Counted from the stretch's first letter, positions 1-64,000 are shown. The stretch: DNA of 64,000 nt from an uncultured Candidatus Binatia bacterium (GCA_965215605.1 OZ244070.1:3616001-3680000), one strand, 5' to 3'. Made by a program: numbers and translations. Notes: generated by a model from the letters alone, not told the origin.

Positions 1-515
1 AGGTGGGGCGCGGCACCAGCACCTTCGACGGCATCTCCATCGCCTGGTCCCTGGCCGAGTTCCTGCACGAGTCGCCGCACCGGCCCCGGACTCTCTTCGC
101 CACCCACTACCATGAGCTCACGGGGCTGGCCCGCACCCGGGAGCGGGTCCGGAACTTCAACTTCGCGGTCAAGGAGTGGCAGGGGGAGGTGATCTTCCTG
201 CGCACGCTGAAGGAGGGTCCGGCCAGCCGCAGCTACGGCATACAGGTGGCCGGGCTCGCGGGATTGCCGCCGCCGCTCATCGATCGGGCCCGGGAGATCC
301 TGAAGAATCTCGAGGGAGAGGAGTTGAACGCCTGGGGACAACCGAGGCTGGCCGGCGCCGAACCGGCTTCGGAAGGGGTCCAGTTGATGCTGTTGGAACC
401 CCGGCAGGACCGGTTGCGGGAAAAGCTCCAGGCCGTCGACGTCAACGTCCTTACCCCGCTGGAGGCGCTGACTCTCCTGGAGGGGCTCGTGGCGGAGGCG
501 AAACAAGGAGGCTGA
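1..515 (+). CDS. mutS: DNA mismatch repair protein MutS, C-terminal part (5'-truncated by window edge)
   Basis: GRGTSTFDG, FATHYHEL and SYGIQVA motifs of the MutS ATPase domain; C-terminal LTPLEAL tetramerisation motif. Confidence 0.96.
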   Translation, partial: VGRGTSTFDGISIAWSLAEFLHESPHRPRTLFATHYHELTGLARTRERVRNFNFAVKEWQGEVIFLRTLKEGPASRSYGIQVAGLAGLPPPLIDRAREILKNLEGEELNAWGQPRLAGAEPASEGVQLMLLEPRQDRLREKLQAVDVNVLTPLEALTLLEGLVAEAKQGG

Positions 516-1637
516 TTGGCGCGCTGGGTGGCCGTACTGCTTCTGCTGTGCGTCATCGGCCCGGCGGCCGATGGGTACGCCGTGGTGCCGAAGGCGCGGC
601 TTACGGGCGTGCGTTTCCTCTCCTCGGCCAACTACACGCGGGTGATCCTGGATCTCACCGGCCGGGTGAAGTTCACGATCAACACCCTGCCTGCCGCTCC
701 CGAGAAGCGCCTCCCTCCGAGGATCTACATGGATCTGGCGGGGGCTCGCCTGACGGCCCGCCGGCACCGTGTCGACGTCAAGGACAGGCTCGTGCAACGG
801 GTCCGCCTGGGTCAGTTCAAGGAGAACGTCGTGAGGGTCGTGCTGGACCTCAAGTTCCCCGGGCACCACGACGCGGTGTTGCTGGCCAATCCACACCGGC
901 TGATGGTGGACGTGGAGCGACGGGGCGGGTCCGCCAACCGCCGGCAACTGGCGGTTCGCAAGATCGTGCTGGATCCGGGGCACGGGGGAAAGGACCCCGG
1001 CGCCGTCGGGGCCGGGGGCCTGAGGGAGAAGGACGTGGTGCTGCGGGTGGCCAGGAAGCTGGCGCCGCTCCTCCGGCAACGAATGGGGGCGGACGTGGTC
1101 CTCACCAGGAATACGGACGTCTTCATACCCCTCAAGGGAAGGACGGCCAAGGCCAATGCCGAGCAGGCCGACCTGTTCCTGTCGATTCATGCCAACGCGA
1201 GCCACAATCGCAGGGCCGGAGGCCTCGAGACCTACTATCTCGACAAGACCACGGATGAAGCCACCATGAAGCTCGCCGCGAGGGAGAACGGCACCGCCCG
1301 CAGGAATCTCACGGACTTGCAGATCATGTTGAGTGACCTCAAACTGAACGTGTACTTGGCGGACTCCATCAGCCTGGCGAGCCACCTGCAGACCTCGCTG
1401 GTGAAGACCACCCGGCCGCACTACGCGCGGGCGAAGGACCTGGGAGTGAAGAAGGGGCTGTTCTACGTTCTGGTGGGAGCACGAATGCCGGCGGCGCTGG
1501 CGGAACTGTTCTTCGTCAGCAATCGCCGGGAGGCCCGGGCGTTGCAGCGTCCCAAATTTCAGAACGCCATCGCCGGGGGGTTGTTCCAGGGCATCAAGAA
1601 CTACGCCGACAGGCTGCGCGAGAGAGGGAGCCCTTGA
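516..1637 (+). CDS. N-acetylmuramoyl-L-alanine amidase (AMIN + Amidase_3)
   Basis: Signal peptide; LDPGHGGKDPGA, EKDVVL, SIHANA and AELFFVSN motifs. Confidence 0.93.
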   Translation: MARWVAVLLLLCVIGPAADGYAVVPKARLTGVRFLSSANYTRVILDLTGRVKFTINTLPAAPEKRLPPRIYMDLAGARLTARRHRVDVKDRLVQRVRLGQFKENVVRVVLDLKFPGHHDAVLLANPHRLMVDVERRGGSANRRQLAVRKIVLDPGHGGKDPGAVGAGGLREKDVVLRVARKLAPLLRQRMGADVVLTRNTDVFIPLKGRTAKANAEQADLFLSIHANASHNRRAGGLETYYLDKTTDEATMKLAARENGTARRNLTDLQIMLSDLKLNVYLADSISLASHLQTSLVKTTRPHYARAKDLGVKKGLFYVLVGARMPAALAELFFVSNRREARALQRPKFQNAIAGGLFQGIKNYADRLRERGSP

Positions 1638-4387
1638 TGACGACATCGGCCGCGAGAGGCGAGGACAGGTGCGGTCCGGAGCGCCGGGTGGAGGCCAACG
1701 GCGGCGCCCCTTGGCGCCGGCTTGCCGAGGAGCAGGTCCGGAGCTCGAAACCGGGAGAAGGGGTGCGGGTCTACATCGACCTGGGCCGGCGGCGTTTGCT
1801 GGAGGCCCATCGCGCCGGCGCCTCGGGGTCGGAGGTGGTGCGGGCGCAGGGGGCGATGATCGACGGGCTCCTGCGGCGTCTTCTGGAGTTGGCGGAGCAG
1901 GATTACCGCGGCCGGCGGATGCGTTGCGCGGTGGTGGCTCAGGGGGGATACGGAAGAGACGAGCTCAATCCGCACTCCGATATCGACATCCTCTTTCTCT
2001 ACGGCTGGCGCGGCGGCCCCTACGTGGAGTTCGTCACGGAAAAGATCCTCTATCCCTTGTGGGACGCCGGGCTGACGGTAGGCCACGCCACCCGCACGGT
2101 GGCGGACTGCGCGCGCCACGCCCGGCGCGACCCTGTGATACAGACCGCGCTGTTGGACGCGCGTCACATTTGCGGCGACGAGCGGTTGCATCGCGATCTG
2201 CAGCGGGTGCTTGGGCGGCAACTCGGCGGCGGCGCCGGGGACAGCTTCGTCGCAACCAAGATCGACGAGCACGGCCGGCGCCACCAGCGGTACGGCGAGT
2301 CCGTCTTCCTGCTGGAACCCGACATCAAGGAAGGGCAGGGCGGCTTGCGCGACATCCACACCGCCATGTGGATCGCCCGGGTCAAGTACGGCGCCGCCAC
2401 CCTGCAGGACCTTTCGAAGACGGGCCTGCTGGAGACCAGGGATGCGGCGGCGCTGGAACGCGGCCGGGACTTTCTCTGGCGCACCCGGAACGAGCTGCAT
2501 TTCCTGGCGGGACGGCATCAGGATCGGCTTACCTTCGAGTCCCAGGAACAGGCCGCCCGGCAACTGGGTTTTGAGAGCGAGGGGAACCTGAGCGAGGTGG
2601 AGACCTTCATGCGCGCCTACTACCTGCAGGCCGAGGAGGTGAGCCGCCTGACTTCCCTGGTCATCCACCGCTCGGTGGACCACGATCCGTCTCAGCGCGG
2701 GAAACCCCGCTCCGGCCGGCGATTGCGTCCGGGCGTGCGGATCACCGGGCGGACCCTGGCGGTGGCCCCCATGAACGGCGACGGTGACCGGGCCGAAGGG
2801 TTGCTCGACCTCTTCGCCGACCTGCAGCGATACCGGCTGGACCTGGGGCAGGATTCGCGGGAGATCGTCAGGGCCCGGGTGGAGGCCCTGGAAGGGGAGC
2901 TGTCGGGCTCGGCGGACGCCAACCGGGCGTTCCTCGCCATCCTCCGCGGCAGCCAGTGGATCCACGAAACCCTGCTGGAGATGCATCGCACCGGCGTGCT
3001 GGACGCCGTCGTCCCGGAGTTCGCCCGGGTCCGCTGCATGGCGCTGCACGACCTGTACCACATCTATACCGTGGATCAGCATCTAATACGGGCGGTCAAG
3101 GAGTTCGAGCGTCTGCGGTCGGGGGAGTTCGAGGAAACGCTGCCCCGGCTGTCGCAGCTCGCGCGGGAGCTGGAGCGGCCCGAGATCCTGATCCTGGGCA
3201 TTCTGTTCCACGACATCGGCAAGGGCCAGGGCGGCGGCCACTCGGAGCTGGGGCGCGTGATGGCGTTGGATGCGGCCGCGCGCATGAGTCTCAACGAGGA
3301 CGAGCGGGAGCTGCTGTCCTTCCTGGTGCTCCATCACCTGCTGCTCACCGCCACGGCGTTCCGGCGCGATATCCGGGACGAAAAGACCGTGACGGATCTG
3401 GCCGATGTCATGGGCACGGCCGAGAATCTCAAGGCTCTCTACGTCCTGACCTATTCGGATGTGAAGGCGGTGGGGCCGGACGTATGGAACAACTGGAAGG
3501 CATCGCTGCTGGACGAGCTGTTCAACCGTACGCTCGAGGTGCTGGAGGAACGTGAGAAGGGCGAGTCCGCGAGATCGGACCAGGATCTCAAAGTGCAGCG
3601 TATCCACGACCGACTGATGACGCAGCTCGGGGCGGAGCACCCGGTGGACGAAGTCCGGCGGGACTTCATCGAAGCCATGCCCAGGCGCTACTTCCTCACC
3701 ACCCGCGAGGAAGACATGCCTTTCCACTACCGGCTGTTGCGGCGTCTCCGGGACGAGCCGTTCCTGGCCGCGGTGTTCCATCATCCCGAACACGGCCACA
3801 GCGAGGTCGCCATCTGCGCCCAAGATCAGCCCGGGTTGTTCGCCTCCATCGCCGGCGTCTTCGCGGCCATGGAGCTCAACGTGCTCAGCGCCCGCATCAA
3901 TACCCGCCGGGACGGACTCATTCTCGACGTATTTCGCATCTCGCATCAGGGCAAGGCCGAGGTGGTGATGGATCCGGGAAAGTGGTCGCGCATGGAGTTG
4001 TCCCTGGAAAGGGTGCTGAAGGGCAAGGCCGACGTGGCCGAGCTGGTACGCCGGTCGCGGCCCTCGTTGTCCCGGAGGCCCGCGGTCCGGGTCTCCACCC
4101 AGGTGCGCTGGGACAATGCCGCGTCCGACGACTTCACCGTGATCGAGGTCTACACTCGGGATCGGCCGGGGGTCCTCTTCACCATCACCTACCTGCTCTC
4201 CAAGCTGGACGTCTCCGTCCACCTGGCGAAGATCTCCACCGACGTGGACCGGGTGGCGGACGTGTTCTACGTGGCGGACGCGGAGGGCGGGAAGATCCGC
4301 GACGAGGGGCGGTTGGAGGCTCTGTGCGAGGCCCTTCAGCGCGAACTGGAGCCGAACGATGACGGACGACCTCACGCGGCAGGTTGA
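1637..4387 (+). CDS. glnD: [protein-PII] uridylyltransferase GlnD
   Basis: GGYGRDELNPHSDID nucleotidyltransferase motif, EPDIKEGQGGLRD, HD domain (FHDIGKG), two C-terminal ACT domains; ATG overlaps the amidase stop (TGATG). Confidence 0.95.
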   Translation: MTTSAARGEDRCGPERRVEANGGAPWRRLAEEQVRSSKPGEGVRVYIDLGRRRLLEAHRAGASGSEVVRAQGAMIDGLLRRLLELAEQDYRGRRMRCAVVAQGGYGRDELNPHSDIDILFLYGWRGGPYVEFVTEKILYPLWDAGLTVGHATRTVADCARHARRDPVIQTALLDARHICGDERLHRDLQRVLGRQLGGGAGDSFVATKIDEHGRRHQRYGESVFLLEPDIKEGQGGLRDIHTAMWIARVKYGAATLQDLSKTGLLETRDAAALERGRDFLWRTRNELHFLAGRHQDRLTFESQEQAARQLGFESEGNLSEVETFMRAYYLQAEEVSRLTSLVIHRSVDHDPSQRGKPRSGRRLRPGVRITGRTLAVAPMNGDGDRAEGLLDLFADLQRYRLDLGQDSREIVRARVEALEGELSGSADANRAFLAILRGSQWIHETLLEMHRTGVLDAVVPEFARVRCMALHDLYHIYTVDQHLIRAVKEFERLRSGEFEETLPRLSQLARELERPEILILGILFHDIGKGQGGGHSELGRVMALDAAARMSLNEDERELLSFLVLHHLLLTATAFRRDIRDEKTVTDLADVMGTAENLKALYVLTYSDVKAVGPDVWNNWKASLLDELFNRTLEVLEEREKGESARSDQDLKVQRIHDRLMTQLGAEHPVDEVRRDFIEAMPRRYFLTTREEDMPFHYRLLRRLRDEPFLAAVFHHPEHGHSEVAICAQDQPGLFASIAGVFAAMELNVLSARINTRRDGLILDVFRISHQGKAEVVMDPGKWSRMELSLERVLKGKADVAELVRRSRPSLSRRPAVRVSTQVRWDNAASDDFTVIEVYTRDRPGVLFTITYLLSKLDVSVHLAKISTDVDRVADVFYVADAEGGKIRDEGRLEALCEALQRELEPNDDGRPHAAG

Positions 4388-5276
4388 CCGGTTCCTGGAG
4401 ATGGCCGCGGTGGAACGGGGGCTCGCGGCCAATACCCTGGAGGCCTACAGCCGCGATCTCAACCGGCTGGCGGAGTTCCTGTTCCAGCGGGGCGTCACCG
4501 CCTGGGAGGGCGCCACCCGCTCGCACCTGCGGGCCTATATCGCCGAGCTGCGGGCGCGCCGCCTGAGCGAGCGTTCCGCGGCGCGTCTGCTGGGCAGCAT
4601 GCGACGGTTCTTTCGCTTCCTCCTGAAGGAGGAGGTGCTGTCCGCCGACCCTGTCCCGGAGTTCGCCTCCCCCAACAGCACGGGGAGCTTGCCGAAGACT
4701 CTGGGGTCCGAGGACATGCGCGCGCTGCTGGAGCAGCCGGACGAGGCAAAGCCCCTGGGCGCGCGGGATCGCGCCATGCTGGAGCTCCTGTACGGCTGTG
4801 GCTTGCGGGTTTCGGAACTGGTTACACTCACCCTGCAGCAGGTCGACCGGGAGGGAAACTACCTCACGGTCAGGGGCAAGGGAGCGAAGGTCCGCCTCGT
4901 TCCCTTCGGGCGCTGGGCGCAGGAACGGCTTGAACGCTATCTGCGGGAGGTCCGTCCCCGCTTCCTGACGCGCGGGTACAGCGACTACTTGTTCCTCACA
5001 CGTTCAGGCAAGCCGCTCACGCGCCAAGGCTTCTGGAAGCTGCTCCGCGGGTACGCCCTCCGGGCCGGGCTTCAGCACCGGGTCACCCCCCATACCCTGC
5101 GCCATTCGTTCGCGACGCATCTTCTGGATGGAGGTGCGGACCTGCGGGCCGTTCAGTCGATGCTGGGGCATTCGGACATTACCACCACCCAGATCTACAC
5201 GCACGTGAGCCGGAGCCGCGTCAAGCAGGTCCACGAGCGGTTTCACCCCCGGGAAGCCCCTCGCCGCAAGCGTTGA
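4359..5276 (+). CDS. xerD: Site-specific tyrosine recombinase XerD
   Basis: GLAANTLEAYSRDL N-terminus, LYGCGLRVSEL, PHTLRHSFATHLL, LGHSDITTTQIYTHV. Confidence 0.93.
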   Translation: MTDDLTRQVDRFLEMAAVERGLAANTLEAYSRDLNRLAEFLFQRGVTAWEGATRSHLRAYIAELRARRLSERSAARLLGSMRRFFRFLLKEEVLSADPVPEFASPNSTGSLPKTLGSEDMRALLEQPDEAKPLGARDRAMLELLYGCGLRVSELVTLTLQQVDREGNYLTVRGKGAKVRLVPFGRWAQERLERYLREVRPRFLTRGYSDYLFLTRSGKPLTRQGFWKLLRGYALRAGLQHRVTPHTLRHSFATHLLDGGADLRAVQSMLGHSDITTTQIYTHVSRSRVKQVHERFHPREAPRRKR

Positions 5277-5304
5277 CACGCGACGCCGCCCGCATCCTGC
5301 TTCC

Positions 5305-5331
5305 GTCACCCCGGGCTTGACCCGGGGCCCA
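5305..5331. repeat. REP-like palindrome
   Basis: GTCA-CCCCGGG-CTTGA-CCCGGGG-CCCA: 7-bp perfect stem downstream of xerD. Confidence 0.55.
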
Positions 5332-5419
5332 GAGGCGGGGCGGCGAACGGACCGCCTGAGCTGCATCGCGGCCCGAAACCCGTGTTGTTTTTTGCCAGCA
5401 CGTCACTTAAGAATGTTCA

Positions 5420-6076
5420 ATGTCCCAAGAGTTCCTGTGGCAGATCTCCATCTGGGCATTCCCGGTGCTCGTGGCCATCGTCTTTCACGAGGTGGCGCAC
5501 GGATGGGTGGCCTACCGCCTGGGAGATCCCACGGCTGCCCTCATGGGCCGGCTGACCCTGAACCCTCTTCCCCACATCGACCCCGTCGGAACGGTGCTGC
5601 TGCCGGCCCTGCTGATCTGGGCGGGGGGTCCGGTGTTCGGCTACGCCAAGCCGGTGCCGGTGGACTACAACAACCTGAAGGACCCCAGGCGGGACATGAT
5701 CCGCGTGGCGCTGGCGGGGCCCGGAGCCAACCTTGTCCTGGCACTGTTGAGCATGTTGCTGCTGAAGCTGCTGTTGTTGAGCGGCAGCTTCTCGGCCGGC
5801 TCGATGACCTCCTACCTGTGGTACATGGGCCTCACCAGCGTGCGCTTGAACGTAATGCTGGCAGTGTTCAACATCCTTCCGGTACCGCCGCTGGACGGCG
5901 GACGGGTGCTGGTGGGTGTTCTGCCGGACGCCCAGGCCATGCAGGTGGCCCGTGTCGAGCCCTTCGGCTTCATCATCGTGGTGGCTCTGCTGATGACCGG
6001 AGTCCTGACCTACACGCTGGTGCCGATCATGGATATGGTGGTGTGGTTTCTGGCCGTCATCGTCGGAGTCGTGTAA
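5420..6076 (+). CDS. Site-2 protease family (M50) membrane metalloprotease
   Basis: HEVAH zinc motif, AGPGAN, FNILPVPPLDGG; several hydrophobic segments. Confidence 0.93.
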   Translation: MSQEFLWQISIWAFPVLVAIVFHEVAHGWVAYRLGDPTAALMGRLTLNPLPHIDPVGTVLLPALLIWAGGPVFGYAKPVPVDYNNLKDPRRDMIRVALAGPGANLVLALLSMLLLKLLLLSGSFSAGSMTSYLWYMGLTSVRLNVMLAVFNILPVPPLDGGRVLVGVLPDAQAMQVARVEPFGFIIVVALLMTGVLTYTLVPIMDMVVWFLAVIVGVV

Positions 6077-6085
6077 GTTGAGCCC

Positions 6086-7063
6086 ATGGAAACCATCGTA
6101 AGCGGGGCGCGCCCCACCGGACTGCTTCATCTGGGTCATCTCCACGGAGCCCTGCGCAACTGGGTCGGGCTGCAGCAGGACTATCGCTGTTTCTTCTTCA
6201 TCGCCGACTGGCATGCGCTGACCACGGACTATCAGTCTCCGGACGGCATCATGGAGAGCACCCGCGCCATGGTGGCGGAATGGCTCAGCGTCGGCCTCGA
6301 TCCGGCCAAGTGCACGATCTTCCGGCAGTCGGACATCAAGGAGCATGCCGAGCTCCATCTGCTGTTGTCCATGTTGACGCCGGTGTCCTGGCTGGAACGG
6401 AACCCCACCTACAAGGAACAGTTGCGGGAACTCAGCGAACGCGACCTGTCCACCTATGGCTTCCTCGGCTACCCGGTGCTGCAGGCGGCGGACATCATCA
6501 TGTACAAGGCCCACCGGGTGCCCGTGGGAGTGGATCAGGCCCCTCACGTGGAGTTGACCCGCGAGATCGTCCGGCGCTTCAACAGCTTCTACGGTCCGGT
6601 TTTTCCCGAGCCGGACGTGCTGCTCACCGAGACCCAGCGGCTGCCGGGCCTGGACGGTCGCAAGATGAGCAAGAGCTACGGCAATTCCGTTTTGCTATCG
6701 GATCCCCCGGAGATCATCGACAAGAAGCTGAGCAGGATGGTGACCGACACCGCCCGCGCCCGGCGGACGGACCCGGGCGAGCCGGAGAAGTGTCCGGCCT
6801 TCAACCTGCACAAGATCTACTGTACGCCGGAGGAGATCCGGGAAGTGTCCGAGGGCTGCCGCAGCGCCGGCATCGGCTGCCTGGACTGCAAGAAGGTGAT
6901 GATTCGCCACGTCATCGACGATCTCGAACCGTTCCGGGAGAAAAAGGACTACTACGAGAAGCGCCCCGATGACATCCGCGACGTCATTGCGGAGGGCAAC
7001 CGGGTGGCCGGCGCCGAAGCCGCCGCGACCATGAACGAAGTCCGGTCGGTGCTGACGCTTTAA
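6086..7063 (+). CDS. trpS: Tryptophan--tRNA ligase
   Basis: SGARPTG..HLGH (HIGH), YPVLQAADI, KMSKS. Confidence 0.97.
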   Translation: METIVSGARPTGLLHLGHLHGALRNWVGLQQDYRCFFFIADWHALTTDYQSPDGIMESTRAMVAEWLSVGLDPAKCTIFRQSDIKEHAELHLLLSMLTPVSWLERNPTYKEQLRELSERDLSTYGFLGYPVLQAADIIMYKAHRVPVGVDQAPHVELTREIVRRFNSFYGPVFPEPDVLLTETQRLPGLDGRKMSKSYGNSVLLSDPPEIIDKKLSRMVTDTARARRTDPGEPEKCPAFNLHKIYCTPEEIREVSEGCRSAGIGCLDCKKVMIRHVIDDLEPFREKKDYYEKRPDDIRDVIAEGNRVAGAEAAATMNEVRSVLTL

Positions 7064-7074
7064 CCTGCTGTAGG

Positions 7075-7845
7075 ATGGCGGTGCACGTTCAACTGAAGAT
7101 CTACGAGGGTCCGTTGGACCTGTTGCTCCACCTGATCAAGAAGAACGAGCTCGACATCGTCGACATTCCCATCGCATCCATCACGGAGCAGTATCTCGAG
7201 GCGCTGGAGCAGATGCAGGGCCTCAACCTCGACGTCTCGGGCGAGTACCTCGTGATGGCGGCGACCCTGCTGCAGATCAAGTCCAGGATGTTGCTTCCCC
7301 CCGAGCACGAAGACGCAGAGGAGGACGACGAGGCGGGCGAAACCCGGGAGGACCTGATCCGCCGCCTGCTGGAGTACGAGCGGTTCAAGAACGCCGCCAG
7401 GGACCTGGAGGAGCGGGACATTCTCAACCGGGACGTGTTCGCCCGGCAGGGGCAGCCCGAGCGCGTGGCCGCGGAGGTGAGTTTCGAGCAGATCTCCGTG
7501 TTCGACCTGATGTCGGCGCTGCAACGCGTGCTCGAGCGGTTCCCGGATGCCTCGGTTCACACGGTGGTGCAGGAGACGGCGTCGGTACGGGAGCGCATGA
7601 CCTACATTCTCGACACGTTGCACGGCGGCGTGCCGGTCCTGTTCCAGGACCTGTTCGACGCCGCCCGCTCCAGGATGGACGTGGTGGTGACCTTCCTGGC
7701 TCTGCTGGAGTTGGTCCGGATCCGGGCGGTCCAGGCGGTCCAGAGGGAACGCCTCGGACCCATCGTCATGGAGCCGACGCTCTCGCTGTCCGAGGCCAGC
7801 GCGGCCATGGAGACGAATCCGCCGGGGGGTGAGTATGGAGAGTGA
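7075..7845 (+). CDS. scpA: Segregation/condensation protein A
   Basis: YEGPLDLLLHLI N-terminus, VVTFLALLEL C-terminus. Confidence 0.95.
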   Translation: MAVHVQLKIYEGPLDLLLHLIKKNELDIVDIPIASITEQYLEALEQMQGLNLDVSGEYLVMAATLLQIKSRMLLPPEHEDAEEDDEAGETREDLIRRLLEYERFKNAARDLEERDILNRDVFARQGQPERVAAEVSFEQISVFDLMSALQRVLERFPDASVHTVVQETASVRERMTYILDTLHGGVPVLFQDLFDAARSRMDVVVTFLALLELVRIRAVQAVQRERLGPIVMEPTLSLSEASAAMETNPPGGEYGE

Positions 7846-8440
7846 GCGTCTCAAGGCGGTCCTCGAAAGCCTGCTGCTGGCGGCGGACGGTCCGGTGTCC
7901 GCGGAACGTTTGACCGGTGCCCTGGACGAGGTGCCGCGGAAGGACGTGGTCGCCGCCTTGGCGGAGTTGGGGGAAGAGTACGAGCGGACGGGACGGGGGC
8001 TGCGGCTCGCCGAGGTGGCCAACGGCTACCAATTGCGGACGGCCAGGGAGCATGCGGAGTTCGTCCGCCGGCTTACGGCGGTCAAACCCGCACGGGTGAG
8101 CCGGGCGAACCTGGAAACCCTGGCCATCATCGCGTACCGCCAGCCCGTCACCCGCGCCGAGATCGAGGAAATCCGCGGCGTCAGCGTGGACGGCGTCGTA
8201 TCCACGCTCCTGGAGCGGCGGCTGATCCGGATCGTGGCCCGCAAGGACGTACCCGGAAAACCGTTCCTCTACGGCACCACGAAGGAGTTCCTGGAGGCGT
8301 TCAACCTGAAGGATCTGAAAAGCCTGCCCACCCTCCAGGAGATGGAGGACATGACCCGGGCGCTGCGGGAACCCGCGGCGGCGGACTCCGACGGCGGGGA
8401 CCCCGTACCCCCGCCGGGCCACCAGGACGAGGCGGACTGA
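7835..8440 (+). CDS. scpB: SMC-Scp complex subunit ScpB
   Basis: LETLAIIAYRQPVTRAEIEEIRGV and LYGTTKEFL motifs. Confidence 0.95.
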   Translation: MESERLKAVLESLLLAADGPVSAERLTGALDEVPRKDVVAALAELGEEYERTGRGLRLAEVANGYQLRTAREHAEFVRRLTAVKPARVSRANLETLAIIAYRQPVTRAEIEEIRGVSVDGVVSTLLERRLIRIVARKDVPGKPFLYGTTKEFLEAFNLKDLKSLPTLQEMEDMTRALREPAAADSDGGDPVPPPGHQDEAD

Positions 8441-8443
8441 CCG

Positions 8444-9172
8444 GTGGAACGGCTTCAGAGGATCATCGCGCACGCGGGGCTGGCTTCGCGGCGCCAGGCG
8501 GAGCAGTGGATCGTCGAAGGCCGCATCACGGTCAACGGGCGCCGCGTCCGGGAGCTGGGCACCCGCGCCGACGCCGGGCGCGACCGCATCTGTGTGGACG
8601 GAAGGGTGCTGCGGCCGGCGGCGTCCAAGGCCTATCTCGCGTTCCACAAGCCGGCCGGCGTCATCACCACCATGCGGGACACCGAAGGGCGGCCCTCGGT
8701 GGCGGATTACCTCAAGGCCGGCGGACACCCGTCCGGGGTGGTGCCGGCAGGGCGCCTGGACTACGCTACCTCGGGCCTCCTGCTGCTGACCAATGACGGC
8801 GATCTGGCCTACCGCCTGACCCATCCCCGCTACGGCGTCCCCAAGACCTACGAGGTCAAGTTGAGCGGCATGCCCTCGGCGGCGCAACTGGAGCGTTTGC
8901 GGCGGGGGGTCGGGCTGGAGGACGGGGTCACGGCGCCGGCGGAGGTGAGCGTGTCGCGGCGCCTGAAGCAGAAGGTGTGGCTCAAGGTCGAGCTCCGCGA
9001 GGGCCGCTACCGGGAAATCCGCAGGATGGTGGAAACCGTGGGGCACACGGTGGAGCGGCTGGTGAGAAGCCGCTTCGGCCCCATCGCCCTCGGACCACTG
9101 GGCCGGGGCGAGATACGGCCCCTGACCGAGGGAGAGGTAGCCCGCCTCAAGCGGGCGGTGAACCTCTCGTAG
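8444..9172 (+). CDS. rluB: 23S rRNA pseudouridine synthase (RsuA/RluB family)
   Basis: S4 domain ERLQRIIAHAGLASRR; GRLDYATSGLLLLTNDG catalytic motif; position after scpB. Confidence 0.85.
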   Translation: MERLQRIIAHAGLASRRQAEQWIVEGRITVNGRRVRELGTRADAGRDRICVDGRVLRPAASKAYLAFHKPAGVITTMRDTEGRPSVADYLKAGGHPSGVVPAGRLDYATSGLLLLTNDGDLAYRLTHPRYGVPKTYEVKLSGMPSAAQLERLRRGVGLEDGVTAPAEVSVSRRLKQKVWLKVELREGRYREIRRMVETVGHTVERLVRSRFGPIALGPLGRGEIRPLTEGEVARLKRAVNLS

Positions 9173-9192
9173 GGGCGGGTTTCAAACCGCCC
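9169..9192 (+). repeat. GTAG-type REP palindrome overlapping the rluB stop
   Basis: GTAG-GGGCGGG-TTTCAAA-CCGCCC. Confidence 0.6.
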
Positions 9193-9256
9193 GTGCGCGT
9201 GCGCCGCCATCGCCCGACACAGGTTCCAGTGCAAGGCATGGGGGAGAGAGCCGTCC

Positions 9257-9805
9257 ATGGCAACTCACGATCATCACCACCATCACGGCGGCGGCCGTTA
9301 CCGCTTCTGTCCCCGCTGCGGCGGCGCGCTGGCGCCGCGCATCGTCAAGAGCAACGAACCCGAGCGCCTGGTCTGCGAGAACTGCTCCTTCATCTTCTAC
9401 CAGGACCCCAAGGTCGTGGCCGGCACCATCTGCATGCTCGACGGCGGCGTGGTGCTGCTTCGCCGGGGCATCGAGCCGGCCATGGGCAAATGGGTGTTTC
9501 CGGGCGGTTACGTGGACCGGGGCGAAAGCACCACCGAGGCGGCGGTCCGCGAGACTCTGGAAGAAAGCTGCCTGGAGGTGGCGACCCGGTCGCTTCTGGG
9601 CGTGTATTCCTATCCCAAGTCCTCCAACATCATCATCGTCTACGTGGCGGAGGTCGTCGGCGGGACCCTGGCGGCCGGGGACGAGAGCACCGAGGCCGGG
9701 ACCTTCCCGCTGTCACGGATTCCCTGGGACGAGCTGGCTTTTCCCAGCACCGCCGAGGCCCTCGATGACTTCGGCCGTCTTTATGGGGAGGGGAAAATGT
9801 GTTAG
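9257..9805 (+). CDS. NUDIX hydrolase with N-terminal zinc ribbon
   Basis: CPRCG...CENC ribbon; Nudix box GGYVDRGESTTEAAVRETLEE; His-rich N-terminus. Confidence 0.9.
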   Translation: MATHDHHHHHGGGRYRFCPRCGGALAPRIVKSNEPERLVCENCSFIFYQDPKVVAGTICMLDGGVVLLRRGIEPAMGKWVFPGGYVDRGESTTEAAVRETLEESCLEVATRSLLGVYSYPKSSNIIIVYVAEVVGGTLAAGDESTEAGTFPLSRIPWDELAFPSTAEALDDFGRLYGEGKMC

Positions 9806-9848
9806 AGAAGGCCGGGTTTGCTGAACATTCCCGAAAGGAGATTCATTG

Positions 9849-10307
9849 ATGTCGATGCCAGATGTGGGGGACAAGGCCCCCGAGTTCAGCCTGCCGGTGT
9901 CCCGGGACGAGAAGGTGTCCCTGAGCGACTACGCGGGCAAGAAGAACGTCGTGTTGGCGTTCTATCCGCTGGATTTCACCGGCGGCTGAAAGCAGGAACT
10001 AACCAACTTCGAGGCTGACAAGGCCAGCTTCGAAGCCAAGGACGCTCAGGTTCTGAGCGTGAGTGTCGATTCGGTGTTCGCCCACAAGGCGTTTGCGGAG
10101 CAGATGGGCGGGATCAGCTTCCCGATGTTGTCGGATTTCTTTCCTCAGGGGGAGGTCTGCAAGCAGTACGACTGCCTGCGTCCCCAGGGCTTTCCCAAGA
10201 GAGCCGTCTTCATTATCGACAAGCAGGGGACCGTGCGGTATGCCAAGCTCTACGAGGGCGGCATCCCGGAGAACCAGGACCTGCTGGCCGAGCTCGACAA
10301 GCTCTAG
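9849..10307 (+). CDS. Selenocysteine-containing peroxiredoxin (AhpE-like AhpC/TSA family), 152 aa, UGA (Sec) at codon 47
   Basis: AAGGAG RBS then ATG 9849: [15 protein letters not shown]...[16 protein letters not shown](9987-9989)-KQELTNFE..., continuing in frame into ORF 10059..10307 ([24 protein letters not shown]). TGA is at the peroxidatic Cys position of PxxxTxxC. Confidence 0.88.
10007..10035 (+). promoter_or_regulatory. Candidate bacterial SECIS element
   Basis: CTTCGAGGCTG-ACAAGGC-CAGCTTCGAAG: 11-bp stem (one G:U) with G-containing loop, 17 nt after the in-frame UGA. Confidence 0.65.
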
Positions 10308-10334
10308 CCTCTCCGCGAGAGAGACGAAGGCTCG

Positions 10335-10370
10335 AACAGGGGGCGGCGCATGCGTCGTCCCCTGTTTCTG
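10335..10370 (+). terminator. Intrinsic terminator-like hairpin between the convergent prx and ygfZ-like genes
   Basis: AACAGGGGGCGGCGC/GCGTCGTCCCCTGTT stem followed by T-rich bases. Confidence 0.65.
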
Positions 10371-10436
10371 TCTGCGTCGGGGAAACCCGCCTTGAGGGCC
10401 GGCGGCCGTCTCGGGAATAGCCGGTGCGGCCGCGAT

Positions 10437-11498
10437 TCAGAAGGGCAGGGCGTGGACGACGGCAGGAAGCGCCGTGCCCCCGTGCCCGATGGCGAGGGTG
10501 CTGCCCGGCTCGACGAAGTCCCGGTGGACATAGCCGAGGGCGACGGGGCAGCGGCACCGGGGCGAGGCCGCGGCGCTGGTGACCCGGCCGATGCCCCGGT
10601 CGTCGTCGAGCAGCGGGTCGTCCCGGTCGGGCACGGTGCCGCCCTGAACCTTCAGGCCCACCAGCTTCCGGTTCACGCGGCCCCGGGAGTGAATGCGTTC
10701 CACCGTCTCCTGTCCCAGATAGCACCCCTTGGTGAAGCTGACGGCGCCGTCCAGGCCGGTTTCCAGCAGGAGCGTCTCGGCGTCCATGTCGACGCCGTAC
10801 CTGGGGATGCCCGCCTCGATTCTCAAGGTCTCCCGGGCGTCGAGCCCGATCCACGGGACGGCCCGGGCCGGCGCCAGCGCCGCCACGGCCGGCAGGCGGT
10901 CCCGGGAGGCTGCCAGGTCGAAGCCGGGTTCCCCGGTGTGGGTGGCCCGGATGACCCGGATCCGGCCGCCGGGGCCGTCGAACTCCCCGTGGCACAGGTC
11001 ATCGGCGGGCAACGAAGCACTCCCCAGGAGATCGGACAGCGCCGCCTTCGCCCGCGGCCCCTGGATGGATATCATCGCAAGCTCCGCGGAGAGGTCGGTG
11101 ATCTCCACCTCGTCGGCGATCAGGTAGCGGTTCAGGTGCTCCAGCACCCCCGGCGCCAGAGGTTCGCTCACGTCCAGGAGAAACGCGTCGGCGGTGCGGA
11201 AGACTCTCATGTCCGCCAGGATCTTGCCCTGGATGTTCAGCACCGCGGCCGGTGCGCCCTCGCCGTCCCGCAGGGCCTTGACGTCGTTGGACACCATGCC
11301 CTGGAGCCACTCGACGCTGTCCGGCCCGGCCACGGAGAGAAGGGTCCGGTCCGCCAGGTCGAGCCACCCTGCTCCGGAACGCACGGCTTCGTACTCGGCG
11401 CCCGGGTTGCCGAAGCGCGACGGCAGCCTCCACCCCTCGCGCTCGAGAAAGACCGCGCGGTTCTCTTTGTGGAAGTCGTCGAGGGGCGATATCTTCAT
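10437..11498 (-). CDS. ygfZ: YgfZ/GcvT-like folate-binding protein
   Basis: KGCYLGQE YgfZ signature; GcvT-like N-terminus SPLDDFH and RIEAGIP; start MKISP at 11498. Confidence 0.82.
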   Translation of the reverse strand: MKISPLDDFHKENRAVFLEREGWRLPSRFGNPGAEYEAVRSGAGWLDLADRTLLSVAGPDSVEWLQGMVSNDVKALRDGEGAPAAVLNIQGKILADMRVFRTADAFLLDVSEPLAPGVLEHLNRYLIADEVEITDLSAELAMISIQGPRAKAALSDLLGSASLPADDLCHGEFDGPGGRIRVIRATHTGEPGFDLAASRDRLPAVAALAPARAVPWIGLDARETLRIEAGIPRYGVDMDAETLLLETGLDGAVSFTKGCYLGQETVERIHSRGRVNRKLVGLKVQGGTVPDRDDPLLDDDRGIGRVTSAAASPRCRCPVALGYVHRDFVEPGSTLAIGHGGTALPAVVHALPF

Positions 11499-11564
11499 GG
11501 CGGGATTACAGTAACCGGGTTGGCGCCGCATGGCAATGGCTCCAACACAGGCGGGAGACGAACC

Positions 11565-12512
11565 ATGAGCAAGGCTTCAAGGGACCTGGATCTTCGCAAG
11601 CTCGAGGTCTTCTACTGGGTCGCGGAACTCCGCAGCTTCTCGCTGGCGGCGGAGCACTTCGCCCTCAGGCAGCCCACGGTGACCGCCCATGTCCAGTCCC
11701 TGGAGCGGCAACTGGGCTGCAAGCTCTTCCGGCGCTCCGGCGGCCGGTTCGATCTGACGTCCACGGGGTGGATGCTGTACGAACAGGCGGGCGCTGTGCT
11801 GAAGCTGAAGAACCAGGCGCTGGCGGCGCTGGACCGCATCCAGGGGAAAGTGGAGGGGGAACTGCGGATAGGAGGCAGCAACGTTCCCGGCGAGTACATC
11901 CTGCCGGGGGTGCTGGGGAACTTCGTGGCGCGGTTCCCGGATGTGCGGCCGGTGCTTCGCATCGGCGACTCCGCGGCCATCGTGGCCGCCATCCTCGACG
12001 GGACGCTGGAGCTGGGGTTCACCGGGTTCCGGACCCGCGACGAGCGATTGAGGTATCGCAAGACGTGGCAGGACGAGATGATCGTGGCGGTGCCCGCGAA
12101 CCATCGTTGGGCGGGCTTGAAGCAGGTGCCGCTCCAGGAACTCGGCAAGGAGCCGTTCATATCCCGGGAGGGCGGCTCCGGCACCCTGCGTTCGTTCCTG
12201 CAACTCGTGGCCAAGCGCGGGGAGGAGCCCGAACGGTTTCTCAAGGTGGGGATGGAGCTCGGCAGCACGGCGGCGGTCAAGGAGGCGCTCATGGAGGGAT
12301 TCGGCTTTTCCGTCCTTTCCCGCGCCGCCATCAGGCGGGAGGTCCAGCAGGGGCTCATCAAGGAGCTCCGCATCAAGGACCTGGACCTGGTGCGGCCCTT
12401 CTACCAAGTGACCCACCGCGGGCGCCCGCTGGCGCTGGTGTCGCGCGCGTTCGTGCAGTTCCTGGCCCGGGCGCCGCGCACCCGTCTATGGGAGCCCGTC
12501 CCTCATAGCTGA
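11565..12512 (+). CDS. LysR-family transcriptional regulator (CysL-like/selenium-metabolism-associated type)
   Basis: HTH LEVFYWVAELRSFSLAAEHFALRQPTVTAHVQSLE; effector domain GGSNVPGEYILP, REGGSGT, ELGSTAAVKEAL; true start 11565 inside the 720-aa ORF. Confidence 0.9.
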   Translation: MSKASRDLDLRKLEVFYWVAELRSFSLAAEHFALRQPTVTAHVQSLERQLGCKLFRRSGGRFDLTSTGWMLYEQAGAVLKLKNQALAALDRIQGKVEGELRIGGSNVPGEYILPGVLGNFVARFPDVRPVLRIGDSAAIVAAILDGTLELGFTGFRTRDERLRYRKTWQDEMIVAVPANHRWAGLKQVPLQELGKEPFISREGGSGTLRSFLQLVAKRGEEPERFLKVGMELGSTAAVKEALMEGFGFSVLSRAAIRREVQQGLIKELRIKDLDLVRPFYQVTHRGRPLALVSRAFVQFLARAPRTRLWEPVPHS

Positions 12513-12548
12513 GGTCTATTTGACATATAGTTCTCCTTGATATCCAAT
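12505..12548 (+). promoter_or_regulatory. Sigma70 promoter of the ABC operon overlapped by LysR-type T-N11-A boxes
   Basis: TTGACA (12520-25)-N17-TCCAAT; ATAG-N7-CTAT (12505-19) and ATAG-N7-TGAT (12527-41). Confidence 0.65.
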
Positions 12549-12576
12549 CAATCGAAACTGCTTTCGGGAGGTAAGG

Positions 12577-13440
12577 ATGAGAGGAAAACCGGTTTGGCTG
12601 TCTGGTCTGTTGGCGTTGGTGGTCTGGATGGTGTGGGGGGTCGCGGCCGCGGACACGTTGCGGGTCTCCGCGATTCCGGACGAGGACCCCCAGGAATTGT
12701 TGCGCAAGTACAAGCCCTTTACCGACTACATCACCAGAGAGGTGGGGCTGAAGGTCAAGTTCGTTCCGGTGGTGGACTATGCGGCCACCGTGGAGGGTTT
12801 GGCCGCCGACCGGCTGGATATCGTCTGGTACGGCGGCTTCACCTCGGTTCAGGCCGTCCAGCGGGCCAAGGGGGCCACGAGGCTGGCCATGCGCAAGGAG
12901 GACGCGAGCTTCAAGAGCGTCTTCGTCGCCCGTACCGATTCCGGCATCAAGAACCTGGCGGATCTCAAGGGCAAGACCTTCGCCTTCGGCAGCGTGAGCT
13001 CCACCTCCGGCCACCTCATGCCGCGTCACTTCCTCAGGGCGGCGGGGGTCGATCCGGAGCGGGACTTCAAGAAGTTCGGCTTCAGCGGCGCCCATGATGC
13101 CACCGCCGCCTGGGTAGCGGCCGGGCGGGTGGACGCCGGCGCGCTCAACTTCCTGGTGTGGAACAAGCTGGTGGACAAGGCAAAGGTCGACACGAAGAAG
13201 ACGAACGTGTTTTGGACCACGCCGCCCTACGTGGACTACGTCTGGGTGGCCCGTGGCGGGGTGCCCGAGGAAGTCCGGGAGAAGTTCAGGCAGGCGCTGC
13301 TGAAGCTCGACTACACGAACCCCGAGCACCGGGAGATCATGGATCTTCAACGTACACGGAAGTTCATTGCGGCCAAGGACTCGGATTGGGACGGCATCCG
13401 GAAGGCGGCCATCGCCGCCGGCATGCTCAAGGTCAATTGA
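12577..13440 (+). CDS. PhnD-like ABC substrate-binding protein, resembles the putative selenate-binding clade
   Basis: Signal peptide; LRVSAIPDEDPQEL, DYAATVE, WYGGFT, FGSVSSTSGHLMP, FSGAHDATA, WTTPPYVDYVW. Confidence 0.85.
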   Translation: MRGKPVWLSGLLALVVWMVWGVAAADTLRVSAIPDEDPQELLRKYKPFTDYITREVGLKVKFVPVVDYAATVEGLAADRLDIVWYGGFTSVQAVQRAKGATRLAMRKEDASFKSVFVARTDSGIKNLADLKGKTFAFGSVSSTSGHLMPRHFLRAAGVDPERDFKKFGFSGAHDATAAWVAAGRVDAGALNFLVWNKLVDKAKVDTKKTNVFWTTPPYVDYVWVARGGVPEEVREKFRQALLKLDYTNPEHREIMDLQRTRKFIAAKDSDWDGIRKAAIAAGMLKVN

Positions 13441-14249
13441 CGAGCTCGCCGCAATATCGCCTGGAGCGCGTCCGCAAGGTGTTCGGGCGTGGGCAGGTGG
13501 CGCTGGAAGGGTTCGACCTGCAAGTGGCCCAGGGCGAGCGGGTGGCCCTCATCGGCCCCAGCGGCGCCGGCAAGACCACGCTCTTCCGCATGCTCAACTG
13601 CACCATCCGTCCCACCGCCGGACGCCTGAGCATCGGCGGGCAGGAGGTGGCGGAGTTGTACGGCCGGCGGCTGCGGGAGATGCGCCGCCGCATCGGCACC
13701 ATCTACCAGCAGCACAACCTGGTGCCGCGGCTCCGGGTGGTCCACAATGTCCTCTCCGGCCGGTTGGGAAGCTGGTCCCTGTTGGGCTCCCTGGCCTCGC
13801 TGGCGCGGCCCGCGGGGCTGGAGACCGCCCACCGGGCCCTGACCGACGTCGGCATCGGCGAGAAGCTCTTCAGCCGCACCGATGAGCTCTCCGGGGGCCA
13901 GCAGCAGCGGGTGGCCATCGCGCGGGTGTTGATGCAGGACCCCGACGTGATCCTGGCCGACGAGCCGGTGTCGTCGGTGGACCCCTCCCTGGCCGAGACC
14001 ATCATCAGGCTTCTCATCGCCATCAGCGACCATACCGGCAAGACGCTGCTGGTCAACCTTCACAGCACCGACCTGGCGCTGTCGTATTTTCCCAGGGTCA
14101 TCGGCATGAAGGCGGGGGTCAAGCTGTTCGATACCGCCGCTGCCCGGGTGACCCCGGAGCTTCTGCAGGAGCTTTACTCCGGCCATGTCCCGGAAAACGG
14201 CGCCGGCGAATCCTCGGGGGAACCGGAGCCGCGCCGCATCGCGGTCTAG
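13437..14249 (+). CDS. PhnC-like ABC ATP-binding protein
   Basis: TTG start overlapping the SBP stop; [32 protein letters not shown]. Confidence 0.92.
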
Positions 14250-14259
14250 CCCGGCGTCC

Positions 14260-15105
14260 ATGAGCCTCCCATCCAGGACGCTGGGCTCGCGGTCGATTTT
14301 TCCCTACCTGTTCGGCGGGCTGTTCCTCTTCCTGGTGGCGGATAGTTGGCGCCGCGCCGAGGTAAACCCCGGGATCTTCTTCGACGCCCAGGGCCGGGAG
14401 CACCTGTGGCGGTTCGTCACCGGCATGTACCCGCCGGAGCTCTCTTGGGACTTCCTGGAGCTCATGATCCGGCCCACCATGGAGACCATCCAGATCTCGG
14501 TGATGGGCACCCTCATCGCCGTGCTCATCGGCTTTCCGCTGGGACTGCTGGCCACCAGCACCTTCAGCTTCCAGGGCATCCTCCACGAGTCCGAGTACCG
14601 TGGCAGCGGCGTGAGACACGGCCTCAAGGTCTGTCTCTACGGTCTGGCGCGGGGCCTGTTGAGCCTCTTCCGCTGCATCCCGGAGTTCGTGTGGGCCTTC
14701 ATGTTCGTGCGCGCGGTGGGCTTGGGGCCGTTTCCCGGCGTGCTGGCCATCGGGGTGGCCTACGGCGGGATGCTGGGCAAGGTCTACTCCGAGATATTCG
14801 AGTCGGTGAACACCCGGCCGCTGGAGGCCATCCAGTCTACCGGCGCCGGGCGGCTGCAGATCTTCTTCTACGGCTGGTTCCCGCAGGTGCTGCCCAACAT
14901 CGCCTCGTACACGATGTACCGGTGGGAATGCGCGGTGCGGACCTCGGCCATCCTGGGCCTGGTGGGAGCAGGCGGCATCGGCCAGCAGATCGAGATCTCC
15001 ATCCGGATGTTCAACTTCCACGAGGTCACCACCCTGCTGCTGATCCTGTTCGCGCTGGTGGCGGGGGCGGACTACGTGAGCGCCAGGGTGCGGTCGTTGC
15101 TATGA
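14260..15105 (+). CDS. PhnE/PtxC-family ABC permease 1
   Basis: ETIQISVMGT, RCIPEFVWA, GLGPFPGVLA, YRWECAVRTSAILGLVGAGGIG. Confidence 0.9.
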   Translation: MSLPSRTLGSRSIFPYLFGGLFLFLVADSWRRAEVNPGIFFDAQGREHLWRFVTGMYPPELSWDFLELMIRPTMETIQISVMGTLIAVLIGFPLGLLATSTFSFQGILHESEYRGSGVRHGLKVCLYGLARGLLSLFRCIPEFVWAFMFVRAVGLGPFPGVLAIGVAYGGMLGKVYSEIFESVNTRPLEAIQSTGAGRLQIFFYGWFPQVLPNIASYTMYRWECAVRTSAILGLVGAGGIGQQIEISIRMFNFHEVTTLLLILFALVAGADYVSARVRSLL

Positions 15106-15977
15106 ATCAGGCGGTCACCACCACCGACGAGCTGGCCGCCCTCAAGGCCGGCGCCCGCGAACGGTCGCGATGGTCCACCTGTGTCCTGTTGGGGTTGCTG
15201 GCGGCGCTCTTCGCCTGGAGCTACCAGGGGTCGGAGATCGACCTCGGCATGCTCTTCAGCGCCGACGGCGGCGGCGCCATCGTCGAGTACGTCGAGCGGC
15301 TGTTTCCCCCGGACCTCTCGGGCAAGGTGGTGGCGGATGCCGTGGCCGGCGCCTGGGAGACCCTGGCCATCTCGTTGATCGGCACCCTGCTGTCGGTGCT
15401 CATCGCACTGTCTCTGGCCTTCTTCGGGTCGCGCAACCTCGTGTACGCCGGGCTGCTCTACGAGATGGAACCCCGGCGCCATCGAATGCTGCTGCGGCGC
15501 CTTCCGTACCTCACGGCCAAGGCCATCCTCAACTTCCTGCGCACCATCCCGGAGATGCTGTGGGCGCTGGTGTTCGTGTTCCTGGTAGGGCTCGGCCCCT
15601 TTCCCGGCGTGCTGGCACTGGGAGTGCATACCGGCGGCGTGCTGGGAAAGCTGTTCGCGGAAGTGCTGGAAGACGTGGACCTGCAGCCCGTCGAGTCGCT
15701 GCAGTCCACCGGCGCCGGCAAGATCCAGATCCTCTTCTACGCCATCCTGCCCCAGGTGCTGCCCCAGTTCATCTCCTACACGCTGTACCGCTGGGAGGTG
15801 AACATCCGCGTGGCCGCGGTGCTGGGCTTCGTGGGCGCCGGCGGGCTGGGCCAGCGCATCCACATCGCCTTGAGCCTGTTCCTCGAGCAACAGCTCCTGA
15901 CGCTGCTCCTGGCCCTCTACGTGCTGGTGACGGGGGTGGACTACCTGAGCGCCTACCTGCGGCGCCGGGTGGTGTGA
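15102..15977 (+). CDS. PhnE/PtxC-family ABC permease 2
   Basis: ATGA overlap with permease 1; RTIPEMLWA, YRWEVNIRVAAVLGFVGAGGLG. Confidence 0.9.
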   Translation: MNQAVTTTDELAALKAGARERSRWSTCVLLGLLAALFAWSYQGSEIDLGMLFSADGGGAIVEYVERLFPPDLSGKVVADAVAGAWETLAISLIGTLLSVLIALSLAFFGSRNLVYAGLLYEMEPRRHRMLLRRLPYLTAKAILNFLRTIPEMLWALVFVFLVGLGPFPGVLALGVHTGGVLGKLFAEVLEDVDLQPVESLQSTGAGKIQILFYAILPQVLPQFISYTLYRWEVNIRVAAVLGFVGAGGLGQRIHIALSLFLEQQLLTLLLALYVLVTGVDYLSAYLRRRVV

Positions 15978-16023
15978 CGCCCTGGCCTCGGGCGGTGCTT
16001 CCAAAGGCCGTGGCAAGTCGCTT

Positions 16024-17058
16024 TCAGGGCCGTACCACTACCTTCAGGGCTTCCTTGGCCATCATCGACCGCAGCGCTTTCTCAAGGTCCTGGAGCGGCA
16101 TCTCGGCGGACAGCAGGGGCCGCGGGTCCAGCACCTTCCGGGTCAGCATCTCCACGGCTCGCGATACCGTGGCCGGACGATGATGGTAGGCGCCCATGAC
16201 GGTGAGCTCGTTGTAGTGGACCGAAGCGGTGTCCAGCGGAATCGTCGTCCCGGGCGCGCAGCCGCCGAAGAGATTGACCACCCCTCCGGGGCGCACGCAG
16301 GCCACCGCATCCTGCCACACCGCGGGCACCCCGGTGGCGTCGATGGCGCAATCGAAGCCGTCGCCGTCTCGTGAATGAGGCCGAAGACGCTTCGCCTCCC
16401 CGCCGCCCCGAGCCACTTCCACGGTATCCTGCGCGCCCAGGGTGCGTGCTACATCGAGCCGCCGCGGATTGGGGTCCGCGGTCGCGACGCGATGGCCTTG
16501 GGCCGCCAGCGCGGCCGTCAGCAACAGCCCGATGGGACCGGCTCCGTAGACCAGCACCTCAGCGCCGTCGCCGAGCCCGCAGGCGTCGATCCCGTGAACG
16601 ACGCAAGCCAGCGGCTCCACCAGTGCGGCCACTTCGTAGGGGAGGTCCGGGTCGAGGCGATGGGTGCTGGCTTCGACGAACCGCCGGGGAATCCGGATGT
16701 ACTCGGCGAATGCGCCGTTGAGATACTCGAGGTCCCGGCACAGGTTCTCACGCCCCGCCACGCAGTATGGGCAGAGACCGCAAGGCGCCGAGTTGGCCAC
16801 CACCACCCGGTCCCCCAGCTCGTACCCGCTCACCCCCGCGCCCAACGCCTCCACCGAACCCGCGAACTCGTGCCCGAAAGGCGTCGGCACCCGCAGCATC
16901 CGCGGATGCCCGCCCCGCCGGAACACCTTGACATCCGTCCCACAGGTGGTAGCCGCCCGGACCCGCACCAGCAACTCCCCCTCGCCGGGCGCAGGCACGG
17001 GTTCTTCCCGCAATTCGATGTGCGCGGGGCCGAGCAGATATATGACCCGGTGTTTCAT
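16024..17058 (-). CDS. Zinc-dependent medium-chain alcohol/polyol dehydrogenase
   Basis: CGTD, GHEFAG, structural Zn CGLCPYC...C, GAGPIG. Confidence 0.92.
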   Translation of the reverse strand: MKHRVIYLLGPAHIELREEPVPAPGEGELLVRVRAATTCGTDVKVFRRGGHPRMLRVPTPFGHEFAGSVEALGAGVSGYELGDRVVVANSAPCGLCPYCVAGRENLCRDLEYLNGAFAEYIRIPRRFVEASTHRLDPDLPYEVAALVEPLACVVHGIDACGLGDGAEVLVYGAGPIGLLLTAALAAQGHRVATADPNPRRLDVARTLGAQDTVEVARGGGEAKRLRPHSRDGDGFDCAIDATGVPAVWQDAVACVRPGGVVNLFGGCAPGTTIPLDTASVHYNELTVMGAYHHRPATVSRAVEMLTRKVLDPRPLLSAEMPLQDLEKALRSMMAKEALKVVVRP

Positions 17059-17209
17059 GGAGATGGACGTGCAGCGAGGCGTCCTCCCGGCGTAACACTT
17101 ATGAAATGGAACAGGCAAACGGGTTCAGGGCGGGGGATGCCTTCCACGCGGGCCGGCCCGAGTTTCCAAGCCGTGGCGGGCGTGTTAGGCTGAAAGCTCG
17201 ACAGTCTGC

Positions 17210-17299
17210 GGAGAGGTGGCCGAGTCCGGTTGAAGGCGCCTGACTCGAAATCAGGTTTACCTACGGGTAACGGGGGTTCGAATCCCTCCCTCTCCGCCA
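17210..17299 (+). tRNA. tRNA-Ser(CGA)
   Basis: GGAGAGG/CCTCTCC acceptor stem, anticodon arm CCTGA-CTCGAAA-TCAGG, long variable arm, GGTTCGAATCC, encoded CCA. Confidence 0.95.
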
Positions 17300-17534
17300 A
17301 ATCATTCAGTGCCCGCAACATTCTGGACGACAGCGACCATGATCTTGCCGTGTCACCTTCAAGAGGCGGAAGCCTTTGTGGAAACCGTGGCCGCCTTCTT
17401 CAGGAACGAAGGCATCAGTTTCTGAGCGCGGAGCCGAAACCAATCCGGTTCGGAAACGGTGCCCGTGTTGCTGGTTGTAGCCACGAAAATCTGTTAGACA
17501 CAGATTCCCGCCCAAGCCGATACGGCTGGCGGCC

Positions 17535-17665
17535 GGGATGTTGATTGCTGGCAGTCGGGTCCCGTGCAAGTGGGTCCCGCAAACCCCGTCAGGTCCGGAA
17601 GGAAGCAGCGGTAGCGGACCGCCCCTGTGCCACGGGGAAGCCTGGCTGTCGGCAATGAGCATCCC
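17535..17665 (+). ncRNA. ffs: Signal recognition particle RNA (ffs); ends approximate
   Basis: Helix 8 CCCCGTCAGGTCCGGAAGGAAGCAGCGG with GGAA tetraloop; long enclosing stem; upstream of dnaX. Confidence 0.93.
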
Positions 17666-17751
17666 GCCGCGGAGCGCTCCGGGTGCGGACTCGCGGCGGA
17701 GAATTCAATTCCTGATGTCGGCCGGAAGGCCCCTCGGCGGCCCTTAACGTC

Positions 17752-19455
17752 ATGTCGTACCTCGTTCTGGCCCGTAAGTGGCGTCCCCAGAGCTTCACCG
17801 ACATGGTGGGGCAGCAGCACATCGCCCGCGTCCTCACCAACGCCATCCAGAGCGGCCGCATCGCCCATTGTTATCTGTTCACCGGGGTCCGCGGCGTGGG
17901 CAAGACCAGCGCCGCCCGCATTCTGGCCAAGGCCCTGAACTGCGTGGACGGACCCACGCCCGCGCCCTGCAACGAGTGCGCCCGCTGCCAGGAGATCAAC
18001 GACGCCCGTTCCATCGACGTGTACGAGATCGACGGCGCCTCCAACCGGGGCATCGACGAGGTCCGGCAGATCATCGAGAACGTGCGCTACCAGCCCGCGG
18101 CGGCGCGCTTCAAGGTCTACATCATCGACGAGGTCCACCAGGTCACCAGGGACGCCTTCAACGCGCTCCTCAAGACCTTGGAGGAACCGCCGCCGTTCGC
18201 CAAGTTCATCCTGGCCACCACCGAGGTCCACCGGCTCCCGGAGACCATCCTGTCCCGTTGCCAGCGCTTCGACTTCCGCCGCATCGGCGTCCAGGACATC
18301 CACGAACGGCTGCGGCGGATCGCGGAGACGGAGGGGTTGAACATCACCGACGGCGCCCTCACGCTCATCAGCCGGGCGGCCCAAGGCAGCATGCGCGATG
18401 CCCAGTCGTTGCTGGAGCAGGTGCTTTCCTTCGCGGATCCCGAGGCGGAGGGCGGCGCCGTGGACGAGCCGCTGCTGCGGGACATCCTCGGCGTGGCCGA
18501 GCGCCGGGTGCTCTACGAGATCTCCTCGGCCGTGATCGCGGGCGACGCCGCGGAGTGCCTCCGCCTGGTGGCCGAGGTGGCATCTCACGGCGTGGACCTG
18601 GCGGCCCTTTCCCGTGAGCTGGTGGAGCATTTCCGCAACCTCATGGTGGTGCGCCTGATGGCGGAGGCCACGGACGGTGGGTCCGCCGCCGAGAGCGAGG
18701 GTGGCTCCCGGCGGCTCATGGACCTGACCGGCGAGGAGGTTTCGCTGCTGCGGGAACAGGCCGCGCCGGTCGATCCCGAGACTTTCATCGGCTACTACCG
18801 GTTCATGGTCCAGGGCGACGAGATCGTGGCGCGGTCGCCCTATCCGAGGTTCGACCTGGAGGCGTCGCTGGTACGCGTCGCAACCCTGCCACGCACGTTG
18901 AACGTCGCCGAGGCCATCGAGGAGTTGCGGCGGCTCGAGGGCCGGCTGGAGGAAGCCGTGCCGGTCCGGGAGGGAAGGGTGGTCCGGGAGCCGGCACCGG
19001 TCCGTGATCCGGAGCCGGCAACGCAAACCGCGCCGGATCTACACGAGGAACCGGAACCGGCCGCCGCGGAGCCGGCGCCCCCCGCGCCGAAGGCCGAGGA
19101 GGCGTCCGAGGCGCCGGAAACGAGCCCGGCCGAATGGGTCCGGTTCCTGGACTTCGTAGAGGGCCGGCAACGCGTTCTGGCCACGTACCTCCGTCAGGGC
19201 AGGCTGCTGGAGATCTCCGACGCGGGTCTCAAGCTGCAGCTCGCCGGGCTGTACAGGAACCATGTTCGGGAAAGGGAGAACATGGGTCTGCTGGAAGGGT
19301 TTCTCGAAGGGTTCTTCAAGCGGAAGATGACCGTGGAGGTGGTGTCCGTGGCAGACGGAGAGGCTGGTTCGGGGGAGGGGACGGGTTCGGCCGAGGATAG
19401 TGCCGGGAACATCGTCGACGAGGCGTTGAAGCTTTTTGGAGGCACGGTGAAATAG
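17752..19455 (+). CDS. dnaX: DNA polymerase III subunit gamma/tau
   Basis: MSYLVLARKWRPQSF, GVRGVGKTS, zinc module, IIDEVH, SRCQRFDF. Confidence 0.97.
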   Translation: MSYLVLARKWRPQSFTDMVGQQHIARVLTNAIQSGRIAHCYLFTGVRGVGKTSAARILAKALNCVDGPTPAPCNECARCQEINDARSIDVYEIDGASNRGIDEVRQIIENVRYQPAAARFKVYIIDEVHQVTRDAFNALLKTLEEPPPFAKFILATTEVHRLPETILSRCQRFDFRRIGVQDIHERLRRIAETEGLNITDGALTLISRAAQGSMRDAQSLLEQVLSFADPEAEGGAVDEPLLRDILGVAERRVLYEISSAVIAGDAAECLRLVAEVASHGVDLAALSRELVEHFRNLMVVRLMAEATDGGSAAESEGGSRRLMDLTGEEVSLLREQAAPVDPETFIGYYRFMVQGDEIVARSPYPRFDLEASLVRVATLPRTLNVAEAIEELRRLEGRLEEAVPVREGRVVREPAPVRDPEPATQTAPDLHEEPEPAAAEPAPPAPKAEEASEAPETSPAEWVRFLDFVEGRQRVLATYLRQGRLLEISDAGLKLQLAGLYRNHVRERENMGLLEGFLEGFFKRKMTVEVVSVADGEAGSGEGTGSAEDSAGNIVDEALKLFGGTVK

Positions 19456-19480
19456 CCGGCCCGCTGAAGGGAGTGATGAC

Positions 19481-19807
19481 ATGAGCGAGGGTTCGGGCGG
19501 CATGGGCGGCCTCATGAAGCAGGCCCAGGAGATGCAGGCAAAACTTGCCAAGATCCAGGAAGAGCTGGCCAAGAAGACGGTGGAAGCCACCTCGGGCGGT
19601 GGCATGGTGCGCGTCACCGTCAACGGCCAGTTCACGCTCGCTTCCATCAAGGTCGATCCCAGCGTCATCGATCCCGAAGAGGTGGAGATGCTGGAGGATC
19701 TGGTGAGGGCGGCGGTCAACGAGGGCCTCAGGCGCGCCCGTGACATGGCCTCGGAGGAGATGAGCAAGCTGACCGGAGGATTCAAGATCCCCGGGTTGAC
19801 GCCATGA
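19481..19807 (+). CDS. ybaB: YbaB/EbfC nucleoid-associated protein
   Basis: MKQAQEMQ, SGGGMVRVTVNG, EMLEDLV; between dnaX and recR. Confidence 0.95.
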   Translation: MSEGSGGMGGLMKQAQEMQAKLAKIQEELAKKTVEATSGGGMVRVTVNGQFTLASIKVDPSVIDPEEVEMLEDLVRAAVNEGLRRARDMASEEMSKLTGGFKIPGLTP

Positions 19808-20424
19808 CCGGCTATCCGGCGCCGCTGGCACGGGTCATCGAGCAGCTATCGAAGCTTCCCGGCATCGGCGAGAAGACCGCCGGGCGCCTCGCCTTCCACC
19901 TGTTGAAGGACGGGAAGGAATCGGTGCTGGCTCTGGCCGGAAGCATGGAGCGGCTCAAGCGGGAGATGGGGCTTTGTCCGGAGTGCTTCGGCCTGAGCGA
20001 GATTCCCTCGGGGACGGAAGATGTCGCCCCATGCAAGGTGTGCCGCGACCCCGGCCGCGACACCCACACCATCTGCGTCGTGGAGGAGCCGTCGGACCTC
20101 ATGGCGGTGGAGCGTTCCGGGGAGTACAAGGGCCTCTACCACGTGCTTCACGGCGCCATCTTCCCGCTCAACGGAGTCGGCCCGGAAGCGTTGAAGATCA
20201 AGGAACTCATGACCCGGATACGCGCCAATCCGCCCGCCGAAATCATCGTCGCCACCAACGCCACCCGGGCGGGAGACGCCACCGCCCTCTACCTCGCCAA
20301 GCTGATCAAGCCCCTCGGCATCTGTATTTCCCGCATCGCCCGCGGCCTGCCCATGGGCGGCGAGATCGAATACACCGACGCCGGCACCCTCGGCGAAGCC
20401 CTGGACGGACGCCGGGAGTTGTAG
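19804..20424 (+). CDS. recR: Recombination mediator RecR
   Basis: LPGIGEKTA HhH, C4 zinc finger, ICVVEEP toprim, IARGLPMGGEIEY. Confidence 0.96.
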   Translation: MTGYPAPLARVIEQLSKLPGIGEKTAGRLAFHLLKDGKESVLALAGSMERLKREMGLCPECFGLSEIPSGTEDVAPCKVCRDPGRDTHTICVVEEPSDLMAVERSGEYKGLYHVLHGAIFPLNGVGPEALKIKELMTRIRANPPAEIIVATNATRAGDATALYLAKLIKPLGICISRIARGLPMGGEIEYTDAGTLGEALDGRREL

Positions 20425-20452
20425 GGACCTGGCGCTGGCCGATTTTTTTGCT

Positions 20453-20481
20453 TTGTCGTGGAATAGCCGTTAAAGTATGAC
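20453..20481 (+). promoter_or_regulatory. Sigma70-like promoter for the small coiled-coil gene
   Basis: TTGTCG-N17-TATGAC. Confidence 0.45.
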
Positions 20482-20555
20482 GCCAAGGCGCCGATAGATA
20501 TAGGGGAGGGCCGTGACGTGGAACTCCTTGAAGTCATCGGCGAAAGAGGGCGTAA

Positions 20556-20840
20556 ATGAACACGGAGACTGTCAGCATCATCATATCCGTCGTCACTGTC
20601 GGGGTGGCGGCCTGCGCCCTCACGATGACGGGGTTCAAGCACCTCCGGGAAGACATGGACCGACGGTTCACGGAATTGCGGGAAGAGATGGACCGGCGTT
20701 TCGCCGATGTGGATCGGCGTCTCACCGACATGGACGGGCGCCTCACCGAATTGCGCGAGGACGTGCGCGAAGTGCGGCGCGATGTCAACAGCCTGCGCGA
20801 GGCCGTGGGCGCGCTGCAGGAGCGGACGGGCGCGGCATGA
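20556..20840 (+). CDS. Small membrane-anchored coiled-coil protein with heptad repeats
   Basis: Hydrophobic N-terminal helix, then DRRFTEL/DRRFADV/DRRLTDM/DGRLTEL repeats; GAGGG RBS. Confidence 0.75.
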   Translation: MNTETVSIIISVVTVGVAACALTMTGFKHLREDMDRRFTELREEMDRRFADVDRRLTDMDGRLTELREDVREVRRDVNSLREAVGALQERTGAA

Positions 20841-20891
20841 TGCTATCCGGTAGTGGACGGTGCTGCGCGTGCGGTCTGCGCGTCACAACCG

Positions 20892-22130
20892 CTAGCAGCA
20901 CGGCATCGGATTCTCGATCAGGTTGTAGACGCTGTCGAAGTTGACCTCGTTGATGGTTTTCTGGACCTTGTAGAAACGCGGCGGCTCGTTGTCCAGGAAC
21001 ACCATGATGGCGGTCTCGATTGGGGGGCAGCCCGGCTTCACGCAGGGGACCTCCTTGATGGTGATGGGGGTCGTGGACGGGAACTCCAGCGCCTGCCGCA
21101 CCCAGATGCGGATCTGGTCCAGCGTGAAGGACGACACGTCGCGATAAATGTCCAGCTCACCGTCCGCCGCCGCCTCATCCTCCGAGCGCAGACAGGTCGT
21201 GAGGCCGCACTGCAACTCGTCTCCGTCCAGGTCCCGGCCGATGAACACCAGCCGGTTGAGGCGCTCCTCGTCCTCTTCCCATTCGCGTCCCAGACGCCCC
21301 TCGAACATGCTGTGGACTCCGTGAAACACGAATTGGTGGGAGTCGCCGTGCATGTTGAGGATGCCCTTCATGCGCAGGATGTCGGCCCCTTTCTCGGCCA
21401 GCACGCCCCGGAACCAGTGGCTCAGGCGCGTTTTGTCGAGGTCGCCGGGCTGGACGAACGAAACGGTCTGGACCGAGGGCTGGTGCTCGTGGTGATGGCT
21501 GTTGGCCACCGCCCGGCGCTTGGCCTCCAGGTCGAAGGCCCGCATCTCCAGCAGCTCGCCGATGTCCACGTCCGCGTTCCGGGTGGGGGTGACGCGGGCC
21601 GTGGGGTTCAGCTCCTCCAGCCTGACGGCGAGGTCGTCGGCCTCTTCCGGCGTGATGAGGTCGGTCTTGTTGAGCAGGATGGCGTCCGCGCAGGCTACCT
21701 GTTCCCGGGCCTCGTGCTGGGCCGCGAGCTGCCCGTCGATGTGCATCCCGTCCACCACGGTCACTACCGCCTGAAGCTCGAAATCGAGACGGATACGTTC
21801 GTCCAGCAACAAGGTCTGGACGATGACGGTGGGGTCCGCCAGGCCCGAGGTCTCCACCACCAGGTAGTCGAAGGTGTCGCGCCGTTCCAAGAGCTGCAGC
21901 AGCACCCGCAGCAGGTCGCCCTGGACCGTGCAGCAGATGCAGCCGTTGTTCATCTGGAAGATCTCTTCGTCCGAGGCGACGATGAGATGGTGGTCGATGC
22001 CCACCTCGCCGAACTCGTTGATGACCACGGCGATGCGGTGGCCGTGAGGCGCGGTGAGGATGCGGTTCAGAAGGGTGGTCTTGCCCGCTCCGAGAAAGCC
22101 CGTGAGGATGACGACGGGTATCTTGGCCAT
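20892..22130 (-). CDS. CobW/COG0523 metallochaperone GTPase with extra C-terminal Cys-rich domain
   Basis: GFLGAGKTT, INEFGE, GCICC, ETSGLADP, NKTD, His-rich linker, CobW_C (RMKG...LVFIG); extension with CVKPGCPP and terminal PCC. Confidence 0.92.
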   Translation of the reverse strand: MAKIPVVILTGFLGAGKTTLLNRILTAPHGHRIAVVINEFGEVGIDHHLIVASDEEIFQMNNGCICCTVQGDLLRVLLQLLERRDTFDYLVVETSGLADPTVIVQTLLLDERIRLDFELQAVVTVVDGMHIDGQLAAQHEAREQVACADAILLNKTDLITPEEADDLAVRLEELNPTARVTPTRNADVDIGELLEMRAFDLEAKRRAVANSHHHEHQPSVQTVSFVQPGDLDKTRLSHWFRGVLAEKGADILRMKGILNMHGDSHQFVFHGVHSMFEGRLGREWEEDEERLNRLVFIGRDLDGDELQCGLTTCLRSEDEAAADGELDIYRDVSSFTLDQIRIWVRQALEFPSTTPITIKEVPCVKPGCPPIETAIMVFLDNEPPRFYKVQKTINEVNFDSVYNLIENPMPCC

Positions 22131-22214
22131 GATCCCTCTTGGCAGGTCCCGTGGGCAAGGGGCGCCGTTGCCGGGATGCTTCGGCAATGCCCTCCGGGTC
22201 CGGTGTCCGGCAGG

Positions 22215-24498
22215 CTACTTCCGGTCACGCTCCTCGAGCGCCCAGAACACCCGTTCCGGGGTCAGCGGCAGTTCCCGGATGCGCGACTTGATGGCGTCCG
22301 CCACCGCGTTGCCGATGGCTGCGGGGGTCGGCGCCAAGCCCGGCTCCCCCAGCCCCTTGGCGCCGTAGGGCCCTTCGGGTTCGGCGCACTCGACGATGAT
22401 GGGAATGATCTCGGGCAAATCCAGCGACGTCACCAGGTGGTAGTCCAGGAACGAGGGGTTCCGCACCTTGCCGTTCTCGTCGATGACCAGGTTCTCGTGC
22501 AGCGCGGAGCCGATGCCCTGGGCCACGCCGCCTTCGATCTGGGCCGCGCAGTTGAGCGGGTTGATGGCCTTGCCCACGTCGTGGGCCGCGGACAGCCGGC
22601 GCAGCCGGACCCGGCCGGTCTCCTCGTCCACCGAAGCCTCCGCGGCCTGGGTGGCGTACATGTAGAACGCCGACGCGTGGTCGCTGTGACCCGTTTCCAG
22701 GTCCAGGTCCTTGCCGATCTCGTAGGTGTAGGAGGCGTCGCCCCTGAGCACCGCGTCGGCGCCCAGCTTGCGCCGGATCATCTCCCCGAAGGTCAGGGCG
22801 ATCTCGTCATGGTCCTTCAGGTGCACCTTGCCGTCGGACACCACCAGCTCTTCCTGCTTCCCTTCCAGCATCGGGCCGGCCATTTCCAGGAGCTGCTCGC
22901 GGGCGTGGATGGCCGCGCCCCGCACCGCGTTGCCCATGTGATAGGTGCTGCGGCTTGAGGTGGTGGAGGCGTCGAACGGGATGACGTCGGTGTCCAACGG
23001 CGCCACCTGGACCTGCTCGATGGGCACCTTCAGCTCTTCCGCCGCCACCTGTGACAGGATGGTGTTGCATCCCTGGCCGATCTCCACGGTGCCGGCCAGC
23101 ACCGTGACCTGGCCGTCGGTATCCACCAGCACGCCGGCGTTGGAAGTGGTGGGCGACCGCGTGGGCTTGGAGATGCACGCCAGCCCGCGTCCGACCCCCG
23201 CGGGTTTTGGCTTGTCCCAGTCGATGGCGGCGGCCGCCTTGGTCAGTGTCTCGGTGAGGCCCACGTTGTGCAGTTGCTCGCCCCAGTAGGCCAGGTCGCC
23301 GTCCACGAAGACGTTCTTCAGACGGAACTCCAGCGGGTCCATGGCCAGCCGGCGGGCCAGCTCGTCCATGTGCTGCTCGGTGGCCCAAGCGCCCTGGGGG
23401 ATGCCGTAGCCGCGGAAGGCCCCGGCCACCGGCTTGTTGGTGTACACGGCGTAACCGTCCACGTGGACGTGGGGGATGCGGTAGGGGCCGGGCGAGGGGA
23501 GGCTGCCCCGGATGCACACCGTGGGACTCTTCTCCGAATAGGCGCCGCCGCCCCAGTAAAGGGTCATGTGCCGGGCCATCAGGGTGCCGTCGTTCCTGAC
23601 CCCGCTCTTGACATGCACCGTGGCCTCGTGGCGCACCAGCGTCGAGATGAAGGTTTCCTCCCGGTTGAACTTCACCCGCACCGGCCGCCCGTTCGTGTGA
23701 AACGCCAGCCCCATGGCGATGGGCTCCAGCTTGAGGCCGCCCTTGGAGCCGAAGCCGCCGCCCTGGAGCGGGTTGATGAGGCGGATCTTCTCCTGCGGCA
23801 GGCCCAGGGCTTCGGCCACCTCGGTCAGCGCCCGGAATGGCGCGTCGTTGGCCACCCAGACGGTGACCCGTCCGGTCTCGGGGTCCACTTGGGCGTGGGC
23901 CGAATGGGGCTCCATGGCGGCGTGCTGGATCACCGGCACGTAGTAGCTTTCCTCGAGCACCAGGTCCGACTGCCGGAACCCCTCGGCGGTATCCCCGGTG
24001 CGCAGCTTGAAATGCTCGCACACGTTGGGCATGGGGGCGCCGACGATGAAAGGGGCCTTGCGATAGTCCTCGAACTCTTCGTGGATAGCCACGGCGCCGG
24101 GCTGGCAGGCCTCCTCGGGGGTGAAGTAGGCGGGCAGATCCTCGTATTCCACCTCGATGAGCTTCAGCGCCTCCTGGGCCGTGTCCTCATCCACCGCGGC
24201 CACCGCGGCCACCGGCTCGCCGATGTAGCGTACCTTGCCCTGGGCCAGGAAGGGCTTGTCCTTGATGGATTCGCCATGGGTCCAGGGAACGTCGGCCCCG
24301 GAAATCGCGCATACCACGCCCGGATGCCGCCGCGCCTTCTCCAGGTCGAGCCTGACGATGCGCGCGTGGGGCCGGGTGCTGAACAGCACCTTGCCGTGTA
24401 GCATGTCCGGCAGCACCAGATCGTACCCGTAGATGGCCGTGCCCGTGACCTTTTCGTCCACGTCGACGCGGGTAACCGGATGGCCGACGAGCCTGAGC

Positions 24499-24506
<8 letters not shown>
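22215..24506 (-). CDS. Xanthine oxidase-family molybdopterin-binding subunit
   Basis: [37 protein letters not shown]. Confidence 0.95.
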
Positions 24507-24996
<490 letters not shown>

Positions 24997-25021
24997 GAAT
25001 TCTCAGGCTCCTTCTCTGCTC

Positions 25022-25939
25022 CTATGCGTATCGCCGGTCCCGCCGGCTGGTCCACGGCGCCGGGCCGTTTCCCGCCGCGGCGTTCAGCAGCGCCCGCTTG
25101 GTATTCACCCGCACCATGGCCCGGCGGTAGTCCGCGGACGAACGCACGTCGCTGATGGGGCTGCACTCCTCGGCCGCCTTCCGGCCGGCCTCCTCCGCCA
25201 GCTCCTCGGTCAACACCTGTCCGAGGAGGACGGCTTCGGCCCCGGAGGCGCGCATGGGAGTGGGGGAGACCGCTCCGAGGGCGATGGCCACGGATTCGCA
25301 GCGGCGGCCGGACTCCGCCAGCGTGAGGGTCACGGCCACTCCGATGTAGGCCAGGTCCATCATGTCCCGGGGCGAGAACTTGATGTATTCGCCCAACAGC
25401 CGCGGGTGCTGGGGCGGGATCAGGAGCTCGGTGAGGATCTCCCCGGGCTCGGCGACGGTCTGACCGGGGCCGCGGAAGAAATCCTTGAGATCCACGACCC
25501 GTTCGCCGCCGGCGCCGGCCAGCCTGGCCCTGGCGTCCAGCGCCAGCAGCGCCGGGGCCACGTCCGCGGACGGCGTGGCGTTGGCCATGTTGCCGCCGAT
25601 GGTGGCGCGGTTGCGGATCTGGATGGAGCCCACCTCGGCGGCGCTCTGGGCCAGGAACGGGTAACGCCCGACCACGAGCGGGGAGATCTCCACCTCCCGC
25701 AGGGTCGTCAGGGCGCCGATGGTGATGCTGCCGTCGGCCTCCTCACGAATGCCCGACAGGGACGGGATGCGCTTGAGGTCCACCACGTATTTCGGCACCA
25801 GCCCCTTTTCCTTCATGGCGATGACCAGGTCGGTGCCGCCGGCCAGAAAATAGCCTCCGGCGCCGCCCTCCAGCATGATCCGGGTGGCCTCCGCCAAGCT
25901 CGTGGGCTGATGAAATTCCAGGGGTTCGGTGCGCTTCAT
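25022..25939 (-). CDS. Xanthine oxidase-family FAD-binding subunit
   Basis: LAGGTDL, QIRNRATIGGN, SDVRSSADYR. Confidence 0.95.
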   Translation of the reverse strand: MKRTEPLEFHQPTSLAEATRIMLEGGAGGYFLAGGTDLVIAMKEKGLVPKYVVDLKRIPSLSGIREEADGSITIGALTTLREVEISPLVVGRYPFLAQSAAEVGSIQIRNRATIGGNMANATPSADVAPALLALDARARLAGAGGERVVDLKDFFRGPGQTVAEPGEILTELLIPPQHPRLLGEYIKFSPRDMMDLAYIGVAVTLTLAESGRRCESVAIALGAVSPTPMRASGAEAVLLGQVLTEELAEEAGRKAAEECSPISDVRSSADYRRAMVRVNTKRALLNAAAGNGPAPWTSRRDRRYA

Positions 25940-25958
25940 GGGTCTCCCTGTGTCGGGC

Positions 25959-27332
25959 TCAATCCGGTGTCGGCAAAACCATGCGGCCGATGGGCTCGCC
26001 CACCGGCTCGCCGTCCTGCATCTGCACGTGGCCTCGCACGATGGCCATCACGGGCATGCCCTTGATCTTCCAGCCGTGCCACGGCGAGGGATTGTTCTTG
26101 CCGTGCAGCTTGTTGATGTCGATGGCGCCTTCCTTGTCCATGTCCACGATGGTCACGTCGCCGTCGGAGCCCACCCGGAGGGCTCCTTTCTGTGGGTAGA
26201 GTTGCCATACCTTTGCGGGGTTTTCTGAGGCCAACTTCACGTAATGGTTGAGACTCAGGCGACCCTTGTTGACCTCCGTCAGGATCAGCGAAGGGCCGGT
26301 TTCCACCCCGCAGAAGCCGGAGATGCAGTCCCAGATGGCGGGCTTCAGCATGTTGCCCTGGAGGTCGGCGCCCTTTTCCTCAAGGGTGTGGGGCGAGTGG
26401 TCGGTGGCGATCATGTCCACGTAGCCGTTGAGCAGGCCGTCCCACAGCGCCTCGCCGTGGTCCCGGGTGCGCACCGGCGGGTTCATCTTCAGCAACGGGC
26501 CGGCCTTCTCCATGTCCTTGGGTTCCCGCAGCAGGTAGTGGGGGCCGGTTTCGGCGGTGATGCGGAGCCCGCGGGCCTTGGCGTCCCGGACCATCCCGGC
26601 GGCCTGCTTGGAGCTCATGTGCAGCACGTGCATCTTGGTGCCGAAGGTCTCGGCGAAGAAGAGGGCGTGATGCACCGACTCCGCCTCGCAGATGGCCGGA
26701 CGGGTGGACTCCCAGTTCACCGGGGCGGTCTTGCCTTCCTCCTTGATGCGGTTCAGGTGGTGGTACATGATCTGGCGGTTCTCCGCGTGGATGCACAGTG
26801 GCAGGCGGGATTCGGTGATGTTCCGGAACACGTCCTGGCATACGCCGTCATCCGGGAAGGGCAGATTGCCGATGGTTTCGCCGAAGAATATCTTGTAGCC
26901 TACCGCTCCGGCCCGGGCCATGGGCAGGATCTGGTCGGCGTTGGTCTGCACCACCACGCCCAGCAGCGCGAAGTCCACCAGCGACTTGGCCTCGGCCAGT
27001 TCCTTCTTCTCATGCACCTGCTCGGGATGGGTCACCGGCGGGATGGTGTTGGGCATGTCCACCACGGAGGTGATGCCGCCGGCGATGGCCGCTCGGGAGC
27101 CGGTGGCGAAATCTTCCTTGTGGGTCATGCCGGGCTCGCGGAAATGGACGTGGCCGTCGATCAGCCCGGGCAGGACATGCTTCCCCTTGGCGTCGATCTC
27201 CCGGACGGCGTCCGGGAGCGAGTCGTTCGTGCCGATGGCCACGAACTTCCCGTCGTGAATGGCCACTCCGCCTTCGAAGGTGTTCTCGGGCGTCACCACG
27301 GTGCCATTCTTGATCACCAGATCTGCTTTCAT
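25959..27332 (-). CDS. Cyclic amidohydrolase (allantoinase/dihydroorotase/hydantoinase-like)
   Basis: DGHVHFREPG, GYKIF, HAEN, HVLHMS, KMNPPVR, ATDHSPH. Confidence 0.9.
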   Translation of the reverse strand: MKADLVIKNGTVVTPENTFEGGVAIHDGKFVAIGTNDSLPDAVREIDAKGKHVLPGLIDGHVHFREPGMTHKEDFATGSRAAIAGGITSVVDMPNTIPPVTHPEQVHEKKELAEAKSLVDFALLGVVVQTNADQILPMARAGAVGYKIFFGETIGNLPFPDDGVCQDVFRNITESRLPLCIHAENRQIMYHHLNRIKEEGKTAPVNWESTRPAICEAESVHHALFFAETFGTKMHVLHMSSKQAAGMVRDAKARGLRITAETGPHYLLREPKDMEKAGPLLKMNPPVRTRDHGEALWDGLLNGYVDMIATDHSPHTLEEKGADLQGNMLKPAIWDCISGFCGVETGPSLILTEVNKGRLSLNHYVKLASENPAKVWQLYPQKGALRVGSDGDVTIVDMDKEGAIDINKLHGKNNPSPWHGWKIKGMPVMAIVRGHVQMQDGEPVGEPIGRMVLPTPD

Positions 27333-27593
27333 GGGTGCTCCCTTCAAGTCGGATGAGCGGATGTCCCGCGCTCGGCTTGCGGACAGGACTCCTTGGCGGG
27401 TGCGCGACCGTGTCGGCGCGACAGGTTGTTGTTAGGAAAAAACCCGCTCGAAATCAACCCTGGACCCCGCCGGTTTCAAGTTGAAATCCAGCCGCTTGTA
27501 TGCAATAGGTGGCTCAACCCGACGCCCGGTCGGTGCGGTGGGCGGGGGGTTCCTTCATCAATCAGCGCGACACTGGTCGCACGGAGGTTGCCG

Positions 27594-28742
27594 GTGGACG
27601 ACGACAGAGTCATGGTCGAGATCAATGACCTTGAGAAGTACTTCGGCGAGGGACCCGAAAGGGTCCACGTGCTCAAGGGGGTTTCGCTCCGTATCCCCGA
27701 GGGCTCGCTCTACACCTTCCTGGGTCCCAGCGGCTGCGGCAAGACCACGACCCTGCGCTGCGTCGCCGGGCTGGAGCGGCCCGAGAGCGGCGTCATCGAC
27801 ATCGACGAGAAATCGGTGTTCAACTCCGCCGGCGGGGCCTACGTACCGCCCAACCACCGGCCCATCGGCATGGTGTTCCAGTCCTACGCCATCTGGCCGC
27901 ACATGACGGTGGCGGAGAACGTCGGCTACCCGTTGACCATCCAGCGCCGTCCCAAGTCCGCGATCCGCACCCGGGTGGAGGACGTGCTGAAGATCGTCGG
28001 CCTGGGCGGGTTGGAAGATCGGCCGGCCCCCAAGCTTTCCGGCGGACAGCAGCAGCGGGTGGCCTTCGCCCGGGCCCTGATCAACGAGCCCAAGGTCATG
28101 CTGCTGGACGAGCCCCTCAGCAACCTCGACGCCAAGCTGCGGGAGCAGATGCGCTTCGAGATCAAGGCGCTCCAGCGGCGCGTCAACATCACCACCATCT
28201 ACGTCACTCACGATCAGGCCGAAGCCCTGGCCATCTCCGATCAGATTGCGGTCATGCACGGCGGCAAGCTCATCGAGGTGGGAGAGCCCCACCAGCTCTA
28301 TGCCAGGCCCAAGCGCAAGTTCACCGCCACGTTCCTGGGCCTGACCAACCTCATCAACGGCAAGGTCGCCGAGGTGGGCGCCAACTCCCATCCCAGCCGG
28401 CTGGACACCGAGTTCGGCATGCTGGAGTTCGTTCCCGCGGTGCCCATGGACAAGGGCGCCAGCGCGGCGATCTCGATCCGCCCGGAAAACATCACCGTGG
28501 GGGCGGAGGCGCCGGCGCGAAGCCAGAACGTGCTGCACGGGAAGCTCCACGATGCCGTCTTCATGGGCGACGCGTATCACTGCCAGGTCAAGGTCCGGGA
28601 GCAGTTGATCCGCGTGCACACCCATCCCTCCAACGCCGTACCCCTGGGAACCGACGTCTATCTGACTCTCGATCCCGACAACTGCAACGGGCTGCCCGCG
28701 GACGACACCGAGGGCATGGACGACACCATGCTGGGGGACTAG
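27594..28742 (+). CDS. ABC ATP-binding protein with TOBE domain (PotA/FbpC-like); no partner subunits in the window
   Basis: GGAGG RBS and GTG 27594; [32 protein letters not shown]. Confidence 0.92.
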   Translation: MDDDRVMVEINDLEKYFGEGPERVHVLKGVSLRIPEGSLYTFLGPSGCGKTTTLRCVAGLERPESGVIDIDEKSVFNSAGGAYVPPNHRPIGMVFQSYAIWPHMTVAENVGYPLTIQRRPKSAIRTRVEDVLKIVGLGGLEDRPAPKLSGGQQQRVAFARALINEPKVMLLDEPLSNLDAKLREQMRFEIKALQRRVNITTIYVTHDQAEALAISDQIAVMHGGKLIEVGEPHQLYARPKRKFTATFLGLTNLINGKVAEVGANSHPSRLDTEFGMLEFVPAVPMDKGASAAISIRPENITVGAEAPARSQNVLHGKLHDAVFMGDAYHCQVKVREQLIRVHTHPSNAVPLGTDVYLTLDPDNCNGLPADDTEGMDDTMLGD

Positions 28743-28844
28743 GGGACTGACGGCGGGTTGGCAATTTTCGACGCCGGCAGCTATAAACATCCAGATATCG
28801 CCCTGGAATGACGACAGAAAATTGAAGGAAGGAGCCAGTATTCT

Positions 28845-30332
28845 ATGGCCGCAGTAGAGGCAACCAGAATCGCCGAGAAAGAGCTCAGAGCCGAGGGCAC
28901 GCCCAGCTACACCGATTTGCGGGAGTGGCTGGAGATCGTGGAGGCATTCGGACAGTTGAAGAGGGTCGACGGGGTCGACTGGAACCTGGAGATGGGGACG
29001 CTCTCCGAGCTCATCGCCCAGGGGAGCAAGGGGCCGGTCCCCGCGGTGCTTTACGACAAGATCAAGGATTACCCCGAGGGTTTCCGGGTGCTGTTCGCCC
29101 AGAACGCGTCGTTCAAGCGCATGGCGCTGGCGCTGGGCCTGCCCCTCGACTACACCGATCTGGATCTGGTGCGGGCCACCCGCACGAAGATCTCGCAGCA
29201 CAATCCGATCCCGCACCGGGTGGTGGAAACCGGCCCGGTGATGGAGAACGTGCTCAAGGGCGAAGACATCAACCTGCTGAAGTTCCCGGTCCCCTTCATT
29301 CACGAGTTGGACGGCGGACGCTACGTCGGCACCGGCTGCCTGGTGGTCACCAAGGACCCGGACGAGGGCTGGGTCAATTTCGGCACCTACCGCGGCATGG
29401 TCCAGGACGAGAAGAGCATGAACGTGTACATCTCGCCTGGAAAACACGGCCGTATCCAGCGTGACAAGTGGTTCGACCGGGGCGAGAAGTGCCCGGTGAT
29501 CGTGTGCGTCGGCCAAGACCCGGTGCTGTTCATGGTGTCCGGCAACGAGGTGGACTACGGCGTGTCCGAGTACGACTACGCCGGCGGCCTCAAGGGGCAT
29601 CCCATCGACGTCATCAATGGCGAGGTCACGGGGCTGCCGTTCCCGGCTCACGCAGAGATCGTCATCGAAGGATTCATGGACCCCGACGAGCGGAAGACGG
29701 AAGGACCGTTCGGCGAGTGGACCGGCTACTACGCCAGCAACAGCCGCCCGGAGCCGTTGATCCGGGTCCAGCGCATCTACCACCGTAACGACCCGATCCT
29801 CACCGCGGCCCGGCCCGGACGTCCGCCTTCGGACTACTCCATCGCCAAGTGCATGGTGAAGGCCGCGCTCATCTGGGATCAGGTGGAGAAGGCCGGCGTG
29901 CCCGACGTCAAGGGCGTATGGTGCCACGAGGCCGGCGGCGGCCGTCTGCTGAACATCATCTCCATCAAGCAGCGTTATCCGGGTCACGCCCGTCAGGCCG
30001 GCATGGTGGCCTCGCAGGTCCACGCCGGCGCCTACCTCGGCCGCTACGTCATCGTGGTGGACGACGACATCGACCCCACCAAGACCTTCGACGTACTCTG
30101 GGCCCTGGCTACCCGTTCCGATCCCGTGGACTCCATCGATATCCTGCGGCGCTGCTGGAGCGGCCCGCTGGATCCGCGCATCGAGCCCGGCAAGAAGGGC
30201 TTCAACTCCCGCGCCATCATCGACGCCACCCGGCCCTTCGAGTGGATGAAGGATTTTCCGCCCGTGGCCGAGTCGACACCCGAGCTGAAGAAGCAGGTGT
30301 TCGACAAGTGGCGCCACGTCATCGAAGGATAG
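28845..30332 (+). CDS. UbiD-family prFMN-dependent decarboxylase
   Basis: YTDLREWL, HELDGGRY, NFGTYR, EGPFGEWTGYY, VVDDDIDP, AIIDATRP. Confidence 0.94.
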   Translation: MAAVEATRIAEKELRAEGTPSYTDLREWLEIVEAFGQLKRVDGVDWNLEMGTLSELIAQGSKGPVPAVLYDKIKDYPEGFRVLFAQNASFKRMALALGLPLDYTDLDLVRATRTKISQHNPIPHRVVETGPVMENVLKGEDINLLKFPVPFIHELDGGRYVGTGCLVVTKDPDEGWVNFGTYRGMVQDEKSMNVYISPGKHGRIQRDKWFDRGEKCPVIVCVGQDPVLFMVSGNEVDYGVSEYDYAGGLKGHPIDVINGEVTGLPFPAHAEIVIEGFMDPDERKTEGPFGEWTGYYASNSRPEPLIRVQRIYHRNDPILTAARPGRPPSDYSIAKCMVKAALIWDQVEKAGVPDVKGVWCHEAGGGRLLNIISIKQRYPGHARQAGMVASQVHAGAYLGRYVIVVDDDIDPTKTFDVLWALATRSDPVDSIDILRRCWSGPLDPRIEPGKKGFNSRAIIDATRPFEWMKDFPPVAESTPELKKQVFDKWRHVIEG

Positions 30333-30356
30333 GGCTTCGTTCCGAGGCTATGACAC

Positions 30357-30395
30357 AAAGGGCCGGGGGCATCACGCTCCCGGCCCTTTTTCTTT
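30357..30395 (+). terminator. Intrinsic terminator after the ubiD-like gene
   Basis: AAAGGGCCGGGGGC-ATCAC-GCTCCCGGCCCTTT followed by TTCTTT. Confidence 0.85.
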
Positions 30396-30525
30396 GGTCG
30401 AATTGCACCGAAAGGGTAAGCGCCGCTTTGATAGGGGTCTGTCGCAAATCCGGTTGACCTTGCTATAACGCATGATACAGAAATGGGTTTGTAGGAGCAG
30501 TAGCCACGGAACAACTGTGCCTGTC

Positions 30526-30696
30526 ATGACCAACGAAGTTCTTGATTTCGCTGCCCTGACCGTCGGTATCGCGATCCTGGCGTTCTTGTGGAATCTTCAC
30601 CGGGACGTCGCCAATCTACGCGAACGGATGGCACGCCTTGAGGGTCTGCTGGAAGGATTCACCCAGACTGGCAAGCCCCCACCGCCCCAACCGTGA
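30526..30696 (+). CDS. Small membrane-anchored coiled-coil protein (56 aa)
   Basis: Hydrophobic FAALTVGIAILAFLW then DVANLRERMARLEGLLEG; extended -10 TGcTATAAC upstream (30461-69); start uncertain. Confidence 0.65.
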   Translation: MTNEVLDFAALTVGIAILAFLWNLHRDVANLRERMARLEGLLEGFTQTGKPPPPQP

Positions 30697-31143
30697 GTCA
30701 CACCCCCCGCATCGGGGATGCCCTTCCGGTCAGCGTCCGCCGTCACGCGATAGTGCGGAAACGCATGTAGATACAGAGCCTTACGGCTCACCCCGGCCCG
30801 CACCGCCAAGCGGCTTCCTCGAAAAACGCCGCCGCGATCGCTTCCTGATGCCACAGGGTATAGCGTCTGCCTGAATCATTTCGCCGCTGCCTGTCGAAAC
30901 CAGCAAACCAAGGGAGGAGAAATGGAACACAGCCCGGAATAGAAGCATCCTTCTGAGCCGCATATGATTGATCGGTCATAGTTGCACATTCCCTCAATTC
31001 GGCTCGGCTAGCCGTTCCTGGCAAGCCCTTGCGGGCTTGATGACCTCCTCTACCCCGGGAGACGAGAGCATCGTGGCAGGGATAGGCTTCGCAAGTATGC
31101 GGGAGTAGTCCGCCGCTCGCTTCCGCGAGCGTTCCCTGTCCAT

Positions 31144-31452
31144 TCATCGGCCCCATCCTTCGCGCGCCCCGTGTGCTTCCAGTGTCCGCACCACATCCTG
31201 AAAATGTTTGACGTTTCCTTCTGTCTTTTCCATCCCGAATCGGGCTGCTTCCAGAGGAGTTAATCTATCTCCGGCACTCGCGTTGACCTTCGCGCCAGCA
31301 GCGAGCAAGGCCTCGACCGTTGCCGTTTGGCCCATGGCTGCCGCAACGTGAAGGGGAGTCCACCCAATTTGGTCTTTGGCGTTCACGTCCGCGCCTGCTG
31401 TGAGCAAGGTCTTTACCGCCCGCACAAGCGGCATCATCAATCGTCGAATCAT
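31144..31452 (-). CDS. Ankyrin repeat protein, probably an N-terminally truncated remnant
   Basis: LLTAGADVNAKDQIGWTPLHVAA...VEALLAAGAKVNA...LTPLEAA; begins mid-repeat. Confidence 0.75.
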   Translation of the reverse strand: MIRRLMMPLVRAVKTLLTAGADVNAKDQIGWTPLHVAAAMGQTATVEALLAAGAKVNASAGDRLTPLEAARFGMEKTEGNVKHFQDVVRTLEAHGAREGWGR

Positions 31453-31689
31453 CGCGTCACTCCACTGGTTCCAGATGAATCCGGTTCCCGACCGCATCGA
31501 CGGGCAATGCGTGTTGGAAGAATATGCATTGGCCCGAGGCCGTGGATCAAGGAGTCTCATTGAAGGCAGCTGCATCGAAGCATCCCGTCCCGGCAGAGAT
31601 TGTGCCGTCGGACACATGCCGCTCGGATTGCATATAGGCACCAGACCGACTGACGTTGGAAATAACGGAGCGCTGGTGCCGCCCCGAGC

Positions 31690-32254
31690 GCATCCACCCC
31701 GGGCCGGAAGGTCTGGATCGTGCAGGCCCGCATCGAGGGGCGGAGCCGCCGCATCGTCATCGCCCGCCACGGTGAAATCGACCTTGTGCAAGCGCGCCGC
31801 CGCGCACGCGACCTGCTCGCGCGCATTCGCGCGGGCGGGAACCCCGCCGACGACATCCAGCGGGAGAGGGAGACCCCGACCCTTCGGGAGTTCGCGGACG
31901 AGTATCTGCCGCCGCAGCGAAGTGCTCGATCTTCGCTGGCGGAACATCGGCAAGGATGCCTTGAACCTCGAAGACTCCAAGACCGGCCCGCGCGCGGTGC
32001 CGCTCGGCGAGGCCGCGCGGGCACTGATCGAGACCCTGTCCGGCACCCGGAAGCCGGAGGCATTCCTGTTCCCGAGCTACGCGCACGGGAAGGGCTACTA
32101 CCTGTTGCGCAATTGCTGGTGCACGGTCTGCTCAGACGCGAAGCTCGGCAGGCTTCGCCTGTACGACCTTCGGCATACCGCCGCCAGTCAGGCGGTCATG
32201 GCAGGAGAAAACCTGCCGCTGGTCGGAAAGCTGCTTGGACACCGACGGCACCGT
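31690..32254 (+). pseudogene. Degraded tyrosine integrase (Arm-binding plus partial catalytic domain)
   Basis: GRKVWIVQAR...GEIDLVQARRRAR...TLREFADEYL in one frame, then CRRSEVLDLRW...DSKTGPR...YDLRHTAASQAV...LLGH in another; core-binding domain and catalytic Tyr missing. Confidence 0.88.
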
Positions 32255-32317
32255 GTCGATCTCCCAGTCCCCGATCCGCCGCTTGTCAGAGCATCTGACG
32301 GGTTTGGTATTGCTGCG

Positions 32318-32734
32318 TCAATTGCAGGTTGCGGTTGCCGAACTGGGACTACCCACGCTGTATGCCGTTGGGTATGGGGGAGAGCAAGCAGTACCATTGT
32401 TTGAGGCAGCACAGGTGGCCTCATCGGTGTTGGTGTTGGACGTCTGAATCGTGATCGTGTGCGAACCCCTGTTTGCCAAGTTGCAGGGAAAGGAGAACTC
32501 GAACTTAGGCTGCAACCGCCAGTAACGATCATAGCCCTTCCATCTGACAAGGATTACCACCGCGTGACCCGGACTCGAACTGAGAGATGCTGTAAATTTT
32601 ACATCCTCGCCGGAATAGTACTGTGATGTGCCCGCTGTGATAGTCGCGCTCGGCGGAGTTTGCGCCAGTGCCGGGTATGTCAGCATTCCGAAAACCAATG
32701 TGGCCAGCACGGTCATCGTCAGTTGCCGTATCAT
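32318..32734 (-). CDS. Secreted hypothetical protein (138 aa), beta-rich with 4 Cys
   Basis: AAAGGAGG RBS; signal peptide ending ALA-Q; lower GC; C-terminal YSVGSPSSATAT. Confidence 0.75.
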   Translation of the reverse strand: MIRQLTMTVLATLVFGMLTYPALAQTPPSATITAGTSQYYSGEDVKFTASLSSSPGHAVVILVRWKGYDRYWRLQPKFEFSFPCNLANRGSHTITIQTSNTNTDEATCAASNNGTACSPPYPTAYSVGSPSSATATCN

Positions 32735-32789
32735 CGAGTATCCTCCTTTTGATCCGGAAACAGCCATAGAACTGCTTTTCTCATACCAC

Positions 32790-32801
32790 GGGGGGGGGGG
32801 G
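32790..32801. repeat. G12 homopolymer (C12 on the coding strand) upstream of the secreted protein
   Basis: 12 consecutive G seen directly. Confidence 0.9.
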
Positions 32802-32814
32802 CGCCAGGAATAAT

Positions 32815-32925
32815 TCCAAGTCGCGCCGCCGTCTCGGTCACGTTCCAGCCCACGTCGTCCATGCTCTCGCGGATGAGTTCGCCCAGGTGCGGCGGGTTCT
32901 GCATCGGGCCGACGCGTCGTCTCTT
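32815..32925 (-). pseudogene. HigA-family antitoxin N-terminal remnant
   Basis: RVGPMQNPPHLGELIRESMDDVGWNVTETAARLG, broken within the HTH. Confidence 0.75.
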
Positions 32926-32964
32926 GCACGGCAAGCGGCCGCCATGCGGTCACGCCTATGCAGG

Positions 32965-33831
32965 TCAGGCGCCCTGAAGGTTGGCGAGTATCCGCCGGGT
33001 GGAGAGGGAGCGGTTGAGAGTGTAGAAGTGGATGCCCGGCGCCCCCCCCTGGAGCAGCGATCGGCACTGTCGCGTGGCGTGCTCGACCCCCACCTCGATT
33101 ACAGCGTCGGCATCGCCGCTCACTGCTTCCAGCTTCGCCAGCAGGGGCGCTGGAATCGTGGCGCCGCACATCTGGGTGAAGCGTTTGATCTGGGCGGTGT
33201 TGGTGACGGGCATGATGCCGGGGATGATGGGGGCGTTGATTCCCGCCACCCCGGCGCGCGATACGAAGTCGAAATAGTCGCACTCGTCGAAGAAGAGCTG
33301 CGTCACGACGAAGTCGGCGCCGGCGTCGACCTTGCGCTTGAGGTTGCCCAGGTCCTGCTCCGCGCTGGATGCCTCCGGGTGGACCTCGGGGTACCCGGCG
33401 CCTCCGATGCAGAAGTCCTTCCGTTGCCGAATGAAAGCGATGAGCTCGTTGGCGTGAGAGAATCCTTGGGGATGGGGGACGAACTCCGTGTCGCCCCGGG
33501 GAGGATCCCCCCGCAGCGCCATGATGTTCTCGATGCCGGCCTCTTCGTATTCGTCCAGGAGTTGGCCGATCTCGTCGCGGCTGTGGCCCAGGCAGGTGAG
33601 ATGGGCCATGGCCTCGATGCCGGCCTCGCGCTTGATTCTCTGAGTGATCGCCACCGTCTTTTCGCGGGTGCTGCCGCCGGCCCCGTAGGTGACCGATACG
33701 AAGGCCGGCCCCAGCGCCTTGAGGTTGGCCACGGTCTCGAACAGGGCGTCGATGCCGCGGTCATCCTTGGGCGGGAAGAACTCGAAGGAGAAGAGCGGAC
33801 GTTCCTGGCCGAAGCGTTCCTTGATCTTCAT
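32965..33831 (-). CDS. metF: 5,10-methylenetetrahydrofolate reductase
   Basis: SFEFFPPK, VTYGAGGS, AHLTC, ALRGDPP, TQLFFD, HFYTLN. Confidence 0.96.
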   Translation of the reverse strand: MKIKERFGQERPLFSFEFFPPKDDRGIDALFETVANLKALGPAFVSVTYGAGGSTREKTVAITQRIKREAGIEAMAHLTCLGHSRDEIGQLLDEYEEAGIENIMALRGDPPRGDTEFVPHPQGFSHANELIAFIRQRKDFCIGGAGYPEVHPEASSAEQDLGNLKRKVDAGADFVVTQLFFDECDYFDFVSRAGVAGINAPIIPGIMPVTNTAQIKRFTQMCGATIPAPLLAKLEAVSGDADAVIEVGVEHATRQCRSLLQGGAPGIHFYTLNRSLSTRRILANLQGA

Positions 33832-36050
33832 TCGTTGCGCTCCCTGCCGGCGTCTCGCAATGAGCGCCAGACGCGCTCCGGCGTGAGCGGGAGGTCGCAG
33901 ATCTGCGCGCCGGTGGCATGCGCGAGGGCACCGGTGATGGCGGGGGCCACCGAGAAGATGCCGCCTTCGCCCATGCCGCGGCTTCCGTAGGGGCCCAGGC
34001 CGTCGCCGTTTTCCACCAGCACGGTGTGGAAGCCCCGGGGCATATCCGAAAAGGAAGGGATCCGGTAGTCCACGAGCGTGGAGTTGATGAGTTGGCCGCC
34101 CTCATAGACCATCTGCTCGAAGAGGGCGTGTCCGATGCCCATCATGGCGGCGCCTTCTTCCTGGCCCTCGCACTGTATGGGATTGATGGCCTTGCCGACG
34201 TCGGCCACGGAGAGGTAGTCGGCCACCGTGATGGCGCCGGTGTCCCGGTCCACATCCAGCTCCACCGCGCCCATGCCTACTTCCCACACTACCGGCAGGA
34301 CGTCGTTGATGATCTCGGGTCCGACGGTGCCGGTGCCGATCAGCTCGCCCGCGGCCGCCCCGAACCGTTTCTCCAGCACCTCGGCGAAGGACAGCCGGGC
34401 CTCGCCGCATACCAGCGCGCCGTCCATCAACCGGATCTCCTTCGGCTTCACGCCGTACACGCCGGCGCCGATCTTCAGGAGCTGGCGCTTGATGTCCCGG
34501 GCCGCGGCCTGCACCGCCCGGCCCATCAGGGTGGTGGAACGGCTGGAGCCGGTGGAACGGTCATAAGGGGTGATGGCCGTGTCGGCGCCGGACATGCGAA
34601 TCCGTTCCAGCGGAAGCTGCAGTTCCTCGCCCACAAACTGTGACAATACGGTCCGGACGCCCTGTCCCATCTCGGTGCTGCCGGCCATGATGGTGGCGGC
34701 GCCGTCCGCCTGGAGCCGAACCATGGCCACGGTGATGGGCTGGCCGCCGGCGTTGGTCATGCCGCAGGCCAGTCCCACGGGGGCGCCGGCCTTGCCCGTG
34801 CGCTTTTTCCAGCGGCTGGCGGAGACCAGCCGTTTGAGTGTGCCGGCCAGGTTCACGTCCAGCGGACGCAGCCCCGGACGCAGCACCTCGCCGCGCTTGA
34901 GCAGGTTCTTGAGCCGGAACTCCGCCGGGTCCATGCTCAGGGCGGCGGCGATCATGTTCATCTGGCTCTCGCCGGCGAAGATGGACTGGGGCCCGCCGAT
35001 GGAGCGGAAGGAACCCGCTCCGCCGCTGTGGGTGTAGACCGCGTAGGCATCGGTGTGGATGTGCGGGATGTTGTACGGCCCGAGGATCCGGGTGGCGGCG
35101 CGGCCCGCCACCTGGGGCCCGTTGTCCATGTAGGCGCCGGTGTCGAGATAGATCTCCGCCTCCCGCGCCATCAGCGTCCCGTCCTGCTTGACGCCGGTCT
35201 TCAGGCGTATCTTCGCGCTGTGCCGCCGCACCGTGAGCATGGCTTCCGGTACCGACAGGCATACCCGCACCGGGCGTCCCGTCTTGCGCGAGGCCGCCAC
35301 CACCAGCGGCTCGATCTTGGCGTAGGACTTGCCGCCGAAGCCGCCCCCCAGGTAGGGCACGTTCAGGCTCACCTTGCTGGCGGGAAACCCGAAGATTCGC
35401 GCCAGGTCGGCCTGGACCAGGAACGGGTGCTGCGCCGAAGACCACAGCGTGATGCCGTCGTCCCGGTAGTCGGCGATGACGCCATGGGGTTCCATGGTGT
35501 AGTGGTAGATCATCGGGAAGGTGAAGTGGTGTTCGAAGACGTGATCCGACCGCGCGAAGCCCTCCGCCGCGTCGCCGCGTCGCACCTGCTCGTGTCCGCA
35601 GATGTTGCCGCTCCGGTCCTCGTGGACCAGAGGCGCATCCGCGGCCAGCGCTTCGTCGAGCCCCACCGCCGACGGCAACTCCCGGTAGACCACGTTCACC
35701 GCGGTCGCCGCCTGCTCGGCCGTCTGCGGATCCTCGGCCGCCACCACCGCCACCGGCTCGCCCGCGTAACGGGCTCGTTCCAACGCGATGAGCGGGCGGC
35801 CGGCGTAGTGCGGGTCCAGGTCCGCCACATCCCGGCCCGTCAGCACGCCGGCCACCCCCGGCAGGCGCTCGGCCGCCGCGGTGTCGATGTCCTCGATCAG
35901 CGCGTGAGGGTGGTGGCTGCGCAGCACATGCCCATACAGCATACCGGGAATCTCCAGATCCCCGGTGTACTTGGCCCGGCCCGTGACCTTGTCGACGCCG
36001 TCCACCCGGCGGGTGTTGGCGCCGACGTATTTCAACTGAGGTTTTGCCAT
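33828..36050 (-). CDS. Xanthine oxidase-family molybdopterin-binding subunit (stand-alone)
   Basis: Start MAKPQLKYVG...KVTGRAKY; GGGFGGK, SFRSIG, EMGQG, SRGMGE. Confidence 0.93.
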   Translation of the reverse strand: MAKPQLKYVGANTRRVDGVDKVTGRAKYTGDLEIPGMLYGHVLRSHHPHALIEDIDTAAAERLPGVAGVLTGRDVADLDPHYAGRPLIALERARYAGEPVAVVAAEDPQTAEQAATAVNVVYRELPSAVGLDEALAADAPLVHEDRSGNICGHEQVRRGDAAEGFARSDHVFEHHFTFPMIYHYTMEPHGVIADYRDDGITLWSSAQHPFLVQADLARIFGFPASKVSLNVPYLGGGFGGKSYAKIEPLVVAASRKTGRPVRVCLSVPEAMLTVRRHSAKIRLKTGVKQDGTLMAREAEIYLDTGAYMDNGPQVAGRAATRILGPYNIPHIHTDAYAVYTHSGGAGSFRSIGGPQSIFAGESQMNMIAAALSMDPAEFRLKNLLKRGEVLRPGLRPLDVNLAGTLKRLVSASRWKKRTGKAGAPVGLACGMTNAGGQPITVAMVRLQADGAATIMAGSTEMGQGVRTVLSQFVGEELQLPLERIRMSGADTAITPYDRSTGSSRSTTLMGRAVQAAARDIKRQLLKIGAGVYGVKPKEIRLMDGALVCGEARLSFAEVLEKRFGAAAGELIGTGTVGPEIINDVLPVVWEVGMGAVELDVDRDTGAITVADYLSVADVGKAINPIQCEGQEEGAAMMGIGHALFEQMVYEGGQLINSTLVDYRIPSFSDMPRGFHTVLVENGDGLGPYGSRGMGEGGIFSVAPAITGALAHATGAQICDLPLTPERVWRSLRDAGRERNE

Positions 36051-36172
36051 GATGATGCCTTTGAGCCGAGTCTCCGGCCGGAGCCGGTGACTCGGTCCGT
36101 TAAGTTTCGAAACAGGTTGCGCGGGCTGGTGGGGTAGGGGAGAGACATCGGGGTGTCTCGGACCCGAAGCCC

Positions 36173-37201
36173 TCAAAAACCGTACAGCGCCCGGGGATTG
36201 TCGTCCAGGATCTTGGCTACCGACGCGGGACTGACCTTGCCGTCGTCCTTGAGCTTCTCCAGGGCCAGGATCTCGCTGGAGGTATCGTTGTGGCCGTAGT
36301 CGGTGCCGATGATGATGTTGTCGTCGCCGGTGTATTCCAGCACGTAGTCGAGGTCGTCGTCTGTCTGGCAGGCCACGAAGATGCGGCTGTCGCTGAGAAG
36401 GCTGCGGGACAGCTCGATGCCGCGCTTCTGCCGGAAACGCTTGGCGAGGTCGTGGAACACGTAGGGGACCCACTGCGCGCTGACTTCGATGAAGCCGATG
36501 CGCAACCTCGGGAACCGCTCCGGGACACGGTCCCAGATCACCGAGTGGAACGACCCCACCACCGCGAGCTTGAACTTGTTGAAACCGGGTTCGTCGAAGA
36601 AGAGGTCGTGCTGGGTGAAGCTGCCGGTGGCCGAGTGCACGCACAGGGGCACGTTGGCGTCGCTCAGGGCCTCGTAAAGCGGGGTGAAGCAGGGGTCGCT
36701 GAGCCGCCGGTCGCCGATGAGCCCGGGCACGTACACGCCGCAGGCGCCGTGCTGGAGCACGAAGTCCAACTCCTTGAGCGCCTCGTCCATGCTCCGCAAC
36801 GGCAGGATTGCGGCCCACCGCAGGCGGTCCTGGCCCGCCTTCCAGATGTCGCACAGCCAGCGGTTGTAGCTCTTGAACAGCGCCATCTCCACCTCGGGCT
36901 TGTCGGTGACCGGCCGCAGGAAGATGGTGGGGTAGAGCACCTGCATCGCCACGCCCATCTCGTCCATGTGCCGCAGGCGTGACGCGATATCCGACATCTC
37001 ACGGGATTCCTCGGGCGTGTCCTCCCCTACGTTGTCGGACTTGGCAAACAGCCTTCCGTCCACCAGCCAGTACTCGCCGCTGTTTCCCGCGGCGTCGCTG
37101 GAAGTCACGACCCGGGGGCGTAATGCCTTCTCCGCCCCCTCCATGTATTCCCAGGTCCGGTTGGTTTCCAGCACGTGTGCGTCTGCGTCGATGACCGCCA
37201 T
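36173..37201 (-). CDS. Amidohydrolase_2 family protein (ACMSD/LigW-like)
   Basis: IDADAH, YNRWLCD, LCVH, FIE, GTDYGH; GGAGG RBS. Confidence 0.88.
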   Translation of the reverse strand: MAVIDADAHVLETNRTWEYMEGAEKALRPRVVTSSDAAGNSGEYWLVDGRLFAKSDNVGEDTPEESREMSDIASRLRHMDEMGVAMQVLYPTIFLRPVTDKPEVEMALFKSYNRWLCDIWKAGQDRLRWAAILPLRSMDEALKELDFVLQHGACGVYVPGLIGDRRLSDPCFTPLYEALSDANVPLCVHSATGSFTQHDLFFDEPGFNKFKLAVVGSFHSVIWDRVPERFPRLRIGFIEVSAQWVPYVFHDLAKRFRQKRGIELSRSLLSDSRIFVACQTDDDLDYVLEYTGDDNIIIGTDYGHNDTSSEILALEKLKDDGKVSPASVAKILDDNPRALYGF

Positions 37202-37255
37202 GATATGACCTCCAGTGAAAATGTCGGTCCAAGCCGATGTCAGCAATTTAAACGA

Positions 37256-37972
37256 CTATAGGAGTCCCATCAACTCGTGGAGTCCGCGGATGCGGAGGGC
37301 AGCGTCGTGGTCCGTGTCGCCGCGGCGGTCCAGCAGCACGGGCCGGACGCCGGCGTTCAGCGCTCCCTCGACGTCGGTTTCCGGGCTGTCGCCCACGTGC
37401 ATGGCTTCGTCCGCGGTGATGCCGTGACGCTCCAGCGCCAGATGGAAGATTCCCGCGTCGGGCTTGGCGAATCCCGCGCTGCTCGAGATGAACACCGAGT
37501 CGAAGTAGTCCGCAATACCCAGTCCGCGGATGATGTCGAGCACCCTCGAGTCGAAGTTCGAGATCATCGCCAGGATCAGCCCGCGGCTCCTGAGGGCGTC
37601 CAGGGTGGTCCGCGCGTCGTCGTAGAGCTCCCAGGAGTCGGTGCGGGCAAAGTAGGCGAACAGCTCGGCGAAGTAATCCTCGAAACCGGGAAACGGTCCG
37701 GCGGGCTCGAAGACGCGCCGCACCACGTCGTGCCACCAGGCTCGTTCCAGCGTCCGCAACCCCTGGCCCTCCGATCCCGGAAACACCATGGCCGGCGCGG
37801 TGGCGAAACAGTGGCGGAAGCGCCGCGAGACTTCTTCGAAGGGCACGTCCTTGCCGTACCGTTGCGCCATCTCCGCGTAGGTGACGGCTACGGGTTTGAC
37901 GGATTCGAACAGTGTTCCGGCGGCGTCGAGGAAGACCGCCCTGGGTTTGGTGAAGGGTCCGGGAGGTGTCAC
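37256..37972 (-). CDS. HAD-IA family hydrolase
   Basis: FLDAAGTL, ISNFD, AKPD, HVGDSPETDVEGA. Confidence 0.9.
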   Translation of the reverse strand: MTPPGPFTKPRAVFLDAAGTLFESVKPVAVTYAEMAQRYGKDVPFEEVSRRFRHCFATAPAMVFPGSEGQGLRTLERAWWHDVVRRVFEPAGPFPGFEDYFAELFAYFARTDSWELYDDARTTLDALRSRGLILAMISNFDSRVLDIIRGLGIADYFDSVFISSSAGFAKPDAGIFHLALERHGITADEAMHVGDSPETDVEGALNAGVRPVLLDRRGDTDHDAALRIRGLHELMGLL

Positions 37973-38010
37973 TTTCGCGTATTTTCCGAGTATTCGCTAT
38001 ACTGAAAGGG

Positions 38011-38919
38011 ATGGCGCGACTGCATTATGACCCCATGGAGCAGGCTTTGTCCAGCGGCACGCGGGCGCCTGCGGCAAAGGGATCCGTAAGTCCGGGCAAG
38101 TCGAACGGCGCCCCATGGACCGGCACCGACACCCCGGCACCCTTGTCGGACGAGTTGCGGGCCGCGGAGGAAGCGGCCCGCGCGGCGGGCGACGTCATCG
38201 CGCGGCTCTACCGGGGAGAGTACCGGGTCCGGGAAAAATCCCGCGGCAACCCGGTCACCACGGCCGATCTCAAGGCCAACAAGGCCATCCGCGGAATCCT
38301 CGAGGCCCGATTTCCCGACGACGCCTGGCTCTCGGAGGAAGACGCCGACGGTCCCGGAAGGCTCCACCGGAGCCGCGTGTGGATCGTGGACCCGTTGGAC
38401 GGTACCCGGGAGTTCATCAAGGGAGTGCCGGAGTTCTGCGTCTCCATCGGGCTTGCGGTGAACGGGTCGCCGGTGCTGGGGGTCATCTATCACCCGCTTC
38501 GGACGGAGTTGTTCGAGGCGGTCAGGGGGGGCGGCGCCCGGCTGAACGGCAAGCCTCTGCAGGTCAGCCGTCCCCCGGACGACGAGCCTCCGCGTCTTCT
38601 CATCAGCCGCTCCGAGCCGCGCCGGCGCCTGGCGGAGCTGGCCCGGGAGTTCACGCTCGAACCCATGGGCAGCATCGCCTATCGTCTGGCATCGGTGGGG
38701 CGCGGGTATGCGGACGCGACCCTGACTTTCCGCCGGGTCAAGGAATGGGACGTATGCGCCGGCATCGTCATCGTCGAGGAGGCCGGCGGCCGCACCATGA
38801 CGGGCCCCGGAGAGCCGGCGATCTTCAACCAGCGGGAGCCCGTGCTCCAGCAGCTTCTGGCCGGAAGCGAAGCCTCCAACGCGAGGATTCAGGCTCTGCT
38901 GGCCCGGCTGCCGGACTGA
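38011..38919 (+). CDS. Inositol monophosphatase/CysQ family protein
   Basis: PVTTAD, LSEE, WIVDPLDGTREF, WDVCAG; start uncertain. Confidence 0.88.
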   Translation: MARLHYDPMEQALSSGTRAPAAKGSVSPGKSNGAPWTGTDTPAPLSDELRAAEEAARAAGDVIARLYRGEYRVREKSRGNPVTTADLKANKAIRGILEARFPDDAWLSEEDADGPGRLHRSRVWIVDPLDGTREFIKGVPEFCVSIGLAVNGSPVLGVIYHPLRTELFEAVRGGGARLNGKPLQVSRPPDDEPPRLLISRSEPRRRLAELAREFTLEPMGSIAYRLASVGRGYADATLTFRRVKEWDVCAGIVIVEEAGGRTMTGPGEPAIFNQREPVLQQLLAGSEASNARIQALLARLPD

Positions 38920-38934
38920 CGGCATCGGGACGGC

Positions 38935-39264
38935 ATGGCGGACTGCGCCTACTGCGGTGACCGGGCCGGCATCTGGGCCCGGACCTGCAAGGACTGCCGG
39001 CAACTGGAGGAGAAGGCTGCGGCCTACGGCGGTCAGGTGGGCTTCAGCGAACTGCTGGACCGGCTCGAAGAAACCGGGGTGCGCCCAGAGAAGATCATGC
39101 GGTTCCTGAAAGCCGATCCGGATGGCGGCGGCAGTGTGCGGGATCGTCTGACCGCGGACATGACCAACGAGTTGCTGAAGGTCATGGGAATCAACGAGCG
39201 GCAGTCCCCGGACGACGTGGAGCGCATCCGCAAGAGCGGCGAGAAGATCCCCAAGTCCGACTGA
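38935..39264 (+). CDS. Hypothetical protein with N-terminal CxxC...CxxC motif
   Basis: CAYC...CKDC; typical codon usage; operon-like spacing. Confidence 0.75.
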   Translation: MADCAYCGDRAGIWARTCKDCRQLEEKAAAYGGQVGFSELLDRLEETGVRPEKIMRFLKADPDGGGSVRDRLTADMTNELLKVMGINERQSPDDVERIRKSGEKIPKSD

Positions 39265-39286
39265 CCTCCGGTCGCGCGTCCACTTC

Positions 39287-39775
39287 ATGGAGCTGACCCT
39301 TTACGCATCGGCGCTGTTCCTGGTCGCGTACCTCGTGGCGTTGACGGTGCGCCGTCTGCGTTTCAGGCGGGATCGGGCGCGCATGATCGGGGAGGCGCGC
39401 TCCGGCGGCAAGGTCGTGGCCGGGGTGGATGAGATCCCGGCCGGAGCCGTGAAGAAGTTCTGGTTGATCTGCGGGAAGTACCGGATTGACTGTTTCGTGA
39501 TAAACCACCGCGGACAGTTTCGTGCCTACATCAACAGTTGCCGGCACATGGTGACGCCGCTGGACTTCGTGCGCTACCAGTTCTTCACCGAGGACGGCAA
39601 CCACCTGGTGTGCGCCACTCACGGTGCCCTCTACGAGCCCGACACGGGCCTGTGCGTGGACGGCCCGTGCGAGGGACTTTCGTTGCATGCGCTCCCCGTG
39701 GTTGTGGACCGTGCCGAGATCATTGTAGGCTGTCCGTCGGGAGACTTGTCCTTCCTGCGGGAGATGGCGGACTGA
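39287..39775 (+). CDS. Rieske [2Fe-2S] protein with N-terminal membrane anchor
   Basis: CRH...CATHG; hydrophobic N-terminus. Confidence 0.9.
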   Translation: MELTLYASALFLVAYLVALTVRRLRFRRDRARMIGEARSGGKVVAGVDEIPAGAVKKFWLICGKYRIDCFVINHRGQFRAYINSCRHMVTPLDFVRYQFFTEDGNHLVCATHGALYEPDTGLCVDGPCEGLSLHALPVVVDRAEIIVGCPSGDLSFLREMAD

Positions 39776-39776
39776 C

Positions 39777-40133
39777 ATGGCAAGACGTCCAACAGGCAAG
39801 CGGATCGGCCGCAGGGAGGATTTTCCCGACGGCACGAGCCGCAAATTCACGCTCCGATGCCGCGGCCAGAGCCTCGAAGGTTTCGTTTTCGGGTTCAACG
39901 GCGAGCTGTTCGCGTACCTGAACCGTTGCCGCCACATTCCCCTCCCCATGGATTGGCTGGACAACCAGTTCTTTTCGGTGGATGAGAAGTACGTGGTGTG
40001 CGCCAACCACGGCGCCCTCTACGAGCCTACCACCGGCGAGTGTGTTTGGGGCCCGTGCGCCGGGGCGTGGCTCAAGAGGGTGCCCCTCAAGGTGGAGGCG
40101 GGCACGGTGCGGGCGTTCTGTCCCGACGACTGA
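39777..40133 (+). CDS. Soluble Rieske [2Fe-2S] protein
   Basis: CRH...CANHG, GPC. Confidence 0.9.
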   Translation: MARRPTGKRIGRREDFPDGTSRKFTLRCRGQSLEGFVFGFNGELFAYLNRCRHIPLPMDWLDNQFFSVDEKYVVCANHGALYEPTTGECVWGPCAGAWLKRVPLKVEAGTVRAFCPDD

Positions 40134-40150
40134 GTAGAGGTGACCGGAAA

Positions 40151-40495
40151 GTGGCTGACTGTCTGTTCTGCGGCATCGCAAGCGGCGAGATCCCCGGTGA
40201 CATCGTCTACCGTGACGAATCGGTTCTGGCCTTCCGGGACATCGACCCCAAGGCGCCGGTGCATCTGTTGATCATTCCCGGGAAGCACATTACGGGCGTG
40301 GACAAGCTGGAGCCGGAGGACGAGGGGACCATGGGGCACGCCATGACGGTTGCGCGGCGGCTTGCCGCGGAGCACGGCGTTTCCGGGAGCGGGTTCCGCA
40401 TCGTCGTGAATACCGGGCTCGATGCGGCTCAGAGCGTCCACCACATACATCTGCACCTCCTGGGCGGCCGGACACTAGGCTGGCCGCCGGGGTGA
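40151..40495 (+). CDS. Histidine triad nucleotide-binding protein (HinT)
   Basis: DCLFC, AFRDIDPKAPVH, QSVHHIHLHLLGGR...WPPG. Confidence 0.93.
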   Translation: MADCLFCGIASGEIPGDIVYRDESVLAFRDIDPKAPVHLLIIPGKHITGVDKLEPEDEGTMGHAMTVARRLAAEHGVSGSGFRIVVNTGLDAAQSVHHIHLHLLGGRTLGWPPG

Positions 40496-40519
40496 GGGAA
40501 GGAAAGGACAAGCGAAGAC

Positions 40520-41080
40520 ATGATCAACGCGACACAGCTTCGGACGGGAATGATCATCATCTATGACGAGGCCCTCTACCGGGTCACCGCGGTCAAACAT
40601 CTCACTCCCGGAAAGGGCCATGGCTTCATGCAGACGAAGCTCAGGAACCTGCGGACCGGGGTGGGCACCGAGCACAAGTTCCGTTCCGACGACAGGGTCG
40701 ACCGGGCAACCCTGGAGAGCCGCGAGATGCAGTACCTCTTCGGCGAGGACGACCGTCACACGTTCATGGATACCGAGAGCTACGAGCAGACGGAGCTTTC
40801 GTCCGACGACGTGGGGGACATCCTGCCGTACCTCCTGCCCAACCAGATGGTGGTGGTGGAACTGTTCGACGGCAGTCCGGTGGGGGTGAGCCTGGCCTCC
40901 GCGGTGGAGTTGGAAGTGGTGGAGACCGAACCTTCCATGAAAGGCGCTACCGCCTCGGCCTCCTACAAACCGGCACGGCTGGAAACCGGCGTGACGGTCC
41001 AGGTGCCGCCGTTCATTCAGATCGGCGACCGGATTCGGGTGGATCCGTCTGAAGGAAAATATATCGAGCGGGCGAAGTAG
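40520..41080 (+). CDS. efp: Elongation factor P
   Basis: PGKG loop, KGATA...KPARLETG, VPPFI, YIERA. Confidence 0.97.
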   Translation: MINATQLRTGMIIIYDEALYRVTAVKHLTPGKGHGFMQTKLRNLRTGVGTEHKFRSDDRVDRATLESREMQYLFGEDDRHTFMDTESYEQTELSSDDVGDILPYLLPNQMVVVELFDGSPVGVSLASAVELEVVETEPSMKGATASASYKPARLETGVTVQVPPFIQIGDRIRVDPSEGKYIERAK

Positions 41081-41666
41081 CCAGGACGGCTTCCCAGACG
41101 CGCGCCACGATGTTCTCGAGTTCCTCGAGGGAGCCGTCGTTGTCAATGACGAAGTCCGCGAGCCGGCGCTTCTCCGCCAGTGACATTTGCGCTTTCAGAT
41201 GCCGTTGGATATCGGAGCCGTCAAGCCCGTCCCGGCTGCGCAGCCGCTGCTCCTGGAGGTCGCGCCGGCACGCCACGAGCAGAACCGGACGAAGCCAGTG
41301 ATGGATCTTCGCTTCGAAGAGGAGCGGTGCGTCGTAGATGACGAAGTCGTGCTCGCGGGAGTGTTCGACGATGCGTTTCCGCGCCAGCGCGCGAATGCGG
41401 GGATGGGTGATGGCTTCCAGCCGTTTCCGCTTCGGCGGATCCTGGAAGATGACGCGGCGGAGGTAGGAACGGTCGAGGGTCCGGTCTTCCCTGACCGACT
41501 CCGGACCGAAGAGGTCGACGATCTCGCGCCAGGCGTCCCGGCCCGGCTCGACGATCTCCCGCGCCAGCCGGTCGGCGTCGACGATGGCGGCCCGGTCGCT
41601 CAGGATGGCCGATACCGTGCTCTTTCCCGTGGCGATGCCCCCGGTCAATCCAAGGACCCTGGCCAT
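41013..41666 (-). CDS. coaE: Dephospho-CoA kinase
   Basis: GLTGGIATGKSTV, DADRLAR, ITHPRI, DAPLLFE, ADFVIDNDG. Confidence 0.95.
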   Translation of the reverse strand: MARVLGLTGGIATGKSTVSAILSDRAAIVDADRLAREIVEPGRDAWREIVDLFGPESVREDRTLDRSYLRRVIFQDPPKRKRLEAITHPRIRALARKRIVEHSREHDFVIYDAPLLFEAKIHHWLRPVLLVACRRDLQEQRLRSRDGLDGSDIQRHLKAQMSLAEKRRLADFVIDNDGSLEELENIVARVWEAVLATSPARYIFLQTDPPESGRRSE

Positions 41667-41785
41667 GTCAAACCTCGAGGAAACAACCTGTCTGGGACGT
41701 CATGGCCTACTCTCGTAACAACTCCCGGGTGGCGCATCAACCGTGCCGCGGCCAGGACGGGGCGGAAACGGAGCGGACGGATATC

Positions 41786-42898
41786 ATGAAGGTGCCACTG
41801 CTGGACCTGAAGGCCCAGTACGAAAGCATCCGGGAAGAGGTCGAAGAGGCCGTGCTGAGGGTATGCGCCTCGCAGCGGTTCATCCTGGGGCCGGAGGTCG
41901 CCGAGTTGGAGCAGGAAATCGCCGCCTGCACCGGGACGCGTTTCGCCATCGGAGTATCGTCCGGCACCGACGCCTTGCTGGTGTCCTTGACGGCGCTGGA
42001 CATCGGCCCGGGCGATGAGGTGATCACCACCGCGTACTCGTTTTTCGCCACCGCCGGCGTCATCGCGCGGCTGGGTGCGCGGCCGGTTTTCGTGGACATC
42101 GAGCCGGATACATTCAACATGGATCCAGGGGCAGTGGCGGCGCGCATGACGCCGCACACCCGGGCCATCGTGCCCGTTCATCTCTTCGGCCGTTGCATGG
42201 AGCTCGACTCCATCCTGGATCTGGCCCGGGAGGCGGGGGTGGCGGTGGTGGAAGACGCGGCGCAGTCGTTCGGGGCCGCCGACAGCCGGGGCAGGGCGGC
42301 GGGCGGCATCGGGGCGGTGGGCTGCTTCTCCTTTTATCCCAGCAAGAATCTGGGAGCGTTCGGCGACGGCGGCATGGTGGTCACCGACGACGAGGAACTG
42401 GCCGGCCGCATCCGCATGCTCCGGGTCCATGGCGAAGCGCCCAAGTATCACCATCGGCTGGTGGGCGGAAACTTCCGGCTGGACAGCCTGCAGGCCGCGG
42501 TCCTGCGGGTCAAGCTCAGGTACGTCGCCGAGTGGACGGAAGCCCGGCGCGGAGCCGCGCAACGGTACCGGGAACTCCTTGCCGCGACGGCATCGGCGGA
42601 GCACCTCGTCCTTCCAACCGACTGTCCGGGTCACGCCTGCAACCAGTTCGTGATCCGCTCCCCGGAGCGGGACCGCCTCCGTGCCTACCTGGGAGACAGG
42701 GGCGTGGCTACGGAGGTCTACTACCCGTCGCCCCTGCACCTGCAGGAATGTTTCGGTTCCCTGAGCTACCGCGAAGGGGACTTCCCGCAGGCCGAGGCGG
42801 CGGCCCTTTCTTCGCTGGCCTTGCCCATCTACCCTGAGCTCACGTTGCTGCAACAGGAGTATGTTTGCGGGCAGATCCGCGGCTTCGGCGGAAGTTGA
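41786..42898 (+). CDS. DegT/DnrJ/EryC1/StrS PLP-dependent aminotransferase
   Basis: MKVPLLDL, SSGTDAL, EDAAQS, SFYPSKNLGAFGDGG. Confidence 0.94.
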   Translation: MKVPLLDLKAQYESIREEVEEAVLRVCASQRFILGPEVAELEQEIAACTGTRFAIGVSSGTDALLVSLTALDIGPGDEVITTAYSFFATAGVIARLGARPVFVDIEPDTFNMDPGAVAARMTPHTRAIVPVHLFGRCMELDSILDLAREAGVAVVEDAAQSFGAADSRGRAAGGIGAVGCFSFYPSKNLGAFGDGGMVVTDDEELAGRIRMLRVHGEAPKYHHRLVGGNFRLDSLQAAVLRVKLRYVAEWTEARRGAAQRYRELLAATASAEHLVLPTDCPGHACNQFVIRSPERDRLRAYLGDRGVATEVYYPSPLHLQECFGSLSYREGDFPQAEAAALSSLALPIYPELTLLQQEYVCGQIRGFGGS

Positions 42899-42964
42899 CC
42901 CGCGTGGGTTTCCGGCGTACCGCGGCCCGGGCATGAAATGAGTCCTTTGTGCTATAGTCCGGGC

Positions 42965-44770
42965 ATGGCGTACCGGAGCCTTGCCGAGCTTTTCCTGTCG
43001 CAGGCGGATGCGGAGCGCGACCGCGTCCTGTACCGTTTCTGGCGCGATGGCGGGTGGCGCGACCAGACCTGGACAGAGGCCGCGGAGGAGGTCGAGAGCC
43101 TCGCCTTGGGGCTGGTGGCCGCGGGAGTGAAGAAGGGCGACCGGGTTGCCCTTTGCGCGGCCAATCGCGTGGAGTGGTGCCTCCTGGACTGGGCGAACAT
43201 CTGCATCGGGGCGTTGACCGTTCCCCTCTACCCTTCGAGCACGCCGGCGCAGATCCAGTACGTCGTTCAGCACTCCGAGGCCGCGGTCCTGGTGGTGGAC
43301 TCCCAGGCCGCGCTGGAAAGGCTCGATCTCTCCACGCCGGCCTTGGCATCGGTGAAGACCACGGTGCTGCTCGATGCGGGGCTCGGCTCGGCGGAGCCCG
43401 GAACGGCGCCCGGCCCGGTTTCCCTGGAACGCTTGAAGGCCATGGGGCGGGAGCGCGGCCGGGAACATCCCGGGGCCTTCCGGGAGTCGGCCGAGTCGCT
43501 GGGACCCGAGGACGACCTCACCATCATCTACACCTCGGGCACCACGGGCGAGCCCAAGGGGGTCCTCACCACCCACGGCCATTACCTCTTCACCATTTCC
43601 GCCTCCCTCGCCGCCATGCCGGTCAGCCACAACGACGTGGCGCTGCAGTTCCTTCCCCTGGCCCACTCCTTCGGCCGGCTGGAGCACTTCGTGGCTGTGG
43701 CCCGAGGTTACCTGTGCGCGTTTGCACGTTCCATCGAAACCCTGTCGGCGGACTTGCAGGCGGTCCGGCCTACGCTGCTGTTCTCGGTGCCGCGCGTGTA
43801 TGAAAACGCCCACCGGCGCATCCTCAACCGGGTCGAGAGCAGCAGCCCCGTCAAGCAACGGCTCTTCCGATGGGCGGCGGCGGTGGGCAAGCGTTTCAAC
43901 GATGCCTCCAGGCGGGGCGAGCGCTGCGGTGCATGGCTGCGCGTTCGTCACGGGATGGCCGACCGTCTGGTGCTCTCCAAGGTCCGGCAGGGCATGGGCG
44001 GCCGGCTGCGGCTGGCCATCTCCGGCGGCGCGCCGCTGTCGGAACCCATCGCGGATTTCTTCCAGGCGCTGGGGGTCTGGATCGTGGAAGGGTACGGGCT
44101 CACGGAGACATCCACGGTGAGCCACGTGAACCGGCTGGATCGCTACCGGCTGGGCACGGTGGGACTCCCCCTGGACGGGGTGGAGTGCCGCATCGCCCAG
44201 GACGGCGAGATCCTGATCCGGGGCGCCAATGTCATGAAGGGGTACTTCAAGGATCCGGCCGCCACCCGGGAGGCCATCGTCGAGGATGGTTGGTTCCGCA
44301 CGGGCGACGTGGGGCGCATCGAGGACGGAGGCTTCCTGCGCATCACCGACCGCAAAAAGGATCTCATCGTGACCTCCGGCGGAAAGAACATCGCGCCGCA
44401 GATGATCGAGAATCACCTGCGGGAGGAGGCGTTGATCAGCCAGGCTATGGTATGGGGCGACCAGACCAGCCACCTGGTGGCGCTGATCACCCTCGACTCC
44501 GCCGAGGCGGCCCGCTGGGCGGAAAAGGAAGGCGTTGAGCTGGAGGGCGGCGAGGCGGCCGTGGATTCCCGGTTGTTCGCATACCTCAGACAACGAATCC
44601 GCGAGCGGAACAAGACACTGGCGCCGTTCGAAGCGGTCCGCGATTTTCGCGTGCTGCCGGCGGACTTCTCCACGGACACCGGCGAGTTGACACCCAGCAT
44701 GAAGCTGAAACGGCGGGTCGTGGTGGAGCGCTACGGGGACCTGCTTGACGAGATGCTGAAGCAGCGTTGA
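42965..44770 (+). CDS. Long-chain fatty acid--CoA ligase (AMP-binding)
   Basis: YTSGTTGEPKG, LPLAH, EGYGLTE, GWFRTGD, ITDRKKD, ELTPSMKLKR. Confidence 0.93.
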   Translation: MAYRSLAELFLSQADAERDRVLYRFWRDGGWRDQTWTEAAEEVESLALGLVAAGVKKGDRVALCAANRVEWCLLDWANICIGALTVPLYPSSTPAQIQYVVQHSEAAVLVVDSQAALERLDLSTPALASVKTTVLLDAGLGSAEPGTAPGPVSLERLKAMGRERGREHPGAFRESAESLGPEDDLTIIYTSGTTGEPKGVLTTHGHYLFTISASLAAMPVSHNDVALQFLPLAHSFGRLEHFVAVARGYLCAFARSIETLSADLQAVRPTLLFSVPRVYENAHRRILNRVESSSPVKQRLFRWAAAVGKRFNDASRRGERCGAWLRVRHGMADRLVLSKVRQGMGGRLRLAISGGAPLSEPIADFFQALGVWIVEGYGLTETSTVSHVNRLDRYRLGTVGLPLDGVECRIAQDGEILIRGANVMKGYFKDPAATREAIVEDGWFRTGDVGRIEDGGFLRITDRKKDLIVTSGGKNIAPQMIENHLREEALISQAMVWGDQTSHLVALITLDSAEAARWAEKEGVELEGGEAAVDSRLFAYLRQRIRERNKTLAPFEAVRDFRVLPADFSTDTGELTPSMKLKRRVVVERYGDLLDEMLKQR

Positions 44771-44781
44771 TCGGAGGAGGG

Positions 44782-44857
44782 TGGAGGCGGCGGGCGGATT
44801 CGAACCGCCGCATGGAGGTTTTGCAGACCTCTCCCTTAACCACTTGGGTACGCCGCC
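44782..44857 (-). tRNA. tRNA-Cys(GCA)
   Basis: GGCGGCG/CGCCGCC acceptor, GAGGT-CTGCAAA-ACCTC anticodon arm, TTCGAATCC, CCA. Confidence 0.95.
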
Positions 44858-44947
44858 CAACAGAATCCGAATTTTTAACACAGCCGGCGGGGCTTTTTCA
44901 AGGCGCGCCGAGCACGTTGAAATCACGCGAAAAATCAACTATTTTGA

Positions 44948-46420
<1,473 letters not shown>

Positions 46421-46436
46421 TCCCGCGCGGTTTCAC

Positions 46437-46925
46437 ATGTCCGTACAGCCCAGCGGCGAGTTGTACTTCCGCCGCATGACGGTCGCCGATCTGGATGACG
46501 TCATGGCCATCGAGACGGCGGCGTTCGCCAGTCCGTGGAGCCGGCAATTCTTCCTGGAGGAACTGCGGGCAGGCTGCGCCCGGTCGGTGTTGTGTCAACG
46601 GGACGGCGAGCCCGTCGGTTACGTCATCTACTGGGAGCTGACCGGGGAACTGGACATCCACAACGTCGCGGTCCATCCGAAGCATCGGCGACAGGGAGTC
46701 GCCCGGGCGATGCTCAACGACATCATCGAGAGTGCGGCCAACAGGGGCTTCCGGCGGCTGACCCTGGAGGTCAGAAGGTCCAACGATCCGGCCCAGACGC
46801 TCTACCGTTCGTTGGGATTCGTGGTCTGCGGGCTACGCAAGGGCTACTACTCCGACAACGGCGAGGACGCATGGGTCATGGAACGAAGGCTTCAGGCATC
46901 ACGCCCCGGCTTCGATAGAAATTAA
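46437..46925 (+). CDS. rimI: Ribosomal protein S18 N-acetyltransferase RimI
   Basis: FASPWS, NVAVHPKHRRQG, LEVRRSN, RKGYYSDNGEDA. Confidence 0.92.
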   Translation: MSVQPSGELYFRRMTVADLDDVMAIETAAFASPWSRQFFLEELRAGCARSVLCQRDGEPVGYVIYWELTGELDIHNVAVHPKHRRQGVARAMLNDIIESAANRGFRRLTLEVRRSNDPAQTLYRSLGFVVCGLRKGYYSDNGEDAWVMERRLQASRPGFDRN

Positions 46926-46991
46926 TTTGCTTTCTAGTTATAGAGTTATAACTAACTATAAAGTAATAGATATCTTTTCCATCCGCTTCCC

Positions 46992-47021
46992 TTGACGCCC
47001 TCTTCGCCGCCATTGTATATA
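46992..47021 (+). promoter_or_regulatory. Sigma70-like promoter of carD
   Basis: TTGACG-N18-TATATA, preceded by a very AT-rich tract. Confidence 0.55.
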
Positions 47022-47174
47022 AAGAGGAGCCATCGGTTGTGAAAGAGAGCGTCATTGAAGCGTCCATCTCTACTCCAGGCCCCCCCTTCCAGAAACACCT
47101 TCCTCCGGCGCAGCCGGTCGATCTCCTCTTGTCCCTCTTTCCGCACACGGGTTCTGACTTTCAAGGAGGACTGA

Positions 47175-47660
47175 ATGTTCAAGGTCGGAGAGAAGGTTGT
47201 CTATCCTGCGCATGGAGTCGGTGAGATCGAAGCGGTAAGAATACAGGTGATATCCGGGACCCAGAAGAAGTTCTACATGCTGCGTATTCTCGACACGGAC
47301 ATGAAGATCATGGTCCCGGTGGACAATGCTTTGGCAGTGGGTTTGAGAAAGATCATCGACAAGACAACCGTCACTCGTGTGTACCGGATACTGCGGGAAA
47401 AGAAGAAGGCGCCGGTGGACCAGCAGACGTGGAACCGCCGGTATCGGGAGTATACCGAGAAGATCAAGACCGGGTCCGTCATCGAGATCGCGGCGGTGCT
47501 GAGAGATCTGTTCCTGTTGAAGAGCGACAAGGAGCTGTCCTTTGGCGAGCGGAAAGTGCTGGATACGGCGAGGAATCTGCTGGTCAAGGAGCTTTCCATC
47601 GCGCGGTCGCACACCGAGGAAAAGATCATGGAAGAACTGAGCCACATCTTCACGCAATAG
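47175..47660 (+). CDS. carD: CarD/CdnL transcriptional regulator
   Basis: MFKVGEKVVYPAHGVG, WNRRYRE, LSFGERK; upstream of ispD. Confidence 0.95.
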   Translation: MFKVGEKVVYPAHGVGEIEAVRIQVISGTQKKFYMLRILDTDMKIMVPVDNALAVGLRKIIDKTTVTRVYRILREKKKAPVDQQTWNRRYREYTEKIKTGSVIEIAAVLRDLFLLKSDKELSFGERKVLDTARNLLVKELSIARSHTEEKIMEELSHIFTQ

Positions 47661-47681
47661 CGTCGTCGTCCGTATTCATTG

Positions 47682-47715
47682 AAAGAGCTGGGGGGTAGCC
47701 TTCAGCTCTTTTTTT
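47682..47715 (+). terminator. Intrinsic terminator after carD
   Basis: AAAGAGCTGGGGG-GTAG-CCTTCAGCTCTTT plus T tract. Confidence 0.8.
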
Positions 47716-47734
47716 GTCGCAGGGAGGATACTTC

Positions 47735-48424
47735 GTGCATGTCAATGCCGTCATCTTGGCCGCGGGGCGGGGGAGCCGGGTAGGGGGCGAGGCCCCGAAG
47801 GTGCTTCTGCCGGTGGCGGGTCGGCCGCTGATCCTCCACACCCTGGAGCGCTTCGGCAGGGCGGGGGAGGTCGGCAAGGCCGTGCTGGTGGTGCCGGCGG
47901 AGGAGGTGGAGGCCTATCGGAAGCTGCTGGAGACGTCGCCGCGCGCGGGCTTGACGATCGCCGTGTACCCGGGCGGAGCCCGCCGGCAGGACTCCGTACG
48001 CGCGGGCCTCGACGCACTCGACCCCGACTGCGAGGTGGTGGTGGTCCACGACGGCGCCCGGCCGTTCCCGGCGCCCGAACTCATCGACCGCTGTGTGGGC
48101 GAAGCCCGTCGGAATCATTCGGTGACGGCGGCGGTGCCGGCGCGCAACACCATCAAGACCGTACGGCAGGGGCAGGTCGAGGAGACCTTGCCCCGGAACC
48201 GGCTCTGGGAGATACAGACCCCCCAGGCGTTCCCGGTCCGGACACTGCGGGCCGCCTATGAGAAGGCGCAACGGGACGGGGTGGATGCAACCGATGACGC
48301 CATGCTGGTGGAGCGGCTCGGGACGCCGGTGTGGGTCGTGGAAGGGACCACCACGAACCTCAAGGTTACCTACCCGGAGGACCTTTTTTTCGCGGAAGCG
48401 CTTGTCGCTGAAGGGCTCGTATGA
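47735..48424 (+). CDS. ispD: 2-C-methyl-D-erythritol 4-phosphate cytidylyltransferase
   Basis: LAAGRGSR, RQDSV, VHDGARP, QTPQAF, TDDA, NLKVTYPED. Confidence 0.95.
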   Translation: MHVNAVILAAGRGSRVGGEAPKVLLPVAGRPLILHTLERFGRAGEVGKAVLVVPAEEVEAYRKLLETSPRAGLTIAVYPGGARRQDSVRAGLDALDPDCEVVVVHDGARPFPAPELIDRCVGEARRNHSVTAAVPARNTIKTVRQGQVEETLPRNRLWEIQTPQAFPVRTLRAAYEKAQRDGVDATDDAMLVERLGTPVWVVEGTTTNLKVTYPEDLFFAEALVAEGLV

Positions 48425-48448
48425 GGGTCCGGCGGGGTGGAGCGGCGA

Positions 48449-48526
48449 TGGCGTCCCCGACGGGATTTGAACCCGTGTTGCCGGCGTGAAAGGCCGGTGT
48501 CCTGGGCCAGGCTAGACGACGGGGAC
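48449..48526 (-). tRNA. tRNA-Glu(TTC)
   Basis: GTCCCCG/CGGGGAC acceptor, CCGGC-CTTTCAC-GCCGG anticodon arm, CCA. Confidence 0.95.
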
Positions 48527-48651
48527 GTTTTTCGAGCAACGGCAGGGGCCATCAAGGCCGGTGTCTAAAGTTAGCAGAAAACCGGTCTGTTGAAAACCGC
48601 CGGAACGGGCGATCCGGCGTCCGGACCCGCACGCGGCCTGTGCCGCAAGAT

Positions 48652-48814
48652 TAGTGTCCTGTCCCACGTAATTCTTTACGAAGATGCGCAGGATTTCTTG
48701 TTGTCGGCAAGGCGCGATGACGAGCAGTGGCCGCTACCACGCGAGGAAGAGCAACGCAGCCGACGACAAGAAGGACAAGCAGATTGGTAAAGAATTACGT
48801 GGGACAGGACACTA
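48652..48814. mobile_element. MITE-like element with perfect 28-bp terminal inverted repeats (including flanking TA)
   Basis: TAGTGTCCTGTCCCACGTAATTCTTTAC (48652-79) and its exact reverse complement (48787-814); internal 14-bp stem; no transposase. Confidence 0.85.
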
Positions 48815-49732
48815 GATCCGGGTGCTGAGGTAGCGTTCGCCGCTGTCGCACAACATGGTGGCGACCCGGTGTCCCTTTCCCAGGGTTCTGGCCACCTGCA
48901 TGGCCGCGAAGCAGTTGGCGCCGGACGAGATGCCCACGAAGATTCCTTCTTCCACCGCAAGGCGCTTGGTGGTGGCCGCGGCGTCCTCGTCGCTGACGGT
49001 GATGATCTCGTCGTAAACCCGGGTATTCAGGACCGGCGGTACGAAGCCCGCGCCGATTCCCTGGATCTTGTGGTAGCCGGGTTCTCCGTTGGACAGCACC
49101 GGTGAAGCGGCCGGCTCGACGGCGTAGATTCGTACGGAAGGATTGCTCTCCCGGAGCGCCTCGCCCACGCCGGTGATGGTGCCGCCGGTGCCGACGCCGC
49201 TGACGAATGCGTCCACCTGCTCCAGTTGGCTCAACAACTCCACCGCCGTGGTCTTCCTGTGGGCCGCCGGGTTGGCCGGATTGATGAACTGCTGCGGCAT
49301 GAAGAAATCGGAATGCTCGGCCGCCAGTTCCTCGGCCCGGCGAATGGCGCCGCCCATTCCCTTGGTGTCGGGGGTCAGGATGAGGCGGGCGCCGTACGCC
49401 GCCAGCAGGTTGCGTCTCTCCTCGGACATTGTATCGGGCATGGTGAGGATCAACCGATACCCCTTCACCGCGGCCACCAGTGCGAGGCCGATGCCGGTGT
49501 TGCCGCTGGTGGGCTCCACGATGGTCCCTCCCGGCTTCAGCAGACCCCGGTGCTCCGCGTCCTCGACCATGCTGCGGCAGATGCGGTCCTTGACCGATCC
49601 GCCGGGATTGAGGGATTCGAGCTTGCCCCAGATCTCCGCGTCTTCTTTTCCGGGGAGCCGTGTCAGGCGAGCCACGGGCGTCGATCCGATCAGGTCGAGG
49701 ATGGACCCTGTGCAGGTGGAGGGTGTCGTCAT
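48812..49732 (-). CDS. cysK: Cysteine synthase A
   Basis: [45 protein letters not shown]. Confidence 0.94.
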
Positions 49733-49906
49733 GGTTCCGGGAAGGCGAGCGTCGTCCGCGGCCGTTATGATAGAGTCGGGCTGAATCGAAGTCAACACGG
49801 AGTGATCCGGGAGCCGAGTTGGGCAATCCCTGAGGTTGGTGTTAAAATACGTCGATGAAGGGGCCGGCGCGCGGCAGGACGCGGGGTCCCAGCGGAGGAG
49901 AAGCGC

Positions 49907-50338
49907 ATGTCCGACGAAGAAACAGACGCCCCGAAAGGGTTCAAGGTAAGCGACAAGCGCCGGTTTACCGAGGAGGGCGAGGCCCGCGGGGATGAGGAGA
50001 CGCGGGAAGACAACGCGCCGGAAGAGGCGACTCGGCCGGAGGCGGATACGGAGCCGCTCCGGGAGGCGCGGGACCGCCAGGAGGAGTTGCCTTCCATCAA
50101 TTTCCCCACGTTCATCATCAGTCTCAGCACCCAGGCGCTGATGCATCTCGGAGAGATCGACAACCCGGTTACTGGCCAGCTTGAGAAGGACGTGGCGGTG
50201 GCCAAGCAGACCATCGACATCATCGCCATGCTGAGCGAGAAGAGCAAGGGGAACCTGGACGAGACGGAGGAACAGTTGTTGAAGGAAGTTCTATACAACC
50301 TCAGGATGAAGTACGTGGAGGCCGTCCGGACGACATGA
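49907..50338 (+). CDS. DUF1844-like hypothetical protein
   Basis: [10 protein letters not shown], acidic linker, ALMHLG...[19 protein letters not shown]...LRMKYV. Confidence 0.82.
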
Positions 50339-51747
50339 CGCCAGCATCGCCATCATCCGCGCGCGGACGCACCCTGGCGGCGGTCTTCATGGCCGTGGTG
50401 CTGCTCGCTACGGGGATTTCCCATGCGAGCACACGCATGGAGCTTCCCGATTTCGTCACCCTCTCCAAGCAACTGCGGCCGTTGGTCGTGCACATCTCTT
50501 CCAACTCTGCCGTGCCGGGTCCGGGCAACCCTCAGGAAGAAGGCCCTTTCGGCGAGTTCTGGCGGCGCTTCTTCGGCGAGCGCTTCCCGCGGGGTCCGGT
50601 GCCGGGTCCGCGGCGGAGCGTGGGTTCCGGTTTCATCGTCGATCCCGGCGGCTTCATCGTTACCAACGACCACGTGGTCGAGGATGAAGACGAGCTCACG
50701 GTGAAGCTCTCGGACGGTTCCGAGCACCGGGCCACGGTCGCCGGCCGGGATCCCAAGACCGATATCGCGTTGATCAGGATCGATGTCGAGCGGAAGCTGC
50801 CGGTGGTGCGTCTCGGAGACTCCGCGGCTCTCGAGGTGGGTGAGTGGGTCCTGGCCATCGGCAACCCGTTCGGCCTCGAGCACACGGTGACATCCGGAAT
50901 CGTCAGTGCCAAGGGGCGCCGTATCGGCGCCGGCCCCTACGACAACTTCATACAGACCGACGCCTCCATCAATCCGGGCAACTCCGGCGGGCCGTTGATC
51001 AACCTGCGCGGCGAGGTGGTCGGAGTCAACACCGCGATCTTCAGCCGTGGCGGAGGCAACATCGGAATCGGCTTCGCCATCCCGATCAACCTGGTGAAGG
51101 GACTTCTTCCCCAGCTCAAGGACAAGGGCAAGGTCACGCGGGGCTGGCTGGGCGTGGTGATCGAGGACGTCAACGCCGAGACGGCGGCGGCCCTGGGCAT
51201 GACCGAGGCCCACGGGGCGCTGGTGGCCAACGTGACGCAGGGCAGCCCGGCGGCGGCGGGCGGTTGTCGGGTGGGGGACGTCATCGTACGGTTCGACGGC
51301 GCCGCCATCAGGAAGTCCAGCGACCTCTCCTTGATCGTTGCCCGGACCTCCGTGGGCAAGGCCGTGGACGTCATGGTTCTGCGCGACGGCCGGCCGGTGT
51401 CCCTGACGGTCCGAATCGGCAAGCTGCGCGATGATGAAGCTGTGGCAGCGCTGGAGCGCGACAACGAGCTTGGCCTGACCGTCAGGGAAATGACCCGGCA
51501 GTTCTCCGGCGTGCCGGGAGCCCAGGTGCGGCAAGGCGTGGTGGTGACGGAGATGGAGACCGGCAGCCCGGCGGAGCAGGCGGGGATCCGGGTCGGAGAC
51601 GTGATCCTGGAGATCGACCGCAAACGGATCAACGGCCTCGATGACTTCCGGCAGGTCGTGGGCAACCTGACCAAGGGGAGCGGCATCCTGTTCCTGGTGA
51701 GGCGCGAGGATACGACCCTTTTCCTGGCGTTGCGACTTCGCCCTTAG
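50335..51747 (+). CDS. DegP/DegQ (Do) serine protease with two PDZ domains
   Basis: GSGFI, TNDHV, TDIAL, QTDASINPGNSGG, RGWLGV. Confidence 0.95.
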   Translation: MTPASPSSARGRTLAAVFMAVVLLATGISHASTRMELPDFVTLSKQLRPLVVHISSNSAVPGPGNPQEEGPFGEFWRRFFGERFPRGPVPGPRRSVGSGFIVDPGGFIVTNDHVVEDEDELTVKLSDGSEHRATVAGRDPKTDIALIRIDVERKLPVVRLGDSAALEVGEWVLAIGNPFGLEHTVTSGIVSAKGRRIGAGPYDNFIQTDASINPGNSGGPLINLRGEVVGVNTAIFSRGGGNIGIGFAIPINLVKGLLPQLKDKGKVTRGWLGVVIEDVNAETAAALGMTEAHGALVANVTQGSPAAAGGCRVGDVIVRFDGAAIRKSSDLSLIVARTSVGKAVDVMVLRDGRPVSLTVRIGKLRDDEAVAALERDNELGLTVREMTRQFSGVPGAQVRQGVVVTEMETGSPAEQAGIRVGDVILEIDRKRINGLDDFRQVVGNLTKGSGILFLVRREDTTLFLALRLRP

Positions 51748-51767
51748 TCCACCGAAAGACCGGAGGC

Positions 51768-54005
51768 ATGAGAGGCGGCGGCGTCAAGAGATTCTTCAAG
51801 CGGCTGCTCAAGGTCGCCGCCACGCTGCTGGTGCTGGGGCTCCTTGGCGGGCTGAGCGTGGGGGGCTGGTACGTCTGGCACCTGAGCGTGGTCGTCCAGG
51901 CCAAGTTCGAGGGGCAGAAATGGGAGTTCCCCTCGAAGATCTATTCGAGCAGCAAGATCGTCTATCCGGGGGTCAGTCTCACCATGGACCAGCTCCGGGA
52001 GAAGCTGCGGCGCCTGGGGTATCGATCTTCCCGGCACGAGCCGCGGGCCAAGGGCGAATACCGTATGCGCGGCAAGAACGCGGCCATCGAGATCTTCCTG
52101 CATGACTTTCAGTACCCGTTGCGTGACTTCCGCGGGTTCCCCGTGCGCATTTCCTTGAAGTCCGGAGCCATTCACCGCATCCAGCGACTCGACGACGGCG
52201 AGGTCCTCCCGTCGCTGGAACTGGAACCCGAAGTCGTCACGGGCTTCTACGACCGTGTGCGGGAACAACGGCGGATCGTGCGGTTGGACGAGGTGCCCGT
52301 AGAGATCCGGAAAGCGGTGCTGGCGGTGGAAGATGAGCGTTTCTACTATCACCGTGGCGTGGACCCGGTGGCGGTGTTGCGGGCGTTCGTGGCCAACCTG
52401 CGGCGGGGAGGGGTGGTGCAGGGCGGCAGCACTCTGACCCAGCAGTTGATGAAGAATTTCTTCCTGGAGAGCGACCGTACCCTGGAGCGCAAGGTCAAGG
52501 AAGCGCTGATGGCGATGGTGGCGGAGTGGATGTACTCCAAGGACGAGATTCTGGAAAACTACCTGAACGAAATCTATCTCGGGCAGAACGGCGCCCAGGG
52601 TATCTTCGGCATATGGGAAGCCGCCCGGTTCTACTTCGTCAAGGAACCCGAGCAGCTCACCGTCGGTGAGACAGCCATGCTGGCAGGGCTGATCCGGGCG
52701 CCGAATCGTTACTCCCCCTACCGGAACATCGAGGACGCCACTCGACGCCGCAACGTGATCCTCGCCAAGCTGGCGAGCGACGGCATCATCACGCGGCGCG
52801 CGTACGAGAGGGCGTTGCAGGAGGTCTTCGAGAAGCGGGAGCCGGTGCGCCTCACCAACAGCGCCCCCTACTTCACGGACTACGTGAAGAAGGAACTGGC
52901 GACCCACTACAGCAACAAGGTGTTGACCGCCGAGGGGCTGCGCATCTTCACCAGTCTCGACCGGGAGTTGCAGCAGGCCGCCGAAACGGCCATGACTCGG
53001 GGTCTGGCCAGGCTGGAAAAGGACTTCAGCCACCTGCGGAAGATTGCCAGGAAGGACGATCTCGAGGGCGCGCTGGTGGTGATCAAGCCGCAGACAGGCG
53101 AGATCAAGGCCATGGTTGGCGGACGGGACTACCGCAAGTCCCAGTTCAACCGCGTGGCCCAGGCCAAACGGCAGCCCGGTTCCGTGTTCAAGCCGTTCGT
53201 CTATCTGGCCGCCTTGACCCACGGGTCGAGCCGGAATTATGAATCGTACAACAGCGCCACGCTGGTCGAGGATGCGCCCTTCACGTGGAGCTTCGGCCGC
53301 CAGGACTGGGCCCCAGAGAACTACAAGCAACGGTACTATGGCCGCGTGACCATGGGCGAGGCCATGGAAAAGTCCCTGAACGCCGCAACCGCCCGCATTG
53401 CCCAGGACGTCGGCATCGGGAAGGTACGGGAGATGGCCTATCGAATGGGCATCGAAAGCCGTTTGCCGCTGCTGCCGTCCCTGGCCCTTGGCGCGGTCGA
53501 AGTGACGCCTCTCGAGTTGGCCGGCGCGTTTTCCGCGCTGGCCAACAACGGCGTGCGTACCCACCTTCTGTCCATCAAGAACGTGGTGGACCGCGACGGA
53601 ACGGTTCTGGAGAAGGGGAACATACGGGTGAAGCGCGTCATATCGCCTCAGGTGGCCTACGACATGAACAACATGCTGCGAGGGGTGGTGGACCGGGGCA
53701 CGGCGCGCGGCGCGCGCGTGCTGGGGTTCACGCGTCCCGCCGCCGGCAAGACGGGCACCACCAATGACGCCCGGGATGCATGGTTCGCGGGCTACACTCC
53801 GGAGCTCCTGGCGTTGGTCTGGGTCGGCTTCGACCGCCAGTCCGAGCTCGGCCTCACCGGGTCCCGGGCGGCCCTTCCGATATGGACGGATTTCATGAAA
53901 CAGGCCACCAGCCGGCTGCCGGTCACGGATTTCATCACTCCGCCCGGCATCTCCTCCAGCACGGCGACGGACGTCCGGCCGACTTCGGACAGAGGTGAAT
54001 CGTGA
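51768..54005 (+). CDS. Class A penicillin-binding protein (PBP1B-like)
   Basis: N-terminal TM, UB2H-like insert, EDERFYYH, GGSTLTQQL, RKVKE; SVFK, SLN, KTGT. Confidence 0.92.
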   Translation: MRGGGVKRFFKRLLKVAATLLVLGLLGGLSVGGWYVWHLSVVVQAKFEGQKWEFPSKIYSSSKIVYPGVSLTMDQLREKLRRLGYRSSRHEPRAKGEYRMRGKNAAIEIFLHDFQYPLRDFRGFPVRISLKSGAIHRIQRLDDGEVLPSLELEPEVVTGFYDRVREQRRIVRLDEVPVEIRKAVLAVEDERFYYHRGVDPVAVLRAFVANLRRGGVVQGGSTLTQQLMKNFFLESDRTLERKVKEALMAMVAEWMYSKDEILENYLNEIYLGQNGAQGIFGIWEAARFYFVKEPEQLTVGETAMLAGLIRAPNRYSPYRNIEDATRRRNVILAKLASDGIITRRAYERALQEVFEKREPVRLTNSAPYFTDYVKKELATHYSNKVLTAEGLRIFTSLDRELQQAAETAMTRGLARLEKDFSHLRKIARKDDLEGALVVIKPQTGEIKAMVGGRDYRKSQFNRVAQAKRQPGSVFKPFVYLAALTHGSSRNYESYNSATLVEDAPFTWSFGRQDWAPENYKQRYYGRVTMGEAMEKSLNAATARIAQDVGIGKVREMAYRMGIESRLPLLPSLALGAVEVTPLELAGAFSALANNGVRTHLLSIKNVVDRDGTVLEKGNIRVKRVISPQVAYDMNNMLRGVVDRGTARGARVLGFTRPAAGKTGTTNDARDAWFAGYTPELLALVWVGFDRQSELGLTGSRAALPIWTDFMKQATSRLPVTDFITPPGISSSTATDVRPTSDRGES

Positions 54006-54997
54006 TCGTATTGGGCGTCGAGACGTCGTGTGACGATACCGCCGCGGCGGTTCTTGAAGACGGCAGATCCGTGCGGGCCAACCTGGTGTCGTCCCAGGAT
54101 GCGGTGCACGCGCCGTACGGTGGCATCGTGCCGGAGATGGCCTCGCGCCAGCACATCCGGACCATCCAGCCCATGGTGGACCGGGCGCTGGAGCAGGCGG
54201 GCGTCACCGCCGGGGATCTGGACGGGTTGGCGGTCACCTACGGCCCCGGCTTGACGGGCTCGCTCCTGGTGGGCCTCTCCTTCGTCAAGGGATGGTCCTT
54301 TCGGTCCGGCATTCCCTACGTGGGGGTCAACCACCTGGAAGCCCATGTGCTGTCCATTTTCCTGGAGAAGGAGGTGGCCTTCCCCTATCTGGCGCTGGTG
54401 GCTTCCGGGGGACACACGCTGCTCTACATGGTCCGGGCGGTAGGCGAGTACGACCATCTCGGAGGCACTCTCGATGACGCCGCCGGCGAAGCCTACGACA
54501 AGGTGGCCAAGATGATGGGGCTGGGTTTTCCCGGCGGGCGGGTCATCGACGACCTGGCCAGGCAGGGCGATCCGCGGGCCGTCGCCTTTCCCAGGGCGCG
54601 CTTGCGCACCCCTTACGATTTCAGCTTCAGCGGCCTCAAGACCTCCGTCTGGCACTACCTGACCTGCAAGCGGCCGGATCATTGGCGCGAGGAGCTGGCC
54701 GACATCGCGGCAAGCTTCCAGGAGGCCGTGGTGGACATGCTGATTGCGCCGACCCTCAGGGCGGTGGAGGAGTTCGGCATCAAGAATATCGTCCTGGGCG
54801 GAGGGGTCGCCGCCAACAGCCGTCTCCGGGCAAAGCTGGCGGAAAAGGCCGGCGAGGTGGAGGCGGAGCTTCACTGCCCGTCGCTCCGCTTCTGCACGGA
54901 CAACGGCGCCATGGTGGCCTTGGTTGGGAGCCGCCGGCTGGAGCAGGGCGATGGCAGCGGCCCCCGTCTGAATGCCGATCCCGCGCTGATCCTCTGA
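54002..54997 (+). CDS. tsaD: tRNA t6A37 threonylcarbamoyltransferase TsaD
   Basis: LGVETSCDDT, HLEAH, SGGHT, DDAAGEAYDK, CTDNGAM. Confidence 0.96.
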   Translation: MIVLGVETSCDDTAAAVLEDGRSVRANLVSSQDAVHAPYGGIVPEMASRQHIRTIQPMVDRALEQAGVTAGDLDGLAVTYGPGLTGSLLVGLSFVKGWSFRSGIPYVGVNHLEAHVLSIFLEKEVAFPYLALVASGGHTLLYMVRAVGEYDHLGGTLDDAAGEAYDKVAKMMGLGFPGGRVIDDLARQGDPRAVAFPRARLRTPYDFSFSGLKTSVWHYLTCKRPDHWREELADIAASFQEAVVDMLIAPTLRAVEEFGIKNIVLGGGVAANSRLRAKLAEKAGEVEAELHCPSLRFCTDNGAMVALVGSRRLEQGDGSGPRLNADPALIL

Positions 54998-55029
54998 GGA
55001 GTCACCGATCATTCGCCGCCATCGAGGCC

Positions 55030-55058
55030 GGTCCCGAGCGTAGCGAAGTCGAGGGACC
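55030..55058. repeat. REP-like hairpin between tsaD and rsmA
   Basis: GGTCCC-GAGCGTAGCGAAGTCGA-GGGACC. Confidence 0.5.
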
Positions 55059-55060
55059 TC

Positions 55061-55921
55061 ATGACCACCCTTCATCAAGAGGCGAGGATCGCCTGGCGCG
55101 AACTGGGCTTTACGCCCAGCCGGGCCCGCGGTCAGAACTTTCTTGTCCATCGGCGCGTCATCGACACCCTCATCCGACTTCTCGACCTGGACGAGGATGA
55201 CGGGATACTGGAGGTGGGACCGGGACTGGGCTTCGTCACCCGCTGTCTGGTCGGCGAGAGCCGGAGCGTCTGGGCCGTCGAGGTGGATCCGTTGCTGGTG
55301 CGGTGGCTGCGCGACGGCCCGCTGGGGTCGCGCGCGGGGTTCCATCTCATCCACCAGGACGTCCTGACCATGGACTTCGACAGGTTCCTGCCCGAATACC
55401 GGCTCAAGGTGGTGGCGAACCTTCCCTACAGCGTGGCTGCGCCGGCGCTGCTGCGTCTTTTCGAGGCGGGGCATCATTTCTCGGCCCTGGTGGTCATGCT
55501 GCAGAAGGAAGTGGCGCAAAGGGTTGCGGCTGCTCCGGGCACTTCCGCCTACGGCGCCCTCTCGCTCTGGTGCCGGCTCTACGGGAAGGTGACCCGGAAG
55601 GTGGCGGTGTCGCCGGAAGCGTTCACGCCCCGGCCCAGGGTCGACTCGACGCTCTTGAGGATCGAGTTGCACCCGGAGCCGCTGGTGCCGGCCGGAGAGA
55701 TTCCGCTGTTCGGGTCGGTGATGCGCGCCGGGTTCGCCCGCAGGCGCAAGATGCTGGGCAACGCGTTGTCGGGTCTGTTCGATACCCGGACCGGGGAGAT
55801 CTTCGAACGGGCGGCCATCGACCCCCGGCGCCGGGCCGAAACGCTGGAACTGGAGGAGTTCGCCCGCCTGGCCCGCGCGTTGGGGGAGTCTGGGGGCGGC
55901 GGAAATGCCGGAGCTGCCTGA
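55061..55921 (+). CDS. rsmA: 16S rRNA dimethyltransferase RsmA/KsgA
   Basis: GQNFL, LEVGPGLG, ANLPY, MLQKEVA, FTPRPRVDS. Confidence 0.95.
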   Translation: MTTLHQEARIAWRELGFTPSRARGQNFLVHRRVIDTLIRLLDLDEDDGILEVGPGLGFVTRCLVGESRSVWAVEVDPLLVRWLRDGPLGSRAGFHLIHQDVLTMDFDRFLPEYRLKVVANLPYSVAAPALLRLFEAGHHFSALVVMLQKEVAQRVAAAPGTSAYGALSLWCRLYGKVTRKVAVSPEAFTPRPRVDSTLLRIELHPEPLVPAGEIPLFGSVMRAGFARRRKMLGNALSGLFDTRTGEIFERAAIDPRRRAETLELEEFARLARALGESGGGGNAGAA

Positions 55922-56726
55922 AGTCGAAACCGTGTGCCGCACGTTGCGGGAGCGGCTTCAGGGGGTGAGAATCCTCCAGGTCCGCGTCATTGAAGGCCGC
56001 CTGCGGCAGCCCGTGGCCGCGGATTTCGCCGCCCGTCTGGAGGGCAGGACGGTGGCCGCGGTGAGCCGTCGCGGCAAGTACATCGTGGCGGAACTGGACG
56101 GCGGCTGGACGTGGGTCTCGCACCTGGGCATGTCGGGCAAGCTGACCTTCCGGGAGCGGGACGCGTCCCTGGAGAAGCACGATCACCTCGTGTTCACCCT
56201 CGGCAAGGGGGGCGAGCTTCGCTATCATGACCCGCGCCGCTTCGGGCTTTGCGTGGTCCTGCCCAGCCGGGAGCTGGATGCGTGGCCGCCCTTCGCCCGA
56301 CTCGGGATGGATCCCCTGGACCCCCGTTTCACCGGCGACTACCTCTATCCGTTCCTGCACCGGTCGCGCAGGAGCCTGCGGGACCTGCTGCTGGATCAGC
56401 AGATCGTCTGCGGCCTTGGCAACATCTACGTCAACGAAGTGCTTGCCCGCATCGGGGTCCGTCCCACCCGCCGGAGCCATCGCGTCTCCAGGGCTTTGAG
56501 CGCGGAGCTGGCGCGCGAGATCCGCGTGTTGCTGCGGGAGGCCATCCGCTGGCGCGGCAGCTCGGTGTCGGACTACCGGGACGGCAACGATGATCGCGGC
56601 GCCTTTCAGTGGCGCCTTCGGGTGTATGACAGAAAAGGCGCGCCCTGCCACGACTGCGGCACGCCCATCAAGAGGATCGGTCTCGGGAACCGCGGCGTGT
56701 TCTACTGTCCGCGGTGTCAGCCCTGA
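55905..56726 (+). CDS. mutM: Formamidopyrimidine-DNA glycosylase
   Basis: MPELPEVE, HLGMSG, DPRRFG, GLGNIY, C-terminal zinc finger. Confidence 0.96.
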   Translation: MPELPEVETVCRTLRERLQGVRILQVRVIEGRLRQPVAADFAARLEGRTVAAVSRRGKYIVAELDGGWTWVSHLGMSGKLTFRERDASLEKHDHLVFTLGKGGELRYHDPRRFGLCVVLPSRELDAWPPFARLGMDPLDPRFTGDYLYPFLHRSRRSLRDLLLDQQIVCGLGNIYVNEVLARIGVRPTRRSHRVSRALSAELAREIRVLLREAIRWRGSSVSDYRDGNDDRGAFQWRLRVYDRKGAPCHDCGTPIKRIGLGNRGVFYCPRCQP

Positions 56727-56742
56727 TCCGTCCGGCAGCCGA

Positions 56743-57270
56743 TCAGTCCAGCACCTTGTAGTCGCCGCCCAGGTAGCTCCTGCACAGCTCCGCGTAGGTG
56801 GACGAGCCCATCTTGATCCAGTTGAGGGCCTCGCCGCTGATTTCCTTCTTGACCTTCGCCGGAGTGCCCGCCGCCAGGCAGCGCGGGGGAATCCGGGTGT
56901 GCGGCACCACCACGCTGCCGGCGGCGACGAGAGACTCCTCGCCGATCTCGGTGTCCTCCAGCAGCGTCGAGTTCATGCCGATGATGGCGAATCGCCGGAT
57001 GGTGGCGCCTTCCATGACGGCGGCGTGCCCCACCGTCACGTCCGCTTCGATGATCACCGCGCCTTCCCCCGAGTGGAGCACGCAGTTGTCCTGGATGCTG
57101 GTCCTGGCGCCGATCACGATGGGGTTCTGGTTCTCGTCGGAGCGGAGCACGGCGCCGAACCAGATGCTGGCCCCGGCTTCCACGGTGACGTCGCCGATGA
57201 GCACGGCGGTAGGGGCAACGAAGGCCTCGGGCGAGACCTTGGGGCTCTGGCCCTTGTACTGGATGAGCAT
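56743..57270 (-). CDS. Gamma carbonic anhydrase family protein (YrdA-like)
   Basis: Hexapeptide repeats; IWFGAVLRSD, IQDNCVLH, VGH. Confidence 0.88.
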   Translation of the reverse strand: MLIQYKGQSPKVSPEAFVAPTAVLIGDVTVEAGASIWFGAVLRSDENQNPIVIGARTSIQDNCVLHSGEGAVIIEADVTVGHAAVMEGATIRRFAIIGMNSTLLEDTEIGEESLVAAGSVVVPHTRIPPRCLAAGTPAKVKKEISGEALNWIKMGSSTYAELCRSYLGGDYKVLD

Positions 57271-57323
57271 TCACATACCTCCTTGGGCGCTGACGAGAAA
57301 CGTGGTTTGGAAGTCCAGCCGGC

Positions 57324-58565
57324 TCAAGAGGCCGGGAGATCGAAATGTTGCGCCGCCGTGCGGCAAATGGTGTCCGCGATCCCCAGGGACGAGGTGGCGC
57401 CGGGCGACGGGGCGTTGAGCACGTGAATGGCGCCTTCGGATTCGGCGATGACGAAGTCGTCCACCAGCTTGCCGCTGGCGGACACGGCCTGGGCGCGCAC
57501 GCCGGCGCCGCTGTACTCCAGGTCCCGCGACTCGATGGCGGGAATGAGGCGCTGGAGCTCGCGGGTGAAGGCGCGCTTGTCGAAGGAGCGCCGGAGTTCG
57601 GGCAGGGAAGTCTTCCAGTGCTTTCGGGCCATGCCCCAGAAACCGCCGTAGGAGAAGATCTCGTACAAGTCCCGCAGGTTGACGTCGCTCTGACGGTACC
57701 CCTGCCGCGCGAATGCCAGCACGGCGTTAGGTCCCACCTCCACGCGGCCGTGCACCGTGGGCGTGAAGTGAACTCCCAGAAACGGGAACTGGGGATCGGG
57801 CACCGGATAGACGAGACCCTTTACGAACCCCTGCTTCTCCGGCTTGAGCCGATGGTACTCGCCCCGGAAGGGGACGATCCGAACCGGTTCGTCGATGCCG
57901 CCGCGAACGCTGGCCGCGAACCCCGGGGTCATGGCCGCCACCCGGTCGACGAACAGTCCGGCGCAGTTGATGAGCTTGCGGGTCTCCAGGGCGTCCCGCG
58001 AGGTCTCGATGACGAATCCGTTGGACGACCGGGCGATGCCGGTGACCTCGCACGACGTCCGGATGGCGCCGCCTCCCGCTTCGAACAGCCGCGCGTAGGC
58101 GCGGGCCACGTCGCCGAAGTCGATGATCCCCGTGAAGGGGGCGTGGAGCGCCTTCAAGCCAGTGCAGTGGGGCTCGATTTCCCGGAGCTCCTCGGGACCG
58201 ATCATGCGCACCCCGTCCACGCCGTTCGCCTCGGCGCGGCGGTTCAGCTCCTCCAGGCGCGGCAGCTCCTCGGGCCGTGTGGCGACGATGACCTTGCCGC
58301 ACAGGTCATAGTGGATGCCGTGCTCGTCACAGAATTCCAGCAGCGCCTTCTTTCCGGCAACGCAGGTCCGCGCCTTGACGGACCCGGGCCGGTAGTAGAT
58401 GCCGGAATGGAGCACGCCGCTGTTGTGGCCCGTCTGGTGCCGTCCGAGCTCCGCTTCCTTCTCCAGCAGCGCGCACCGCGACCCGGGATGGTCCCGTACC
58501 ATGCGCATGGCCGTCGCCAAACCCACGATGCCGCCGCCGATGACCGTCAGATCGAATTTTTCCAT
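57324..58565 (-). CDS. lhgO: L-2-hydroxyglutarate oxidase
   Basis: IGGGIVG, HQTGHNSGVLHSGIYY, YPVPDPQFPFLGVH, AGVRAQA, NAPSPGATS. Confidence 0.92.
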   Translation of the reverse strand: MEKFDLTVIGGGIVGLATAMRMVRDHPGSRCALLEKEAELGRHQTGHNSGVLHSGIYYRPGSVKARTCVAGKKALLEFCDEHGIHYDLCGKVIVATRPEELPRLEELNRRAEANGVDGVRMIGPEELREIEPHCTGLKALHAPFTGIIDFGDVARAYARLFEAGGGAIRTSCEVTGIARSSNGFVIETSRDALETRKLINCAGLFVDRVAAMTPGFAASVRGGIDEPVRIVPFRGEYHRLKPEKQGFVKGLVYPVPDPQFPFLGVHFTPTVHGRVEVGPNAVLAFARQGYRQSDVNLRDLYEIFSYGGFWGMARKHWKTSLPELRRSFDKRAFTRELQRLIPAIESRDLEYSGAGVRAQAVSASGKLVDDFVIAESEGAIHVLNAPSPGATSSLGIADTICRTAAQHFDLPAS

Positions 58566-58718
58566 GAGATAAGCAGGGGGCCAGCGGAACGCCGGTTGAG
58601 GTAGCCGTCCGCGACAGGAAACCTTAACAGCTTCGTTCCAAGCGTGTCCAGGGAGAGAACCGCGGACCGGTCGTCCGTTGTTTTGCACACCCCCGGCCCG
58701 CGGTGATATTCGTTGGGT

Positions 58719-60773
58719 ATGCTCAAGGAACGCAAGGAAGGCCGGTTCCGCCTGGTGGCCGACTTCCAGCCCCAGGGGGACCAGCCCCGGGCCATCGGGG
58801 AGTTGCTGGAAGGGCTCGAGGAAGGGCGGCGGTACCAGGTGCTGCTGGGGGTCACCGGCTCCGGCAAGACCTTTACGATGGCCAACGTCATCAGCCGCAT
58901 CAACCGGCCCACGCTGGTGATGGCGCCCAACAAGACGCTGGCGGCACAGCTCTACAACGAATTCCGGCTGCTGCTGCCGGACAACGCGGTGCGCTACTTC
59001 ATCAGCTACTACGACTACTACCAGCCCGAAGCCTACGTGCCCTCCACCGACACCTACATCGCCAAGGACGCCTCCATCAACGACGAAATCGACAAGCTGC
59101 GGCACGCCGCCACCATGGCGTTGCTGGAGCGGCGGGACGTGGTCATCGTCGCCAGCGTCTCCTGCATCTACGGACTCGGCTCGCCGGAGGCCTATTTCGA
59201 CCTGATGGTCTATCTCGAGGAAGGGATGCGCATCGACCGGGACCGGATGCTGCGCAAGCTGGTGGACATCCAGTATGAACGGGTGGACTACGACTTCCAT
59301 CGCGGCACGTTCCGGGTCCGGGGGGATACCGTGGAGGTGTTTCCGGCGTACGAGGACAGGTCGGCGCTGCGCATCGAGTTCTTCGACGACGTGGTGGAGT
59401 CGCTGCTGGAGGTGGACCCGCTGCGCGGCAAGGCGCGCCGGCGGGTGGACAAGGCCACGATCTATCCGGCCAGCCACTACGTCACCACCGCCGAACGCAT
59501 GAAGGCGGCGGTGGCCGCGATCCGTGAGGAACTCGGGGAACGGCTGGCAGAGCTCAAGCGGGAGAACAAGCTGCTGGAGGCGCAACGCCTGCGGCAACGG
59601 ACGCTCTACGACCTGGAGCTGCTGGAGGAGATGGGCTACTGCCCGGGCCTGGAGAACTACTCCCGCCACCTCACCGGACGGCTTCCCGGCGAACCGCCGC
59701 CCACGCTGCTGAACTACTTTCCCGAGGATTTCGTGCTGTTCGTGGACGAAAGCCACGTCACCGTGCCGCAGATCGGCGGCATGTACCGGGGCGACCGGTC
59801 GCGGAAGGAGACCCTGGTGGATTTCGGCTTCCGGCTGCCCTCGGCGCTGGACAACCGGCCGTTGAATTTCGAGGAATTCGAAGCCGCCGTGAACCAGACG
59901 GTTTATGTTTCGGCGACTCCTGCCGACTATGAAATCATGAGGAGCGGCAACGTCCGGGTGGAGCAGTTGATCCGGCCCACTGGCCTGACGGACCCGGAGA
60001 TCCTGGTGCGGCCGGCGGCCACGCAGGTGGACGATCTCCTGGAGGAGATCCGCAGGCGCACGGCGGTCGACGCCCGGGTGCTGGTGACCACTCTCACCAA
60101 GCGCATGGCCGAGGACCTTACGGACTACTACCAGGACCTCAACGTCAGGATCCGCTATCTGCACTCGGATATCGACGCCATCGAGCGGGTTGAGATCATC
60201 CGGGATCTCCGCAAGGGGGCGTTCGACGTCCTGGTGGGCATCAATCTCCTGCGGGAAGGTCTGGACCTCCCGGAGGTTTCGCTGGTGGCCATCCTCGACG
60301 CGGACAAGGAGGGGTTCCTCCGTTCGGAGCGGTCGCTGATCCAGACCATCGGCCGCGCCGCGCGCAACCTGGAGGGCACGGTGATCCTCTACGCCGACGT
60401 CATGACCGATTCCATGAAACTGGCCATCGGTGAGACCGAACGCCGCCGGCGGGTCCAGGAGGCCTTCAACCAGGAGCACGGCATCGTCCCCCGAAGCGTG
60501 GTGAAGCAGCTCGACGAACCGTTGATACAGGCCTACGACGCGGACTACGTGGATGTCCCGCTGGTGGCCGATGACGGGCCCTCTCCCGGCGAGATTCCAC
60601 GGATGGTGGAGAAGCTCAGGAAGGAAATGAAGCAGGCCTCCGACCGGTTGGAATTCGAGAAGGCCGCCGAGATCAGGGACCGTATCCATGGGCTGCAGGA
60701 AAGGGAGCTGTCGGGCCCCTACCTCTCGCGCGCCCCGGCGACGGCCGGGTCTGAAACCGGTCCCGGTTCATGA
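58719..60773 (+). CDS. uvrB: Excinuclease ABC subunit B
   Basis: [43 protein letters not shown]. Confidence 0.98.
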
Positions 60774-62623
60774 AGATCGAGGAGCTCAAGGAAAAGCTCG
60801 ACACCCTGCCCGCCGGTCCCGGCGTCTACCTGATGCGGGATCCGGCCGGAAAGGTGATCTACGTGGGCAAGGCGAAGGAGCTGCGGGCCCGGGTCCGCTC
60901 CTATCTGCGGGGCGGCGACGGACGGCCGCAGGTCGCTTTTCTCATGCGCCAGGCGGAGGACATCGAGACCCTGGTGACGAGCAACGAAAAGGAAGCGCTG
61001 ATCCTCGAGAACAACCTGATCAAGCAGTACAAGCCCCGCTACAACATCCGCCTCAAGGACGACAAGAGCTATCTGAGCATCAAGGTCACCGCGGGCGCGT
61101 GGCCGCGCATTCTGGCCACCCGCAGCATCGTCAAGGACGGCAGCCGCTATTTCGGACCCTACGCCTCGGCCGTAGCCGTGCGCGAGACCCTGGAGGTCAT
61201 CGAGAAGCACTTCCTGCTGCGGACCTGCACGGACTACAACTTCCGCAACCGCGACCGGCCGTGCCTTCAATTCCAGATCAAGCGCTGTCCCGCGCCCTGT
61301 GTCCATCCCGTGGATCCGGAGGAGTATGCCGGAAACCTCCGGCAAGCGGTGCTCTTCATCGAAGGCAAGAGCGCCGACCTGTTGCGGCACCTGCGCGTCC
61401 GCATGCAGGAGCGCGCCGCCGCGCTGGAGTTCGAGCAGGCGGCCAAGATCCGGGACCGCATCCGGGCGGTGGAGAAGACCCTGGAGAAGCAGCGCATGGT
61501 GTCCCACTGGGGTGCGGACCAGGACATCTTCGGGCTGTACCGGGAGGGGGGGTTCATCGAGGCCCAGGTGATCTTCGTGCGGCAGGGCAAGCTCACCGGC
61601 AACCAGGCCTATTCCCTCGAAGACCACCAGTTCGATGACGAGGAGATCGTCGCCGCGCTGCTGACTCAGTTCTACCAGGGAAGTCGCTTCGTTCCCGACG
61701 AAATTCTGCTGCCGGTGGACATCGAGGACCAGGCGGTGCACGAGGAGTATCTGGAGGAGCGCAAGGGCAGGAAGGTGACGTTGCACCGGCCGCGCCGGGG
61801 CGAGAAACACAAGCTGCTGGAAATGGCGCTGGAAAACGCTCGCCAGAGTTTCAGCGAACGGCACGACCAGGAGCGGGAACGGGAGAGAATGCTGCGGGAG
61901 CTGCAACTGAAGCTCCGCCTGAGACGGTATCCCCAGCGGATCGAGTGTTACGACATCTCCATGATCCAGGGCAGCCACGCGGTGGGGTCCCGGGTCTCGT
62001 TCTTCGACGGACAGCCGGACAAGCAGAACTACCGGCGCTACCGTGTCCGCACGGTCTCGCCCGAGACCCGCGGCGACGATTTCGCCATGATGTACGAGGT
62101 GGTCAAGCGGCGGTTCCAGCGGGGCCTGCGCGAAACCGACCTGCCGGACCTGATGGTGGTGGACGGCGGCAAGGGGCAGTTGCAGGTGGCTCTTGCCGCC
62201 TTGTCCGATCTTGGCGTGAGGGACGTGGAGGTGGTGGCCATGGCCAAGATGCGGGTCACGGCCTCGCCGCGGCTGGCCGAGATCGAACGGTCGGAGGAGC
62301 GGCTCTTCCTGCCCCATCGCAGCAACCCGGTGGTGCTGAGGCGCAATTCCAACGCCCTGTTTCTGCTGCAACGCATTCGGGATGAAGCCCACCGGTTCGC
62401 CATCACCTATCACCGGACCGTCCGCGGCCGTGAAACCCTTCGTTCCGGATTGGACGGCATCCCCGGCGTGGGGCCCGCCCGCAGGCGGGCGCTGTTGCGG
62501 CGTTTCGGCAGCCTGAAAAGGCTCCGCGACGCCTCGATGGAGGAACTGCTGGAGGTGCCGTCCATGACCCGACCCTTGGCCGAACGCATTCGCGATTCCC
62601 TGGAGACCGCGGACCGGCCGTGA
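60770..62623 (+). CDS. uvrC: Excinuclease ABC subunit C
   Basis: GIY-YIG PGVYLM...[29 protein letters not shown], HhH. Confidence 0.97.
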
Positions 62624-64000
62624 AACCTCCGGGGCCCATGGCGCTCCTGGTCCTGCCGCTGCTGGCGCTCCTCGCCGGGCAGGCGGCGGCGGTTCCGGCC
62701 GCTCCCGGCGGACCGTCCTGGTGGAGCGGGGCGCTGTTGGCACCCGGTCTGGTCCTTTGCTTCATTCACCGCCGTTGGGGTTTGTTGGCGTTGGCGTGCG
62801 CGCTGGCGTTTCATTGGGGTCTGGCCGCCCATCACCGGCTGTTGCATCCCGGGTTTGCGCCGGGCCATGTCCGTCAACTCCCGGAGGGGCGGGAGCCGGT
62901 TCTCATCCGGGGACGGCTCTACCGTGAACCCGAGGGCAGGGGTGATTGGAGCCGCTGGTATCTCGCGGCGGAGCGGGCATGGACGCCGGAGGGGCCGCGG
63001 GCGGTCTCGGGGAACGTATTGGTCACGGTCCGGAACGCGTACCGCCACTGGCGCTACGGCGACGTCGTCCGGGTTCCTCTGCGCCTGCGGCCGCCCCGGA
63101 ACCGGGACGGCCGTTTCGATTACCGGGCGTTCCTGGCCCGGCGGGCGATCTATCGGGTGGCCTTCCTGCAAAACGACTGGGAGGCGGTGAGGGTGGAACG
63201 CGGCGGCGGGGTCCGCGGCTGGATCGAGACGGCGCGGCGGTGGATACGGCGGTTCGTGGAACGTCACTTCGAGCCGGACAGCGGCGGTCTGGTCAAGGCC
63301 TTGGTACTTGGGGACCGGGGCGGCCTTTCCCGGGAGACGCGGGAACGTTTCGCCGCCGTCGGCATGTCCCATGTGCTGTCCATCTCGGGCCTCCACGTGG
63401 GCATGCTCGGCTATGTGGCCTTCCTCGTGTTCCGCGGGCTCGCGTCGCGGAGCACCCGGCTGCTGTTGTCCGCTCCGGTCTACAAGCTGGCGGCCGCCGG
63501 CTCGTTGGTGCCGGTGATCCTGTACGCCGCCGTGGCGGGGGCGCGTATTCCCACGGTGCGAGCCGCCATCATGATCGGGCTGTACCATCTGGCCGTGTTG
63601 AGCGGGCGCCACGCCAACGTCTTTGGCGGCCTGGCGGTGGCCGCCCTCATTGCTGCCCTGTGGTGGCCAGGGGCGGTCATGGAGGTGTCGTTTCAGCTTT
63701 CCTTCCTGGCGGTGCTATCCATTGTCGGCGCCCTCCGGCTCTTCCGGCAGACGCGACTCCTGCGGCCTCCGGATGGTCCGGAGCGCGGTTGGTGGCAACG
63801 GCTGCGGCCGGTCGTCCTGCTGCCGACCCTGGTGCCCTTCTTCGCCGCCGTGGGTACCGGTCCGGTGGTGGCGCACCATTTCGGCTACCTGTCTCTCGCG
63901 GGCTTCATCGCCAATCCCCTGCTGGTGCCACTGGTGGGGTTCCTCATTGTGCCCGCGGGCCTGTTCATGGGCTTCCTGTGTCTGCTCTTCCCCGCGGCGG
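62620..64000 (+). CDS. comEC: Competence protein ComEC/Rec2 (3'-truncated by window edge; absent from the ORF track)
   Basis: GTG overlapping the uvrC stop (ATG 62638 alternative); PRNRDGRFDY, ALVLGDR, GMSHVLSISGLHVG, PTVRAAIM, SFQLSFLA. Confidence 0.92.
   Translation, partial: MKPPGPMALLVLPLLALLAGQAAAVPAAPGGPSWWSGALLAPGLVLCFIHRRWGLLALACALAFHWGLAAHHRLLHPGFAPGHVRQLPEGREPVLIRGRLYREPEGRGDWSRWYLAAERAWTPEGPRAVSGNVLVTVRNAYRHWRYGDVVRVPLRLRPPRNRDGRFDYRAFLARRAIYRVAFLQNDWEAVRVERGGGVRGWIETARRWIRRFVERHFEPDSGGLVKALVLGDRGGLSRETRERFAAVGMSHVLSISGLHVGMLGYVAFLVFRGLASRSTRLLLSAPVYKLAAAGSLVPVILYAAVAGARIPTVRAAIMIGLYHLAVLSGRHANVFGGLAVAALIAALWWPGAVMEVSFQLSFLAVLSIVGALRLFRQTRLLRPPDGPERGWWQRLRPVVLLPTLVPFFAAVGTGPVVAHHFGYLSLAGFIANPLLVPLVGFLIVPAGLFMGFLCLLFPAA

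Follow-up and report, generated by a model that had tools for sequence, protein, structure and literature searches.

The region 9849..15977 of the window (the whole 64,000-nucleotide stretch of DNA analysed, from an uncultured Candidatus Binatia bacterium) raises the question of whether a selenoprotein gene, a regulator gene and an ABC transporter operon lying side by side form a single selenium module, and what the transporter might import. A preliminary description had proposed that a UGA-recoded peroxiredoxin gene, a ygfZ-like gene divergent from a LysR gene and a four-gene PhnD/C/E/E transporter directly downstream make up such a module, in which a LysR-controlled importer supplies the selenoprotein clustered with it. 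All of these genes were found at the positions and in the orientations described (Table 1), and the motifs that had been read by eye (SAIPDE..EL, WTTPPYVDYVW and GGSNVPGEYILP) are present in the program translations. The core of the locus is a two-part unit, namely a gene for LysR_Se and, 64 nt downstream, an ABC importer operon of the TIGR04553/PhnD1 clade with four translationally coupled genes. We propose, with a probability of roughly 60%, that this unit is a selenium-oxyanion importer under the control of LysR_Se, which feeds SelD and the selenocysteine (Sec) machinery, and that the peroxiredoxin and ygfZ-like genes are neighbours by descent.

Table 1. Features of the locus (coordinates count from the first nucleotide of the window).
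Feature	Coordinates	Strand	Evidence
Sec-containing AhpC/TSA peroxiredoxin, TxxU type, 152 aa	9849..10307	+	Translation with TGA=U; PF00578 133.8 bits
UGA read as Sec, peroxidatic position	9987..9989	+	Residue 47, FTGG-U-KQE; genome with Sec machinery
SECIS-like hairpin, 11 bp, 7-nt loop	10007..10035	+	20 nt after UGA
15-bp hairpin then UUUCUGUCU, terminator-like end of peroxiredoxin unit	10334..10367	+	Between convergent prx and ygfZ
YgfZ/COG0354-type folate-binding protein	10437..11498	-	KGCYLGQE motif; longer ORF to 11531; PF01571+PF08669
Promoter-like block for ygfZ, TTGCCA-N17-TAC(T/G)GT	11508..11536	-	Conserved in 21-sequence alignment of ygfZ-lysR spacer
LysR_Se (selenium metabolism-associated LysR), 315 aa	11565..12512	+	NF040786 260.2 bits, cut-off 250
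Operator/promoter region	12485..12545	+	Half-sites TCTATGG 12485-12491, CATAG 12504-12508
Invariant dyad CTATTTGACATATAG, contains TTGACA	12516..12530	+	Overlaps transporter -35 box; LysR-type T-N11-A
TGATATCC, -10-like	12538..12545	+	Read in operator/promoter region
Periplasmic substrate-binding protein (SBP), TIGR04553 clade (PhnD1-like), 287 aa	12577..13440	+	TIGR04553 337.8 bits, cut-off 250
ABC ATPase, PhnC-like	13437..14249	+	TIGR02315 252.3 bits, under cut-off of 266; start overlaps SBP stop
Permease 1, PhnE family	14260..15105	+	TIGR01097 237.9 bits, cut-off 216.7
Permease 2, PhnE family	15102..15977	+	TIGR01097 261.1 bits, cut-off 216.7; ATGA overlap with permease 1

HMM searches placed the SBP within TIGR04553 and the regulator within NF040786, as had been proposed, and, since databases already name both families, the locus is a fresh member of a known but putative kind. 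NF040786 was the best of 48 LysR models for the regulator (runner-up YeiE, 164.8 bits); the protein scores only 10 bits over the cut-off and is the sole match over it in the genome. According to Lin et al. (2015, PMC5322559, in part), LysR_Se is restricted to organisms that have SelD, most of which decode Sec. The genome studied here has clustered selD, selB and selA genes as well as tRNA-Sec, all of which the preliminary description had suggested looking for; selD itself carries an in-frame TGA, these genes lie 1.6 Mb from the transporter locus, and SelU was not found in the genome. Together with the NF040786 match and the conserved GxSxxPGEYILP stretch, this gives the regulator a likeness to the LysR_Se family. 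An orthologue of LysR_Se, HrsM, is a Se-dependent repressor (PMC11097638, PMC5322559), which in Methanococcus represses the operons of Cys-isoform hydrogenases (PMC5322559). Lin et al. proposed that LysR_Se controls Sec-decoding genes, and the term 'ABC' does not occur in the portion of their text available to us (PMC5322559).

LysR-type boxes had been noted at the transporter promoter, and a T-N11-A dyad indeed lies upstream of the SBP gene. This 15-nt dyad is invariant in 21/21 close relatives although its flanks vary, and a related sequence, ATTTGAC(A/T)TATAG, is present in L055-L059 and L062. In two close relatives that keep the transporter without LysR (L037, L054), one half-site is degenerate. 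In the whole 4.06 Mb genome the pattern CTAT-N7-ATAG is found just 4 times, and a simple promoter scan called no promoter at the dyad, which we regard as a putative LysR_Se binding site. HrsM targets hydrogenase operons, whereas the transporter promoter is the only one with the conserved dyad here. As none of the other Se-related promoters of the genome carries the dyad, there is no sign that the regulator controls the selenoprotein, as the preliminary description had assumed.

In the peroxiredoxin gene, the in-frame TGA is retained in 24/24 orthologous loci, with the coding sequence continuing beyond it, and the gene combines what is expected of a bacterial selenoprotein, namely a conserved UGA at the position of the redox Cys and a hairpin shortly after it. 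In this SECIS-like hairpin, 97% of cells are paired compared to 22-58% in slid controls (21 distinct sequences); it shows a few compensatory changes in this set, its single-sequence fold has a z-score of only -1.64, and no Rfam SECIS family matches it at the gathering score. The TxxU motif (T44-G-G-U47) agrees with the known Sec-Prx family as tabulated in the available parts of reviews. The protein is under the cut-off for all NCBIfam Prx equivalogs and reaches only 80.5 bits against the cut-off of 270 for NF040737, the equivalog of Eubacterium acidaminophilum PrxU, from which it differs as a member of another, shorter Prx subgroup. The hairpin between prx and ygfZ has a predicted stability of -53 kcal/mol (z -4.2), which was equalled by 0/200 shuffles. 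The peroxiredoxin gene probably shares a transcript with the nudix-like gene upstream of it, which would end at the peroxiredoxin gene's own terminator, and the transporter dyad was not found at its promoter in the genome scan.

The ygfZ-like product contains the motif KGC[YF]xGQE, which we take to be that of YgfZ/COG0354 proteins; it scores 81.1 bits on the TIGR03317 YgfZ domain (cut-off 49) and remains under the cut-off for GcvT equivalogs. Its true start is likely M12 at 11498, and its relatives align from residue 11-13. The promoter-like block preceding it was missed by a simple consensus promoter scan. The genome encodes a single further GcvT-family paralog, which is 31% identical; the gene thus appears to be the only YgfZ-type gene of the genome and is therefore probably a housekeeping gene. 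One might still speculate that both proteins work together with the regulator and importer, perhaps as a pair that detoxifies selenite or traffics Se under the control of LysR_Se. The prx-ygfZ-lysR-transporter adjacency is seen in at least 20 related loci and extends to L058, L059 and L062, which are more distant; between ygfZ and lysR, L055 and L057 have another peroxiredoxin gene, of the PrxQ type, whose peroxidatic position is likewise an in-frame TGA, and a Cys-type PrxQ directly precedes the SBP gene in L056, L057 and L059. However, synteny in these loci extends to the housekeeping flanks (rluB, nudix, dnaX), and inheritance can therefore explain the prx/ygfZ linkage; neither gene is found beside the transporter in the Rokubacteria-type, Proteobacteria, Bacillaceae, Dehalococcoidia and Cyanobacteria loci, and prx is 6 kb away in L036. 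With the terminator-like hairpin of prx, the lack of a dyad at its promoter and the probable housekeeping role of ygfZ, a wider module is doubtful. The two genes form separate transcription units, whereas one module with the importer had been suggested, and most likely they are neighbours by descent outside the regulated unit.

The SBP is the only PhnD-family match in the genome (TIGR04553, 337.7 bits in the genome search) and does not reach the cut-off of the PhnD equivalog TIGR03431 (188.2 bits, cut-off 261.1). Its closest solved structures are those of the picocyanobacterial PhnD1 proteins of Synechococcus (7S6G, E 4e-61) and Prochlorococcus (5LQ5, 2e-54), with an identity of ~45% as counted on the alignment midline; 7ZCK and 5LQ8 are further PDB entries for PhnD1. 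When mapped by hand on the alignment, D35, Y68, T89, S141-S142-T143-S144, H173, N191, D220 and Y221 are identical to the pocket residues of PhnD1, so that all ligand-contacting and capping residues named for PhnD1 (PMC10284923, PMC5700983, the latter also describing the capping-tyrosine mechanism; both in part) are shared. Both operons are of the PhnDCE(E) type and lack phosphite or phosphonate catabolic partner genes. Unlike PhnD1, the SBP clade here has His146 instead of Arg after the STSG motif and Glu108 instead of Ile, and a LysR_Se gene lies ahead of the operon. PtxB, encoded in the Pseudomonas stutzeri PtxABCDE system, belongs to the same SBP superfamily but is a much weaker match (E 5e-38, 134 bits) than PhnD1 (4e-61, 210 bits). 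The ptx operon, too, includes a LysR-type gene, ptxE, at its end; the operon described here has no ptxD-like dehydrogenase gene, and its regulator is of the selenium subfamily.

TIGR04553 is an NCBIfam hypothetical equivalog, 'putative selenate ABC transporter substrate-binding protein', and relatives of the SBP are already so named by NCBI; the name presumably reflects that the genes of its members are associated in genomes with selD or further selenium genes. Cyanobacterial PhnD1-type proteins pass this model at 298-376 bits, and the family name therefore derives from context alone. The boundary of the family is soft: across 27 cluster representatives the scores form an unbroken range from 387 down to 204, and nothing sets apart those on either side of the cut-off. 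We did not find the accession TIGR04553 mentioned in the literature; the phrase 'selenate ABC transporter' does occur there, in four papers. Whereas the family name says selenate, a PhnD1-type pocket admits trigonal XO3 anions whose fourth substituent is very small. Selenite is therefore the likelier substrate; phosphite remains a live rival. The preliminary proposal of a selenium-oxyanion importer is thus upheld in the selenium link of the transporter, but its 'selenate-like' label appears less plausible than selenite.

Clustering of the SBP with phosphite or phosphonate binders had been named as counting against selenium, and this is partly seen, in that its closest solved relatives are PhnD1 proteins with the same pocket. 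The operon could accordingly be a medium- or high-affinity importer of phosphite/phosphate (or methylphosphonate), with an indirect selenium context, for example through SelD using ATP and releasing phosphate, or through shared oxyanion-stress regulation. In addition to the PhnD1 structures, the shared pocket and the PhnD1-type proteins inside TIGR04553, the best matches of the other subunits are phosphonate-system PhnE and PhnC models. PhnD1 binds phosphite (sub-micromolar to micromolar), phosphate and methylphosphonate (PMC10284923), and in the available portions of PMC10284923 and PMC5700983 the ligands measured are P compounds only and selenite is not mentioned. However, PhnD1-carrying strains fail to grow on phosphite or methylphosphonate, and the authors considered the binding possibly fortuitous (PMC10284923, in part). 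A C-P lyase had been reported as missing from the window, and a profile search of the 97%-complete genome gave no match for PhnJ (PF06007). The operon has no phosphite or phosphonate catabolic gene, and its regulator is LysR_Se and not a Pho-type arrangement.

The link to selenium holds across phyla. Among loci L054-L133, selD lies in the fetched flank of 22/80 and selA/selB in that of 3 more (25/80 in total), and in a second, more distant set, selD is in the flank of 10/80 loci; 55/80 and 70/80 loci, respectively, have no sel gene there. When neighbours were clustered without bias, SelD alone recurred widely among the non-transporter genes. Several lineages have a LysR_Se-type gene next to the transporter: the order in four Rokubacteria-type loci is LysR>SelD>SBP>PhnC>E>E, with LysR scores of 290-315 bits on NF040786, and a LysR gene lies beside the transporter in 6/80 loci of the distant set, two passing NF040786 and four scoring 200-234 as aligned fragments. 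The synteny expected from the preliminary description is therefore conserved across several phyla for the transporter with selD and LysR_Se, but for prx and ygfZ it is confined to one syntenic lineage. In raw genome counts, which ignore shared ancestry, selD is found elsewhere in 45/47 genomes without a flanking sel gene, and in one proteobacterial class (300 scored genomes) all TIGR04553-positive genomes (8/8) belong to the 55 that have selD. In Cyanobacteriia (n=251), selD is present at E<=1e-40 in 83/93 TIGR04553 positives compared to 60/158 negatives; rescoring ten transporter-only genomes at a looser threshold raises the former to 89/93, the 158 negatives being kept at E<=1e-40. This strong selD association in three independent samples (45/47, 8/8, 89/93) argues against an importer of phosphorus compounds, which we consider unlikely.

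Sulfite is likewise a trigonal XO3 anion. The importer might take a sulfur oxyanion with this geometry (sulfite/thiosulfate), or chalcogen oxyanions generally, with selenium use merely correlating. This would agree with the origin of LysR_Se from sulfur-related LysR regulators proposed by Lin et al. (PMC5322559, in part) and with a Rhodocyclaceae-type leader RNA that precedes not only the transporter but also TusA-like, PhsA/TtrB-like and other genes. The same samples speak against it, and the recurrent neighbour is selD and not a sulfur assimilation gene, while one leader copy directly follows selA (L273). We regard this reading as the most improbable of those considered.

In our proposed explanation, a selenium-oxyanion importer under LysR_Se would scavenge a small selenium oxyanion, most likely selenite and not selenate. 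LysR_Se would bind the CTAT-N7-ATAG dyad at the -35 hexamer, as well as upstream half-sites, and would set importer expression by cellular selenium status, probably, by analogy with the archaeal orthologue HrsM, through repression in selenium-sufficient cells. The selenium taken up would supply SelD and the distant Sec machinery and hence all selenoproteins, the neighbouring Sec-peroxiredoxin among them. According to two reviews and a study from 2024, in the parts available, a specific Se transporter has yet to be identified. The transporter is a good candidate for such a dedicated selenium uptake system.

In Rhodocyclaceae-type Betaproteobacteria, the same transporter is preceded by a structured, undescribed leader RNA. 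Beyond the genes named above, copies of this RNA are located before TlpA/ResA-like, EgtB and flavoprotein genes.

The region 9849-15977 comprises seven genes, and the preliminary description of them proved correct: a UGA-recoded peroxiredoxin gene (prx), a ygfZ-type gene, lysR and a four-gene transporter operon, which begins 64 nt after lysR and encodes a substrate-binding protein (SBP), an ATPase and two permeases. The overlapping gene ends in this operon suggest translational coupling. The region is flanked upstream by the housekeeping genes scpAB and rluB and a nudix-like gene, and downstream by a convergent Zn-dehydrogenase gene, tRNA-Ser, SRP RNA and dnaX. The SBP and LysR proteins, which had been assigned by eye to TIGR04553 (putative selenate ABC transporter SBP) and to the selenium metabolism-associated LysR subfamily (LysR_Se, NF040786), pass the cut-offs of both models and are the only proteins of the genome to do so. 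In the assembly (4.06 Mb, 97% complete), selD with an in-frame TGA, selB and selA are clustered ~1.6 Mb from the window and tRNA-Sec is present. The lack of C-P lyase genes noted for the window extends to the genome, in which neither PhnJ nor SelU gave a match. As the sel cluster and tRNA-Sec were found and SelU was not, selenium use in this genome appears to take the form of the Sec trait. An Rfam scan gave no match in 9849-15977 and, elsewhere in the window, only the SRP RNA and three tRNAs. The window also contains a CobW/ZigA-like GTPase and two xanthine-dehydrogenase-family molybdenum hydroxylase clusters (20895-22187(-), 22218-25939(-) and 33831-36854(-)), all of which score under the cut-offs of the selenium-dependent hydroxylase models.

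Features of the locus and related features of homologous loci (L numbers: loci fetched from other genomes)
Feature	Position	Strand	Basis or remark
prx, AhpC/TSA peroxiredoxin, 152 codons	9849-10307	+	PF00578, 133.8 bits
11-bp hairpin, 20 nt downstream of the prx UGA	10007-10035	+	pairing conservation
15-bp hairpin and U-rich run, end of prx unit	10334-10367	+	z -4.2
ygfZ-type gene	10437-11498	-	GCV_T domains; TIGR03317 81 bits (cut-off 49); KGCYLGQE motif
lysR_Se	11565-12512	+	NF040786 260.2 bits (cut-off 250)
CTATTTGACATATAG dyad, lysR-SBP spacer	12516-12530		T-N11-A; contains perfect TTGACA
SBP	12577-13440	+	TIGR04553 337.8 bits (cut-off 250)
ATPase (PhnC-like)	13437-14249	+	
PhnE permeases (two)	14260-15105, 15102-15977	+	
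PrxQ-type genes with peroxidatic TGA, between ygfZ and lysR_Se	L055:2395-2778, L057:5245-5604		
PrxQ-type genes with Cys, directly upstream of SBP	L056:224-568, L057:9350-9586, L059:9359-9703		
Leader RNA copies, among others (none in window)	L096:9872-9952, L110:1416-1498, L121:168-248, L148:1972-2052(-), L192:1998-2079, L209:1998-2079		

The predicted role of the regulator-importer pair in selenium metabolism is well supported by genomic context. In 21 close relatives (L021-L041) the whole block is syntenic; as the housekeeping flanks are syntenic too, all 21 are treated as a single case. A first set of 80 distant loci, retrieved with an alignment of nine SBPs (A1), spans Binatia-like, Rokubacteria/Methylomirabilota, Tectomicrobia, Acidobacteriota-labelled, Anaeromyxobacter, Aeromonas, Pseudomonas and many betaproteobacterial genomes. 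Within the fetched flanks, selD was found at 22 of the 80 loci and selA/selB at three more, and unbiased clustering of neighbouring ORFs returned SelD as the sole widely recurring non-transporter family (15 loci by this stricter method). Four Rokubacteria-type loci have the order LysR>SelD>SBP>PhnC>PhnE>PhnE, with LysR proteins scoring 290-315 bits on NF040786. Where no sel gene lies at the locus, selD is encoded elsewhere in 45 of 47 genomes, the two without a match being MAGs (3.6 and 1.6 Mb). A second set of 80 loci, obtained with ten more distant SBP cluster representatives (A6) and covering Dehalococcoidia, Bacillaceae, Clostridia, Cyanobacteria and Actinomycetota, has selD in the flank of ten and a LysR gene beside the transporter in six. 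Of the six LysR proteins, two exceed the NF040786 cut-off, with 254.6 and 280.5 bits. The remaining four reach 200-234 bits over an aligned fragment only, and NF040786 is the sole family that they match at E<=1e-55. Conserved linkage is thus seen for the transporter with selD or LysR_Se in the distant sets, and the synteny of the close lineage adds a single observation.

Several further arrangements were seen at or near such loci. Three Anaeromyxobacter-type loci (L073:997-1602, L075:12581-13234(-), L087:7492-8091) carry an ORF between phnC and phnE whose similarity to LysR_Se is confined to the effector-binding half (in L073, 137 bits across NF040786 positions 92-294; the L075 and L087 counterparts by tblastn only). 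In G245, one of the sampled genomes, a distance of 1.1 kb separates selD from the gene of a PhnD-like SBP failing TIGR04553 (151.6 bits; C5:75218-77991), and the selenium link may therefore extend past the TIGR04553 cut-off. In Betaproteobacteria, SECIS_3 elements and, in L108, a tRNA-Sec located within 1-10 kb of the transporter (L108:416-508 and 8936-8994, L096:16841-16899, L110:6010-6068) indicate that Sec-dependent formate dehydrogenase genes are close by. Two Rokubacteria-type loci (L063 and L065) carry, ~160 nt upstream of lysR_Se, a small Cys-rich gene ending in GGGCCGGGCACH; its product resembles zinc-ribbon proteins of the FmdB type, which reviews include among the predicted selenoproteins.

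The association with selD is also apparent from co-occurrence across genomes. Among 300 scored genomes of one proteobacterial class, TIGR04553 is over its cut-off in eight and selD in 55, and all eight transporter-positive genomes have selD (one-sided Fisher P 8e-7, uncorrected for shared ancestry; G445 lies outside the scored 300, and G493, one of the 55 selD-positives, is flagged unpublished). Among 251 genomes of Cyanobacteriia, 93 have TIGR04553, 143 have selD (E<=1e-40) and 83 have both, with ten carrying the transporter only, 60 selD only and 98 neither (P 1e-16, again uncorrected for shared ancestry). A looser selD threshold, applied to the ten transporter-only genomes alone, added six, all of 1.6-1.7 Mb, raising the overlap to 89/93, with selD in at least 60 transporter-negative cyanobacteria. 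Nine cyanobacterial genomes of 1.6-1.9 Mb (G553, G571, G605, G633, G646, G657, G668, G726 and G751) encode both a TIGR04553-passing SBP (298-324 bits) that resembles PhnD1, the cyanobacterial phosphite/phosphate SBP, and a selD domain (127-150 bits) within an ORF of ~723-734 aa; the PhnD1 transporter and selenophosphate synthetase are therefore found together. Most cyanobacterial selD matches, and those of G362, G419, G468 and G494, belong to long open frames (720-900 aa), suggesting that SelD is fused to another domain; in G362 a distance of 3 kb separates this long gene from the SBP gene.

The closest solved structures to the window SBP are those of PhnD1 from Synechococcus MITS9220 (7S6G/7ZCK, E 4e-61) and Prochlorococcus (5LQ5/5LQ8, E 2e-54), followed at rising distance by PtxB, E. 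coli PhnD, ArrX and AioX. Selenite and phosphite share a trigonal arrangement of three oxygens that leaves the fourth position nearly empty; selenate, like phosphate, is a full tetrahedron. The ligand residues given for PhnD1 (D11, Y44, T65, S123-S126, H156, N174, D203 and Y204; PMC10284923) are all identical in the window SBP (D35, Y68, T89, S141-S144, H173, N191, D220 and Y221), and most are invariant in A1; at 45% identity to the solved structures, sequence alignment is sufficient for this comparison. The same paper gives PhnD1 affinities of ~0.7-3 micromolar for phosphite and 7-88 micromolar for phosphate, with weaker binding of methylphosphonate, and selectivity is attributed to a capping tyrosine that leaves space for a hydrogen-sized substituent only (PMC5700983). 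As the pocket is of the phosphite type, and such a pocket binds tetrahedral phosphate an order of magnitude more weakly, we would predict selenite as the substrate in preference to selenate, and the term 'selenate-like' used in the preliminary description fits the shape of the pocket less well. Selenite is mentioned in neither PMC10284923 nor PMC5700983.

The same likeness allows the importer to be viewed as a transporter of phosphite or phosphate. PhnD1-type cyanobacterial proteins score 342-366 bits on TIGR04553 at the seven loci tested and 298-376 bits in 92 cyanobacterial genomes, including some of 1.6-1.9 Mb (the 93rd is a partial match with 273.6 bits), and the protein of L346, a close relative of 7S6G, scores 324.8 bits; L346 and the cyanobacterial sample serve here as proxies for characterized PhnD1. 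In addition, the scores of 27 cluster representatives are continuous across the cut-off, and the ten borderline ones have no cyanobacterial label among their cluster-member names. From the scores of the PhnD1-type proteins, it follows that the TIGR04553 'selenate' family either includes or borders immediately on proteins for which phosphorus oxyanions are the only known ligands. The proposal of a selenium oxyanion importer controlled by a selenium-responsive LysR therefore retains these phosphorus oxyanions as rival substrates, against which stands its consistent selenium context. According to PMC10284923, strains with PhnD1 do not grow on phosphite or methylphosphonate, and the investigators of PhnD1 leave its physiological role unsettled. 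If PhnD1 bound selenite, this would bear on why picocyanobacteria keep a 'phosphite' transporter that is useless for growth.

With regard to the control of the importer, the lysR-SBP spacer contains the dyad CTAT-N7-ATAG within CTATTTGACATATAG, which is unchanged in 21/21 related sequences while adjacent spacer positions vary. TGATATCC begins 7 nt downstream of it, and two half-sites, TCTATGG and CATAG, lie upstream of it in the 3' end of lysR. The more distant loci L055-L059 and L062 retain (C/G)ATTTGAC(A/T)TATAG, one half-site is degenerate in L037 and L054, both of which lack LysR, and the Rokubacteria-type selD-SBP spacers read GATTTGA ... CCCTATAGC ... CTCTAYAC. A simple promoter/terminator scan of 9200-16200 found no more sites than in shuffles and failed to detect the conserved blocks. 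The genome has four copies of CTAT-N7-ATAG, from which no wider regulon can be read, and none was found upstream of selA. Two of the other three sites are apparently coding, and the only other intergenic copy, the palindrome CTATCAGTTTGATAG at C1:1278009 outside the window, precedes two ORFs, one small and antitoxin-like and the other PIN-domain-like, and is by eye a vapBC-like operator. We read the dyad as a putative local operator of the transporter promoter, presumably bound by LysR_Se. Lin et al. 2015 (PMC5322559) predicted the LysR_Se group and equated it with HrsM, its archaeal orthologue in Methanococcus, and HrsM is described as a Se-dependent repressor (PMC11097638; PMC5322559); the word 'ABC' does not occur in the text of Lin et al. 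(PMC5322559). The location of the dyad over the -35 box and, by analogy, the behavior of HrsM suggest that LysR_Se would repress the importer when selenium is adequate.

Ahead of the same transporter, Rhodocyclaceae-type Betaproteobacteria carry a conserved RNA of ~80 nt with three stems: P1 (GCGGU-CUGNG(A)U-ACCGC), a variable hairpin P2 and a 3' part consisting of UGUAAGC, a 9-bp P3 with the loop ACAUCCG, and GGUUG, with the Shine-Dalgarno sequence ~15 nt further on. RNAalifold recovered P1 and P3 from a plain MAFFT alignment of 12 sequences, with compensatory changes in six pairs. In the model-fitted alignment, which is biased towards the model, 95.8% of cells pair, compared with 29-69% when slid, and 15/19 pairs are changed on both sides. 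No Rfam 15 family matched at gathering score (eight loci) or at E<=10 (L096 leader), and no selenium-related riboswitch was found in the literature search. A loose pattern scan gave 118 matching stretches. Of the 80 whose flanks were fetched, six had an SBP downstream, two of them repeating L096/L097 and one L102; the others of these 80 seem to be chance matches, except L209, a true copy ahead of another operon. A covariance model built from six leader sequences was used instead. Across 76 sources it gave 25 matches at E<=1, 19 of them directly upstream of the SBP gene; another is a second copy in a Zoogloea genome, where it precedes molybdo-reductase genes of TtrB-like and PhsA-like type. Among 151 genomes from a single family, 26 have a match, once each: 14 before TIGR04553-like SBPs, three before more distant PhnD-like SBPs and nine before other genes, namely four TlpA/ResA-like (one directly after selA), TusA-like, EgtB, flavoprotein and acyl-CoA dehydrogenase genes and one of no assigned kind. 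The model had no match in the window. We regard the leader as a candidate riboswitch of a sulfur/selenium regulon.

Taken together, we propose, with a probability of about 0.35, that TIGR04553-type ABC systems, including picocyanobacterial PhnD1, are dedicated high-affinity selenite importers whose expression follows selenium status through a LysR_Se operator and a leader RNA. LysR_Se acting on CTAT-N7-ATAG would be one control device, in this Binatia-type lineage and probably also in Rokubacteria-type, Bacillaceae and Dehalococcoidia genomes, and the riboswitch-like leader would be a second, unrelated one in Rhodocyclaceae-type Betaproteobacteria, where it also precedes thiol-redox, TusA-like and molybdo-reductase genes. 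According to two reviews (2022 and 2026) and an experimental study (2024), a specific prokaryotic selenium uptake system is not known; here, one transporter clade is singled out by consistent selenium context, together with a candidate regulator-operator pair. The window locus itself is a new case of a kind already named by databases: NCBI annotation gives SBP relatives the TIGR04553 name, which is hypothetical, and the phrase 'selenate ABC transporter' occurs in the literature; the accession was not found in the searched texts. Since every part belongs to a named family, the result for the window is modest, and the testable importer hypothesis is of greater interest. Four points were not found in print in the searched texts and are new here: the operator, how widely LysR_Se is paired with the transporter, the argument for selenite, and the observation that PhnD1-type proteins fall in TIGR04553 and co-occur with selD; supplements of the cited papers may hold relevant tables.

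A wider selenium module that also includes prx and ygfZ, as suggested in the preliminary description, is weakly supported, and we consider a functional tie of these two genes to LysR_Se and the importer unlikely. In its favor, L055 and L057 have, between ygfZ and lysR, a different gene of PrxQ type whose peroxidatic codon is TGA (TPG-U-TKEAC), and Cys-type PrxQ copies directly precede the SBP gene in L056, L057 and L059. However, prx and ygfZ form transcription units separate from the regulator-importer unit, the dyad is missing at prx, prx lies 6 kb off in L036, ygfZ is apparently the sole YgfZ-type gene of the genome, and in the two distant locus sets (80 + 80) neither gene adjoins the transporter outside the Binatia-like lineage. 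A role of the ygfZ-type GcvT-family gene as a methyl-selenium demethylase, by analogy with DmdA, was considered and dropped: it scores 72.9 bits on NF009133 (cut-off 410), has the YgfZ domain and motif, and is linked in one lineage only.

The recoding of prx itself is well conserved. Codon 47 is TGA within FTGG-U-KQE, corresponding to the TxxU site of known Sec-peroxiredoxins, and it is kept in 24/24 orthologous loci, with the frame conserved past it. The hairpin downstream of this codon is paired in 97% of cells across 21 distinct sequences (22-58% with the partner slid), with a few compensatory changes, one of them through a synonymous codon change; its single-sequence fold is unremarkable (z -1.64), and Rfam SECIS families gave no match at gathering score. 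A conserved TTGCCA-N17-TAC(T/G)GT block lies immediately upstream of Met12 of ygfZ.
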